Assembly (NCBI GenBank): GCA_002269645.1
Contig: NIVC01001483.1
Coordinates: 1-64,000 of the forward strand
Direction: 5' to 3'
DNA: 64,000 nucleotides
DNA from: Macrostomum lignano
Lineage: Eukaryota
Part shown: one piece after another, positions 1 through 64,000 of the stretch
Layout: every line of letters begins with the position of its first letter
Position numbering within the stretch: the first letter of the stretch is position 1
Program-made: the position numbers and the translations under genes
Notes under the pieces: generated by a model
The model's database searches: none
Seen by the model: only the letters and a program-made list of their open reading frames with translations
Told to the model about the DNA's origin: nothing

Positions 1-972
1 TCATCACGTACGTCGCTTTGCCTACGATTATATACTAATTCCTCGCCTCTGATCTACTGAACACTGTGATTTAATGGTTTTTTTAGGGGGCGACAACCCT
101 TACATTCTGTTTCTCAAACTTGACAAGACCAAGACAAGCAGATCTTGTCGTGTCATTCTTAGCAGATCTTCTCAATCTGCTCGGTTTTTGCAGGATCTTC
201 TAAGAAGGGAGATAGAATTTGTTTTGTTATTCATTTTGCTGAAGTGTTCTAGCTGAATTATATTTTATGACACTATGGGACAATAAATTTAAGAAAATAC
301 TATACATGTATGCAATTCGAAGCTATAATAAAATATATAAAAGTTAAGATATTGTACCATATGTAGCAAGTCCCCCAGATCTGGTAAGTTTACCCAAGTA
401 TTATAATAGCAAAGATCTTGCATGTTCTTGCAAGTACTTGCGCAGTAATCCAAGAAGATTTAGATAAGATCTGTTAAGAATCAACAAGTCAGGGAAGTTC
501 ACTGTTGTTTCAAAGAGATGAGCAAAAATCGAAAAACTTTATTGAACTTCGCAGGAAAAATATTGTAAGCAAAGTTGTTATTCCTTTGGTAATGTGCACG
601 TATTCATGCAAATTGCAAATGTAACAGCAACACGTACACAGCTATACTTTGCAGATATAAATTAGCAGCAGATAGTTGTGCTTTCAATCTAAAAGTAAAT
701 CTTATATTTGCGCTTTGATAAATTGAAATATTTTAATAGATTTTTTGCATCGCAAAGAATACATCTTATCCTACCATACTCATTGGCTACAATCTACTTT
801 GTTGAATCTTGTGCAGACGCAAAGCAATTTTTAATTTTAGAAGTATTGAACACTTTATTTAAAGCCAATTTGTGTCAATTAAATTTAGTTAAGTTAGTCA
901 TCAGTGAAAGCGTCATTAATTTCTGCCTCTCCATTTTGGTTTACTTCCTGAGAAAACATTTATTTTGTGATT

Positions 973-3363
973 ATGGATCGAATCAAAGGATACTGGAACA
1001 CAATTCTTTCCGAATTATCAAGTCCGCTAAATCTTGCCCTCGTTGGTATTTGTGCTTTTCTGACCTATAAGATTTTCTTTGGTCGCTCAAAACCAGAGCT
1101 TCCACCGCCCAAGTCAAATCGTTTGCCTAAGATGAAGAAACGTGACTTTACTCGACAAGAGCTTGCGCGTTATAACGGTGTTGACAATGATGAAAAGCGG
1201 ATTTTGATTGCCATTCGAGGACAGTCTTTGATGTGAGCAATCGAGGCCGCGATTTCTATGGCCCTGGTAAGTTTTATACTTTATATTAAGGAGTAAGGAA
1301 TATACTTAATACTTATTCTAATACTCAAACCAATGCTAAGACTTATGCTCAGAGGTGAACTGTAATCTATCATAGCTAGTAACAGCTGTTCTGTAGAATT
1401 AGTTTCAGAGGGTAAGAACTTTGCCCCAGAACAGCTTGTTGGCTTAACAGTGCAATTTTAATATTCCAAGCATTGCCATTAGGTCTAGAACACACTGAAA
1501 TAAATTTTTAGAAGTTAGGCCTAATTTAGAGGCTATCTATAATATAGATCTATAATATATGCATTATTTCTAACCATGATTGACTATAAAAAGTATATTA
1601 CAACTAATAAATTTAAATTTTTATTAAATTAGGCCTAACAAATAAGCAGTGCTTATTTCCATGGTACCATATATAAGAATAATTTTTGTCTTATTCCTAA
1701 AGTACCATGGGAATGATTTTCTGCTTATTTGCATAGTAGTGTAACGATGTTGATATTTATATTTTAAAAAATAATAATTTAGTATTATTAATGTCTCTTT
1801 AGTATTTTATTAATTTATTTACTATTCATTAGCAAATCTTAAAGTTATTCAATATTTACACTTAAAATTTGTTTTACTGTATCCTTCATAGAAATAAGAG
1901 TATTACATTATTTTAAAGGTGGTTATATCGCGTTTTTGCGCTCTAGGCTTCCTCTCTTGCTCTGGTCTCGTTTCGTGCATGTTTTTGGTTGGTGCCTGTT
2001 ACTATAGCTTACTAACAATAATTAAACGTCAATAGTTTAAATCCTGCCTGTTCAAATTATTAATACAACAAAATAAAATCAGTCAAAGTTCAACATAGGA
2101 CTATTCAACTCGATTCGGCCACAAGACTCTGACTCTCCTACTATGAAGACTCAGTTTACTATTGATCGTGCAGCCGTCAGCAACTTTAGCCATTAAGCAC
2201 CGAACAAAGAGGGGTCGCGTCACATTAGCTGTCCTATTTTCTTTACATATACCATTGCCATAGAAATAATTTCTATATTATCTGCATAGCACACTGACAA
2301 GATAGTTATCTTATATTCCCATAGATACTATAAGGAATAATGTAAATTTAAATTAAATAATTAAATTAAATAATTAATTAAATAATAAGTAATTTAATAT
2401 TTTTAAACTCATCTTTTTATGCCATTAACTATAAAACATAGATAAAATTAATATTGGTAGACTGTCTTAATCTATTTGCATGAAAAAATAAATTTTTATA
2501 TTGAAGATATGGAGCTTTTAGCTTCTTAAAGAATTCAAATTTAGGCAAGTTTTTCCTATTTTCATTAGTGATAGAGTTTCTAGCAAAATCGGAGTCAATT
2601 TGAATAAAACTATAGTAATGTATGTGTGTGCAACTTATCTTTGATCTACTTTAATTTACATGAATCAGATCAGCTGGCATTTGCACATACATATTACAGA
2701 AATACATTTCTCATTTTGCACTTTTCCAAAATGTTTGACTGTAATTTTAGTGTCACCTTATAGTCACAGTGCAAAATAAAAGCTTTCTAAATTATCTTAC
2801 AAGAATTTTTGTAGTTAATATGCATGTTTAGGCACCTATTTTACTGTAGTTTCCATAGTATTACATAGCCATATCCTAAGTATTAAAAACAATTTTTTAA
2901 TGACTATTATTTAATTATCCAATATGAATTCTAAAAGTTTCTGCACTAGTTCACACTGCACAGAGTAAGAAGATGGTTATTAAAATATTTTTTAACTTCA
3001 GGTGGTCCCTACGAGGACCTGGCTGGCCGCGATGCCTCTCGGGCCCTGGCCACCTTCTCCCTGAACAAGGACGCCTTCAAGGATGAGGTGGACGATCTAA
3101 GCGACTTGGACAGCTTTCAAGTTGAGAGCCTGGACAACTGGGAGCAGCAGTTCAAAGGTAGGGTGGCTTGAGTTAAGCACCGGATTTGCGTACACACCCA
3201 GCATCCAGCTGATACCATCCCATTATTGATCAATAAACGTTTATAACATTTATTTTCAGAAAAGTACGACACTGTAGGCAAACTGCTCAAGCCGGGCGAG
3301 CAGCCAACTGAATATCCGGACTCTGATGGTGACGGAGCTGAAGGTCACGCTAAAAATAATTAA
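973..3363 (+). CDS. PGRMC: Membrane-associated progesterone receptor (cytochrome b5-like heme/steroid-binding), 3 coding exons: 973-1266, 3002-3157, 3260-3363; apparent 1-nt deletion near 1222
   Basis: N-terminal TM helix (LNLALVGICAFLTYKIFF), then RDFTRQELARYNG..RILIAIRG, then in a shifted frame VFDVSNRGRDFYGPG/GPYEDLAGRDASRALATF..DDLSDL..LDNWEQQF/EKYDTVGKLLKPGE. These match the PGRMC family. GT-AG junctions at 1267/3001 and 3158/3259 with consistent phase 1. Confidence 0.9.
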
Positions 3364-3776
3364 ATTGATTTGGATTTTCAACTTAATCTATTTATTTTGA
3401 CTGCAAACTACTTTTTGCACCGTTGCTTATTTAAGTAGTATGTGTTGATTTTTTAAGACGCAAGTTTGTTAATTTTTTATATTGAAACTGTCATTCAGTC
3501 TTTTAAGTAATTATTTTTAGTATATAGGATTTTTGTGTGCAAAAAATAATGAAAAAAATATACTAGCTGTTCGGTAGAAGCTGCTGATTTTTATTGCCTT
3601 GAGTAGATCATTAAAACCTGAAGAATTTGTGTCATTTACTCGTACTTTGCTTAGCAGCCTCCTTGGGACCAGCAATCATTGGTCCCTCACTCTAGCAAGG
3701 CATCGGAGGAATAAAAATTGAAGTTCACATTTAAAATAACTTGCATGCTTATAAGATACTTTGTTAGTTTTGTACC

Positions 3777-3782
3777 AATAAA
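3777..3782 (+). terminator. Candidate polyadenylation signal for PGRMC
   Basis: AATAAA about 415 nt after the stop, in an AT-rich 3' region just before the minisatellite starts. Confidence 0.3.
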
Positions 3783-3837
3783 GATGTTTAAAAAATAAAG
3801 GCATTACCATTGGCATCGGGCTTTCCAGCATCCATAT

Positions 3838-6800
3838 CCTTGAGCATGGAATCTCAGCAATTCCCCATTGAGCCATGAAATCTCAGCAACTCCCCATTGA
3901 GCCATGGCATCTCAGCAACTCCCCATTGAGCCATGGCATCTCAGCAACTCCCCATTGAGCCATGGCATCTCAGCAACTCCCCATTGAGCCATGGCATCTC
4001 AGCAACTCCCCTTGAGCCATGGCATCTCAGCAACTCCCCATTGAGCCATGGCATCTCAGCAACTCCCCTTAAGCTTTGTCATCTCAGCAACTCCCCATTG
4101 AGCCATGGCATCTCAGCAACTCCCCTTGAGCCATGGCATCTCAGCAACTCCCCATTGAGCCATGGCATCTCAGCAACTCCCCTTAAGCTTTGTCATCTCA
4201 GCAACTCCCCATTGAGCCATGGCATCTCAGCAACTCCCCTTGAGCCATGGCATCTCAGCAACTCCCCATTGAGCCATGGCATCTCAGCAACTCCCCTTAA
4301 GCTTTGTCATCTCAGCAACTCCCCATTGAGCCATGGCATCTCAGCAACTCCCCTTAAGCCTTGTCATCTCAGCAACTCCCCCATTGAGCCATGGCATCTC
4401 AGCAACTCCCCATTGAGCCATGGCATCTCAGCAACTCCCCTTAAGCCTTGTCATCTCAGCAACTCCCCATTGAGCCATGGCATCTCAGCAACTCCCCTTA
4501 AGCCTTGTCATCTCAGCAACTCCCATTGAGCCATGGCATCTCAGCAACTCCCCTTGAGCCATGGCATCTCAGCAACTCCCCATTGAGCCATGGCATCTCA
4601 GCAACTCCCCTTAAGCTTTGTCATCTCAGCAACTCCCCTTAAGCCTAGTCATCTCAGCAACTACCCTTGAGCCATGACATCGATCAGCAACTCCCCATTG
4701 AGCCATGGCATCTCAGCAACTCCCCATTGAGCCATGGCATCTCAGCAACTACCCTTAAGCTTTGTCATCTCAGCAACTCCCCATTGAGCCATGGCATCTC
4801 AGCAACTCCCCTTAAGCTTTGTCATCTCAGCAACTCCCCCATTGAGCCATGGCATCTCAGCAACTCCCCTTAAGCTTTGTCATCTCAGCAACTCCCCATT
4901 GAGCCATGGCATCAGCAACTCCCCTTAAGCATTGTCATCTCAGCAACTCCCCTTGAGCCATGGCATCTCAGCAACTCCCCTTAAGCCTTGTCATCTCAGC
5001 ATCTCCCCTTAAGCCATGTCATCTCAGCAACTCCCCTTAAGCCATGTCATCTCAGCAACTCCCCTTGAGCCATGGCATCTCAGCAACTCCCCATTGAGCC
5101 ATGGCATCTCAGCAACTCCCCTTAAGCTTTGTCATCTCAGCAACTCCCCATTGAGCCATGGCATCTCAGCAACTCCCCTTGAGCCATGGCATCTCAGCAA
5201 CTCCCATTGAGCCATGGCATCTCAGCAACTCCCCTTAAGCTTTGTCATCTCAGCAACTCCCCATTGAGCCATGGCATCTCAGCAACTCCCCTTAAGCCTT
5301 GTCATCTCAGCAACTCCCCCATTGAGCCATGGCATCTCAGCAACTACCCCATTGAGCCATGGCATCTCAGCAACTCCCCATTGAGCCATGGCATCTCAGC
5401 AACTCCCCATTGAGCCATGGCATCTCAGCAACTCCCCTTAAGCCTTGTCATCTCAGCAACTCCCCATTGAGCCATGGCATCTCAGCAACTCCCCTTGAGC
5501 CATGGCATCTCAGCAACTCCCCATTGAGCCATGGCATCTCAGCAACTCCCCTTAAGCTTTGTCATCTCAGCAACTCCCCTTAAGCCTAGTCATCTCAGCA
5601 ACTACCCTTGAGCCATGACATCGATCAGCAACTCCCCTTAAGCTTTGTCATCTCAGCAACTCCCCATTGAGCCATGGCATCTCAGCAACTCCCCTTAAGC
5701 CTTGTCATCTCAGCAACTCCCCCATTGAGCCATGGCATCTCAGCAACTACCCCATTGAGCCATGGCATCTCAGCAACTCCCCATTGAGCCATGGCATCTC
5801 AGCAACTCCCCTTAAGCTTTGTCATCTCAGCAACTCCCCATTGAGCCATGGCATCAGCAACTCCCCTTAAGCATTGTCATCTCAGCAACTCCCCTTGAGC
5901 CATGGCATCTCAGCAACTCCCCTTAAGCCTTGTCATCTCAGCAACTCCCCTTAAGCCTTGTCATCTCAGCATCTCCCCTTAAGCCATGTCATCTCAGCAA
6001 CTCCCCTTAAGCCATGTCATCTCAGCAACTCCCCATTGAGCCATGGCATCTCAGCAACTCCCCTTAAGCCTTGTCATCTCAGCAACTCCCCTTAAGCCAT
6101 GTCATCTCAGCAACTCCCCCTTGAGCCATGGCATCTCAGCAACTCCCCCATTGAGCCAAGGCATCTCAGAAACTCCCCATTGAGCCATGGCATCTCAGCA
6201 ACTCCCCATTGAGCCATGGCATCTCAGCAACTCCCCATTGAGCCATGGCATCTCAGCAACTCCCCATTGAGCCATGGCATCTCAGCAACTCCCCTTAAGC
6301 CTATAGTCATCTCAGCAACTACCCTTGAGCCATGGCATCTCAACAACTCCCCTTAAGCATTGTCATCTCAGCAACTCCCCTTGAGCCATGGCATCTCAGC
6401 AACTCCCCTTAAGCCTTGTCATCTCAGCAACTCCCCTTAAGCCTTGTCATCTCAGCATCTCCCCTTAAGCCATGTCATCGCAGCAACTCCGCTTAAGCCT
6501 TGTCATCTCAGCAACTCACCTTAAGCCTTGTCATCTCAGCAACTCCCCTTAAGCCATGTCATCTCAGCAACTCCCCTTAAGCCTTGTCATCTCAGCAACT
6601 CCCCCATTGAGCCATGGCATCTCAGCAACTACCCTTGATCCATGGCATCTCAGCAACTCCCCATTGAGCCATGGCATCTCAGCAACTCCCCTTAAGCTTT
6701 GTCATCTCAGCAACTCCCCATTGAGCCATGGCATCTCAGCAACTCCCCTTAAGCCTTGTCATCTCAGCAACTCCCCCATTGAGCCATGGCATCTCAGCAA

Positions 6801-9800
6801 CTACCCCATTGAGCCATGGCATCTCAGCAACTCCCCTTAAGCCTTGTCATCTCAGCAACTCCCCATTGAGCCATGGCATCTCAGCAACTCCCCTTAAGCC
6901 TTGTCATCTCAGCAACTCCCCATTGAGCCATGGCATCTCAGCAACTCCCCTTGAGCCATGGCATCTCAGCAACTCCCCATTGAGCCATGGCATCTCAGCA
7001 ACTCCCCTTAAGCTTTGTCATCTCAGCAACTCCCCTTAAGCCTAGTCATCTCAGCAACTACCCTTGAGCCATGACATCGATCAGCAACTCCCCATTGAGC
7101 CATGGCATCTCAGCAACTCCCCATTGAGCCATGGCATCTCAGCAACTACCCTTAAGCTTTGTCATCTCAGCAACTCCCCATTGAGCCATGGCATCTCAGC
7201 AACTCCCCTTAAGCTTTGTCATCTCAGCAACTCCCCATTGAGCCATGGCATCAGCAACTCCCCTTAAGCATTGTCATCTCAGCAACTCCCCTTGAGCCAT
7301 GGCATCTCAGCAACTCCCCTTAAGCCTTGTCATCTCAGCATCTCCCCTTAAGCCATGTCATCTCAGCAACTCCCCTTAAGCCATGTCATCTCAGCAACTC
7401 CCCTTGAGCCATGGCATCTCAGCAACTCCCCATTGAGCCATGGCATCTCAGCAACTCCCCTTAAGCTTTGTCATCTCAGCAACTCCCCATTGAGCCATGG
7501 CATCTCAGCAACTCCCCTTGAGCCATGGCATCTCAGCAACTCCCCATTGAGCCATGGCATCTCAGCAACTCCCCTTAAGCTTTGTCATCTCAGCAACTCC
7601 CCATTGAGCCATGGCATCTCAGCAACTCCCCTTAAGCCTTGTCATCTCAGCAACTCCCCCATTGAGCCATGGCATCTCAGCAACTACCCCATTGAGCCAT
7701 GGCATCTCAGCAACTCCCCATTGAGCCATGGCATCTCAGCAACTCCCCATTGAGCCATGGCATCTCAGCAACTCCCCTTAAGCCTTGTCATCTCAGCAAC
7801 TCCCCATTGAGCCATGGCATCTCAGCAACTCCCCTTGAGCCATGGCATCTCAGCAACTCCCCATTGAGCCATGGCATCTCAGCAACTCCCCTTAAGCTTT
7901 GTCATCTCAGCAACTCCCCTTAAGCCTAGTCATCTCAGCAACTACCCTTGAGCCATGACATCGATCAGCAACTCCCCTTAAGCTTTGTCATCTCAGCAAC
8001 TCCCCATTGAGCCATGGCATCTCAGCAACTCCCCTTAAGCCTTGTCATCTCAGCAACTCCCCCATTGAGCCATGGCATCTCAGCAACTACCCCATTGAGC
8101 CATGGCATCTCAGCAACTCCCCATTGAGCCATGGCATCTCAGCAACTCCCCTTAAGCTTTGTCATCTCAGCAACTCCCCATTGAGCCATGGCATCAGCAA
8201 CTCCCCTTAAGCATTGTCATCTCAGCAACTCCCCTTGAGCCATGGCATCTCAGCAACTCCCTTAAGCCTTGTCATCTCAGCAACTCCCCTTAAGCCTTGT
8301 CATCTCAGCATCTCCCCTTAAGCCATGTCATCTCAGCAACTCCCCTTAAGCCATGTCATCTCAGCAACTCCCCATTGAGCCATGGCATCTCAGCAACTCC
8401 CCTTAAGCCTTGTCATCTCAGCAACTCCCCTTAAGCCATGTCATCTCAGCAACTCCCCTTGAGCCATGGCATCTCAGCAACTCCCCATTGAGCCAAGGCA
8501 TCTCAGAAACTCCCCATTGAGCCATGGCATCTCAGCAACTCCCCATTGAGCCATGGCATCTCAGCAACTCCCCATTGAGCCATGGCATCTCAGCAACTCC
8601 CCATTGAGCCATGGCATCTCAGCAACTCCCCTTAAGCCTATAGTCATCTCAGCAACTACCCTTGAGCCATGGCATCTCAACAACTCCCCTTAAGCATTGT
8701 CATCTCAGCAACTCCCCTTGAGCCATGCATCTCAGCAACTCCCCTTAAGCCTTGTCATCTCAGCAACTCCCCTTAAGCCTTGTCATCTCAGCATCTCCCC
8801 TTAAGCCATGTCATCGCAGCAACTCCGCTTAAGCCTTGTCATCTCAGCAACTCACCTTAAGCCTTGTCATCTCAGCAACTCCCCTTAAGCCATGTCATCT
8901 CAGCAACTCCCCTTAAGCCTTGTCATCTCAGCAACTCCCCCATTGAGCCATGGCATCTCAGCAACTACCCTTGATCCATGGCATCTCAGCAACTCCCCAT
9001 TGAGCCATGGCATCTCAGCAACTCCCCTTAAGCCTATAGTCATCTCAGCAACTACCCTTGAGCCATGGCATCTCAGCAACTCCCCTTAAGCATTGTCATC
9101 TCAGCAACTCCCCTTGAGCCATGGCATCTCAGCAACTCCCCTTAAGCCTTGTCATCTCAGCAACTCCCCTTAAGCCTTGTCATCTCAGCATCTCCCCTTA
9201 AGCCATGTCATCTCAGCAACTCCCCTTAAGCCATGGCATCTCAGCAACTCCCCATTGAGCCATGGCATCTCAGCAACTCCCCTTAAGCCTTGTCATCTCA
9301 GCAACTCCCCTTAAGACATGTCATCTCAGCAACTCCCCCTTGAGCCATGGCATCTCATCAACTCCCCCATTGAGCCAAGGCATCTCAGCAACTCCCCATT
9401 GAGCCATGGCATCTCAGCAACTACCCTTGATCCATGGCATCTCAGCAACTCCCCATTGAGCCATGGCATCTCAGCAACTCCCCTTAAGCCTATAGTCATC
9501 TCAGCAACTACCCTTGAGCCATGGCATCTCAGCAACTCCCCTTAAGCATTGTCATCTCAGCAACTCCCCTTGAGCCATGGCATCTCAGCAACTCCCCTTA
9601 AGCCTTGTCATCTCAGCAACTCCCCTTAAGCCTTGTCATCTCAGCATCTCCCCTTAAGCCATGTCATCTCAGCAACTCTCCTTAAGCCATGGCATCTCAG
9701 CAACTCCCCATTGAGCCATGGCATCTCAGCAACTCCCCTTAAGCCTTGTCATCTCAGCAACTCCCCTTAAGACATGTCATCTCAGCAACTCCCCTTGAGC

Positions 9801-10008
9801 CATGGCATCTCATCAACTCCCCCATTGAGCCAAGGCATCTCAGCAACTCCCCATTGAGCCATGGCATCTCAGAAACTCCCCATTGAGCCATGGCATCTCA
9901 GCAACTCCCCATTGAGCCATGGCATCTCAGCAACTCCCCATTGAGCCATGGCATCTCAGCAACTCCCCCATTGAGCCATGGCATCTCAGCAACTCCCCCA
10001 TGGCATCC
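3838..10008 (+). repeat. 28-30 bp minisatellite (~210 units) with higher-order duplications
   Basis: Unit GAGCCATGGCATCTCAGCAACTCCCCATT alternates with AAGC(C/T)TTGTCATCTCAGCAACTCCCC(A/-)TT. Rare variants recur at an offset of about 2.34 kb. Confidence 0.97.
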
Positions 10009-10468
10009 CAGCTTTGAGTAAAAACCACTTCCTTTATGTAAATATACACGTACATATACATGTCGATGCTGCAGAAACTCATGTGTGTAGTTCTACGAGT
10101 ATTTACTAGAATCTCTTGTACTGCCAAGCACGTGACGTTCAGCTCCAAAACTTCCCGTGAGAAAGCAGCAGGCCTGAGATCTGTGAGCCGCTTCTCACTG
10201 CTGCCACTACTGAGGGCTCTGCGGCCTCACTCTGGCGGCCTCAGCAACTCGGCTGCTGTCACGATCGCAGCTCCACAGTGAAACGTGACTCGGACAGCCA
10301 CATCGGACCTGCAACTGCAGCAGAGCCTCAGCTGAGGCCGCGCCACTCAATCTGGCGAGATCCCACGCCCTCCACGCATTCCAGCAGCAGCTCGGGTGGA
10401 TAAATGCCGACTCGCAATGCCTGCTCAAATTTGCAACTCAAAGTGGCCGCTCCAATCAGCGACTCCCA

Positions 10469-11278
10469 TTGGCGACTCAGCAAATGCAGCACCGCCAGCT
10501 ACTCGCTGCCTGCCTCGCCGCAGCCACTGCAGCTCTGGTGCTCACCGGCGCCTCTGCTCAGTGTCCCGGACACGGCTCTGCACCTGACAGAGGCGTCACC
10601 CCACCTGTGGACGGCCTCGTGGCTGCGTTCGATTTCAGGAGGGGCCTGCACAACCTGGTGGACCCGCGCGCCTTTGCCATCGAGGACCAGTTTGGCGTGG
10701 AGAGGTCGGCAGAGGACGGGGCCTGCTTCAAGCAGAATTCAAGTGCCAGATACAGGGAGTTCTACAATGTCGGAGCTCCCATGGCATTCAATGAGTCGAT
10801 CTGGAACTCAGCAGAGTGGACCATGTACTTCAGGCTGACTCGGAGCAGCGGCAGCTGGGTTCGTTTTCTGTCGGTTCCGAGCGACCATTTGCGCCCGGAT
10901 GGGGTGCTAAACGTTTATGCTGTCATTGATCAATATTCTAGAAACAGGTTTAGATTTTATGTTGGGCAACATGACCTTCGAAGCCGGCATTATAACGAGC
11001 ACCACTTCTACGGATCGGGCTGTGCTGGCAGCTGGTGCGACATTCGGCTGGCAATGAAGAATCACATTTTGGATTCTCCTGCCATCGGATGGCCGCTGAG
11101 TTCTGATTATCAGAAGTTTACTGATTTTGTTAATGAACTGGGACTGCAGCAGCTGCAGATTGGAAATCTTTATCCATCTTCTGGTTCCCAGCGGCTCTGC
11201 GTGAGGTGCTTCGGGGTCGCCCGCAGGCAGCTGAGCGCCCATGAGGTGCGGCAGGCGATGTCGGCTTTCTGCCCCTGA
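10469..11278 (+). CDS. Secreted lectin-like protein A (269 aa): signal peptide plus ConA/LamG-like jelly-roll domain, intronless
   Basis: Hydrophobic signal (LLAACLAAATAALVLTGASA). GLVAAFDF and FGVARRQLSAHEV resemble the N- and C-terminal motifs of LamG/ConA-like domains. Clear paralogue at 18951-20639. Intact ORF with GC-rich codons. Confidence 0.8.
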   Translation: MATQQMQHRQLLAACLAAATAALVLTGASAQCPGHGSAPDRGVTPPVDGLVAAFDFRRGLHNLVDPRAFAIEDQFGVERSAEDGACFKQNSSARYREFYNVGAPMAFNESIWNSAEWTMYFRLTRSSGSWVRFLSVPSDHLRPDGVLNVYAVIDQYSRNRFRFYVGQHDLRSRHYNEHHFYGSGCAGSWCDIRLAMKNHILDSPAIGWPLSSDYQKFTDFVNELGLQQLQIGNLYPSSGSQRLCVRCFGVARRQLSAHEVRQAMSAFCP

Positions 11279-11989
11279 GACTGCGGCTGCAAGCAGTGGG
11301 CCTGGCCACTAAAATGCATTACGTAGTCGTTTTGTCTTCTTCCGAAAGTCTGTCGGTTTGTCTGTCTGTCCAGTCTGGTTTCTGTCTGTTTATCTTGACA
11401 AATTAAATGGTGCCTCAGAGCCAAGTTGGTGACGCTCTTCCTGAGTGTCCCGAATGTACGAAATTACAATATACGATCTTAGCTGCATATACAGCATTGC
11501 AAAAACTTTGATTGCCCTCAGCAATGATACCGGTGTAGCTGATGAAGTTCAAGGAAGCTAGGCACACTTGTGACCTTGGCCATTGTTCAAAATGTCTATG
11601 GTAATTACGATAAGGTAATGACATTCAAGCAATGACCGGAAAACGAACGCTGAGATTAAAAAAGTAGTCTATGTTTGTAAGTGTGGACTTCGCCCCCACA
11701 CCCCATTCGCCCTTGCCACTCGGATCCTGATGGTCAAATTGAATAATGAAGCTAGCTGGAAGTGGCGATAGCCGCTCATGTCTATGGCCATTACCATGAA
11801 TTCTCACTTCCTGACAACCCCCATTAACTTAAACCCTCGCTTCGTATTACATGTAGCTGCATTAATTGAATTGTCTAAGGCCGAAACAGACGGAAATGTA
11901 AATGACGATGCTTACACTTCATGTCAATGGCCAGTCCCATAGAATGCATTGGTCAATCAGTTGTCTATGGCTAAAATTGGCGGCCACTG

Positions 11990-12146
11990 GCCATTTTTCG
12001 CCCAGATGAGGTGCTGCCACCAAATTAATACCTTTATGCTGGCATTAATAAAACTTCTGGGGACAGGTTTGAATTTTATGTTGGGGAACATGACCTTGCG
12101 ATCCAACATTATAACGAGCACTACTTCGATGAATTTGGCTGTGACG
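11990..12146 (+). pseudogene. Lectin-like paralogue C, left half (variable core of the ConA-like domain)
   Basis: Translates RPDEVL..*..LYAGINKTSGDRFEFYVGEHDLAIQHYNEHYFDEFGCD, homologous to gene A RPDGVLNVYAVIDQYSRNRFRFYVGQHDLRSRHYNEHHFYGSGCA. In-frame TAA, and no 5' part. Confidence 0.8.
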
Positions 12147-13569
12147 CTTCCGACTGGCGCGCAGGGTCCGCCCTCTTGTGGGATGTCGGCTCCTCCGCGG
12201 GATTGAGTTGCCAGCACTCTCCAGAGGCGGCAGAAGGGGCGGCTTTCGCACTCCTGGCCGTTCCTCCGCTTTGCGCTTGAGAAAAGCTTTGTAGCGAGCA
12301 ATGCTACGGGCCTTCTTTTTAGAGGTCTGAGGTCCGCCGTCCTGTTGTCCAGCCACTTCGGTATTGTCCTGAGTGGCGACAGAAGCTGACTAAGAGTCAC
12401 CGGAGGTCCCGGTGTTGCGAATGTCCGGCTGGGCGGCGATACCAACCGCAGTTGGCGCTCCAGCAGCCTCGGACGTGTTGCAAGTAAATGAATACTCCAT
12501 GAGTCGCTGAAAGGTGAATGGGGACTAGAGGTGAGAAGCTGCTGGGCCGAAACCCCAAACCCAACAGCCAGCCAAAATATAGCGACCCGGGGTGCTTAGG
12601 CCCTTACCGGCCCGACCGCTAGCAACCGAGAAACTACCCGGCTAAGAGCCCGGCTTGGAGAGACCATACGCTCGTAGGCCGAACCAAAGGAACATCAGCG
12701 CGGTACTACACTGGTAGGCTGTCCGCATCCTGTTAAGGTCAGAGGGTGATACCTGTTCTTCAGAGCCGTGGCCAGAGGTACCTGATACGCACAGGTTCAC
12801 TTCCGGACGGAGCCCGTACCCAAATCGGCCAAGACAGAAGCCAAGGCCACGGATGGGGTGCAGGTGTAGGATACAATTCCGATAATTCTGTGCTGTGGTC
12901 GGTCTGCACTTTGCGGCCGATCTGGTCTGATGGCGTTGGTTGCTCTTTGTGGCAAAGTCATCCAGTTCATGCCAGGTCTTCATGTTTGGATTTTCCAGCT
13001 TTTTGCTTTCTTCTGATTGAAGAACGAGCTTAGCCAGACCATATTCAAGCTCTCTTGCCATGTTCGAAGTTACTCACCTTGTTAGTTTGTCCAGCCGATA
13101 CCATGTTGGCCTGCGCTCGTGAAGAGGGTCGCTGCTCCTCGAACGATGTTTGAGGTCCAGTCACCTTGCACCCGAAATCACACATTGGAAAGCGCGCGTT
13201 TCTGTGGGTGCATTTTTATGCCTCCTGTGTTCCACAGGTGCCATGCAGTCTCATTTAGTAAGATTAGTAGGTTTCCTTATTCTCATGGTGAAACACTGAT
13301 GCCGGTGCCTTGCAAGGTCACATCCCAGCTCGATGACGCTTTCTTTACTATCTGTCCGAGTCTCGCTGAGCCCAGGTTTGCCCGCTGCACGTTCCACATC
13401 GCGATTCTCACTTTCTTCTGGTTCCAGATTCTTTGCGCAGCTTCTAAACGTTGTTTGTTCCTTTATTTTACGGTGTTTCTCTCTCTCTTCGCGTTTCGAC
13501 GCCTGTTCCTTGCCCTTCTCTGCTCACTGGTTCCCGGTCCAGGTTTGCAATTTGGTTCGTATTCGCGAT

Positions 13570-13821
13570 CCGCTAACTCTTCCGCTAACTCTTCCGCTAA
13601 CTCTTCCGCTAACTCTTCCGCTAACTCTTCCGCTAACTCTTCCGCTAACTCTTCCGCTAACTCTTCCGCTAACTCTTCCGCTAACTCTTCCGCTAACTCT
13701 TCCGCTAACTCTTCCGCTAACTCTTCCGCTAACTCTTCCGCTAACTCTTCCGCTAACTCTTCCGCTAACTCTTCCGCTAACTCTTCCGCTAACTCTTCCG
13801 CTAACTCTTCCGCTAACTCTT
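13570..13821. repeat. Perfect 12-bp tandem repeat (CCGCTAACTCTT)x21
   Basis: 21 identical units counted. Confidence 0.97.
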
Positions 13822-15212
13822 CAGTCTTCCGTGTGCCGCGTCGCTGCCACCCGATAGGCTTTCCTCTAACCCTAAGCCGTCGGTCATATCGTCCTCTGAT
13901 GTCGGTGTGTCGTCTTCGCCAGAAGGGGCTCTGTGGCTATCGTCCAGCTGGTCGTTAAGTACTTCTCTTCTTCTGTGTGAGTTGATCGGTCTTCCAGGAC
14001 AATGTCAGAAATTTCGTTAATCCTGTCCTGTCCCGTCCTTGATAGCGTCTCTGCCTTTCGCACAAATTTTCCAGTTCTCTTATTAGACTTCGACAGACAA
14101 TTTCGCGCGGTAGCTAATAAGTGAGCAGATTCAGCAGGTATCAAGTAGGTTGAGCAATGGCTAGAGTTACGATCATGCGCTTCCGGCAGGTTGCAGTGAT
14201 GAGCCATTGTACAATAATTCTTAATAAGCAATAAAATTCTACTCTTCCGGCTAAAGCAATTTCAATAATATCAGTCGGCACATATGGCTGGATTTGACAG
14301 GCCTTTTTGCCTCAATTTTAGCGGACAGCACCTGGGATCAAGTCAACAGGTCATTTGCTGTGCCACATGACAAGGCTGGTTCCTATAGCCAAGCCACAAC
14401 GTCTCAAACATCTGGTTCTGTTGACGCCAGCACCCTACTAGCATTGCGTGATGCTTTCTAGTCCGCTCTCTGTCACGCTGTAGGCTCGTATGACTGCCTA
14501 GCAGACATCGCAGTCCAGAGTTTTCATCGTGGACTCCGTCTGACGAGGCAACCAGACAGCGGTTAAAATCAATATCGCCTGCATATGCACCGATCCGTCT
14601 AGCTTAACTACGCGGTTTATTATTTCTATTTTTATAAATATTTTTATAGCTAGTAAATTAACGAACACAATAATCAACACATTGCACTGCAACTCAGCCT
14701 TCCGCCACACGTCGTCCTCCAGCTCTGGTTCTTAGCCGCTCATGTCTTCTTGGCTAGATGGTTGGAAGACACTGCCGATCTTCCATGAAATCCTTCCTGA
14801 GACTCCGGAAAGTCAGGGAACCAGTATAGGCCACAAACAAGTGCGCTGTTCCGAATTACCAATAGGTCTTGTGTAACTTTAAAACTCTTCTGTTCGACCA
14901 CAAGTTTGTTCGTCCGCCAGCTGGAAATTTGTTCTTCTTTTTACCCGTTTATATTTATATTGTAAAAACTGTCTCCTGCACAATGAACTCCTGCTGAACT
15001 CCATGGTCTTGCTGTCCTTGGGCTGATCGGCTGATTGTTGATGTGGGTACTGTTGTGATCGTTGATGCAGCTGCTGGTGGTGGGGTGTGCCTAGCTACGT
15101 CGGGTGCCTTGGACAAAGGCTAGCGTCCACAACGTTGGGGCCTACTAAACTTTGGTCCCCTCGCTCCAGGCTCACATTGGGTCCTCTCGTTGCCGTCCAG
15201 CCTCGTCCAGGT

Positions 15213-15320
15213 GACACGACCAAGTGACACGACCAGGTACGACACGACCAGGTGACACGACCAGGTACGACACGACCAAGTGACGCGACCAGGTACGACA
15301 CGACCAGGTGATACGACCTA
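15213..15320. repeat. Short 13-15 bp tandem repeat (GACACGACCAGGT-type), ~7 units
   Basis: Directly visible; may lie in the 5' UTR of the adjacent LINE remnant. Confidence 0.8.
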
Positions 15321-16216
15321 GCCTATCCCCGTTCCTATACTTATGAGCAATTTCTTATGGCTCATAATTTATATTGAGATCGAATAGTAGACACGTTATT
15401 TCAGTTTCAAGTTTTGTAACTAAATTGAACTTATAGTATCGATACTTTCTAAAACAAAAAAAACTTTTTCAACCTTTTTTAAAACTCTTCAACTAGTAAA
15501 AGTTTCGAAAAAATTAACTGCAAGAATTTCAAAATGCTTTTCAAGCCAAAGAGCTGCAGATAATTGAAAATTAAGGTTTTATGTATCGAAGTTACGAGCT
15601 ATTTTCTATTTTATTTTTTAACTAAATTAATTCAGTGGAGAAAAGCCCTGGTCGGTTAAACTGATTGATTGAACTGATGGTTGTATTAAAGTTGTACTTT
15701 TGTGCCCAATTTTTAACTGATTGCAATGAGCAATTTAACTGAGGGATAGGATGCCCCTCAGCCCAATGAAGCCCAATGATCATGGGATCTCGTGCTTGGG
15801 TTTCAAAAATAGCTGAAGTATAATTGCAAAAATTTAAATTAAACTCACAACAATTATTACAAACAATTTGTCATTGGTTAGTTGTCTATATGATTTCTAC
15901 CTATATGATTCTATATGATATTGAACGAAGCTTAGTTTACTTATACATGTAGGACTTTATAACGGCATTTTCTATGCCTGAAGCCCTCCCGCTTGGAAAA
16001 TGTTGTGCCGATGCCTTTTACTCGTAGTTAAAACCATCCCAGAAGTCGGAAAAAATTAGTTAAATTGAAATTTACGAGTTATACCCGAATTTGTCTACTG
16101 CTGCAGTAGCGCGCAAAGATTTTTTAGCAGTAGTGTGACCCAAGTAGGAAATTCGAGATTTAGGAATTTAGTAAGATTCAGTAAGTTACGAGCATAGTTT
16201 ATTTTTTAATTATAAA

Positions 16217-17139
16217 TACGTTTATTAATTTCCCGGAAAAGTTCACTTCTGGTGGTTGCATCTGCACGAAATTTTACCTGCAGCAACTGCAGTCTGTAAT
16301 CACTTCTCAACATAACTTCCTGTGGCGCCTTGCTGCAGCGCTGCGTCGGAGGAAAATGGCCGCCATCATTTTGCCGATGCTGCGATTGCGACGAAACTTG
16401 AGAGGAGCATCTTCGTCGTTGATAACCCACTGCCGACTCTGCTCCTTGGTCTCATGGGTCGTAGAAGTAGACCGAAGGTTCTTTGCCAGTGAGGATGTTA
16501 TCCACCAACTTTCAGCGGCCTCCGTCAAACCTTGGCCGCCATGAGGTCGGCGAGCTCAACGCGGGCTTGCATCTGGTCAGGGCTGAGCTGGTGGGGCACC
16601 CAGCGAGCGGACAGCTTCGTCATTTCAAGGTGCTGGTGCAGGATCTTAATGATGGTGGAATCCGACACCCCGACGAGCTGCTCCAACCAGCCAATCGCCA
16701 CTCACCGATCTTCGTCTAAATGGCGTCGAACAGCAGCAACGACTCCGTCGGACACAGTCGAACTCGGCCGCCAATCACGAGGATCGTCGTCCAGAGTGGC
16801 CGAGCCGCAGCGGAAGCGTGCAAACCACTCATACAGCATCGACTGGGATGGCGCTTGATCCTGAAGAGCCTCACGCAGCGTCTGGAGTCATGTGGCTGCA
16901 GAGCTGCCCAGCCGAAACTGGACCGGGATTGCCACTCGCCTGTCGCGGTCAGTCATCTGTGGCAGCAGGGCGGCACGTTTTCGGCCAAACTTTGGACATT
17001 GCAGCGCATCGTTGCGACCGATTGAGTTGAAATTTTACAAGCGAACGTTGAACATCCAACTCCAACTGCTGGTTAAGTTTCGTTTGATTTTCGCATTTTT
17101 AAGCTGCATTTTCCGGGAACTTAATAAGCACCGCTCGTA
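16217..17139 (-). mobile_element. Internally deleted mariner (DD34D-type) transposon
   Basis: The minus strand encodes an HTH region, LSARWVPHQLSPDQ (WVPHEL motif), VDNILTGKE (first catalytic D mutated), YDP-ETKEQSRQW, GKMM and a C-terminal GSYVEK*. Imperfect TIRs: TTATTAA(T/G)TTCCCGGAAAA at about 16222-16240 and its complement at about 17109-17128. Confidence 0.85.
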
Positions 17140-17227
17140 GCCTTAGAAAGAGTCGGAATACAGAATAGAATTATCTTTCCTTTCCTTTCCTTGCATTTCC
17201 TTAATCATATCAACAAGCACGACTCCA

Positions 17228-17469
17228 ACGGCAGCTGGTCCGACATTCAACTGGCAAAAAGAACCGCATTTTGGATTCTCCTGCCATCGGACGGTCGCTG
17301 GGCGTTCAATATCGGAACTGGACTGATGGGACTCATGAAGTGGGACTGCAGCAGCTGCAGCTCGGAAATTATTATTTACTTCTGTGTGAGGTGCTTCGGA
17401 GTCACCCGCAGGCAGCTGAGCGCCGATGAGGTGCGGCAAGCGATGTCGGCCTTCTGCCCCCGAGTATAA
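17228..17469 (+). pseudogene. Lectin-like paralogue C, right half (C-terminus of the ConA-like domain)
   Basis: GSWSDIQLA-NRILDSPAIGRSLGVQYRNWTDGTHEVGLQQLQLGNY-CVRCFGVTRRQLSADEVRQAMSAFCP with two frameshifts. It resumes exactly where 11990-12146 stops. Confidence 0.85.
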
Positions 17470-17701
17470 GGCTAGAATTTGCGTCACTGAGCATCCGGAT
17501 CCAGCACCGGCTGCAACCGCGATAACAGCATCCGGTTGAGCAGCCTCGCAGCGCAGGACTGAAGGCAGAGGCCTCTGTGCTCATTCAGGATTGTGGTAGC
17601 TACCCGGCTTCTTTGGAACGTGACGACCCATACCAATGGGAAACTTGGCGGTTTATGCCGCTATACACTGTGCACCTTGTGTGAGCGTGTGTATGAGCAC
17701 A

Positions 17702-17870
17702 GGGGTTATAGCCTAATGGTTCGATCGTTGGAATCACGACGGAAAGGTCGGGGGTTCGATTCTCGACACACTCGGAACAATTTGTGTCCTTGAGCAAGAC
17801 ACTTAACTCTGCATTGCTTCAGTTAGTCCAGCTGTAAAATGGGTGCCAGCATTAGCTGGGGTAATTGAGG
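17702..17870 (+). mobile_element. tRNA-derived SINE with CORE-like central domain
   Basis: A-box TAGCCTAATGG (~17709) and B-box GGTTCGATTC (~17753). These are followed by TGTGTCCTTGAGCAAGACACTTAAC...CTGTAAAATGGG, which resembles the CORE domain of MIR-like SINEs. Confidence 0.75.
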
Positions 17871-18320
17871 GTGAGTGTGGCGCCCCCCCCCCTCAGTCCT
17901 TGGACTGAACAGCCGTACGCAGCCTGCAGATGCGCTGCGCAATGGCTGCGGCTGAGCTGTCGGTTGCACAACTGCCTAGCAATGCCCACATTTGCATATG
18001 TGCTGTGTACGAGTACCCTATAACCGACTGCTCCGCTCTCCTGGTGTTATGACGCTCTGGCAAAGAAAGAACGCCTTGCCTTAGCCTAACAAGTTTCCCA
18101 TAAAGAATTACTTAAGCGGGCGGCTTACCAGAGGGGGGCAGAAGGCTCTACTGGCTAAGCCCTCAACCAAGCCACAGGGCCAGCCAATCAGAACCCCGCC
18201 CGGGGCAGGGTGCAGCACCCGGCACGCACGCCAACCCCCCCCAGCCCCCCAAAGTGCACCGTGCCCTGCCAAACCAAGGGCACATGCACTACACCTGTAT
18301 GCAGCTAGTAAGATCGTATA

Positions 18321-18788
18321 CTTGGCAACAGTCAAAAGTTCCAACCCTCCAAGCGAAATAAAAAATTCCTCACTTATTGCGACAACTTTTCACCCACAAT
18401 TCAACTCTCAAGTTACGCAACTGAGTCACCGCGAGGAAGGGAAAATTAATAGAATCAATAGCTCGTACTATTGATGAACGCCAGTCGCACAAAGTCATAA
18501 CGCGCTTAGTAACGCGTGTGGGATCCCCTCGCACGCAGAAAGTCCTAGGGAAGCTGCTGCCAAGCGTTTCAATGGCATGACGGAGCTCCGCAACATGCTG
18601 CGGTGGATTCTCTTATCGACTGCTGCGTTTTAGGAAGTCCCAGACATGCTCGATGGGATTCATGTGTGGGGACCATTAAGCAGACCCAAGCCGACCCCAG
18701 TGGCAGTAAGCTTTGCGCGTACCGTAATTACTCGCAATAAGTGAAAAAATCATCTCGCTTCGTGGTTAGAGCTTATGACTGTTGCTGA
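18321..18788. mobile_element. Non-autonomous Tc1-like element (MITE), same family as 55615-57131
   Basis: Degenerate TIRs CTTGGCAACAGTCAAAAGTT / GCTTATGACTGTTGCTGA flanked by TA. The interior is colinear with 55615-55725 and 56600-57131. Confidence 0.8.
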
Positions 18789-18950
18789 TAATGCATTGTA
18801 TTTGATTTATCGATAACTGATTGGGTACATTCAAAGACTTTGGAGAAACACCACCAAGGCATGATAGCCATATAACCACCATCAAACTGAACTGATTCGT
18901 CAAGCCATACGGTAAGAATGAGTCAAAATCTTCAGCATATTCGCAGCTCC

Positions 18951-20639
18951 TCAGGGGCAGAAGGTCGACATCGCCTGACGCACTTCGTCGGAGCTCAGCC
19001 GCCTGCGGGCGACTCCGAAGCACCTCAGGCAGAGTTTCCGAGCTACAGAATAAAACGGCGACCCGAATCCAACACGGAGCTGCTGCAGTGCCAGTGCATC
19101 CGCATCGAATGTCGAGTTCCAATATTGAACTCTCAGCGGCTCTCTGATGGCAGGAGAATTCAAAATGCCATCCTTGATTGCCAGCCGAATGTCGCACCAG
19201 TTGGCAGCACAGCCCGATCCGTTGAACTCGTGGTTGTTGTTATGCACGGTGAAATGCGTTGAGTTCCCGAGGTCGCGTTGCAGAACGTTTAAAACGAACT
19301 GCTCAGCACTGGAGGAATAGAGCTCAGCACGGAGGCTTGAGTACGAATTCGGATCGGAGTGCTCGCTGCGCACAGACAGAAACTCGACGCCACTTTTATT
19401 GCCTACGGTAAGCCTAAAGTACATTGTGTACTCTGATGTACTGAGAATCGACTCATTGAATGCCACGGGAGCTCCAACATTGTAGAACTCCCTGTATCTG
19501 GCACTTGAATTCACCTTGAAGCAGGCCCCGTCCTCTGCCGACCTCTCCACGCCGAACTGGTCCTCGATGGCGAAGGTGCGCGGGTCCAACAGGTTGTGCA
19601 GGCCCCTCCTGAAATCGAACGCAGCCACGAGGCCGTCCACCTGCGGCGGCGGCGACGCAGACGGCGGTGGCGGGGAGTTGCCGTCCGACGCCTCCGTCTT
19701 GCACACGAACCTGTGCCTGCTGTGGCACCTGTCGCTGCGCAGTCGACCAGCTGACAGCGTGACGCAGTTCACAGTCCAGTCCGCACTGTCCGGGTGTCCA
19801 GTCTCCCATGCGGGCAGCTTGTTGTCGTGTTTCCCTGAGAAATCCGTCCACTGGTAGCAGAGCTCGCGACCCGCACTGTCAGGGAAGCAGGGGTTCAGCT
19901 TGATGAGGCCGAGCCACACCGAGTCGAGCAGCTCTGCCGACTCGCAGCTGTCGATTCCGAAGCTGAGCTTGTTCACAAAGTCCAGCTCAGACTGGGTGAG
20001 CACCGACGCCAGCTGCGACGAGTTTCGCTGGCAGTAGAAGTTGGCCTCGTTGAAGTTGGCCTCAAACTGCGGCATCACGTAGCACTGCTCGTCGTGCAGC
20101 CACCAGCCGCTGGGACATCGGCCCTTCGACCGCCACCACCAGTCGACGAGACTGCTGGATTTCGCGCTCAACTTGCACACAAACGGGTGCCGCTCGTGAT
20201 ACAGCGAGTTGAGCCACCACTCACCGTCACTTCGGATCAGAGGCTTGTGAACGCTGTCCAGCTGAGAGAAGTTGTGTCTCTCGAAGCTCCCTACGCCGCC
20301 GCCGTCCGTCCACCTGTAGCTTGTAGGGTCGGCCAGACGGTCGAGGTCGGTGCCGAACAAACCGATCCAGGCGTCTCTGCAGTGAGACAGTCGGCCTACC
20401 AGTCGGTTCTCTTGCTCACTTTGGATGGACGCGAGCTGAGCCCGGTGAGACAGACACGTCTGTTCGGCCTGAAACCAGTAGTTCGGCTCGCTGAACCACT
20501 TGTAGCATGAGTGAGCTCGGTGTGTCCAGCCGTGTCCGGGACACTGAGCAGAGGCGGCGCCGGTGAGCAGCAGAGCTGCAGTGGCTGCGGCGAGGCAGGC
20601 AGCGAGTAGCTGGCGGTGCTGCATTTGCTGAGTCGCCAA
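18951..20639 (-). CDS. Secreted lectin B (562 aa): signal peptide, two C-type lectin domains, Pro-rich linker, ConA/LamG-like domain; intronless
   Basis: CTLD1 has C-Y-x-W, AEQTC, LASI, WIGL and FVCK. CTLD2 has CPSGW, EANFYC, LASV, VWLGL, W..GHPD..NCV and C..RHRFVCK. Linker PPPPSASPPP. The C-terminal domain is shared with gene A. Confidence 0.9.
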   Translation of the reverse strand: MATQQMQHRQLLAACLAAATAALLLTGAASAQCPGHGWTHRAHSCYKWFSEPNYWFQAEQTCLSHRAQLASIQSEQENRLVGRLSHCRDAWIGLFGTDLDRLADPTSYRWTDGGGVGSFERHNFSQLDSVHKPLIRSDGEWWLNSLYHERHPFVCKLSAKSSSLVDWWWRSKGRCPSGWWLHDEQCYVMPQFEANFNEANFYCQRNSSQLASVLTQSELDFVNKLSFGIDSCESAELLDSVWLGLIKLNPCFPDSAGRELCYQWTDFSGKHDNKLPAWETGHPDSADWTVNCVTLSAGRLRSDRCHSRHRFVCKTEASDGNSPPPPSASPPPQVDGLVAAFDFRRGLHNLLDPRTFAIEDQFGVERSAEDGACFKVNSSARYREFYNVGAPVAFNESILSTSEYTMYFRLTVGNKSGVEFLSVRSEHSDPNSYSSLRAELYSSSAEQFVLNVLQRDLGNSTHFTVHNNNHEFNGSGCAANWCDIRLAIKDGILNSPAIREPLRVQYWNSTFDADALALQQLRVGFGSPFYSVARKLCLRCFGVARRRLSSDEVRQAMSTFCP

Positions 20640-21094
20640 TGGGAGTCGCTGATTGGAGCGGCCACTTTGAGTAGCAAATTTGAGCAGGCATTTCGAGTCG
20701 GCATTTATCCACCCGAGCTGCTGCTGGAATGCGTGGAGGGCGTGGAATCTCGCCAGATTGAGTGGCGCGGCCTCAGCTGAGGCTCTGCTGCAGTTGCAGG
20801 TCCGATGTGGCTGTCCGAGTCACGTCTCACTGTGGAGCTGCGATCGTGACAGCAGCCGAGTTGCTGAGGCCGCCAGAGTGAGGCCGCAGAGCCCTCAGTA
20901 GTGGCAGCCGTGTGAGAAGCGGCTCACAGATCTCAGGTCTGCTGCTTTCTCACGGGAAGTTTTGGAGCTGAACGTCACGGGCTTGAGAGTGCAGGAGATT
21001 CAAGTACATAAAGCTACACATGTTTCCTTTTACATGCCAGTTTTTTGCTGCATCAACATGTACGAGCGTATAAAGACTGCGGCTTCTATGCAAA

Positions 21095-21431
21095 GCTCAG
21101 ATGCCATGGCTCAATGGGGGAGTTGCTGAGATGCCATGGCTCAGTGGGGAGTTGCTGAGATGCCATGGCTCAGTGGGGAGTTGCTGAGATGCCATGGCTC
21201 AGTGGGGAGTTGCTGAGATGCCATGGCTCAGTGGGGAGTTGCTGAGATGCCATGGCTCAAGGGGGGAGTTGCTGAGATGCCATGGCTCAATGGGGAGTTG
21301 CTGAGATGCCATGGCTCAATGGGAGGGGGGTTGCTGAGATGCCATGGCTCAATGGGGAGTTGCTGAGATGCCATGGCTCAATGGGGAGTTGCTGAGATGC
21401 CATGGCTCAATGGGGGAGTTGCTGAGATGCC
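21095..21431 (-). repeat. Inverted copy of the 29-bp minisatellite (~11 units), upstream of lectin B
   Basis: GGGGAGTTGCTGAGATGCCATGGCTCAAT is the reverse complement of the 3838-10008 unit, with the same array/unique junction CATGGCATC(CC/TG)AGCTTTG. Confidence 0.95.
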
Positions 21432-21451
21432 AATTGGCCAGGTCAGGCCAG

Positions 21452-21520
21452 GTCGGTCCAGGCGTCTCTGCAGCGAGACAGTCGGTCTACCAGTCGGTTC
21501 TCTGGCTCACTTTGGATTGA
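21452..21520 (-). pseudogene. Isolated C-type lectin domain fragment (copy D)
   Basis: Reads SIQSEPENRLVDRLSRCRDAWTD versus gene B SIQSEQENRLVGRLSHCRDAWIG. Nucleotide match to about 20365-20430. Confidence 0.75.
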
Positions 21521-21995
21521 CTCCGAAGAGAGATTCAAAAGTAATCTTTTCAGCGATTTTTTTGTTAACGACCTATTCAGAACATGTAGTAATCAAGTAA
21601 ACTTTTCTTTGCCTGCGCTGCAGCTAATAAAGACACGCCAGCGTCAGGGGCCTCTGTTCCTACCTGGACTGGGCAACAAAATCCGGCTGCAGAACAGCAC
21701 AAAAAGTGTCCTTGGCTCAGTTTCAACTTTTCATCCAATTTTTTATGACAGGCAATAGAGAAAGTGGCGCAGCTGAGGGTGGGGGGCATGCGGTGTCTCG
21801 GAAATGTCATCGAGAGCTGCTGTGCAGTGTGCAGGCGAAATCTTGGCTTCGGCACGGGAACACGCGGCTTTAGAGAAATTTCGAATTTGAAATGGCAAGC
21901 GGCCGGTGCGAGTCCCGCCGCGCACTCGATCCGGGCTGGCTGATGAAGAAGCGAAGAGGCTGGCCGCCCCCGCATGGAAGTTGGGCCGAGGAGCA

Positions 21996-22005
21996 CTAAT
22001 TATAG
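21996..22005. promoter_or_regulatory. MEF2 consensus site upstream of the myosin light chain gene
   Basis: CTAATTATAG fits YTA(W)4TAR, about 700 bp upstream of a muscle gene ATG. Function is not shown. Confidence 0.4.
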
Positions 22006-22069
22006 CTGCGATTTGGACTGCCCGGCTCTGCTTCAGCTAATGAGTTATTTTAATAAAATGTCTGAGCCA

Positions 22070-22415
22070 ATAAGCCTCCCAGATCCTCAGTTGCTGAGCC
22101 ACCAGCCTCCCAGATCCTCAGTTGCTGGGCCACCAGCCTCCCAGATCCTCAGTTGCTGAGCCAGTCTCCCAGATCCTCAGTTGCTGGGCCAGTCTCCCAG
22201 ATCCTCAGTTGCTGGGCCAGTCTCCCAGATCCTCAGTTGCTGAGCCAGTCTCCCAGATCCTCAGTTGCTGGGCCACCAGCCTCCCAGATCCTCAGTTGCT
22301 GAGCCAGTCTCCCAGATCCTCAGTTGCTGAGCCAGTCTCCCAGATCCTCAGTTGCTGAGCCAGTCTCCCAGATCCTCAGTTGCTGGGCCACCAGCCTCCC
22401 AGATCCTCACTTGCT
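22070..22415. repeat. 28-31 bp minisatellite CCAGATCCTCAGTTGCTG(A/G)GCCA(GT/CCAGC)CTC, ~12 units
   Basis: Directly visible tandem units. Confidence 0.95.
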
Positions 22416-22710
22416 GGGACTTTATGAGTCAGCTTCCACTCCAGATTCTGCCACATCATAGCTCGCCTTGGCCCCATCGATTTGACGCCCGCAATCCAGC
22501 AGCAGCTGTTCCGCCGTCAGCCAATCCGGATGAAATCCGAGCCCGCGAAGCAGCCACTCGTCGGATTAATGTCTTTTGAGCCGCGGATAAAGGTTAGCGC
22601 AACAGACCGGGAGCTGCCGGATCCTCGATTGCTTTCGACTGGCAGACAGCGGCGGATCAGCACAGGGCGCGACTTCTATTTCGAGTTGGTAGCAAAACAG
22701 TTACCTTGCA

Positions 22711-24827
<2,117 letters not shown>

Positions 24828-25253
24828 TTCTTGGAAAGTTCGGAAACGGGCAACACCGGACAGACTGCCATATTTTATAGCGTTTTATACATCGTTATTT
24901 CGATTTTACCGTAAACCTTTGGCCAATAATCTTTTCCTACTTTATCAAATTTGTTGACTGCTTCTTGAGGAACTACATGTACGAGCTGTATTAACGACCG
25001 ATTTCTTGGAAATCAAACCCGGAAAAACTGGAATTAGGTCAAGCTTTACTTGACTAAATGCAGAACAACTTTCAAACTTAGGGTGAAGACCAAAGAATGT
25101 TTAGGCTAATGGACTGATTGATCAAGACAAACCTGCTTTTAACAAAATTATGCACTCTCTAAAAATAAAACTTTACCCCCGGCTGCCGATGCGCAGTTTC
25201 TTAATCCGCAATTCGTGTTTTTAAACAGGTCTTAGTTTTTGCGCTGCTGTCCA

Positions 25254-25745
<492 letters not shown>

Positions 25746-26144
25746 TCTATCCCTACCCAACAAAGATTATTTATGCCTTGGCGACAACCAGGACGGCAGG
25801 CTCGGATAATCAAATCAGCCGTCTTGTGGTCACCGGCCAGCCAGGCAGAGTGCAGCAGTGGCAAGATGAGGCCGCTCAGCATCCTCGCATAGGCTATTAA
25901 TTTCATCCTCCGGCCCTCTGAGCCTGACTCGATCCCAATTTTCTATCACACGCTGTCATCGAGTTTGAGTCAAGTTTGTTATGGGTGCATCTGCCGTGCA
26001 GCAAACGTTTGCCTTTGCTCAAAGCAGTGGCCTTTCATTGCGTGCACAAGTGATTAATTAGACTTGAAAATTCGTTTCCAAATTTAACCTGTAGAAATTG
26101 TCTCTATGAGGGTATCAAGATCTCACGAATTGCGCCAGGATATC

Positions 26145-27293
26145 TATAGTTGGGTTTCAGGATGTCTATAGTTGGGTGTCAGGTCTATAGTTGGGTTTTA
26201 GGATGTCTATAGTTGGGTGTCAGGTCTATAGTTGGGTTTCTGGATGTCTATAGTTGAGTGTCAGGCTGTCTATAGTTGAGTGTCAAGATGTCTATAGTTG
26301 AGTGTCAGGATGTCTATAGTTGACTGTCAGGATGTCTATAGTCGATCGTGTCAGGATGTCTATAGTTGGATTTCAGGATGTCTATAGTTGGATGTCAGGA
26401 TGTCTATGTTGACTGTCAGGATGTCTATAGTTGAGTGTCAGGATGTCTATAGTTGAGTGTCAGGCTGTATATAGTTGAGTGTCAGGATGTCTATAGTTGA
26501 GTGTCAGGATGTCTATAGTTGAGTGTCAGGATGTCTATAGTTGAGTGTCAGGATGTCTATATTGAGTGTCAGGATGTCTATAGTTGAGTGTCAGGATGTC
26601 TATAGTTAAGTGTCAGGATGTCTATAGTTGAGTGTCAGGGTGTCTATAGTTGAGTGTCAGCATGTCTATAGTTGAGTGTCAGGGTGTCTATAGTTGAGTG
26701 TCAGGATGTCTATAGTTGAGTGTCAGAATGTCTATAGTTGAGTGTCAGGATGTCTATAGTTGAGTGTCAGAATGTCTATATTGAGTGTCAGGATGTCTAA
26801 AGTTGAGTGTCAGGATGTCTATAGTTGAGTGTCAGGATGTCTATAGTTGAGTGTCAGGATGTCTATAGTTGAGTGTCAGGATGTCTATAGTTGAGTGTCA
26901 GGATGTCTATAGTTGAGTGTCAGGATGTCTATAGTTGAGTGTCAGGATGTCTATAGTTGAGTGTCAGGATGTCTATAGTTGAGTGTCAGGATGTCTATAG
27001 TTGAGTGTCAGGATGTCTATGTTGAGTGTCAGGATGTCTATATTGAGTGTCAGGGTGTCTATGTTGAGTGTCAGGATGTCTATATTGAGTGTCAGGATGT
27101 CTAATTGAGTGTCAGGATGTCTAGTTGAGTGTCAGGATGTCTATATTGAGTGTCAGGATGTCTATATTGAGTGTCAGGATGTCTATATTGAGTGTCATGA
27201 TGTCTATAGTTGAGTGTCAGGATGTCTATATTGAGTGTCAGGATGTCTATAGTTGAGTGTCAGGATGTCTATATTGAGTGTCAGGATGTCTAT
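26145..27293. repeat. 22-bp minisatellite GTCTATAGTTGAGTGTCAGGAT, ~52 units
   Basis: Directly visible; lies between the converging 3' ends of MRLC and APBB. Confidence 0.97.
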
Positions 27294-27798
27294 AAATGTA
27301 TATCTAGGAGATTGAAATTTAGGGCTACCTGAAAACATCAGTATGGGACATGCATATTGAGTTGCATATCTATTGGCCGGTTGCAGTCATTGGCCAATGA
27401 AATATTGATTAAAATAGCCTTACATCTGCATGTATAGATAAAGTATTCATAATGGCACGGATGACACTGCATCAGTAAAGCGGCACTATTCAGCCATTTG
27501 AAACTCAAATCATAACTAATAAAACCGATGGCTATGCAAGAAGTGGCACTCATGATGGAGCCGCTGGACTATTGGACCAACAGGCGACTGAAGGGCACCG
27601 CATCAGCCAGCGACAACAGCGATGACTACGCGGCAGGTGCTTCATCATCGGTGCCAATCGATGCTCAAGGATGCTGCAGAGATGACAGGAGCGGCAGAAG
27701 GATCGTCTGCTCAGCTCTGGTGCTGCTGCTCCTGCTCACTCTGCTGCTGCTGTTACTGCTGCAGAGGTCAGTAGAGGCCCGAATTAGCGGCGGCAACA

Positions 27799-30700
27799 TC
27801 AAAGGAGGAGAAGGAACAGCGACTGTGCCGATGAGTGCCTGCAATGAGACTGCGGACTGCGCTTGACCTGGGAATGGGGCCAACTGAGGTCACTGGATTA
27901 GAATGAAGGTCATCTGAGGTCATTGGACTAGAATGAAGGTCAGTTGAAGTCATTGGATTAGAATGAGGGTCATCTGAGGTCACTGGACTAGAATGAAGGT
28001 CAGTTGAAGTCATTGGATTAGAATGAGGGTCATCTGAGGTCACTGGACTAGAATGAAGGTCAGTTGAAGTCATTGGATTAGAATGAAGGTCACCTGAGGT
28101 CACTGGATTAGAATGAAGTTCAGTTGAAGTCATTGGATTAGAATGAAGGTCATCAGAGGTCATTGGATTAGAATGAAGGTCAGTTGAAGTCATTGGATTA
28201 GAATGAGGGTCATCTGAGGTCATTGGATTAGAATGAAGGTCAGTTGAAATCATTGGATTAGAATGAAGGTCGTCTGAGGTCACTGGACTAGAATGAAGGT
28301 TATCAGAGGTCATTGGATTAGAATGAAGGTCATCAGAGGTCATTGGATTAGAATGAAGGTCATCAGAGGTCATTGAATTAGAATGAAGGTTATCAGAGGT
28401 CACTAAATTAGAATGAGGGTCATCTGAGGTCACTGGACTAGAATGAGGGTCACCTGAGGTCTTTGGATTAAAATGAAGTTCACCTGAGGTCATATGATCA
28501 GGATTAGAGACACTTAAGGTCATTGTATGAGGGTGAGAATGAGGGTCACCTGAGGTCATTGGATTGAAACGAGGGTCGCCAAGATCATAAGATCAAAATT
28601 AGGGTCACCTGAGGTCATATGATTGCAAAGAGGGTCATCTGAAGTCATTGGATTAGAATAGGCGGTCATCTGAGGTCATGGCAGTCTCAGTCATTAGATA
28701 TTTTAGTGCATCCACCTCTAAAAAGGCCTCAGAAGAGTGGACAGTATCTTGAGTCTAAATCGGTGCAGATGTCCAACGATATGTATAATAAAGGACAAAT
28801 TGTCATATCAATCATTAATTGTTCAAGTAATAAATTTCGAAAAAAAGTATTGATTAATTTCAATCACAAATATAATGATTGATTATGAATTGTTGTTTGT
28901 CCGACAAATGACCGTGACTAGAATTTTAATTTAATAATAAATTAATATGTATATTTAATAACACGTACTACTGAATAAGCACATATATAAGTAGTTGCAC
29001 AGCATGAAAGCATTAAAAAGAAAATTAACTAAAAAAAATACTACTGGTGTAAAAGCGGGTTGGTAAATACTTGAAACAGAAGCTTTTAAGGCTAATTAAT
29101 AATAGTAGCAAGGCAGCGCAGAAGCAGTTAAAGGAAATAAATAAATATTAATATAATTTCTAAAATAAACATTATAAAACATTCATGGAAGCTGAGCCAT
29201 GAAAATTGTCGCTATTATTTAAAAATTCTGTAGATAAGTCAATAGAAAAGCATACTGCACTACTTTTTATTCTTGTGAGTAGAATACTTAGCGAATTGCA
29301 AGCGGTTTATTAAAAAAAATAACAAAATTAATCGATATGCACTTAACATACTACTAACAATATCAGCGCTCACATTCGAAAAAAACTGATTGCAAATGCC
29401 ACATTAAAGAACAAAAAACCATAATTTACATACAGGTAAGCAGTAGAGCCATGTATGTTATGCACCCAAACTTTATGCCTAAATATTAGATATTTCTGAA
29501 TATTTCCGCAAACTTAACTTAAACAAGATTTTTCTAATCTCACTACGAGATATCTAATCTCACTATGAAATTTCTAATCTCACTATTAGATTTCTAGTGT
29601 TACCATGAGATTGCAGCACTCAATAAAGTGATTTTAAATTAGCAGAGGAAAGCAAAATAATTTGGAGCTGCAAAAATCAATAAAACAAAATATAGTTATG
29701 ACGACACAAAAAATTTTTTTTTCTGAACTAGAAAATATGAACAAACTTTCGAAAAGTGCTCTGACAGTTAATGACATTTGAAGGTCAGCCGGTCACACCT
29801 TGGAATTCCGCCGCCAAATGGAAGTGAACATGGACACGAAACTGGGCATCACGAAAGACTGAAAAAGTGCAAAGGAGAGAGTAATTGATTACTAATGGCC
29901 CAGTTGTTACAGAATTACAGAAATTAAAAATAGAGTACAGATAGGCCACCCCAGATTACAGAAACCCAAAACCAGATTACAGAATCGCCACTCCAGATTA
30001 CAGAATCGCCAATCCAGATTACAGAATCGTCACTACAGATTACAGAATCGTCACTTCAGATTACAGAATCGTCACTTCAGATTACAGAATCGCCAATCCA
30101 GATTACAGAATCGTCACTTCAGATTACAGAATCGTCAATCCAGATTACAGAATCGTCACTACAGATTACAGAATCGTCACTTCAGATTACAGAATCGTCA
30201 CTTCAGATTACAGAATCGTCACTCCAGATTACAGAATCGCCAATCCAGATTACAGAATCGTCACTACAGATTACAGAATCGTCACTTCAGATTACAGAAT
30301 CGTCACTTCAGATTACAGAATCGTCACTTCAGATTACAGAATCGTCACTCTAGATTACAGAATCGTCACTCTAGATTACAGAATCGCCACTCCAGATTAC
30401 AGAATCGCCACTCCAGATTACAGAATCGTCACTAAAGATTACAGAATCGTCACTCTAGATTACAGAATCGTCACTCTAGATTACAGAATCGTCACTCCAG
30501 ATTATAGAATTGTCACTACAGATTACAAAATCGTCACTCCAGATTACAGAATCGTCACTACAGATTACAGAATCGTCACTCCAGGTTACAGAATCGCCAA
30601 TCCAGGTTACAGAATCGTCACTCCAGATTACAGAATCGTCACTTCAGATTACAGAATCGTCACTACAGGTTACAGAATCGTCCATCCAGGTTACAGAATC

Positions 30701-33549
30701 GCCACTCCAGGTTACAGAATCGTCACTTCAGATTACAGAATCGTCCATCCAGATTACAGAATCGTCACTCCAGGTTACAGAATCTTCCATCCAGGTTACA
30801 GAAACGCCACCGCAGACTAAGCTACAAACTCTCACCCTTCTATTGTGGCCCTCAGTCTCCGTGGCCTCATCAGCAGTCGCAGCCTCAGTCCTGGCCGCAG
30901 CAGTCCGGGAGTCCAGGCATTTCTGATAGCGCAGGTTGCAGGCAGCCTGCACAGTCTTGCACAGAGCACCGCAGTCGGGTTCGCACCGGCACAGGTGACA
31001 TTCGGAACAGCCGGCGGCATTTTGAAACACCAGCCCAGCCAGCTGCACAGAGCGCCTGCTGACGCCCATGAATCTCAGGAATCGAACCCGGAACTCCACC
31101 CGAGCGGGCAGACAGTCGTTAATCACGATGCTGATAGTCGATGGCGAGGCCATCAATACGGCAGACTCGGCAGATTTCAACAGGACAATTGAGTCAATAG
31201 CCGAGTTGAGCTGGTCAATATCAATGGAGTTGGCATTGAGTCGGTGTTGGTCCATGAGACAGGAGCCCAGGTACTGACAGGGCACACATTTCTGAGGCTC
31301 AGCCTGCGGCGTGGGGAACAGGGCGAGGCTGAGGGGACGGCGCCTACTAGAGCTGGTAGAATTTGAATTAACCGATCCAGGCTCCGGTGATGAGGCTGGA
31401 GAAGCTGAGGAATTTGACGCGCTCATCATCATCATGAGCAGTTTGCAGCGGTGGCACAGGGCATTGGCCAGATTTGCGGCTGCGCTGGTGTCCGGCTGGC
31501 AGTGGAACACGTGACAGACAAATGCCCGGTTCGAACCCGGGCCCCCCACCTGTTCGCGGCTCACGTAGGCAAAATTTTGGCCAGAAGCTCCCCAGAGTCG
31601 GATGGAGAGCAGAGGCTGAGGCCGGGGAGAGTCCTTGGCCAGTGACTGGCCAGGACAGTAGGTGAGCAGTTTCCAGTCCAGCTGCAGATAGCTGTCAAGG
31701 ACTCCCGCATCGGTTGGACTGCCTGGTGCTGCGGACACAGCTCGAATGCACTGATTGACAGCTCGGCTGGACTGGTTTGAGCAGACAATATCCGAGTTGT
31801 CAACCCGGCGCCAGCCCAGGTAGCGAGCGCTAAACTGCAGTGACTCGGGTGACTCGGCAACGGAGGCTGCGGCAGCGGCTGATGAGCTCGAGGCCTCAGG
31901 TGATGCAGCTCGGGTTGAGCTGCTGGGCGCTGAGTCGGGTGGAGGGCTCTGCACCGGTGATGGGATGATGGCCGCTGCGTGAGGGTGGGGGGAGGCAGTC
32001 AGCAGGGACGATAAGTCTGTTATAAACCAGCGCATTTTTAGCTTATCCACTCGTGACCCAGTGACCTCAGATGACCTATTGGATTCAACAGAGACTACAT
32101 GGTTACTGACCTCAGTTGACCCAAGACTACATAGTTACTGACCTCAGTTGACCCAAGACTACATAGCTACTGACCTCAGTTGACCCAAGACTACATAGAT
32201 ACTGACCTCAGTTGACCCAAGACTACATGGTTACTGACCTCAGTTGACCCAAGACTACATGGTTACTGACCTCAGTTGACCCAAGACTACATGGTTACTG
32301 ACCTCAGTTGACCCAAGACTACATAGATACTGACCTCAGTTGACCCAAGACTACATAGTTACTGACCTCAGTTGACCCAAGACTACATGGTTACTGACCT
32401 CAGTTGACCCAAGACTACATGGTTACTGACCTCAGTTGACCCAAGACTACATAGATACTGACCTCAGTTGACCCAAGACTACATAGTTACTGACCTCAGT
32501 TGACCCAAGACTACATAGATACTGACCTCAGTTGACCCAAGACTACATAGATACTGACCTCAGTTGACCCAAGACTACATAGTTACTGACCTCAGTTGAC
32601 CCAAGACTACATAGTTACTGACCTCAGTTGACCCAAGACTGACCTCAGTTGACCCAAGACTACATAGATACTGACCTCAGTTGACCCAAGACTACATAGA
32701 TACTGACCTCAGTTGACCCAAGACTACATGGTTACTGACCTCAGTTGACCCAAGACTACATAGATACTGACCTCAGTTGACCCAAGACTACATAGTTACT
32801 GACCTCAGTTGACCCAAGACTACATAGATACTGACCTCAGTTGACCCAAGACTACATAGATACTGACCTCAGTTGACCCAAGACTACATAGTTACTGACC
32901 TCAGTTGACCCAAGACTACATAGTTACTGACCTCAGTTGACCCAAGACTGACCTCAGTTGACCCAAGACTGACCTCAGTTGACCCAAGACTACATTGTTA
33001 CTGACCTCAGTTGACCCAAGACTACATTGTTACTGACCTCAGTTGACCCAAGACTACATAGTTACTGACCTCAGTTGACCCAAGACTACATAGTTACTGA
33101 CCTCAGTTGACCCAAGACTACATGGTTACTGACCTCAGTTGACCCAAGACTACATAGTTACTGACCTCAGTTGACTCAAGACTACATAGTTACTGACCTC
33201 ATGGCCTAGGACCTACCAACCGAGCCTCGCAATAAGTCCCAACAAGAGTCAATAAAAAGGCCCCAATGCTCACCTCCCCCGCCGCTGAAGTAGAAGCTCC
33301 TGGGCCTGCTGGGCTGGTCCCCGGGAGCGGGTGGATCCCGCTGAATCGTACCGGAAGGCACATGCCAGTAGTAGTCGCCAATATCGTCTTCGTGTCGCTC
33401 CCATCCGGCGGGCAGTCGCAGGCAGTAGCTGGAGGTCGGGCAGCTGCTCACCCCGCTGTCCGGAGAGCTCACCCGAGCTGGCTTGGCCTGTGCTCGCTGG
33501 GACTTTGCCAATTCGGTGTCCGAGTTTAGACTCGGGCTTGAGGCGGAGG
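27799..33549 (-). CDS. APBB: Fe65/APBB-family adaptor (WW-PTB1-PTB2); exons 33549-33274, 32016-30836, 27867-27799; upstream start exon(s) not located
   Basis: WW: LPAGWERHED..GDYYWHVPSGTIQRDPP. PTB1: RYLGW..SSRAVNQCIR, RLWG..NFAYVSRE, CHVFHC. PTB2: RVRFLRFMGV, CEPDCGALCKTVQAACNLRYQKCLD (the Fe65 signature AAC.LRYQKCLD). Junction phases are consistent. Confidence 0.9.
27885..28680. repeat. 30-bp minisatellite GAATGA-AGGTCA-TCTG-AGGTCA-TTGGATTA, ~26 units (DR4 core)
   Basis: Directly visible; ends about 17 nt from the APBB terminal-exon acceptor. Confidence 0.97.
29955..30810. repeat. 21-bp minisatellite CAGATTACAGAATCGTCACTC, ~40 units
   Basis: Directly visible; begins about 25 nt from the APBB donor at 30835. 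Confidence 0.97.
32060..33200. repeat. 32-bp minisatellite TTAC-TGACCT-CAGT-TGACCC-AAGACTACATAG, ~35 units (DR4 core on minus strand)
   Basis: Directly visible; fills the APBB intron 32017-33273. Confidence 0.97.
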
Positions 33550-33599
33550 CTGACAATGGAAGAAAATATGAGCTAATTCGTATGCGGATGGAGCAGATA

Positions 33600-34025
33600 G
33601 TGTCTAGGGTCATCCAAGGTCAGTGCAAGTAGTGTCTAGGGTCATCCAAGGTCAGTGCAAGTAGTGTCTAGGGTCATCCAAGGTCAGTGCAAGTAGTGCC
33701 TAGGGTCATCCGAGGTCAGCAAGTAGTGTCTATGGGGTCATCCGAGGTCAGTGCAAGTAGTGTCTAGGGTCATCCGAGGTCAGCAAGTAGTGTCTAGGGT
33801 CATCCGAGGTCAGCAAGTAGTGTCTAGGGTCATCCGAGGTCAGCAAGTAGTGTCTATGGGGTCATCGGAGGTCAGTGCAAGTAGTGTCTAGGGTCATCCG
33901 AGATCAGCAAGTAGTGTCTAGGGTCATCCAAGGTTAGTGCAAGTAGTGTCTATGGGTTCATCCGAGGTCAGAAAGTAGTGTTTATGGGGTCATCCGAGGT
34001 CAGCAAGTAGTGTCTATGGGGTCAG
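33600..34025. repeat. 30-34 bp minisatellite GTGTCTA-GGGTCA-TCC(A/G)-AGGTCA-G(TG)CAAGTA, ~14 units (DR4 core)
   Basis: Directly visible; about 50 nt upstream of the WW-exon acceptor. Confidence 0.95.
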
Positions 34026-35025
34026 CCAAGATCGTGCAAGTTAAAAACGGTCATAGAAACAAACTAGCAGACAGTAAAAATTTAGGAAAAATTGCTTTCT
34101 GACTACTTCTCTCAGTAGCAACCATCGCCCATTGTCAAAATAATCAGATATAATTTTGTTTTTCAATTTTTTTTATCAAAGAGACGTTCCCTCTCTTAAT
34201 CAGACAAACCCAGACTCAGGGTAGACAGAAAGTGCAACATCATGGAAATGAAGCATTATTACGAGTAAAAGGTAGAGAGAAACAGACAGACACACACAGG
34301 GGAGGCTGGGAGGGAGCAGATGCAGATTGAGATAATTTTAGTGCTTGCTCGAGGAGCCGATACAGGCAAAAGGGGATCAGATGTGAGCGCTTATTTCACA
34401 GCGCGTGTGGGCGCATTAAAATCAGGGGCCCACTGCCACTGTCTGTGCCGCATTCAGCATCAGGCAGCTGGATGGGGGGTTGGATGGGATAGGAGAGAGA
34501 AAGAGAGAGAGAGAGAGAGAGTGAGCAGACAAATTACACGAAATCGAAAATGATGGGGCTCTATCATCTGTCTGTAGGCTTGGATAGCTGTTTAGCGAGC
34601 TACAGAGGCAAGCCTAAAATGGGAAAACAGCAACAGAGATAAGGCTCTGGGATATCTAAGTGCAGGAGATAAGGGTCTGAGCAATTTAGAGTCAGGAGAT
34701 TAGGAGTCTAAAAGTACAACTCTATAGAGCATAGGTTGTTTATTAGGTTCCTTACTGGAAGACTGACATGGAAATTCCCAATAAACTGCTCACTCATGGC
34801 ACGAACGACAGTCTGAACTGGCATCAATTTTATGAGACATCTGAGAACCAGGAAGACTTGCCTTGTATATTTTTTATTAATGGCAGAGGCCTGGGGGTCG
34901 GGACACTACAGATGGGATAGACTGAGGAATACAACTGAGGGATAAATCAGGGAGAGCATCGTGTATTGATGGATTCCATCGGGTGCTGTGCTAGTTTAAG
35001 GGTTGCTTCTGCGTTACAGACTGGG

Positions 35026-35038
35026 TGGATAGATAGAC

Positions 35039-35101
<63 letters not shown>

Positions 35102-35145
35102 CAGATAGATAGATAGATAGGTAGTAGATAGTTAGATAGATAGAC

Positions 35146-35184
<39 letters not shown>

Positions 35185-35286
35185 CAGATAGATAGATAGA
35201 CAGATAGATAGATAGACAGATAGATAGATAGACAGATAGATAGATAGATGGATAGATAGATAGATAGATAGACAGATAGATAGATG

Positions 35287-35319
<33 letters not shown>

Positions 35320-35344
35320 GTAGATAGATAGATAGATAGATAGG

Positions 35345-35389
<45 letters not shown>

Positions 35390-35437
35390 GGATAGATAGA
35401 TAGACAGATAGATAGATAGACAGATAGATAGATAGAC

Positions 35438-35495
<58 letters not shown>

Positions 35496-35496
35496 G

Positions 35497-35527
<31 letters not shown>

Positions 35528-35536
35528 GTAGATAGG

Positions 35537-35581
<45 letters not shown>

Positions 35582-35582
35582 G

Positions 35583-35623
<41 letters not shown>

Positions 35624-35644
35624 GTAGATAGATAGATAGATAGG

Positions 35645-35721
<77 letters not shown>

Positions 35722-35722
35722 G

Positions 35723-35769
<47 letters not shown>

Positions 35770-35770
35770 G

Positions 35771-35811
<41 letters not shown>

Positions 35812-35812
35812 G

Positions 35813-35897
<85 letters not shown>

Positions 35898-35970
35898 GGA
35901 TAGATAGATAGATAGATAGACAGATAGATAGATAGATAGATAGATAGATAGGTAGATAGATAGGTAGATA
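35026..35970. repeat. (GATA)n microsatellite
   Basis: Directly visible. Confidence 0.98.
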
Positions 35971-36475
35971 AACAGACGCAGACAGCCGCACGGGGCACAC
36001 GAGGACAGCTACAGAAAAATGGGTGATTCGGGGAAAAGAAAGCACATGGAGGGGGACAGCCAGATGGAGAGGACGCAGGCGGAACAGGGAGCTGACTGAT
36101 GGGTCCGGCTGATTGCCGCAGCAAAAAACCGGACGACAGGGAGAGAAGCTGCAAAAGAGGAAACTAAACTATCTTTGGGCTCCTGGCAACGAAAAAAATA
36201 ATAATAAGGCCACGGACCAAGTTCACGACCGAGGCAGTAAAACGGATGGTCTTCGTTCGATCCGTTCGTCTCAGTTTGTACTTTTAAAGATGCAGGCGGT
36301 GCTTATTTTTAAACGGTTTAAGAACTCACCCATTGAAAAGCCTGCGATTCAGCTCAGATCCATGTTCAGGGTTTCCACATTCAGCTGTCATACATCTTGT
36401 AGCCAACTGAAATTAGATTGGCAGAAATTTAATTTTTTTAAAATAAATATTAATTGATTATTACTTAGACTAATT

Positions 36476-37502
36476 GGTAGACTCTTACACTGATGGATTG
36501 CTAGACTATGCACTGATGGATTGCTAGACTATGCACTGATGGATTGCTAGACTGTGCACTGATGGATTGCTAGACTATGCACTGATGGATTGCTAGACTG
36601 TGCACTGATGGATTGCTAGACTCTTACACTGATGGATTGCTAGACTATGCACTGATGGATTGCTAGACTATGCACTGATGGATTGCTAGACTATGCACTG
36701 ATGGATTGCTAGACTATGCACTGATGGATTGCTAGACTATGCACTGATGGATTGCTAGACTATGCACTGATGGATTGCTAGACTATGCACTGATGGATTG
36801 CCAGACTACGCACTGATGGATTGCTAGACTGTGCACCAATGGATTGCTAGACTATGCACTGATGGATTGCCAGACTACGCACTGATGGATTGCTAGACTA
36901 TGCACTGATGGATTGCTAGACTATGCACTGATGGATTGCTAGACTATGCACTGATGGATTGCTAGACTATGCACTGATGGATTGCTAGACTATGCACTGA
37001 TAGATTGCTAGACTATGCACTGATGGATTGCTAGACTATGCACTGATGGATTGCTAGACTATGCACTGATGGATTGCTAGACTCTTACACTGATGGATTG
37101 CTAGACTATGCACTGATGGATTGCTAGACTATGCACTGATGGATTGCTAGACTATGCACTGATGGATTGCTAGACTATGCACTGATGGATTGCTAGACTA
37201 TGCACTGATGGATTGCTAGACTATGCACTGATGGATTGCTAGACTATGCACTGATGGATTGCTAGACTATGCACTGATGGATTGCTAGACTATGCACTGA
37301 TGGATTGCTAGACTATGCACTGATGGATTGCTAGACTATGCACTGATGGATTGCTAGACTATGCACTGATGGATTGCTAGACTATGCACTGATGGATTGC
37401 TAGACTATGCACTGATGGATTGCTAGACTATGCACTGATGGATTGCTAGACTATGCACTGATGGATTGCTAGACTGTGCACCAATGGATTGCCAGACTAC
37501 GC
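36476..37502. repeat. 23-bp minisatellite GCACTGATGGATTGCTAGACTAT, ~44 units
   Basis: Directly visible. Confidence 0.97.
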
Positions 37503-38469
37503 ACTCGTATTGCTAGAGTGAATCTAAATAAGTATAAAAGCAGTTTATCGTCTTTCCTAGAATCACAGAGGCGTCAGAAAGGATAGAATAAATTATATTT
37601 ATGAATTATACAACTAAATAAATAACTTTTTGATTGCCATACACACAAGTGGAACGCAAGCATACCTTTTTCATACTATGAAAGAAAATATGATTCGTAC
37701 ATGAAACAAGACAGAACGAAAGCTAAAAAATACACCAGTAAATATTCGCAATTGAACAATAATTACATATATAATTTACTATTTCACTAATAGATTAATG
37801 TTCAGTATAAATTAGGGTTAGTAAATAAATATATTTATGAAAGCCCACACAGTATTACGTAAGCAAAATACTTGAATTTAACCCCAAAAATATCAATTAT
37901 CTTAAAAGGTAAGAGTTATTGGCAAAAACTTGTTGCAAAATTATTTTTAATACTAATTTGTTAATTTGTTTAATTGTTTGAGCATCCCAGCTGGAGCGGT
38001 ATAAGCGTTTTGATAAAGTTTATAAAAAAGAATACTACAGAAAGTTTAATAAACAGTTTTCGGCAAGGTATAAAGTACATAGTGTACTAATAATTCTAAT
38101 TAATATTATAATTATTTGTGACAGTTATAAGTGCTTAAGCATACATTAGGGACGATTGTTAAAAATACATTTGACGGAATAGGAATTACATATCGTTTAT
38201 GCATAGCATAGCAATATTAATGTATAATTTACTGTGTACAGAATCACGCATTGCACCAAAGTTTTGCCTCGCCAAGGAAAGCAATAAAAAGCTTTAAAGT
38301 ATTCGAGGCTTTTATAACTTCTACTAAACATGTACAAAAATACTAATTAGGTCTGCTGTTTTATTTGTCCTGCATTAACTTACAAGCAAATTTATTGGCG
38401 ACAGCAATGGGGATAAGATTAGAAAATGGAGAGGGAGGGGTGAGAGGTGGACAGGAGAGAATTGAGATA

Positions 38470-39360
38470 GAGAGGAGAGGCAGAGGGGTGGGGGAGAGGC
38501 AGAGGGGTGGGGAGAGGCGGAGGGGTGGGGAGAGGCAGAGGGGTGGGGAGAGGCAGAGGGTGGGGAGAGGCAGAGGGGTGGGGAGAGGCGGAGGGGTGGG
38601 GAGAGGCAGAGGGTGGGGAGAGGCAGAGGGGGGGAGAGGCAGAGGGGTGGGGAGAGGCAGGGGGTGGGGAGAGGCGGAGGGGTGGGGAGAGGCAGAGGGG
38701 TGGGGAGAGGCAGAGGGGTGGGGGAGAGGCAGGGGGTGGGGAGAGGCAGAGGGTGGGGGAGAGGCAGAGGGGCGGAAGGAGAGGCAGAGGGTGGGGGAGA
38801 GGCAGAGGGGTGGGGAGAGGCAGAGGGGCGGAGGGAGAGGCAGAGGGGCGGAGGGAGAGGCAGAGGGGTGGGGGAGAGGCAGAGGGGTGGGGGAGAGGCA
38901 GAGGGTGGGGAGAGGCAGAGGGGTGGGGAGAGGCAGAGGGGTGGGGAGAGGCAGAGGGGTGGGAGAGGCAGAGGGGTGGGGAGAGGCAGAGGGTGGGGGA
39001 GAGGCAGAGGGGTGGGGAGAGGCGGAGGGGTGGGGAAGAGACAGAGGGGTGGGGGAGAGGCAGAGGGGTGGGAAGAGACAGAGGGGTGGGGGAGAGGCAG
39101 AGGGGTGGGAAGAGACAGAGGGGTGGGGGAGAGGCAGAGGGGTGGGGGAGAGGCAGAGGGGTGGGGAGAGGCAGAGGGGTGGGGAAGAGACAGAGGGGTG
39201 GGGAGAGGCAGAGGGGTGGGGAGAGGCAGAGGGGTGGGGAAGAGACAGAGGGGTGGGGAGAGGCAGAGGGGTGGGAAGAGACAGAGGGGTGGAGGGAGAG
39301 GCAGAGGGGTGGGGAGAGAGGCAGAGGGGTGGGGAGAGAGGCAGAGGGAGAGGCAGAGGC
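38470..39360. repeat. G-rich ~18-bp repeat GAGGCAGAGGGGTGGGGA
   Basis: Directly visible; two G-runs per unit. Confidence 0.95.
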
Positions 39361-39654
39361 AAGAGACGGGTCAGAACTGCAGGCAGTAAAATTCGGTACA
39401 AAAGCTCCATAAATAATGATAATATGATGAAACACACGCATGCAATACAGAAGCCAGTAAAAATCAAGCAAGGACACTGGACGCCAGACAGGGGCAGCAG
39501 TCATCTTGGACGCACAAGCAAATACAGCGGAGATCTGCGGAGCTGAAAAACTGAATACTTTTCTGGTTTATAAATTATCTTCGAAAATTTTCATAAAAAT
39601 ATTCAATACAGCAAATTGTGGTTTGAAGCTTTTAAAAATGGTTTATCTGTGATT

Positions 39655-40720
39655 CGTTGTCAGATTAGGGCGCCGAAAATTAGGTGTATTGGGGCGCCAA
39701 TCCATTGAGTGTCAGATATGGCGCCAATTATCTAAATGTGTCAGATATGGCGCCGATCATTTCAATGTGTCAGACAGGGCGCGGATTATCTCAATGTGTC
39801 AGATAGGGCGCCGATCATTTCAATGTGTCAGACAGGGCGCCGATTATCTCAATGTGTCAGATAGGGCGCCGATTATCTCAATGTGTCAGATAGGGCGCCG
39901 ATGATCTCAATGTGTCAGATATGGCGCCGATCATTTCAATGTGTCAGACAGGGCGCCGATTATCTCAATGTGTCAGATATGGCGCCGATCATTTCAATGT
40001 GTCAGACAGGGCGCCGATTATCTCAATGTGTCAGATAGGGCGCCGATTATCTCAATGTGTCAGATAGGGCGCCGAGTATCTCAATGTGTCAGATATGGCG
40101 CCGATTATCTCAATGAGTCAGATATGGCGCCGAGTATCTCAATGTGTCAGCTAGGGGCGCCGAGTATCTCAATGTGTCAGATAAGGTCGCCGATTATCTC
40201 AATGTGTCAAGACAGGGCGCCGAGTATCTCAATGTGTCAAGACAGGGCGCCGAGTATCTCAATGTGTCAGATAGGGCGCCGAGTATCTCAATGTGTCAGC
40301 TAGGGGCGCCGAGTATCTCAATGTGTCAGATATGGCGCCGATTATCTGAATGTGTCAGATAAGGGCGCCGATTATCTCAATGTGTCAGACAGGGCGCCGA
40401 GTATCTCAATGTGTCAGCTAGGGGCGCCGAGTATCTCAATGTGTCAGATAAGGGCGCCGATTATCTCAATGTGTCAAGACAGGGCGCCGAGTATCTCAAT
40501 GTGTCAGATAGGGCGCCGAGTATCTCAATGTGTCAGCTAGGGGCGCCGAGTATCTCAATGTGTCAGATATGGCGCCGATTATCTGAATGTGTCAGATAAG
40601 GGCGCCGATTATCTCAATGTGTCAGACAGGGCGCCGAGTATCTCAATGTGTCGGATATGACGTTGATTAATTGGGGAGTCAGATATGGCGCCAACCAATT
40701 AGGGCAGATAGGGGCGCCAA
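39655..40720. repeat. 29-31 bp minisatellite ATCTCAATGTGTCAGATAGGGCGCCGATT, ~35 units
   Basis: Directly visible; starts about 60 nt after the RhoGAP stop codon. Confidence 0.95.
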
Positions 40721-40781
40721 AAAAGCCATTAAATCCAAGACTAGAGATCGATTCATCAGTAAAACAAAACACACACACGGA

Positions 40782-43700
40782 TCACTGCAGGATCTGAATA
40801 TAGTTGCTGGGGATTATCCCAGAGCGGCCGTTGATCATCCCGAAGCACCAGCCATCCACGCGGGCGATCCGCTGCACATCGTACACCAGCTCGTTGGCTT
40901 CGAACGACAGCTCGGCTGGCGAGTCACCGGTGCAGGCGTACAGGGTTCGGGCGCAACGCTTGGGGCCTTCCAAGTTCATGCCGAGCTGAGACACAAGGCC
41001 GCTGCTGTTGTTATTGCCAATGCTGTAGCCTAATAGATTTGTTCCTTGCCCCGAGCCTTTCTTTGAACCTTTCCTTGCTTCCATAGGAGAAGCCAGAGGA
41101 GGAGCAGCGGCAGTAGATGAAGCAGAAAAAGAAGACCGATTGGAAGCGTCAATTGGAGAGGCGCATAGAAACCGGTCGGGATGCTGCATCAGAGCCAAGA
41201 CCAGATACCGGCCAGTAATCGCGCAGGCCTGCATGCTCTGCAGGTTGACCTGTTGAGGCCAGCACAGCGTGGGAGCGAACACGATGGCCACATTAGCCGG
41301 TGTCATTTTGTTCACCTCCGACCGGTCGGTCAACCGGCCGAAATGCGACATCAGCGACTGGAGTAGGCGGCGGTTTTGCTGCGGCAGGCTGGAGTCCATC
41401 TCGCTGCGTAGTTGATCGATGGTATCGGGCGATTCCACCAGGGCGGAGGCCTCGGCCCCAGTCGCTGACAGCAACTGCAGGAGGCGCTCAACCACTGCGT
41501 AAGTCATGAGGGGCTCCGGTAGCTGCTTCAGGTAGCGCTTCACACTGCTGCTCAGGACCCGGACATCCACCTGGTCGAGCTGGGTTGGTGGGTGGGGAAA
41601 TGAGGATGAGGCTTAAGAGAGCTGAGAAGCTGACAGCAGTTGGGAAAATCTCGAATCTTAATCCCAAAACCTAGATCTAGAATCGCATTTCCCAAACACA
41701 GAATCCAAGATCCCAAATCTCGAATAACTATTTTCAAGTTACACGATGTGAGCGTAAAAATTCGTTTTGTAAGTCTGTTTTGTTCACATTTTTCTTCTTA
41801 GTGAACAAAATCAAATTAGACATGATTTACACCACTGCATGTCGAGAGCACATCTGAGACAACTTTGGTAGAAAATTCCTTTTATTTTTTATTGTGCGTC
41901 ACCAGAGTAAGATAATTAAGATGAATGCACACTAATGTCAGTCTTTAAGGATTTCTTTTAATAAATATTATTCACATGGACATTTAGTTGGCACTGTGAC
42001 CTGTGACTATTTTTACCAGATATTTTTCTGCATGCAGCTTGGTAAAAACATAAGTTTAACAAAGCCAAAAAAGTTTTAGTAGCGATTTGATTTCCTATTG
42101 TTTTTTCATATTGTTTTGTTTTGCAATTTAGTGTGCGATTGGAAAAGGATTCCCAAGTTGGAAACCATTCTGATCAAGTGACGTTTTCTACCATCAACAC
42201 CAACGAAAGCTTGTTGTCTAAATGGTCAGTGCATGAGGCTGGTAGTCTGAAATTTCAAGACAAGTTCCTATCAGGAAGTGTTTTTATCATCCGTTTATTT
42301 TGGTACATCAAAGCTGGAAAGTTCCAACAAATTTATTCAACCCTCAAGTGTAATTTGCGAAGTTCGTGAAGATTTATAGCCGGCAGGAAATTCTGGCTAT
42401 AGCTCTTGCGACTACTGTACAAGCCCAGGCTTCTACACCATCAGGTCGCGAAAACAGTAGCTTTTTTTTCCTGAAGTTCAAGTCGTATAAACCAAAAGCA
42501 CAACCAAGAATTCGGCTGTCCACATTAGAGGAGCTTTCCCTCGACATGACGCGTAGTTTTTCATGCATGTGATCTACAGAGGCTGTGGACTAGAACTGCT
42601 TATGCACTTGTTGTGTGGAAATAAGTACCTTTATATTGGAAGCGCCAGTCAGCGGGAGATCACTTGTTCGTTCCGCAGAATTGGCAGGCACACCGTTCGA
42701 CTTCCAGTGGAAACCCAATTAAATGTATTTAACACCTTAGGTAGTGGAAGGCCACCGAACTGCGGCAGTTTTGCCTTTACCTAATACCTTTAATGCTCAT
42801 TCGATTTTGTTCCCATACCAAGCCAAAATTGACCTATTGCTATGCTTCCATCTTATCTCCATTTTGCTTTACTGTGAGAATGTCATTGAACAGTATATGA
42901 CAGCATTTTACAGTATCTCGGAGATGCCGATTTTTTATTGATCTTGTCGGCTCTTCGTGCATAGTCTCCAGCATCTTATTCAAGATTATATTGTGTACGA
43001 AAGTGTGGAAAATTTCTCCGCTTTTCAGTTTATAAGAAATTTAATCGTTTCATGAAACGCTCAGTGCGATCTGAAAACCGCCCATTGCAACAATTGGCTG
43101 ACAGAACGGAGGAAACAGGACCCTGTATGGGCCAGCACTACCACGTGACGGTCAACCCTAGTAATAAGCAAGGAGTTTTGCGCGGCACTTTTCCAAACAT
43201 GCTCTTCTTTCAAGAGGATTAGAAAAGAACAAACAAATTTTCTCCGAACTGAAGCACTGCAATGTCTTCTTGAGTTGGCTTGAATTGCGGGAGGAAGATG
43301 GCATGCGAGTTAGTGAGCATCTTGTGTCAGACTATATCTGGAGTTGAGGAAACTCGAGTTATTTTATAGTCAGCCAATTTGCTCGTCAGAGTAGGTAGGT
43401 ATCTACAAGCTCAGACATCTCTATGTCGCTCTTCAAAGTGTGCCAGGTGGACGAGGTTTTGTCAAACTGATGGTTTGAACACCCTAGAAGTACAGAAGCA
43501 GGAGCCGACATTTGCTATGCTGTGACCCCCCCTCTACACCATATTCGTAACATAACAAGGTAAGGCTACGAGGACTCGTATCATAGACATAGTTGGCAAG
43601 ATTTTAGAAATTGTCACTTTTATTATGCTGCTTTATATAGCTAAAGTCATTTTGCTACTGTACTCGTAATATCTAAATTCCACGTATTCGCTAATGAAAT

Positions 43701-46700
43701 TACCTTAGTTTTAGGTCAATAATTTTTTATGTGTTTCAGTCGTTTTTCTCTTGTTCAATTCGGGATCGAGGGCGGCACTGTTATAATTTCCTGGAAGTGA
43801 CTAGAGCATCAATGGACAACAACTTCACGCATCCGGTACCCACCAGAACACCAAAATCGGATCACTGTGCTTTAAGCATAGAAAACCAGATGAGAAAAAA
43901 TGTTTAATGGCGGCCAGCCTCGGTATCGGATAGCGAGACGCAGGTGCTCAAAGAAAACGCCAACCTCCAAGTCGACTGCACCTGGAGAGCATCGATGCTG
44001 AACAGCAAAATAAACCAGCCAAGAAGACGTCCAGTAAATTTAAGACGCCTCTTGGCGCTTCGCTGTCACAGTTTTTAACATCGACGCCTAACAGAGCCGA
44101 CGGTAGCAGCAGTGCGAAGATCTCAGGCGCCCTTTGGAGCCCGTTCTTTCACCATGGCACTGCCTGGACAAACAAGTGTCCATCGCGGTCGACAAGACGT
44201 CTTCATCTGGACCGACGGATCTACTCGCCCGGACGGTACCGCGTCAGGAATGGGAGCCATCATTACCTCGGACCCCTTAGGGCTTTGAGACGAGGTCTGC
44301 GTACCGGCCGGCCTCTGGAATAGCAGCACCAACGCTGAACTCATCGCTATCGAGGCGAGGCGGCCCTTACCCGCCTGGCCGAGATCCTCCTTGATGGCGG
44401 TAGTCCAACTGTTACCGTTAGGCTTTGCCCGGATTCCCGCGCCGGCCTCCAGACGATATTGCGCGGTCCGACTGTCGCGGCGGAAGACGTCACTCAACGT
44501 GTCTGGGCCATTATTGCTGCTCTGCCGAGCGACCGTAATATTCATTTGCAATTGGTGCCAGGCCATGCAAACCTCCCCGGAAACGAAGCGGCCGATGAGA
44601 TGGCTGGGAAAGCAACCGAGGCTCAGCAGCAGCCGACCATTGTAACCCCAGCCGCCGCTAAGACAGCTATCAACCACGTTCTACAAGGCTGGCGCAAAAA
44701 GCGAGACTGCATGCACCCATTTCCGAGTCCCACACCTGGCCATGAGGATCTGCCGAGATGGGGCCAGGTTACGATCAGCCAGCTGAGGACCCGCAAATCA
44801 CCGCTAAAGCGCGACACGCTCCACCGGTTCGGCCTCACCCCGACGACCGCTGCACTACCTGCGGGGAGCCGGACTCGGTCGAACACCTTCTACTGACCTG
44901 CCCAGGCCACCACCAGGCTCGCATCCGCACCTGGGGTGGAATCGTCATCAACTGGGACACCGTGCTTGGAGGCGAGGGCAGCCTCGTCTGTGACTACCTG
45001 CGAAGGGTGGGCAGCCAGGAACCGCCTATCGACGTCCCAGGCGGCAGAGCGGCAACAGAGTCTCGATCTCGGATCCAGGAAGATCAAGTCGGAGGCGACA
45101 GGAATGCTTCGGCAACAGAGTCTCGATCTCGGATCCAGGAAGATCAAGTCGGAGGCGACAGGAATGCTTCGGCAACAGAGTCTCGATCTCGGATCCAGGA
45201 AGATCAAGTCGGAGGCGACAGGAATGCTTCGGCAACAGAGTCTCGATCTCGGATCCAGGAAGATCAAGTCGGAGCGACAGGAATGCTTCGGCAACAGAGT
45301 CTCGATCTCGGATCCAGGAAGATCAAGTCGGAGGCGACAGGAATGCTTCGGCAACAGAGTCTCGATCTCGGATCCAGGAAGATCAAGTCGGAGGCGACAG
45401 GAATGCTTCGGCAACAGAGTCTCGATCTCGGATCCAGGAAGATCAAGTCGGAGCGACAGGAATGCTTCGGCAACAGAGTCTCGATCTCGGATCCAGGAAG
45501 ATCAAGTCGGAGCGACAGGAATGCTTCGGCAACAGAGTCTCGATCTCGGATCCAGGAAGATCAAGTCGGAGCGACAGGAATGCTTCATCAACAGAGTCTC
45601 TACATCGATTCGACAGGAGCTATAACATAGGCGGCGCATTCGCAGTCCTCCAGTGCGGAGTCTAATGCACATAAACTTAAAACTGTATGCCCAGTGCTAT
45701 TTAAATCGAGTGTTTTTTGGATTCATTTGGTTAATCCACTGGTGTATTAGTTTATCCATTAGTCTGGACGATTAGCAAGCAAGGGAAGTCAGAAGTCTGA
45801 CGTGCCCAACCTTACGCCTTACTTGCCGCTGCGCTCACACAAGGATACACTTCAATCGAGAAGACACCTGGAGAAAATATTGCACTCCAGAGTGAATTGG
45901 AAAGTATTCCCATCAAATGATTCTGGATAGAACTCTGGTCAAGCTCAAGCTGCTCGTTCTGGGCCTCCTATTGCATCACCGGGCAGACAAATGACAAACA
46001 TCGTTTTCAACTGGTTTTCAGACGTTTTGAAGACCAGCAGGCTGCTCAAGGGCAAGATAAGGACTAAGAAGAGCGTTGCAGGATTCATCGGTGATCGACG
46101 TAATGACGCACTTCAAGCCTGAAGACGAAGTGCAGAGGGCGATCGGATTTGAGACGTAACGTCGACTGGACGTCCAATTAGAACTTTCATGTAGTCCAGC
46201 GGACGTCCGATTCCTATACGGGCCGGATCCTGAATCTCAAATCCTTGATCCCAACTCTCGAATCCCAGATCCCAACTCTCGAATCCCAGATCCCAACTCT
46301 CGAATCCCAGATCCCAACTCTCGAATCCCAGATCCCAACTCTAGAATCCCAGATCCCAACTCTCGAATCCCAGATCTCAACTCTCGAATCCCAGATCCCA
46401 ACTCCCGAATCCCAGATCCCAACTCTCGAATCCCAGATCTCAACTCTCGAATCCCAGATCCCAACTCCCGAATCCCAGATCCCAACTCTCGAATCCCAGA
46501 TCTCAACTCTCGAATCCCAGATCCCAACTCCCGAATCCTAGATCCCAACTCTCGAATCCCAGATCCCAACTCTCGAATCCCCTTTCCTCACCGATTGCAC
46601 GGGCGCCATCCCATCCGGCCGGCCCATGATGAAGCCGCGCACAAACTCCTCCACCAGCTTGCTGCGGCCCTCCACCCGGTACAGGCCCTCCTCATCCAGG

Positions 46701-49032
46701 CAGCGTCTGTCCAGTTCGGCCAGACAGGCTTCGAATTGCTGGGCCTCGAACTCGGTGGGTCGCTGACGGCTTTCGTCGGCTTCGGAGGCCTCCTCGGCTG
46801 AAGCTGGCTCGCCGCGCAGAGACTGAGTCCAGCATTTGAACTCGCTGTTTGAGTACGCCTGCGTCAGATGGAAGGTGAGGTTATCAAAATCTGATTGCAA
46901 TACTTAAAACACCAAAATCGTTATTTCTGATTCCTAAGGCGCCAATTCCTAGACTTCAATCTCATATCCTGAAACATAAAATCCCAAATCCCGATCTCTA
47001 AGACTCCCCGATCCCAATTCCCAATCCTTAAAAATTCCAGATCCCAATCCCGAAAAATCCCAGATCCCAATCTTTAAGAATCCAGATTCCAATCCTAAAT
47101 AATCCGTGATTCTAGTCCTTCGATCCCAGATCCCAATTCTAAGAAATCCCATATCCCAATATTCCAAACCTTACAAAATCCCAGATCCCAATCCTGAAGA
47201 AATCACAGATTCCAATCCCGAAAAATCCTGATTTCAATCCTTAAAAAATCCCAAATCCCAATCCCCAGATCCCAACACTCGGCCGCGAGCCCCACCTGCA
47301 GCAGCAGAGTCCTAGTCGAGTCGTTAATCTCAACTTCAAACAGAAATCGCCGATCCACCTCGCTGTTGGGCGGCACTCCCACGGCAACCACCACGCCGCC
47401 AAGTCCCGAGTCGCTGGGCGAAGATGAAGAATCAGTGCGGCCGGGATTCGCAGGCGAGAATGGCTGCAGAGTTAGCAACCGTTTCTGCCGATTAAAAGTG
47501 CAAAAGCAACGCTGCCAATTGTTTGGCGCAACGCTGAGCTTCTTCTGTGACAGCAGCAACAGGTAGCCTTCCAGCGTCTCCTGATGGTTGCCACGGCGAC
47601 GCCAAGCGCCCATGTCCAGCAGTTTCTGTCGGTTCTCATCCAGCTCTTTCTCGGCAACTCCAATACCTTCATTATAGTTGGCAACCGACTCATTTGTGGC
47701 TTGCATGTTTTTCTCCCTCTCCACCAGGTTGTCGTTGCACTCCTGATAGAAGCACTTCCACACGCTCTGCAGGGTGGCCAGCACTTCAAAGAATCGAACT
47801 TTATTCTTGGCCTGCTCGCACTGCAAAGTCTTCACGTAGGCGTAGGTGCGGTTGAAATAGCAGATCCTCTCCGCCTCGGCGTCCTTGTCTATTGCTGACC
47901 AATTTCTGGGCTCCGAGTTTTTACCAGTCTGCTGCTTCAGACTGAGCATTCGCTCCTGGCCGTGGTAGAACTTCTTCGTTTCCTCGTAGTACACGCGGCG
48001 GGTTTCACTGAGGAATTCGCGAATCTTCATCCTCTGCTGGGTCAGTACCTGCGGAGGGGTTGACGGGGGCCTTGGTTTTAATAATGATTATTAGTTATTG
48101 TCAGATGCCATCTTTAGCAGCGCCAGTTCTGACACCCGATATTGGCGCCAACTCTGACATCCGATATTGGCGCCAAATCTGACACCCGGTATTGGCGCCA
48201 ACTTTGACACCCGGTATTGGCGCCAACTCTGACACCCAATATTGGCGCCAACTCTGACACCCAATATTGGCGCCATTTCTGACACCTGGTATTGGCGCCA
48301 ACTCTGACACCTGGTATTGGCGCCAACTCTGACACCCGGTATTGGCGCCAACTCTGACACCTTATTGGCCCAACTATGATAATTAATATTGGCGCCACTT
48401 CTGATAATTAATATTGGCACCAACTATGATAATTAATATTGGCGCCAACTCTGATAATTAATATTGGCGCCACCTCTGATAATGTAATTTGACGCCAACT
48501 CTAAAAATATTTTTGGCGCCAACTCTGACACTAAATATTAGCGCCAATTCTGACACTTATTATTAACGCTAATTCTATAAAACTAGTCTTATAGTTTAAC
48601 AGATAAGCAATAAGCTACAACACACCCATATAACAATCAAACAAAATCAATCACCTTAAGAAAGGACTCCTGAGAAATATCAAGCCAACGCATTCTTGCA
48701 TCCTCAATGTAGCGCAGATCCTTAGCAAATTGTGAAGCAAACTTGGCCATATCTCGCTCAGCTTTGCTTAGATTGGCGGATTGCGCCTGAGCTGATGAGC
48801 TGTCGGTCTGGAACTGCTGCTGCTGCTGCTCTGGGCCCAGCTTCTGAATAGACAGGGAGAATGCCACTAAAGCTTCATTATAAGCTCTACCAGTCTCCTG
48901 TACGCGTTTGAAACTGTCAATCACAGATTTCATTGTTTTGACTGATTCCTCAAGTTGGCGCTCCTGATCCAGCAGAGCATAGCGAAAGTCTGGGCTATCG
49001 ATAGCACAAGAGTTGTAGTCAATTGAGGGCAT
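40782..49032 (-). CDS. GRAF: GRAF/oligophrenin-family RhoGAP (BAR-PH-RhoGAP-SH3); exons 49032-48655, 48048-47296, 46858-46592, 41579-40782
   Basis: BAR start: MPSIDYNSCAIDSPDFRYAL. PH: TLEGYL..WQRCFCTF..LLLQ/AYSNSEFKCW. GAP: EEGLYRVEG, SSVKRYLKQLPEPL, NKMTPANVAIVFAPTL. SH3: ARTLYAC..ELSF..GWCFG..GIIPSNYI. All junctions are GT-AG, phase 0. Confidence 0.93.
44115..45057 (+). mobile_element. 5'-truncated RNase H-bearing LINE (I/ingi-like group) 3' fragment in RhoGAP intron 3
   Basis: RNase H motifs IWTDGS, ELIAI, CPDSRAGL and LVPGHANLPGNEAADEMA. C-terminal zinc knuckle RCTTCGEPDSVEHLLLTC. Frameshifted. Confidence 0.85.
45051..45600. repeat. 59-60 bp tandem repeat, 9 full units plus a partial unit
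   Basis: GGCAACAGAGTCTCGATCTCGGATCCAGGAAGATCAAGTCGGAG(G)CGACAGGAATGCTTC; units nearly identical. Confidence 0.97.
46232..46580. repeat. 21-bp minisatellite GAATCCCAGATCCCAACTCTC, ~16 units
   Basis: Directly visible; begins about 11 nt from the RhoGAP donor at 46591. Confidence 0.95.
46975..47275. repeat. Degenerate AATCCC/ATCCC-rich repeat filling RhoGAP intron 2
   Basis: Repeated ATCCCAGATCCCAAT-like motifs related to 46232-46580. Confidence 0.75.
48105..48560. repeat. 25-bp minisatellite TATTGGCGCCAACTCTGACACCCGG in RhoGAP intron 1
   Basis: Directly visible; degenerates towards 48560. Confidence 0.93.
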
Positions 49033-51853
49033 TGTGACCGTTGTTTTTTTTTAAACTGAAATTTGAGCAAAAGTTGCGTTACACATCAATCTACAATTGC
49101 TAGTAATATTTTAACATTTCAATTTAGCCATGGTTATTTTAGCCTAGTATATATTCTATAACTAAAATCCCCTAGGCATAAATAATTGCAGTATAAATGA
49201 TAGCTAAAACTATGAATTAGTCATTTACATTGTCATGATTTATGAAGTATAATCTGTACTTTAGCCTAGGCTTGGTAACATTAATTTACCCATTTAATAG
49301 AATTGCTTATTGTGTTAATAATATATAAAAAGTATATACAAAGCTTTGTTTCTTATATTTTAGACTATTATATAACATTAAATGCATTGTTAACATTAAA
49401 AGCAAAAGATAAAATTTACAAAGGATTATTGTACTAAGGATATTGTAAAGTTTTCTAGAATAATATTTACTTTATACATAATTTTGGTTAAATTGGTTTA
49501 AACTAAATTTATATTTGGTTCAACTATTAACAACTTTTGAGTTAAAAATTTTAGACAGCCTTAAGAATATGCAAGTGGCATAATAATAAGAAAGATGTCA
49601 GAGGTCATTGCAAAAACAAGCTATATGTAATTTACTCAAAAATTGTATTCCATTTTTGTTGGCTCCCCTATAGGGGGTGCCAATTACTAGTAATATACCA
49701 TATATTGGCTATAAAAGTTGCAGTTTGCACTTCAAACCTGGATGAACTAAGATCTGGGAGACCCTAAGTGTAGACTGAGAGCACATCAAGCTCATCTGTG
49801 GTCTGCTGCAAATGGATCCATAATGGATGGCTGAAGAAATAGCAGACCCTAGGAATATTCTTTTATCCAGCATCTACCAAATACTCACAGAGGACCTGGG
49901 GTTGCCAGAATCAATGCCTAAACAAGCTCTTCAATGAGATTGTCCAACTTCTAAAACACCTGAGTTTCCTAAATGCTAGGAATGAGCCATTGCATTTATT
50001 CAATCCTATTTGACTAACTGTGAAAAATAAACTATATCAAAATTTAAATTAGAACTAGACAACAAAAATTTTGATTTCCAATTTATTTGAACATAAATTT
50101 GCACTTAAGTGGTTTGATTCTATAGTCAGGAAGATGGCTGCCCTTTTTCAGAGAAAATTCCAATACAAAAGGGGGTTTGATATATGCCATGCCGGTGCAT
50201 TGTAGAGAGAAAATTTTAGTGCAGTACAGCGCAAGATAATATTTTCTTTGACTAAAAATAAGCATGTAATTTCTTTTTATTTGCATTTTTTGTTTATAAG
50301 TATATTGATGGTTTTTTAATTAACATACATTAAGATTGCTTTTTATATGAAACAGATTCAAATACCAAGTTTTACCAGTATTTTTCAAATGGAAAATATT
50401 GATTTTTGCATTTTATAAGTTGTAGTACACATCATAGGCAAACTTTTTTGATAGGATTTGTTCTGGTGCAGGTGTGCCATTAGACTCTAGAAGGTTACAT
50501 GTATGCTGGAATTTTCTGGCATACCATTGGAGAGTTTGGCTATTTTAGCATACCACTTTGAGCTTGAGAAAGTTTTGGCAAACTGCAACAATTTGTTTTT
50601 TAAACTAAATGCACATTTGCAATGACAATAAGAGTTTTTAAAAAGTGTATTTTTATATACAATATTAATAATATTTTTCTAAACAAAAACTTTAAAAAAT
50701 ATTTTATCTATTCAAAATTACTTGGTAATTACATTTTTTTGCTTTTGTAAGACATTATAGAAAAGATTAGATGTTTAAAAATATCTTTTTAGAAAATTTA
50801 AAATGTATTACTTTAATAGCATTTTTTAATCTTTTAATTGTTGCTTTATTGTTGTAATTGAAAAAAAAGTTATTTTATTGTTAAAACTGCAAGAAGGTGG
50901 TATACCATAACAAAAGAGGCATTTTTCCAGCATACCATGCCACATTATCTAAACACATGAAAAATATGATAATAGTCAAACAGGTTGAGGTTTGAAATTC
51001 ACTAACTACTGAATTTTTATTCTACTCAACTGCTTAACAAAACTTGACTTGAATACTCAGCTCAAACTCCCAAAGTTTAGTCAAGTACTTGACTTGATTT
51101 GACTTGGACTTGACTTGGTCAAGTACTTGACTTGACCAAAACCTGAGTTTGTCTAGGTACTATGCTCTAGTTGTACTAACTTATACTAAACTACAAGTTA
51201 GGCTAATATAGTAATATATAGTAATATCACTTGGCTAGGCCTACTAATAGTAATTAATACATGTGTTGATACACATATTATAATAATAAATGCATCCATA
51301 GCTATTGTATACCTAAATAAGCCTAGATACCAATGGTAGACCTTGATCCTGATTGGATCCCAACCAATTGCAAGTCCCAACTTTTATGAATTCATTCTTA
51401 CCCAATCCCACCTGACTAGATTTTCAATGTTGGTCACTTCATTATCAAATAACTTGCAAATGGTAATACAAGTTTACTTTTTCATAAAGCATTCCTTACG
51501 CAAGTTACTTTCCTATTTTGGTAACGGAGTAACAGTAAGTTATTAAGTTAACTTGAATTTTGGGAAGTCTGTTATAGTTACTTTGCAACAATTGCAATAT
51601 TTAAATTTAAAACTGATATGCTTAGCTATTATGCTAGTTGTCACATTTTTTAGCATTTGTCATTCCTAAATTCAAAACTAAGTGAATAGTATTATATGGT
51701 ATTATGCTATAATTAATGAAATGTGTTTTTATTTTGTTAATTTTGGTAAAATATTTTCACTTATCATTTTCAAGTCAATAAAAATATTTTGTTTAGTTCT
51801 TAGAAACAAACTACCAAAGGAAAAAATGTATCTATAGTCTCCACAAATCCATT

Positions 51854-52240
51854 CAGTAATGTAGCCAGGAATTTTAATTGGGGGGGGGAGCAGCTTGGCT
51901 TGGCTGGCTATGCCTCATGCCATTGCCACTTTTAGTGCCATAGGCACTCATTTTAGTGCCAAAAGCACTCATTTTGGCACAACAGGCACTTATTTTAGCA
52001 CCACAGGCACTCATTTAAGCGCTGCAAGCACTCATTTTGGCACTACAGGCACTTATTTTAGCACCACAAGCACTCATTTAAGTGCTGTAAGCACTCATTT
52101 TGGCACTACAAGCATTCATTTTAGTGCCATAGGCACTCATTTTAGTGCCATAGGCATTGCCTCATGGTTTTTGGTACCTACCATGCTCAACCCTACCCCC
52201 CCCCCCCAAGTGATTGGGGGGAGGCGCAGCTAGCTATGCG
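51854..52240. mobile_element. MITE-like element with poly-G/poly-C subterminal tracts and internal 11/33-bp GCACTCATTTT repeats
   Basis: Ends GTAGCCAGG..GGGGGGGGG / CCCCCCCCCC..GCTAGCTATGC; internal tandem array 51940-52150. Confidence 0.45.
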
Positions 52241-52464
52241 ATTAAGTCAACTGGCACTGCACTGTACAATATTTAATATTAATAATAATTGAAAATAAAA
52301 ATAAGACTAGTAAAGCAGATTGCAGAGTGCAGTAAAGCCAGGTAGCTATTACAAGCTATATGTTATAACTTATAATATTATTATTGTTATTAAAAATTAA
52401 AATTGTGTTTTGCTTTTTAAAGTTTCTGATGCTTCTCTTCTTTTTTATGGAAAAAGCCTAAAGT

Positions 52465-52650
52465 CATGGGCAGCGGGAGCTTGCGACACTAGGGGCATGT
52501 GCCCCCCCCCCCAGAAAATGAGTCCATGTGGTAATTTTTAGTGCTTTTTCTGATTTTAGGTCCTAATTAGCAGCTTATAAAGGTACCTGTGCCCCCCTCC
52601 TTGCCCTGTGCCTAGTGCCCCCCCTTAAATATTAGGCTCTGCCGCCCCTG
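52465..52650. mobile_element. hAT-type MITE (186 bp) with 8-bp TSD
   Basis: Imperfect TIRs CATGGGCAGCGGGAGC / GGCTCTGCCGCCCCTG. Exact 8-bp duplication CCTAAAGT at 52457-52464 and 52651-52658. Confidence 0.85.
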
Positions 52651-54269
52651 CCTAAAGTGGTTAAACTTTAATACAGTTACTGAAATTAATGTTGTTGTAT
52701 TCTTCCTCTTGGCTTTTGCAACCATTTGTGCTGTTCCTGACCTGTGCATTTGCAATGTTAAAGAAGCAGAAAATTTTGTAAATAACATAGGTAATGGAAA
52801 TGAGTAACGGAAGTAACTTAAAGGTTACTGGGTTTTTGTACAAGTATAAAGTTACTAGGCTAACATAAATTACTTTTTAAAAAGGGGTAACTTAAATTAC
52901 AGTAATGCAAGTTACTTTTCTGAGTAACTTGCCCAACACTGTCCAGATTTTTCCTTTCCTAGTTGGGCTCTACCTTGTGTACCATTTCTCTATATTCTAT
53001 AAGTTATAAAAATATATTTTTAACTAAAATGATATTTCAATCAAGTAAGTTTAAGGTATAATATTTTATCTTAAAATAAAAAATGCTTATCTCAAAGCTT
53101 ATTTCAATGCTTTTGGAATTTATAGGGCATTTGTAACAATCATCATCTAACTCAAGTCAACTGGTAATTTTATACAGTTTTTTTTTTAATTTTCATTTCA
53201 GAAATAACACCTAGTTTCTGACAATTTTCATGAGAATGAGAAATTAAAACTTAGGACCAAACTATGTATTTTACATATTCTGAGTCTAAGTTCAACCAAG
53301 TTCAAGAAGTTTGACATAATAGTACATTAATACCCATGCTTTAAGTGCATTAATGGGAAAATCAGAAGGTGCCGTTAGGTACCCAAGGATTTCTCATTAA
53401 CACCTGCAAAGCATAGGTATTACTATTATTGTGCCATAGAAATTCGTGTCCTTGACAAAGTGGGACAAAATTAGTGGGCAATTAATGACATTAACTGCCT
53501 ACTAATTTGCATTAAAGTAAGTTTGAAATAGACAATTGGGCGTTAAATGTCATTAACTGCCCGCCAATTTGCATTAAAGTAATTTTGACTCCTGAAAGCG
53601 GGCTTAAATGTAGTCTATGGCATTAAAAGGCAAGAATAAGTGCCCAGCGGGCACAAAGGTAATGGTACAATACTTAATAAATGATAGTAGATAGACTAGA
53701 CAAGCACAACATTCACTAAACGATAAAAAATATGTAATGTAAACCTAATCATAATAAAGTAGGATAAAATGGTAATGTAGTACACAAGTTTATTACTTTG
53801 TCTTAAGGCCCAACACCGTTACACCCCTAGCCCTCCTAAGTCTTAATTACCAACCAATTCAATTGGTTTGTATTAAATTTAAAATGGAAGTCTTAGTAAC
53901 AATTAGAAAATAGCAATTATTAATTATTGTTAGAATGTATTTACAGTACATAACATAAAATTCAATTAACATAGAGCCTACCCGCCACCGCTTATAAAAC
54001 AATGCACAGCAGGACAGCAGGACAGGACCTTGTCCTTATCTTATAATTTATATTTCTAAGAAACAGTTGCGATTAAAATTTGCGTTTTGCAGTCTGAATA
54101 ACAAAACTATATTACATTTTTCTGAAATATTTATAGCATCCAACAAGTTACTTCTCGAACTTGAAAAACGCATACTAATGGCACTGATGAAAAACGAGTA
54201 AATGCCAAATTGTTTTTCGAACACATGCACGGGGGCCCACGACATTTGGCGCTTTTCATATATGTATGT

Positions 54270-54930
54270 CGTCATGCCTTACGGGAGCACGAGAAATGCC
54301 CGTAGACAAATTGCCCGCTGAGATTTGCACGCCGTGAATTTTGCCCGTGAGTGAATTGCCCTTGGTCGAAATTTTCCCGCCGAGAATTTCCCGCCGAAAT
54401 TTGCCGCAATATTTTTTTTCTGCAGTGAGTGCATTTAGCCACGCGGCAGATTTTGTCTGCATATTGCCTCCCCAGCAATGCTTAGTAAAGCTAATACAGA
54501 TTTACAGGATCAAGTTTTGATAGTAACTGCATGCATAACAAATGCGTATTCACGGACTACTTAAGTAGATCTACTAGTGGTCCTTGTGCGTATTTTGGGG
54601 GGGGGGGCAATGCAGACAGAAGCTAGCCTGTCAAATGCGCTGCAGGAAAAAGCATTATTGCGGGCAAACCTCAGCGGGAAAAAGCTCGGCGAGCAATTTC
54701 GCTCGCGAGCAAATTGCAATGCGCGGGCAGGCAAATCTCGATCGGCGGGCAATTCTCGGCGGCCAAATTAAATCTTCCACGGGCCATACGCTCACGGGCA
54801 AAATGCACTGCGGGCAAATCTCGGCGGGAAAGCTCGGTTGGTAAATCTCGTCGAGCAAATCTCCTACGGGCAAATCTCCTACGAGCAAATCGATCGGCGG
54901 GCATCGTCTGCTGGCATAAGGACCCCATGC
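54270..54930. mobile_element. Foldback-like element with inverted arms made of ~15-bp GCAAAT/CGGCGGG motifs
   Basis: The left arm repeats ATTTGCCCG-type motifs and the right arm repeats CGGGCAAAT-type motifs around an AT-rich spacer. A related fragment lies at about 57750-57800. Confidence 0.55.
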
Positions 54931-55021
54931 TACACGTCGGTATCTTCTAATAATAATTTGATTGACCATTCAGATGCCAACAAATAAGAACGACAAACTC
55001 CGGCGAGCACGAGAATTTTCC

Positions 55022-55439
55022 GGGGCCCATCACAAGCTCGAAAAATCACATCGTCGAAAAGTTTAGCAACCACCATCACAAGCTCGAAAAGTCATAAACT
55101 CAAAAAATCACATCGTCGAAAAGGAAGCAGTTAGGGTTTAGAGTAAGTTAGGGTTGGGGTTAGGGGTAGGTTTATTAAATTGAATGCAAAACTGAGCTGA
55201 ACTGAATTAAGGACATTTAAATTTGTCAACAATAAATCGCTGATGAAGGTATTTTTGGAATATTTAAATAATATTGCATGGTTAGTGCCTTAGGGTTTTG
55301 GTTCAAGAGGTTACGCTAGGGTACCGGTGCCTTAGGGTTAGTGCCTTGGGGTTAGGGTTAGAGCTTGTGACTTTTCGAGCTTGTGATGGAGCCAATTGTT
55401 TTCGACGATGTGATTTTTCGAGCTTATGATGGCGACCCC
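55022..55439. mobile_element. MITE (~420 bp) with ~40-bp TIRs and internal TTAGGG-like repeats
   Basis: CCATCACAAGCTCGAAAAATCACATCGTCGAAAA at the left end and its near-perfect complement at 55400-55439. Several TTAGGG/TTGGGG motifs inside. Confidence 0.8.
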
Positions 55440-55789
55440 ACATGTATATGTATCTCTGCCATCATGCATACATGCATGCTTTGCCCGCAGTGCACTTTTT
55501 ACATGTATAAATTCCTTCACGAAATTTAGCTCTTACATTATTAATAAAATATTTCCCAATTGGTGAAAATATCTGATCTCTCATTTCGAAACCGCATGTC
55601 AACTTTTTTCTATACTCAGCAACAGTCAAAAGTTCCACCATCCAAATTGCGAAAACTTTTCACTCACAATTCAACCCTCAAGTTACGCAACTAAGCCGCC
55701 GCGAGGAAGGGAAAGTTGTTGTGTTTTGTGCGTTGATTCAGCGCTGAACCGAAGGCTGTTATAACAAGAGCATAGCTTAAGTTGAATGT

Positions 55790-56460
55790 ATATTTTGTTT
55801 GTATCAGATTAAACATGCCTTTTGAGGGAGTTATATATTTACCGACCTCAAACCCATATAATATCTTATACATATAAATCACGAGGGCCTGAGGCCCGAG
55901 GGATTTATGAAAATAACTCCCGAAAAAGGCATGTGTAATCTCGTATAGACAATAGACATAAAGGGCCGTATGCAGAAAGCCTAGTCCAGACTAGCTAGTC
56001 CGGACTTGGGTAGTTCAGTCTATAGTCTATGGTCCAGCTAGCATAGTTCTGCTATAGTAGACTGGTCTAACTTTGTGTTTCTGCATACCAAATCCAAGTC
56101 CAGACTAGCTTTTCAAGACCGGACTACCCTAGACAGAGCTTTCTGCATACGGCCCAAAGACTTTACGGGATATTATTGAATATTACCAAATAAAATCCCG
56201 GAGAACGCAAATATTGTCACGGAAAGTCTTTATTTCTATGGATTATGTATCAGATTAAACATGCCTTTTGAGGGAGTTATTTGTATAAATCACGAGGGCC
56301 TGAGGCCCGAGGGATTTATGAAAATAACTCCCGAAAAAGGCATGTTTAATCTCGTATAAACCATAGACATAAATACTTTACGGGATATTATTGAACATTA
56401 CCAAATAAAATCCCGGAGAACGCAAATATTGTCACGTAAAGTCTTTATTTCTATGGATTA
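55790..56460. repeat. Tandemly duplicated palindromic unit inside the Tc1 element
   Basis: Each unit folds: AGATTAAACATGCCTTTT-GAGGGAGTTAT pairs with ATAACTCCC-GAAAAAGGCATGT(G/T)TAATCT around GAGGGCCTGAGGCCCGAG. Two copies, starting at about 55800 and 56245. Confidence 0.75.
55963..56155. mobile_element. PIF/Harbinger-like MITE (193 bp), 3-bp TSD AAA
   Basis: 18-bp TIR GGGCCGTATGCAGAAAGC / GCTTTCTGCATACGGCCC. The empty site is visible in the sister tandem copy at about 56365. Confidence 0.8.
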
Positions 56461-57288
56461 TAACGATATAAGTAACGGCAAGCCTTTATAGAGTCCGAGT
56501 CAGTCGGTAGCTGTTTGGGACACAGACAAATAAGTTAAAGCTGGGGCAACGACTGAAAATAAAAGTACATTGGATTCGGATCGGTATACAACAAAAGTTG
56601 ATTGAATATCGATCAATACTCGTAGTAAACGTCAGTCGCACAAAATCATAAAAATTTTATGCAATATTCAGTTAGAATCGCGATGCGTGTGGGATCCCCT
56701 CGCACGCAGAAGTGCGACGACTCTGCGGGGAATCCCAAGGATGAGGCAGCGCAAGAAGTCCTGAGGGAGCTGCTGCCAAAGCGTTTTCAATGGCATGACG
56801 CAGAGCTCTCCGCAACATTTCATGATGGATTCTCTTTTCGAATGCTACGTTTTAGGAAGTCCCAGGCATGCTCGATGGGATCCATGTCTGGGGACCGGGA
56901 AGGCCAGCGCAGAGTGCGCAGCTGTTCCTTCAGTTGACTAACAGCATCGGCTCGGTGTGGCGGGGCGTTGTTCCTGGGCTTGGGTCTGCTTAATGTCCAG
57001 GCCTGGACCATAAGCAGACCCAAGCCACCCCAAGCGGCAATAAGCTTTGCGCGTGCCGTAGGTTGCGTCACTCGCAATAAGTGAAAAAAATCATCCCGCT
57101 TAGTGGGGTAGAACTTTTGACTGTTGCTGAGTATAATTCAGGAGTGGGTCAGGGCTTTTATTACATGTACCATGTCCCGAAGTTGGAACAGCGGGATGGC
57201 GCGGACGCCCATTCCGATAGTCCATGAACGGCTGATGCATACATCGCTATATATGGTGTAGATATCTAGTGTACATATAGTGTACATA

Positions 57289-57701
57289 CTCAGCAACAGC
57301 TAACCCCCCCCCCCCAACTCACGCTGTCACACGACCCAAAAGTTTTGTATGCCATCGGTGACTCGGAAGCAGCTCGGCATTCGCACATTGAACTGGCCGT
57401 CAAAGTCTCCAGACATGAACCCCATCGAGCATGTCTGGGACTTTGTAAAGCGAAGAGTTCAGCAGGATGCCCCACAGAATGCTGAACAGTTGCGACTGGC
57501 GGTCGGTGCTGAATGCCTGGCAGCAGCTGCCCCAAGAGTTCATCAACCGGCTGGTGATCAGGATGCCACGACGAGTCACGGCACTTTTGCATGCTCGTGG
57601 TTCCTACACACGATACTGAGACTAGAATTAAAGACATTGCTTAACTTTTGTGCCCGTGTGACAGCGTGAGTTGGGGGGGGGGGGGGTTAGCTGTTGCTGA
57701 G
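57289..57701 (+). mobile_element. Second Tc1-like deletion derivative (413 bp)
   Basis: ~45-bp TIRs CTCAGCAACAGCTAACCCC..AACTCACGCTGTCACACG flanked by TA. Remnant LNWPSKSPDMNPIEHVWDFVKRRV. Confidence 0.9.
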
Positions 57702-59643
57702 TATATATAGTGTACATATCTCAGCAGGGGATACATGTACATGTAGTAGAAAACTCTCCCGCGGGAGAATCTCGGCGGGCAATTTGCCTGCGACAAAATG
57801 AAATAGCGTGCTCTTCATATTTACTTTTTAACTTTATATACATGTACGTATATCAATATATTACATGTACGTACAGTATGTATGCATGTACATTTGCCAA
57901 CGTTGATCGATGTCTAACGCGACGTCGCTGACAAATATGTGCTTTTACATCGCATGGACAGATAACGTCGTCATTCGTTAGCTGATCGTCCGTGGAATGT
58001 AAAAATGTGTAAAAATGCCAATGCATGACGTCGTCAGACGTCAGGAGTTTCTCAGCCAATCTGATTGCTGTACGACGGGTATTAGTTTTGCGCAACACAA
58101 TGTCGCGACTCTTAGTCATTTCTTCAGTTCATCTGTGTACTTGACTCTGTTCTTACGATGTTTTACATGTACATCTCCCTCTGTCTATACGTCAATCTTT
58201 TTCTCTTTCCATTGACATAAATACATGTGTACCCCCACCCGGCCTAGTCCGGTCTGGGCAGGCCAGCCAAACTCTCAAACCAATCAGATCACCAGAACTC
58301 TAGGTGGCGTGCAAGCCGCGGATACACATCACGGCCCCCCCCCTCGAAAAAGCAATGAGAAGCAATGCATGGGGAACACAACAGTCCATAGAATGCACAC
58401 AGTCAAAAGTTATTCAGTTCGCCAATCAACTCGGGCTAAACCGGACCGGAGCTCTTCTTGTTCGGCCGCTTCGTCTCAGCGGAGTCAACGGCGTCTCATT
58501 CACCAGCGCCCTTGCTTGCACCTATTCCGGCATCGGGCGTGTTGCTATCCGCTGACGATGTACTCGGAATGCGAATCAGGTTGCCAGAGTGCCATCGCGT
58601 GCCATCGTCTAGCAGCCAGGACTCCGGGCCCAGCCGCCGGGTGATCCTTCGAGTCTCGCCGAGCCTTGTCGCCGTCTGTGACTTGCAGACGCGCACGGAG
58701 TCGCCAGCCTACAGTCGCGAGAGTCGGGCTCCTCCTCGGCGCCGATCGGTGCCCAGCCTGGCCTTCTCGACTCCTTGTTGGCCTGGACTCGATGCTCGGT
58801 CCCCGATGGCGCCGTTGGAATCAGGGGCGGATGCCTCGGCCCACTGGCTCAGAGGTCCTCGAAACGGCAGACCGATCATCAGCTCAGCCGGCGTTAGGCC
58901 CGTGGTTGCACTCGCTGTCGGCTGGTAGCAGTGCAGGAACTCGCAGATTACCTCCTTGAAGCTGATGCCGTTCTTGAGGTGCGCCTTCAGCGACTCCTTC
59001 GGAGTGCGTTTGAGGCGCTGGACTTTTGAGTTTGACTGAAGGTGGTATAGCGAGGTCCTGGAATGCTTCATGCCGTGGCTGGAAAGAAACTCCTCGAAGG
59101 CGTGAACTGCGGCCCGTTGTCGGTCACGATCTTGCCTGGCAGTCCCCATCGAGCGAACAGGTCCTTGAGGAAGTCGGCGATGACCTCGACCGTCACCGAA
59201 GCCGTAGCCCGAATCTCTGGCCACTTGGAGTGCAGGTCAATGGCAACGATTGCAAATCGGCTATTGGCCGGCTCTTCGTGGATCTCGCCGAAGATGTCCA
59301 GCTGAATCGTGTGCCAGGCTCTTTGGGCCACTCGGTCGTCTGCGATGGAACAGCAGGTCGCTTCCACTTCTCCGCCAAGCAGCAGCTGACGCAGGACTTG
59401 GCCAGATCCTCCAGCTGGGTGTCGATTCCCGGCCACCAGACCGAATCGCGAGCTCGGTGCTTCATCTTGATGATGCCGCAATGTCCCTGGTGGATCAGCG
59501 CTAGCGCCGACCGTTTATATCTTGTCTCGGAGCTTAATACTCGACGCTGAAGTTGTACTGCAGGAGCCGGTCGTTCCATTGGTGGATGCGCCGCAGCTTG
59601 TGTCCGGTGCCTTGGGTACACAACAGTGCCTTGAGAGCCGAAT

Positions 59644-59953
59644 ATATATATATATGACTTTTATAGGTAGAGATAGCGACGCAGAGAGAAGCACAGACAA
59701 AGAGACATCTAGCTAGTCTTTGCGCGGACGCGTTCGCAGAACAACCGAGAAGGGCAAGTCATAGCGGACTGGGGGCTGAGTCCGATGGCCTGCAAGTCAG
59801 TCAAAAACGTATCATATAGCGTCACAGTTCGGCCTTGTCCACGGCGCAGGCGCTCAGTGGGCTGATGCAGGAGAGCCAGCGCCAGAGGATTTTGCTCGCC
59901 GCGGCCGTAGCTTCTTAGGCAATGGCCAAGTAACATCTGTCGGTTTGTTCGGC
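59644..59953 (-). mobile_element. 5'-truncated RTE-like LINE 3' end with (AT)n tail, inserted in the gypsy RNase H with a 12-bp TSD
   Basis: TGAGAGCCGAAT is duplicated at 59632-59643 and 59954-59965. The insert encodes LLGHCLR..NPL..LLHQP..RRGQGR..YDTFLTDL (RTE-like ORF C-terminus). Removing it restores TDHSALKALLCTQGTGHKL. Confidence 0.85.
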
Positions 59954-61810
59954 TGAGAGCCGAATGGTCAGTGCGCAAAGTCAGCCGTCTGCCGTAGGTG
60001 TAGATGTGCCAGCGCTCGAGAGCCCAGATGCACGCCAGGGCCTCTTTCTCGCTAGCTGAGTATCTGGACTCCGTTGGCGCCAGTGCTCGCGAACGTAGGC
60101 CACCGGCTTCTCTGACTCGCCTATGCGTTATGCGTTGAAGCAGCACCGGGCCAAGAACGAAGTCAGACGCGTCGCACTCGAAGATCGTGTCAGCGTTGCA
60201 GTCGAAGTGGCTTAGCACCGACGGGCTCGTCAGCTGTTGCTTGAGCTCGGCGAAAGCGGCGTCACTAGTAGAGCCCGCAGTGAGTGATGAACGCCGTCAG
60301 CTGCCTACTGCCGGGGTTCAGTGGGATCTGCAGGTAGTTTTGCTTCAGGTCCAGCTTGCTGAAGATCTGCGCGCCTGCAAACTGCTGCCAGCTCCTCTGG
60401 GGTCGGCACGGGAAACTTATCCAGGTTGATCGCTTGGTTGCAGTTGCGCAGATCAACGCACAGTAGCAGGTCGCCATTCTTCTTCTTGGATGCGACTAGA
60501 TTGGACACCCAAGGAGGGCATCGATCTTCTCGATGACACCTGCGGCCTACGTCTTGCTTAGCTCGTCCTTCACGTGGCCCTGACGTGCGAGCGGCACCCG
60601 GTGCAGCGGTTCAACTGTCGGTATCGCATCCTGGCGCAGCTGTGATCGGTGGCAAAACTTCTTGGCCATACCGATGCTGCTGATTGCGTTGACTCGGTTG
60701 ACTCAGCTTGTCCATGCCGTCGAGACCGAGGCTGTTGGGACCTCGTCGTGTGATGAAAGAAGCAGCAGACAGCGGGCATGCCGCGGTGCACAACGCACAG
60801 CTCGGCGGTCCCGAGCACGTCAATTGCAGAGCCTGTGTATGAGAACAGCTGCTTTGAAGTCGGCGTGATGACCGGTTGTTTTGGCAGGCGTTGCACGGTC
60901 TTCTCGTTGATTATATTGACTTTTGACCCCGTGTCCAATAGGAGCCTGACGTCGACGTCAGCATCGAGAAGTTAAAGAGCGACGTTTCATATTCTACTGC
61001 AGACACTTCGAATGGCTCGTCGTCTTCGTCCTTTACGGTGTGAACCTGGCGTCGCTGTCGGCAGCAAACTTTGAAGCGTCCGACTTTGTGGCAGTGCAAG
61101 CAGGTCTTGTCCTTCGCTGGACACTCTAAGGCGCAGGCGGCGTGCCCGGCCCTCCCGCAGTTGCCGCACCGTGTCTCTGCGCCGGATTTCTGCGGTGCCG
61201 CATGCTTGGGTCCCTTGTGTGATGGCGTACGCTGGCTGAATTTCTGGATGAGGGACTCCTCCTTGTCGCTCTTGCCGTCGCGCAGCTTCTTGGCGTCGTT
61301 GATTGTAGATTCGACCTGAATCGCCAATGCCATCACCCTATCCAGCTCAAGCTCCTTCATGAGCATTCACTTTCGGTGCGCGAGTAATGGGTCTTCTCCA
61401 TGATGGTCCCACGGATCATCTGGCCACGGAGAGAGCCGTATTCGCTGTCTGCTGCGATCGAGTTCTCGGAGGGCGTCGACGAACTGGCTGACTGCATGGT
61501 TCGCCTGGCATCTGGGCGCGCGACTTGAACCTGCAGCCGTTGCTGATTGTGCTGTGCGACTGACCAAAGATCGTTTTCAGTGCAGCCACCAGCTTGTCAA
61601 AAGTATCAACGCTCGTCGCCGGCAGATTCCTCAACAGATAGATGAGAATCGCCTTTTTGTGTGCATCCGATGCTTCATTTAGGTTCATGGCCTTCAGGTA
61701 AATGTTGAATCCTTCGATCCAACGATTCCGACAGCCGCGATTCAAAGTGTGGCTGTCCTGGGCGGGCGAGAAACACGTCGCGTGGCTCGTAAATCCCATC
61801 CTCGTCGCTA

Positions 61811-62082
61811 TGTTGTACTTTGGGGCAGTGTGGCCAAATTAAGTGAATACTAGAGGCGATGGCAGGGTACGTAGAAAAGGTTACAAATGCTTGAAAGGCT
61901 AAAAGTACTTATATTTATAGATAAACATAACTATCATAATTCAGCAAAACGAATCCCTCACCCCTCACCTAGCCTATAGGCCTGTCTGGGCAGGCAGCCA
62001 AACTCCCCAGCCAATTAGACGCAAGCCAATCAAGTGCGCAAGACTGCATGAGCCACAAGCCTTACATGTACATTGTCTGACA
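61811..62082 (-). repeat. 5' LTR of the gypsy element (272 bp)
   Basis: TG...CA termini on the minus strand, directly upstream of the PBS. Confidence 0.7.
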
Positions 62083-63825
62083 CTGCCCTAACCTTCGCTT
62101 TATTAGCTTCCGCTTTTTTGTGGAAGATTTGCTTTTTAATAAGAATATAGAAGAAATTTATTACTTTTTTAAGTACTCGAAAAGCGCTTGCATCGGAGAG
62201 AAAAACAACTGGCTACCTTGATCCACTCGTCTCGACCAAAGCTAATCAAGCAGACCAGCCGGCCTCATACTCAAAGGACTGTAACAAAGCTGATCGAGGT
62301 TTAAGAGCTAAGCCAGCAGCCTGAGAATGAGAAACACAGATGACTCGCAACAAATGCTTTGAGGGGGTGATGGTTGCCCAACAATGGCACAGAGAAAAAC
62401 TTCGTGAGCGCCTACCCTACCCGTTCAAACTCTTCATTGCTTTGTATTGCAGTTATATAATAAAACTAAAAACCTGTTATAAATGACAATACAAACATAG
62501 ATTATTCATGTACGCTCGTAGCCATCAACGCCTTCGTCACACTAGTATCTTCAAGGGCACGTACTTCAAGAAGTCAACCAAGCCATATTAATACTCGTAC
62601 GTTTGAATCCTCATAATTGGAATAAGAGATGAACAGTCCAGAAAAATTCAGCTCTCAATCAATAGTCAATAGTCTCGAACTCTGAGTTGCATGGTGCTCC
62701 GCTCGCTAGTACATGTAGGCCATTATATTCATTCATTGCATGCGAGCTATGTATTTTCCTTGTTGCAAGTTTTGGTTCATATTAGTTATGTCTACGCAGG
62801 GTACCCTTAACATGTCATACATAGTGTGCTCTGGCAAGCACTCTTCTGGAACTTCAAATATGCGTATGTGCCTATTCCACGTGCGTCCATTATTTTTGTA
62901 CCTTTGGATAAATAAACGATCAAAAGCTCAGCAGCGAGGAAAAGCGTATATTGTAGTGCCTGTAGTAGTGTTGTAGGGGAGATCATTAGGAAACATTAGG
63001 AAAAAGGATGCTATTGAATAATCGGATTTTAGGTTGATTAACATGCAGCGCTAGATAAATAGAAAGTAAAATAGGAGTCACATAAAAAAATGTTGACAGA
63101 AAAAACTACGAACTTTTTAGCCGCTCAGCAATAACGCAGAGAAAAAATTATAATCAGACGTCGCCCTTTAAAACATATTGAATAAGACAACATTGATTTG
63201 GAAATTTCTATTCTGCATATTGCGATGCATTTTAAACTCTAAATTTAGATAAATTCACAAATATCCTGTTAAGCGCCCCGGTTAATTGTACAGCAGCCTA
63301 TATGCTTTTTGATTATCTAATAGTTTCAACCATTGTGTATGGTCCTTGGGTAAGGACATAGACTAAAACGTACCTAGAAGTGTTTAATTTGACTATTACT
63401 AAATTTTCAATACGATGGACAAAAAGTAGAACTTATGTAAGTTAGCAAGGCATGCGTCTCCTGCATGTGCCTGCACTGTTTCGGGTAATCAGATAATCAG
63501 ATAAACTGCTAAACGGGTAATCATTGCTAGAAAGCAAAAACGGCGGAAAATGGCTATAGCTAGGCAATAATAAGAGCTAGCTATAACATGCTTATTCTTT
63601 TACGAGTAACATAGGAATATCACGCAACTTATCTAAAGAAACTGAGCCAGCAACGCTATATAAGGAGACAAGAAATAATTTTACGATTTTTTTTCTGTTC
63701 GTAAAAACAAACCTAATTTCGCCTAAGAATATTTTTCCATTCGTCAAAAAATTCAATAAGGGTAATGTTTTGCATAGTATCGGATTCGCAGATTGGTTAT
63801 ATCGTCACAGGTTATCCTCCGGGAA

Positions 63826-64000
63826 TCACACCAGGAAATCATGTTCCATAAGCTCCGTTGCCGACTTTCTCTGATTACGGTTTTTGAAGGTACAGAATTT
63901 GTAAAATTCAGAGAGCTCAGCTGAGCAGCTTGTCGGTAGAGCAGGAGCGCCTTCATTTATCTTTTTTCCAATTCCAAACATGCTTTTTATGTCGTCGAAC
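63826..64000 (-). CDS. 3' end of a Ser/Thr protein kinase gene (subdomains X-XI, STE/MAP3K-like), running off the window edge
   Basis: Open minus-strand frame FDDIKSMFGIGKKINEGAPALPTSCSAELSEFYKFCTFKNRNQRKSATELMEHDFLV*. This matches the 'MFxIG..P.LP...S.E...F...C...R.SA.EL..H.FL' kinase C-lobe pattern. It is not in the ORF track. Confidence 0.75.
   Translation of the reverse strand, partial: FDDIKSMFGIGKKINEGAPALPTSCSAELSEFYKFCTFKNRNQRKSATELMEHDFLV

Follow-up and report, generated by a model that had tools for sequence, protein, structure and literature searches.

The SmPoMuc proteins of the flatworm Schistosoma mansoni are secreted, mucin-like products of a multigene family at several dispersed loci, in which gene conversion keeps some gene parts nearly identical while others differ, pseudogenes bear traces of having recombined with family members and the number of tandem repeats is variable (PMC2576457). 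Repeated exons and splicing account for most of the variation of these many-exon genes (PMC2576457). The family described here, from 64,000 nucleotides of Macrostomum lignano DNA (the window) and other loci of this worm, has no sequence relationship to SmPoMuc but is likewise predicted to be secreted and mucin-like, is dispersed and homogenised in part, and has a mosaic pseudo-copy and a linker that ranges from 1 to 14 units across copies. Unlike SmPoMuc, its genes have a single exon and its variable part is a folded beta domain of ~225 amino acids.

In localised conversion of the chorion and MHC type, sharp-edged tracts homogenise parts of paralogues and the parts beside them diverge; binding regions would be shielded by selection for diversity, and simple repeats adjoin the tracts. 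Such conversion was reportedly described for ErA chorion genes and MHC loci by Hibner et al. in 1991 and Doxiadis et al. in 2006. Sharp tract edges also mark the M. lignano genes, and a 28-bp satellite flanks both intact genes of the window, A and B; however, family, organism and domain differ, and the homogenised part covers the 5' UTR as well as two lectin domains in full, at dispersed loci. Cassette systems rely on one or a few sites of expression and on large arrays of silent donors, and they change within an individual or clone. The M. lignano family shares with them segmental non-reciprocal copying and mosaic variable regions between conserved framework ends, but neither a silent-donor array nor a single expression site was found at its loci. 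Passages of PMC2576457 cite silk-moth early chorion ErA genes and MHC loci for localised gene conversion, and chicken Ig pseudo-V conversion, trypanosome VSG and Anaplasma msp2 for cassette-based variation. The FREPs of Biomphalaria combine IgSF with fibrinogen domains, are reported to diversify somatically and have a documented anti-parasite role; gene conversion and point mutation have been invoked for their diversity (PMC12074976). Like FREPs, the M. lignano proteins are secreted multi-domain products of a lineage-specific expanded family that join a lectin-type domain to other modules, but their variable module is of another type than the fibrinogen domain, and they are described here from genomic sequence. 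Venom and conotoxin superfamilies set extremely conserved signal and 5' regions beside a hypervariable mature region, in short, exon-structured peptide precursors. Divergence shifts as sharply along a single M. lignano gene, but there it is a large beta-sandwich-like domain, interrupted by conserved islands, that varies.

The window contains genes A and B in inverted orientation with a pseudo-copy, C, between them (Table 1), and protein searches with the gene products found matches in M. lignano only. Three further paralogues, D, E and F, lie at three other loci, each with different neighbour genes, so that the comparison covered five intact copies, one pseudo-copy and one relic. In a full-length product a signal peptide and two C-type lectin domains are followed by a mucin-like (TSAPDGGV)n linker and a C-terminal domain. 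Gene B, 98% identical to the M. lignano protein BOX15_Mlig019923g2, has this layout with a short Pro/Ser linker. The product of gene A, which is not annotated in the public assembly, consists of a signal peptide joined by one linker unit (SAPDRGVTPP) to the variable domain; since it lacks the C-type lectin domains, gene A is an in-frame deletion derivative of an F-like gene. A, B and C belong to an M. lignano-restricted family of intronless genes with predicted secreted products. The C-terminal domain is all-beta. An earlier reading of the window (the sequence-only reading) had called it ConA-like, for which sequence searches gave no support and low-confidence structure models argue weakly; the products may have a lectin-like recognition function. 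The region around the genes is crowded with satellites, and one type, of 28 bp, bounds both A and B beyond a diverged upstream stretch. Past the copy next to gene B lies a fragment of the first lectin domain (CTLD1) that is the leftover of a further family member.

Table 1. Coordinates of the features in the window
Feature	Position	Strand	Remarks
28-bp satellite, ~216 copies	3838..9998	.	Tandem Repeats Finder and self-BLAST; abuts upstream side of gene A
Old diverged part of A/B inverted duplication	10011..10128	+	59.8% identity to 21096-20982; GC 0.36
Gene A upstream block	10129..10483	+	GC 0.59; partner of B 20625..20981
Gene A	10484..11278	+	Intact single-exon ORF, 264 codons and stop
A framework 1 (PVDGLV..MYFRLT)	10604..10840	+	GC3 0.84 (codons 0-45), 0.68 (codons 46-81)
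A core 1, 57 codons	10841..11011	+	Indels; nearest is F (60-93%)
Conserved island in A core (GSGCAGSWCDIRLAMKNHILDSPA)	11012..11083	+	A, F, E, B at least 90% identical
A core 2	11084..11194	+	First part: F, E, B mutually similar (81-88%), A apart
A C-terminal framework (LCVRCFGVARR..FCP) and stop	11195..11278	+	GC3 0.93
Pseudo-copy C, 5' piece	11996..12146	+	12030-12143 matches A domain nt 308-421, 79%
Insert splitting C, about 5.1 kb	12147..17224	.	Microsatellite and transposase remnants
Pseudo-copy C, 3' piece	17225..17467	+	A domain nt 424-676 at 78%; E 74%; B 73%
Gene B	18951..20624	-	Single-exon ORF, 557 codons and stop
B core 2	19035..19148	-	
B core 1, 62 codons	19221..19406	-	Zero differences from L003 version
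Family-wide 5' module in B, ~1040 nt	19681..20723	-	-99 to CTLD2 end; GC3 about 0.80
Gene B upstream block	20625..20981	-	Near-identical to A 10129-10483
28/29-bp satellite, eleven copies	21095..21432	.	Tandem Repeats Finder; inverted relative to 3838-9998, upstream of gene B
CTLD1 relic, 68 bp	21454..21521	-	92.6% identical to B, D and E

L003, an independent public contig, shows the order A, C, B and the sequences again (A identical, B at 98.8% identity), which excludes a one-off assembly chimera. Identity between the window and L003 falls from 99.97% to about 97% at about 17,500, a step that may be a haplotype switch in one assembly. This step and the satellite-packed sequence are what could be expected if the pattern were an artefact, with repeated genes of a very repeat-rich genome collapsed or joined into chimeras in the consensus. 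We regard this as extremely unlikely, given the second contig, the unique genes that flank each paralogue, and the private substitutions and indels that the copies retain within the shared 5' module and that collapse would erase.

Upstream of A and B, identity changes abruptly. From 10129 to 10577 gene A matches B (20981-20528) at 441 of 449 positions (98.2%, two small indels), whereas in the adjoining stretch 67 of 112 aligned bases agree. The sequence-only reading had described ~420 bp of near-identical upstream and signal-peptide sequence with ~130 bp of diverged sequence beyond, and had placed the block to within about 12 bp. Since the public gene model of F covers at least 132 nt before the ATG, part of the shared block is 5' UTR; the remainder is probably promoter. 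Homology between copies starts at -99, -175 or -350, according to the pair, and that of gene A to all other copies stops 1-3 nt past the stop codon. Beyond -99/-175 and the stop codon the flanks are unrelated, and the domain cores are synonymously saturated, which argues for copies that arose by old duplications. Between -350 and -175 homology is confined to A and B, so at least one tract reflects local exchange within the inverted pair.

Exchange between inverted copies, as first proposed, thus holds for A and B but is not confined to them, because homogenisation is family-wide. The 5' module (5' UTR, signal peptide and two C-type lectin domains) of B differs by 1.0-1.7% from those of L003 and the D, E and F loci; the two lectin domains are ~98.5% identical across copies on at least three other contigs, with pS of 0.022-0.027 among B, D and E and 0.022 between B and L003. 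Nearly all variable sites in the module are singletons, which is more in keeping with a single recent burst than with steady exchange, and the module could have spread by copy-and-paste through some other mechanism.

A and B resemble each other closely at both ends of the C-terminal domain, over the first ~78 codons (VDGLV..MYFRLT) and the last 27 (LCVRCFG..FCP), much as the sequence-only reading had stated (~75 and ~25 amino acids), and the sequence between these ends is divergent, with indels. That core is not continuous as had been supposed, but is split by a conserved island of 24 codons, GSGCAGSWCDIRLAMK..SPA (11012-11083 in A, 19149-19220 in B), with 0 synonymous and 7 non-synonymous differences. 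Synonymous differences between A and B number 0/26 in the signal peptide, 2.5/31 and 7.7/21 in the two parts of framework 1, 24.7/37 in core 1, 0/17 in the island, 12.5/27 in core 2 and 5/20 at the end (chi-square 54, 6 df, p = 7.5e-10). Synonymous divergence thus runs from near 0-0.1 in some blocks to saturation in the cores, and the objection to conversion that uniform divergence would raise falls away. Core 1 aligns uncertainly, at about 40-50% nucleotide identity, so its saturation, which extends to A versus B, E and D, is partly a matter of alignment quality; without core 1 the heterogeneity stays significant (p = 2e-5). Codons for the same amino acid also differ between framework and core (Fisher p = 1e-6 to 5e-6 for A-E, F-E and E-B; 0.0045 for A-B). 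Protein constraint alone, with a framework under purifying selection, free loops and a uniform age, would account for the lower dN/dS of the framework (0.06-0.3) than of the core (0.3-0.8). It has almost no chance of being sufficient, since synonymous divergence differs more than ten-fold between neighbouring segments, non-coding upstream sequence steps from 60% to 98% likewise, and trees of segments conflict; the synonymous-site and non-coding comparisons refute it.

The nearest relative of each copy changes along the domain. Codons 0-45 of framework 1 are homogenised in all five copies, including D, which is 84-96% identical to the others there and about 45% from that point to the stop; over codons 46-81, A, F and E share 98-100% identity. 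These three are equal over codons 56-87, F is close to B over 120-143, F, E and B are alike over 168-191, and A is close to F over 192-207; in the second part of core 2, likeness is limited to A and F (80%). The PHI test is significant (p = 0.003), as are the longest shared runs (F-E, p <= 1e-4; A-E, 4e-4; A-B, 1.3e-3). The non-uniform synonymous divergence, the 98%/60% non-coding step, the switching of neighbours and the stretch private to A and B together argue for non-reciprocal exchange between copies, by gene conversion or recombination, rather than constraint alone.

Recent whole-gene duplications followed by core-confined targeted hypermutation or extreme positive selection, with no conversion, would also yield a star-like 5' module diverged by 1.0-1.7% among loci, as expected after a duplication burst, and non-synonymous changes do exceed synonymous ones in some small segments. 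Such local values (dN/dS of 2.5 for A-F core 2; 7:0 in the A-B island) come from few sites in mosaic sequence. Duplication of whole genes is hard to reconcile with flanks that are unrelated right outside the module and stop codon, with core synonymous sites that are saturated even where the amino acid is unchanged, and with whole blocks common to differing pairs of copies. Moreover, B and its L003 version differ by 2-4% in their flanks and not at all in core 1, which argues against ongoing targeted mutation there. We therefore consider this account very unlikely.

Pseudo-copy C lies 0.7 kb downstream of gene A. Its 5' piece has an in-frame stop and nothing of the family upstream; its 3' piece is frameshifted, with the stop changed from TGA to CGA. 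The insert between them holds a 12-bp microsatellite (13569-13822) and, on the minus strand at about 16100-17100, decayed mariner/Tc1-like transposase remnants. As the sequence-only reading had noticed, C is itself a mosaic: core 1 is A-like (79%), the start of core 2 (RVQYRNWT) is E/B-like and not A-like, and the rest is A-like again. This mosaic so near an intact gene, and the short-patch exchange evident in the domain, would suit a programmed cassette system that copies pseudogene donors, possibly by a somatic process, into expressed genes to vary a ligand-facing core. But the sole pseudo-copy is 5'-truncated, split by transposon-bearing sequence and diverged by 21-27% from every intact copy; its longest exact matches to them span 15-34 nt and lie, with one exception, in conserved framework, and none of them is a donor-length tract in a variable part. 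No further domain fragments were found anywhere in the window or up to 10 kb from D, E or F. Since the shared upstream and 5' UTR block accompanies every intact copy, no one copy stands out as the expression site. Shuffling from pseudogene donors, proposed earlier, is thus not borne out, and a cassette system is very improbable.

Base composition follows the same boundaries. Homogenised segments have a GC3 of 0.80-0.93, compared with 0.34-0.66 for the cores and 0.52 for the unhomogenised end of D, and GC of the upstream block is likewise above that of the adjacent stretch (0.59 versus 0.36). The cores are more AT-rich in A, as had been claimed, though by a marginal amount (GC 0.49/0.45 in A, 0.52/0.52 in B). 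The high GC3 suggests GC-biased conversion; codon-usage selection could also produce it, but the non-coding block shows the shift too.

Altogether, we think it likely that these genes are old dispersed paralogues that have repeatedly been overwritten in parts by ectopic (non-allelic), probably GC-biased gene conversion, with the cores spared or shuffled in patches. We envision one recent wave that would have homogenised the ~1-kb 5' module at at least four dispersed loci and reached into the C-terminal domain to differing extents, a local exchange within the inverted A/B pair that would have homogenised the 449 bp of upstream and signal-peptide sequence, and shorter patches swapped within the domain, so that every copy, C included, would be a different mosaic. 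The pattern points to evolutionary, germline mosaicism rather than to a programmed variation system. The cores probably escape homogenisation because they are now too divergent to pair and because selection may favour different binding surfaces.

The lectin-like genes A, B, D, E and F and the pseudo-copy C form a lineage-restricted family, undescribed in the literature we found, that behaves as multigene families under partial concerted evolution do, a process of known kind. All protein relatives of A and B come from Macrostomum lignano, a free-living flatworm, and literature searches on M. lignano C-type lectins, the locus tags and Macrostomum gene conversion returned no description of the family. 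Gene B is a C-type lectin by its match to Pfam Lectin_C (PF00059), which covers two stretches (E = 2.1e-19). D, E and F, paralogues at separate loci with different neighbouring genes at each, carry the same two domains (CTLD1 and CTLD2) at ~98.5% nucleotide identity. The Pfam search found no Lectin_C domain in gene A, which consists of the family signal peptide and C-terminal domain only; the latter is nearest to that of F (84% nucleotide identity), and A looks like an F-type gene from which an in-frame deletion may have removed both lectin domains. Between CTLD2 and the C-terminal domain lies a mucin-like linker of TSAPDGGV repeats (8 residues, 24 nt), present in 7 units in D, 8 in E and 14 in F; a single unit is left in A (10577-10606), and in B the linker has degenerated to a Pro/Ser stretch. 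The DNA of D encodes one TSAPDGGV unit more than the deposited protein P0004, and the product of E would lack the LCxRCFG..FCP end, as its premature stop precedes the conserved C-terminal strand.

Coordinates of family members, repeats and neighbouring genes (positions in the window unless a locus is named)
Feature	Position	Strand	Description
28-bp satellite (CCTTGAGCCATGGCATCTCAGCAACTCC)	3838-9998		6.2 kb, ~216 copies; upstream of A
Gene A	10484-11278	+	Single-exon ORF: signal peptide, 10-residue linker, ~225-aa C-terminal domain
Pseudo-copy C, 5' piece	11996-12146	+	Matches A domain nt 308-421, 78-79%
Insert splitting pseudo-copy C	12147-17224	- (transposase remnants)	5.1 kb; decayed mariner/Tc1-like pieces
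Pseudo-copy C, 3' piece	17225-17467	+	Matches A domain nt 424-676, 78-79%
Gene B	18951-20624	-	Single-exon ORF: signal peptide of A's type, two C-type lectin domains, short Pro/Ser linker, paralogous C-terminal domain
28-bp satellite (CCTTGAGCCATGGCATCTCAGCAACTCC), inverted	21095-21432		11 copies; upstream of B
CTLD1 relic	21454-21521	-	68 bp, 92.6% identity to B, D and E; just past B's satellite
Copy D	L001:10037-11839		Intact
Copy E	L002:9449-11296		Premature stop (L002:11171) 35 codons short of end
Copy F	L004:10121-12067		648-aa ORF intact in contig; annotated as partial 239-aa protein
Minisatellite arrays, examples	26136-27294, 29947-30810, 32092-33201, 36473-37505, 38474-39348, 39709-40657		
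Long tetranucleotide runs	22730-23545, 25254-25743, 35028-35970		
Ordinary neighbour genes	30731-32050, 40785-41570, 47206-48030	-	

Genes A and B resemble each other closely over the first ~78 codons of the C-terminal domain and over its last 27, with a divergent, indel-containing middle. The sequence-only reading had described such conserved ends correctly but had taken the middle for one block; a conserved island of 24 codons (GSGCAGSWCDIRLAMK..SPA) splits it into two parts, core1 and core2. Its remark that the core of A is the more AT-rich holds only marginally. Synonymous divergence, whose uniformity along the gene had been named beforehand as the outcome that would speak against conversion, is strongly heterogeneous (chi-square 54, p = 7.5e-10; p = 2e-5 with core1 left out). 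By the Nei-Gojobori method, A and B differ at 0 of 26 synonymous sites in the signal peptide, 2.5 of 31 and 7.7 of 21 in the two segments of framework 1 (fw1a and fw1b), 24.7 of 37 in core1, 0 of 17 in the island, 12.5 of 27 in core2 and 5 of 20 in the C-terminal end. The contrast between framework and core persists among codons for the same amino acid (Fisher p = 1e-6 to 5e-6 for A-E, F-E and E-B; 0.0045 for A-B). It extends to non-coding DNA, as had also been pointed out from the sequence: the upstream and signal-peptide block is identical between A and B at 441 of 449 positions (10129-10577 versus 20981-20528; 98.2%), and the 112 aligned bases directly upstream of it, still clearly homologous, are 59.8% identical. 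Because synonymous sites are heterogeneous, same-amino-acid codons show the same contrast and non-coding identity steps from 60% to 98%, the pattern exceeds what differential protein constraint would leave. Diversifying selection would raise dN/dS above 1: the cores give 0.3-0.8 at saturated dS, and the local excesses (2.46 for A-F in core2; 7:0 for the A-B island) come from few sites in mosaic sequence.

Base composition also differs between homogenized and diverged stretches. The near-identical upstream block has a GC content of 0.59 versus 0.36 in the adjoining diverged stretch; in the lectin domains GC3 stands at 0.80, against 0.83-0.93 in the homogenized domain ends, 0.34-0.66 in the cores and 0.52 in the non-homogenized C-terminal end of D. 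This is the shift that GC-biased gene conversion would produce, and codon-usage selection could contribute to GC3 in the coding parts.

The mosaic is family-wide. Over the 5' module, which comprises the 5' UTR, signal peptide and both lectin domains (-99 to the end of CTLD2, ~1040 nt), B, its second version on public contig L003, D, E and F differ by 1.0-1.7%, and nearly all variable sites are private to a single copy. Synonymous divergence of the lectin domains between paralogues (0.022-0.027) equals that between B and its L003 version. Homology starts at -99 in E and F, at -175 in D and at -350 between A and B, which alone share the stretch from -350 to -175; it ends 1-3 nt past the stop codon in every pair, and beyond the shared module the loci are unrelated in sequence. 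Inside the C-terminal domain, sliding identities show the nearest relative switching block by block. All five copies are 84-100% identical over codons 0-45, D included, and from codon 46 to the stop D drops to ~45% against all others. Over codons 56-87, A, F and E are 98-100% identical with B at 62-84%; F resembles B over codons 120-143 (73-78%); A, F, E and B are at least 87% identical over codons 144-167; F, E and B are alike over codons 168-191 (81-88%), with A different; and over codons 192-207 only A and F are alike (80%). The PHI test on the mosaic gave p = 0.003, and Sawyer-type permutation of the longest shared runs gave p <=1e-4 for F-E, 4e-4 for A-E and 1.3e-3 for A-B; A, F, E and B together offer 29 quartet-informative sites, too few for a sharp breakpoint map. 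Heterogeneous synonymous and non-coding divergence and mosaic blocks between copies are two marks of families that evolve by ectopic conversion around protected variable regions, and this family shows both.

The most probable mechanism is ectopic gene conversion that overwrote parts of old copies. The sequences themselves show the mosaic with its statistics, the boundaries and the GC shift; from these we infer conversion, selection and function. The copies are old, since their flanks are unrelated and the cores and the whole domain of D are saturated. A recent, apparently burst-like homogenization would have spread the 5' module over the dispersed loci, with the 3' ends of its tracts scattered over the first third of the C-terminal domain. 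The inverted neighbours A and B would have undergone a local exchange covering -350 to +93, and short patches within the domain would be older. The persistence of the cores probably has two causes, divergence now too great for pairing and selection for different cores. The inverted duplication of A and B reaches the satellite, since the same 28-bp satellite lies upstream of both genes; in other families, simple repeats adjoining the tracts have been suggested to initiate conversion. Just beyond the inverted array, the 68-bp CTLD1 relic, also present on L003 (9065-9140), is a leftover of another family member.

The sequence-only reading had coupled gene conversion with a cassette-like system fed by pseudogene donors; the first half agrees with our results, the second does not. 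Pseudo-copy C, which follows A on the same strand after 0.7 kb, is indeed a mosaic, and its two pieces match contiguous parts of A, but it is badly decayed: everything 5' of core1 is missing, an in-frame stop and frameshifts interrupt the reading frame, and its stop codon is lost. Its overall identity to intact copies is 73-79%, and its longest exact matches to any of them are 15-34 nt, all but one in conserved framework; no identical tract of donor length was found between C and the variable parts of intact genes. When the 64-kb window was scanned by profile for a silent donor array, nothing beyond A, B and the two parts of C came up, and no extra copies or domain fragments were found within 10 kb of D, E and F. 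The shared upstream and 5' UTR block is also present on each intact copy, which leaves no single expression site. The analogy with cassette-type variation fails on all three grounds: a sole pseudo-copy, decayed, split by a transposon and sharing no long identical tract in the variable parts; no other domain fragments in these regions; and the shared block on every intact copy. The spacer between A and C (11282-12000) showed no homology to 5' parts of family genes. Within the insert that splits C lie a perfect 12-bp microsatellite (13569-13822, 21 copies) and transposase pieces with weak Pfam matches to HTH_32, HTH_Tnp_Tc3_2 and Transposase_1.

The second version of B bears on another explanation, that mutation is targeted to the core. 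Gene B is 98% identical to BOX15_Mlig019923g2, whose contig, L003, repeats the entire A-C-B arrangement. The window and L003 are 99.97% identical from 10013 to ~17470 and then 2-4% diverged, by substitutions and many indels, to 21433; the switch coincides with the 3' end of pseudo-copy C and marks either a change of haplotype or homeologue within one of the assemblies or a real recombinant. The two versions show 0 differences in core1 with flanks 2-4% apart, and their 11 domain differences have no donor-like pattern, which makes targeted mutation unlikely. Nor did we find micro-conversion in these 11 differences: derived states are split between the versions and form no donor-like tract.

The fold of the C-terminal domain was approached by sequence and by structure. 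No relevant Pfam family was found at E <= 10, the PDB sequence search gave no match below E = 0.3, and a profile search against 1.84 billion representative proteins returned only M. lignano proteins and one marginal match (E = 3e-5), to repeats without Pfam assignment in a protein of 2629 aa that has bacterial-type Ig and cadherin-like domains; a word-indexed homologue search with the domain alignment added nothing. Sequence profiles accordingly do not place the domain in a ConA-like or LamG family. Two AlphaFold2 models are all-beta and of low confidence (mean pLDDT 45 and 49), and the top Foldseek matches of both are ConA-like jelly rolls only (E ~1e-4 to 1e-2, TM 0.2-0.6): GH16 glucanases, sialidase lectin and CBM40 modules, galectins, laminin LG and the lectin-like subdomain of clostridial neurotoxin binding domains. 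Such a resemblance would concern the generic fold only and have no bearing on toxicity, and a ConA-like label is no more than a reasonable guess. As a lead, GLVAAFDF..G, WTMYFRL and the terminal L.VRCFGVARRQLSA.EV resemble what we take to be the start, central strand and end of a LamG_3-type domain.

The window as a whole is animal DNA rich in minisatellites, with an unusually dense run of unrelated arrays (18-32-bp units) at 24000-49000. The ordinary neighbours comprise one PID/PTB-domain ORF and exons of a BAR, RhoGAP and SH3 protein (GRAF/oligophrenin-like). A short dispersed repeat just downstream of B (18534-18788) recurs near the window end (56750-57130) at 83-84% identity.

The nearest flatworm parallel is the SmPoMuc family of Schistosoma mansoni, in which dispersed genes are partly homogenized by gene conversion, pseudogenes recombine with members and repeat number varies (PMC2576457); the likeness to snail FREPs (PMC12074976) is a functional analogy only. 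If our reading holds, the family is a clean example of partial concerted evolution in compact form, passing from ~1.5% divergence to saturation within a few dozen codons of one intronless gene, with tract ends visible and a GC signature, in a laboratory model with transgenesis and RNAi. Public annotation misses gene A, which is unannotated in the assembly and absent from the protein database, and truncates the intact ORF of F. The 5' modules are near-identical, and short-read mapping, RNAi or in situ probes directed at one member will therefore match all. A bolder and, we think, improbable proposal is that the family is a flatworm-specific secreted recognition repertoire, in which a constant double C-type-lectin 'handle' would carry a hypervariable jelly-roll 'head'. 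Selection would maintain the diversity of the head cores and short-patch conversion between the dispersed loci would actively reshuffle them, perhaps even somatically, for immune, microbial or sperm/mate recognition. Were this true, M. lignano, a regeneration model, would have a counterpart to snail FREPs or sea-urchin 185/333. To our knowledge, little is known about diversified receptors in flatworms. On the same reading, these secreted lectin-like proteins, with their hypervariable domain, may be candidates for recognizing non-self or mates in these animals.

Follow-up and report, generated by a model that had tools for sequence, protein, structure and literature searches.

The two convergent genes described here, which lie in a 64,000-nucleotide stretch of Macrostomum lignano DNA (the window), probably represent members of a family of secreted, disulfide-rich and lectin-like proteins restricted to this flatworm, built from a constant and a variable part and acting as extracellular binding proteins, with one of the two (gene A) as a deletion derivative. 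Full-length members consist of a signal peptide, two long-form C-type lectin-like domains (CTLDs), a linker and an orphan C-terminal domain of ~225 aa with six cysteines, which, according to structural models, most likely folds as a concanavalin-A-like (ConA-like) beta sandwich. The locus illustrates gene-family evolution neatly, and is no new kind of system.

Both genes are intact and intronless, as the first-pass annotation had proposed. Gene A (10484..11278, plus strand) is a single-exon coding sequence of 264 aa plus stop that lacks the CTLDs, and gene B (18951..20624, minus strand) is a single-exon coding sequence of 557 aa plus stop, encoding a signal peptide, CTLD1, CTLD2, a Pro-rich linker and the C-terminal domain. 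The outer limits previously given for the pair (10469 and 20639) were mechanical TTG starts of open reading frames, the real ATG codons being located at 10484 (A) and 20624 (B). Gene B is also a single exon in the transcript-based GenBank model of the near-identical haplotype L002 (569 aa in 1710 nt), and a partial protein of 577 aa (P0008) is annotated for it from transcripts. Since the GenBank gene models of M. lignano were built from transcripts only (PMC5730564), gene B is transcribed. The two genes share the signal peptide and the QCPGHG start that follows it, differing there by one substitution and one Ala codon. In gene A, the putative signal peptide (10484..10558, plus strand; MQHRQLLAACLAAATAALVLTGASA) was recognised without a predictor, by its hydrophobic core and A-x-A motif, with predicted cleavage after ASA, and presents a dS of 0 against all paralogues. 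From CPGHG, gene A runs via SAPDRGVTPP directly into the C-terminal domain that it has in common with gene B (62% amino acid identity over 229 aa, E 1e-89). Mature B contains 20 cysteines and mature A contains 7, so that the first CTLD cysteine, left behind in A, has no obvious partner, as had been suspected.

Gene B matches the Pfam family Lectin_C (PF00059) in two stretches, with 70.7 bits (cut-off 22.6, E 2.1e-19), whereas gene A has no Lectin_C match. CTLD1 (20160..20546, minus strand; about residues 27-155) was delimited from the Pfam stretch and the cysteine positions, and CTLD2 (19692..20120, minus strand; about residues 169-311) from the best Pfam stretch and the HMMER alignment to CTLD2 of DEC-205. 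By inspection, CTLD1 is of the long form and keeps the hairpin cysteines C0 and C0' as well as C1 and C4; the C2-C3 pair is absent, and neither an EPN/QPD nor a WND motif was seen in this domain. CTLD2 holds all six canonical cysteines in register with DEC-205 CTLD2, and its sugar motifs are indeed non-canonical, because this alignment puts HPD on the EPN position and LRS on the WND position. The label of 'dual lectin' attached to the family is not established, since the CTLDs lack a Ca2+/sugar motif. Among solved structures, the best sequence matches to CTLD2 (E 9e-7 to 1e-3) are multi-CTLD proteins (DEC-205/Ly75, the macrophage mannose receptor) and small secreted ones (snake-venom snaclecs, Reg/lithostathine), which present the same long-form CTLD with an N-terminal Cys hairpin as gene B, and many of which likewise do without Ca2+-dependent sugar binding. 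However, no ConA-like C-terminal domain is known from these proteins, their identity to gene B is low, and CTLD1 of gene B differs from their CTLDs by the absent C2-C3 disulfide. Within the same species, the adhesive protein Mlig-ap1 is also secreted and contains a C-type lectin domain, but it is a giant protein with KR-rich regions and vWD and EGF modules (PMC6410801); it was not among the homologues of gene B found by search.

The family comprises at least six distinct paralogues on five contigs of M. lignano. Every homologue found is a protein of this species and the architecture matches no named one, which bears out the proposal of a lineage-specific family. Further copies are intact (L3, L4a and L4b) or carry one premature stop (L1), and in these four the CTLDs are joined to the C-terminal domain by PDGGVTS[AT] repeats, the Pro/Thr/Ser-rich linker varying across the family from 0 to 15 repeats. 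The C-terminal domain spans 10607..11275 (plus strand) in gene A, with 223 aa, six cysteines and hypervariable blocks at about 10835-11020 and 11090-11203, and 18954..19640 (minus strand) in gene B, with 229 aa, six cysteines and hypervariable blocks at about 19412-19212 and 19142-19026. These two blocks are enclosed by a framework formed by the first ~78 and the last ~22 residues together with a GSGCxGSWCDIRL segment. Omega amounts to 0.16-0.30 in the framework versus about 1 in the variable core; in the two hypervariable blocks it is about 1 or more, the higher values being biased because the blocks were picked by hand. For the trio A/L4a/L4b, which is unsaturated, omega lies at 0.16-0.5 in the N-terminal part, 0-0.15 in the tail and 0.93-1.67 in the core, and the core value between the two intact full-length genes of this trio is 1.03. 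A core omega of about 1 may reflect relaxed constraint instead of diversifying selection. The earlier suggestion that the family diversifies by domain loss holds for gene A, which lost its CTLDs, while the main diversification is found in the core of the C-terminal domain.

Regarding the origin of gene A, what remains of CTLD1 is QCPGHG (10559-10576, plus strand, within 10559..10606), followed by one remaining linker repeat, SAPDRGVTPP (10577-10606, plus strand), whose ten residues correspond to a single copy of the repeat found in L1, L3, L4a and L4b, in line with the proposed domain loss. DNA comparison with parental-type copies places the deletion junction between 10576 and 10577 on the plus strand, where GGACACGGC abuts TCTGCACCTGAC with 1-2 nt of microhomology; the A-specific junction can also be written as GGACACGGC abutting TCTGCACCTGACAGAGGC. 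As read from these alignments, a repeat-linker parent lost ~1 kb in frame, from just past CPGHG to the last linker repeat, to yield gene A, which retained the variable domain as well as the signal peptide and the shared sequence upstream of it.

Genes A and B form the arms of an inverted duplication, with 10193-10552 and 20556-20915 being 98% complementary. The left arm (10100..10552) and the right arm (20556..21010) each contain the upstream region, 5'UTR and signal peptide of their gene, represented by the inverted repeats I1 (360 nt, 98%) and I14 (99 nt, 92%), and the same 28-nt satellite flanks each of them: an array of 216 copies directly upstream of gene A (3838..9998) and, upstream of gene B, a short stretch of the 28/29-nt satellite in inverted orientation (21095..21432). 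An isolated stretch of 24 codons from CTLD1 (21449..21521, minus strand), with 93% nucleotide identity to the constant region of the family, is recognisable as the remnant of another copy. Between the two genes lies an A-like pseudogene (psi), split into a 5' piece (12030..12143, plus strand; 79% identity to nt 428-541 of the gene A coding sequence) and a 3' piece (17227..17469, plus strand; 78% identity to nt 544-795), the latter having lost the stop codon and carrying frameshifting indels of 1, 2, 1 and 17 nt. The insertion that separates them (12144..17226, about 5.09 kb) includes a perfect 12-nt microsatellite at 13569-13822, and a search for terminal repeats in it found none.

Gene A might be a young non-functional deletion derivative (a dead copy, or an allele with a haplotype-specific deletion) in which no stop codon has arisen yet, a reading that we regard as a real possibility, albeit on the less likely side. 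It would account for the odd number of cysteines, for the decayed pseudogene and the CTLD fragment that adjoin A, and for the fact that A is missing from the transcript-based GenBank annotation of both haplotypes, in which gene B is included; haplotype L002 carries an identical copy of A where no gene is called, and the exact protein was not found in a collection of 15 billion proteins. The absence from the annotation is, however, weak evidence, because the pipeline dropped transcripts that fell below 0.5 RPKM or overlapped with repeats (PMC5730564). The intact reading frame by itself says little in favour of function, since in simulations a frame was still free of stops after 57 neutral substitutions with a probability of 0.13, and the haplotypes, being identical across A, give no independent sign of constraint. 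Arguments against a dead copy come from the in-frame nature of the deletion, the retained signal peptide and the ~290 nt upstream of A, which are 98% identical to those of the transcribed gene B. Moreover, the framework accumulated 9 synonymous versus 7 nonsynonymous lineage-specific changes on the branch of gene A (omega about 0.2; binomial p=0.003 against neutrality), and in pairwise comparison its omega for A-L4b (0.16) does not exceed that of the intact pair L4a-L4b (0.30). This suggests that the framework of A is still constrained on its own branch, although the signal of purifying selection could be older than the deletion. Over comparable divergence, psi gained at least four frameshifts and a 5 kb insertion, while gene A gained neither.

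As for the fold of the C-terminal domain, no sequence relative was found outside M. lignano in any library searched: five of these domains gave no Pfam match at E<=10, neither phmmer nor profile searches of the PDB returned a match even at E<=10, and hhalign against a pentraxin yielded a probability of 0.06%. Two AlphaFold models, built from an alignment of five sequences with different query sequences (A and B), are all-beta with 12-13 strands (pLDDT 47-50, pTM 0.47-0.49). For both models, the top 50 Foldseek matches belong to the ConA-like fold only (E 8e-5 to 2e-2, TM 0.2-0.42, probabilities up to 1.00) and include sialidase lectin domains, CBM40, galectins, L-type lectins, LG domains, GH16 and PL7. 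The previous ConA/LamG assignment therefore finds weak support in its fold class and none at the level of sequence, and the domain is best described as an orphan family that probably adopts a ConA-like beta sandwich, a call that stays tentative because models of low confidence match ConA-like jelly rolls only weakly. The superfamily, which also comprises the LamG/LG domains of agrin and Gas6 and L-type lectins such as Emp47p, shares with the C-terminal domain a size of about 200-230 aa and the all-beta composition predicted by the models, but sequence and profile comparisons detect no resemblance, and the six cysteines and the predicted C-terminal helix set the M. lignano domain apart, which fits into none of the families within the superfamily.

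It is unlikely that the domain represents a new all-beta fold without a ConA-like jelly roll, the Foldseek matches being generic beta-sandwich noise from poor models. The low model scores, the alignment of just five sequences and the lack of profile matches to LamG, pentraxin and galectin families speak for such noise; against it stands that two models with different queries returned ConA-like members alone among their top 50 matches. The N-terminal 'GLVAAFDF' strand, 'WTMYFRL', 'WCDIRLAMK' and the C-terminal 'CFG..RRQLS..EV' form a pattern that we take to be LamG-like and that serves as a lead only. A glycan-cleaving activity of the C-terminal domain, of the GH16 glucanase or PL7 alginate lyase type and with the CTLDs as targeting modules, appears very improbable. 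M. lignano is grown in culture on diatoms, so that digestion of algal polysaccharides could be imagined, and the gene A model finds its best matches in PL7 alginate lyases and GH16 beta-glucanases (E 8e-5 to 4e-4). Nevertheless, the TM-scores of these matches are just 0.36-0.40 for a model with a pLDDT of 47, the gene B model matches lectin-type members first, and a core omega of about 1 is ill-suited to a conserved catalytic cleft. No copy contains the GH16 ExDxxE-type motif or the PL7 motifs QIH and RTELR; in four C-terminal domains, a regex scan found no E-x-D-x(x)-E, QIH, RTELR or galectin WGxExR motif.

The constant and variable parts of the family differ sharply in their history. Across the copies, signal peptide and CTLD pair are near-identical (pS 0.014-0.034 over 315 codons, all 10 pairs), and their pS is equal for all pairs regardless of the distance between the C-terminal domains, the dS of which ranges from 0.17 to saturation (above 2.8). 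Nucleotide identity falls abruptly inside the C-terminal domain, from 97-100% to 30-60%, and the loci have 99-175 nt in common upstream and nothing in the 3' flank. Informative sites among A, B and L1 are clustered along the domain (runs test p=5e-5). Synonymous divergence therefore differs by segment and the relationships between copies switch along the gene, a pattern of concerted evolution. The comparison of copies indicates that the C-terminal domains are old, divergent mosaics exchanged between them, and that gene conversion keeps the upstream ~100-300 nt, the signal peptide and the CTLD pair near-identical, given the low pS of the front half against the dS of the C-terminal domain. A recent whole-gene duplication followed by hypermutation of the 3' half would be compatible with the recent polyploidy of M. 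lignano and its many duplicated blocks of at least 95% identity (PMC5730564), but is most improbable, as synonymous divergence itself lies 10- to 100-fold apart between halves of the same genes, the 3' flanks are dissimilar and the upstream flanks common for so short a distance, copy relationships switch along the C-terminal domain, and pS in the constant region is alike for every pair.

From a functional point of view, family gene IDs were not found in the supplementary text of M. lignano expression studies, and a role as extracellular binding proteins with a variable specificity domain is what we infer. The proteins would act outside the cell, where specificity would come from the variable jelly roll, and an anchoring or effector function common to all full-length members from the constant CTLD pair. 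If gene A is expressed, its product would be a short, secreted, single-domain version with one unpaired cysteine, which could therefore act alone or compete with full-length members. Among invertebrates, secreted recognition families that are lineage-specific and diversify rapidly are represented by snail FREPs, amphioxus VCBPs, the CLEC expansions of nematodes and seminal CTLD proteins of Drosophila (Acp29AB), which are multi-copy, species-restricted, made of lectin-type modules with a conserved and a variable part, and subject to gene conversion or recombination between copies. The M. lignano family, known here from its sequence, is similar in these features and differs by the combination of a CTLD pair with an orphan jelly roll. 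A more far-reaching reading, which we consider quite unlikely, is a germline constant/variable recognition system for flatworm immunity or for partner or gamete recognition, composed of a conversion-held CTLD pair, a glycosylated stalk of variable length and a shuffled ConA-like domain. In such a system, the two hypervariable blocks would be under diversifying selection and shuffled between copies, truncated cassettes such as psi might be donors, and gene A could be a natural 'variable-domain-only' decoy or competitor.

The finding opens no long-standing question, as lineage-specific lectin-like expansions are common in invertebrates. If the interpretation as a constant/variable family of binding proteins is true, the ConA-like fold would gain a further sequence family, and there would be a clear invertebrate example of a secreted family whose constant module is homogenised and whose variable module evolves fast, of which gene A would be a natural variant with the variable domain alone. 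Because RNAi and transgenesis are available in M. lignano, the roles of both modules in immunity, reproduction, mucus or feeding would be directly testable.

Genes A and B, the two facing genes of the window, converge as intact ORFs: gene A (10484-11278, + strand) encodes 264 aa, and gene B (20624-18951, - strand) encodes 557 aa in a single-exon CDS. What the first-pass annotation observed in the two genes is borne out in every particular by the ORFs, Pfam, the alignments and the cysteine counts; its end coordinates, although the ORFs themselves stand, reflect mechanical TTG starts that precede the true ATGs by 15 nt. The two products share the N-terminus MQHRQLLAACLAAATAAL(V/L)LTG(A)ASA/QCPGHG. 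From there, gene B presents the annotated order of two C-type lectin-like domains (CTLDs; Pfam Lectin_C, E 2.1e-19), followed by a Pro-rich linker and a 229-aa orphan C-terminal domain (C-domain), whereas gene A, as had been described, jumps from CPGHG via SAPDRGVTPP straight to a 223-aa domain homologous to that of B (62% identity, E 1e-89). Since the mature A protein contains 7 cysteines versus 20 in B, the first cysteine of the long-form CTLD hairpin survives in A with no evident partner, in agreement with the potentially unpaired residue noted earlier. The non-canonical sugar motifs are likewise recovered, as a HMMER alignment to DEC-205 CTLD2 sets the HPD of B on EPN and its LRS on WND. 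The best matches of B are Macrostomum lignano proteins, with BOX15_Mlig019923g2 being 98% identical, and the window's own B is represented by a partial model of 577 aa, placed on a contig of GCA_002269645.1 that measures 280,862 bp. The annotation of this assembly derives from transcript assemblies only, and transcripts below 0.5 RPKM or overlapping repeats were discarded (PMC5730564), so the presence of B in it indicates that B is transcribed. Two upstream ATGs in another frame precede the start codon by 14-80 nt in both genes (10404-10483 and 20625-20704); the transcript-based models begin downstream of these, 36-60 nt before the ATG and beside an AG, at what may be either an acceptor for trans-splicing or a proximal start site.

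Full-length paralogues at other loci comprise L3 (600 aa), L1 (614 codons, interrupted in frame by a single premature stop that falls 39 codons short of the end) and the tandem copies L4a (666 aa) and L4b (630 aa). At the L1 locus this stop is the sole defect, and the conserved tail carries on in frame beyond it; the 390-aa protein P0003 (BOX15_Mlig011059g2; locus L001, about 9434-11290, NIVC01000349.1) is a truncated model of L1. BOX15_Mlig001413g3, a GenBank model 22.7 kb long (locus L004, 10001-32718, NIVC01001205.1), appears to join two tandem copies, as this locus contains two separate intact ones, at about 10121-12133 and 30811-32715.

The main new result is the clean partition of these genes into a constant front and a variable C-domain. 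Over the 315 codons of the signal peptide and CTLD pair, the synonymous difference is 0.014-0.034 in all ten pairs, from four contigs, while dS in the C-domain amounts to 0.17-0.23 among the three unsaturated copies A, L4a and L4b (the trio) and to 0.45-0.7 from one subgroup to another, and reaches saturation against L3. Nucleotide identity starts at 97-100%, has dropped to 30-60% by about 60 codons into the C-domain and returns to 85-94% in the last 18 codons of this domain, and the flanks common to the loci are limited to 99-175 nt upstream, with none downstream. Because synonymous divergence in one half of a gene is 10- to 100-fold that in the other, the pattern reads as old paralogues whose 5' half has been homogenised by gene conversion, rather than as recent duplication. 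Segments have been exchanged within the C-domain as well, given that the nearest relative of A along it switches in blocks from B to L1 and back (runs test p=5e-5). In the trio, the dN/dS-type ratio omega takes values of 0.16-0.5 over the initial 76 codons of the C-domain and 0-0.15 over the last 22, whereas it rises to 0.93-1.67 in the 125-130 codons between, a range that includes 1.03 for the two intact full-length genes. This variability is concentrated in two blocks flanking a conserved GSGCxGSWCDIRLAMK..ILDSPAIG segment; the hypervariable blocks alone give an omega of 1.05-2.04, a range biased upward by their having been picked for variability. In gene A, hypervariable sequence specific to this copy occupies 10835-11020.

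Relatives of the C-domain outside M. lignano were found neither in Pfam (E<=10) or the PDB (phmmer and profile searches), nor among 1.84 billion representative proteins (phmmer) or 5.8 billion clusters (profile). The lone outside match, P0007, was rejected as a repetitive junk ORF, and hhalign gave no signal between the C-domain alignment and human C-reactive protein, a pentraxin. AlphaFold2 models built from the same five-sequence alignment, with B and A as queries, are both all-beta with a C-terminal helix, at low confidence (pLDDT 50 and 47, pTM 0.49 and 0.47, respectively). Foldseek against the PDB matches them exclusively to the ConA-like lectin/glucanase fold (E 8e-5 to 2e-2, TM 0.2-0.42). 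The top matches of the B model are sialidase lectin domains, the lectin-like jelly roll of the clostridial neurotoxin binding domain, galectin-8N and CBM40, and those of the A model are PL7 lyases, GH16 glucanases, CBM40, galectins, the L-type lectin Emp47p and the LG domains of Gas6 and agrin. These predicted structures support a jelly-roll beta sandwich at the level of the fold and no finer, and enzyme signatures were looked for in the C-domain and are absent. The ConA/LamG label of the first-pass annotation is thus plausible at fold level, through Foldseek on low-confidence models, while all sequence-based membership tests for known ConA-like families failed.

The origin of gene A can be traced in the linker. 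In the copies other than B, the CTLDs are separated from the C-domain by 7-15 PDGGVTS[AT] repeats, and the SAPDRGVTPP of A corresponds exactly to the last repeat of this type; in the DNA, the deletion junction reads GGACACGGC joined to TCTGCACCTGAC, with 1-2 nt of microhomology, and GGACACGGC joined to TCTGCACCTGACAGAGGC constitutes a junction-specific k-mer. The linker repeat and the junction together identify A, at the sequence level, as a derivative of a repeat-linker parent by an in-frame deletion of approximately 1 kb. Its C-domain is closest to that of L4b (78% aa identity), then L4a (73%). The CTLD pair is the older module, since a more distant paralogue, P0005, carries a CTLD pair 47% identical to that of B followed by a mucin-like tail.

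We consider it somewhat more likely than not that gene A is a working gene. Its lack of a gene model in the transcript-only annotation, the absence of the exact A protein from the protein collection searched, its odd number of cysteines and its pseudogene neighbours speak against this. The purifying signal could, moreover, pre-date the deletion, whose age is masked by the continual homogenisation of the 5' region. In favour of a working gene, the deletion preserves the reading frame, B, which is expressed, matches A at 98% identity over the upstream 290 nt and the signal peptide, and A is free of frameshifts while the adjoining pseudogene has several. With L4a and L4b used to polarise the changes, the branch of A itself shows 9 synonymous and 7 nonsynonymous changes in the framework (the conserved part of the C-domain), where about 32 nonsynonymous would be expected under neutrality (p=0.003), and the pairwise framework omega of A-L4b (0.16) is no worse than that of L4a-L4b (0.30). 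The stop-free ORF was dropped as proof of function, as its staying intact is not improbable under neutrality (simulated p about 0.13 with 57 substitutions). Decay inferred from lost third-position bias (22:16:19 in the triple A, B, L1) was also rejected once closer paralogues came into the comparison, as intact L4a behaves alike and the framework of A is constrained; the lost codon-position bias is a property of the variable core, common to intact genes.

The near-identical haplotype contig L002 (98.3% identity over 12.5 kb) contains the same convergent pair, and its gene A is 100% identical, yet no gene is called there. This identity was rejected as a sign of constraint, and is uninformative on selection, because both sequences are identical across the 7.4 kb of 10000-17400 (2 mismatches). 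From about 17500 on they are 2-3% divergent, an abrupt change that may mark where haplotypes or subgenomes have recombined or undergone gene conversion, or may stem from the assembly.

The locus itself is a small birth-and-death cluster, as indicated by an inverted duplication, a pseudogene and a CTLD1 fragment. Genes A and B form the arms of the inverted duplication (10193-10552 versus 20556-20915, 98% complementary), and outside both arms runs the same 28-nt satellite, with 6.2 kb of it upstream of A and 0.34 kb upstream of B. An A-like pseudogene between them consists of a 5' piece (12030-12143, + strand; A CDS nt 428-541, 79% identity) and a 3' piece (17227-17469, + strand; A CDS nt 544-795, 78% identity), which are contiguous in A and hence represent one copy that a 5.09-kb insertion has divided in two. 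This copy carries frameshifting indels of 1, 2, 1 and 17 nt, has lost its stop codon and lacks its 5' part; terminal repeats of the insertion were looked for and none were found. Within the insertion lies a perfect (TCCGCTAACTCT)x21 microsatellite (13569-13822), whose length in L002 differs by 144 nt (12 units), the haplotypes being otherwise identical there. The CTLD1 fragment, of 24 codons, lies beyond B (21449-21521).

Elsewhere in the window, tandem repeats occupy about 29% (roughly 18.8 kb) and give rise to many spurious long ORFs. They include at least 15 different minisatellites with units of 18-32 nt (for example 26136-27294, 29947-30810, 32092-33201, 36473-37505, 38474-39348 and 39709-40657) and the long tetranucleotide arrays (ATCT)n at 22730-23545, (CTGT)n at 25254-25743 and (GATA)n at 35028-35970. 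A 440-aa ORF (30728-32050, - strand) encodes a PTB/PID domain (E 9e-13), and a matching gene is annotated in L002. From their domain matches, 40782-41570 and 47203-48030 (both - strand) look like exons of a BAR/RhoGAP/SH3 gene of the GRAF/oligophrenin type (RhoGAP E 5e-23, SH3 E 8e-9, and BAR_3 E 4e-7, just below the Pfam cut-off); between them are repeat arrays and a 60-nt minisatellite ORF (44758-45630). An LTR-retrotransposon pol/gag remnant lies at about 58700-61400 (- strand), with RT-associated RNase H (E 3e-19) at 59709-60218; nearby integrase-like and zinc-knuckle-like ORFs have no Pfam matches. tRNA and Rfam scans found no RNA genes in the window.

An extracellular glycoprotein would be in keeping with the signal peptide, the cysteine-rich modules and the Thr/Ser/Pro stalk, and the proteins are accordingly predicted to be secreted. 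Within their own superfamily the CTLDs are ordinary, but they fail the classical C-type lectin test, and they are more likely to be protein-binding or Ca-independent binding modules, because the Ca2+/sugar site is missing. The main texts of the literature searched mention none of six family gene IDs, nor do the sets of five or six IDs checked per study occur in M. lignano supplementary lists (including those of germline/neoblast, seminal-fluid and positional studies), which may be incomplete or use other identifiers; a C-type lectin mentioned in PMC12732829 was rejected as a family member, being a different gene with IgV and CLECT domains. Searches found no named family of this architecture, and we know of none.

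The design would combine a constant CTLD pair, a stalk that varies in length and a jelly roll that varies in sequence, in which the C-domain would confer specificity and the CTLD pair a common function, while gene A would supply only the specificity module; the family may serve immunity, mucus, the gut or reproduction. Secreted lectin-like families that are lineage-specific, evolve fast and undergo gene conversion are known already; what is new here is the orphan variable domain together with a natural domain-loss member, in a tractable organism.
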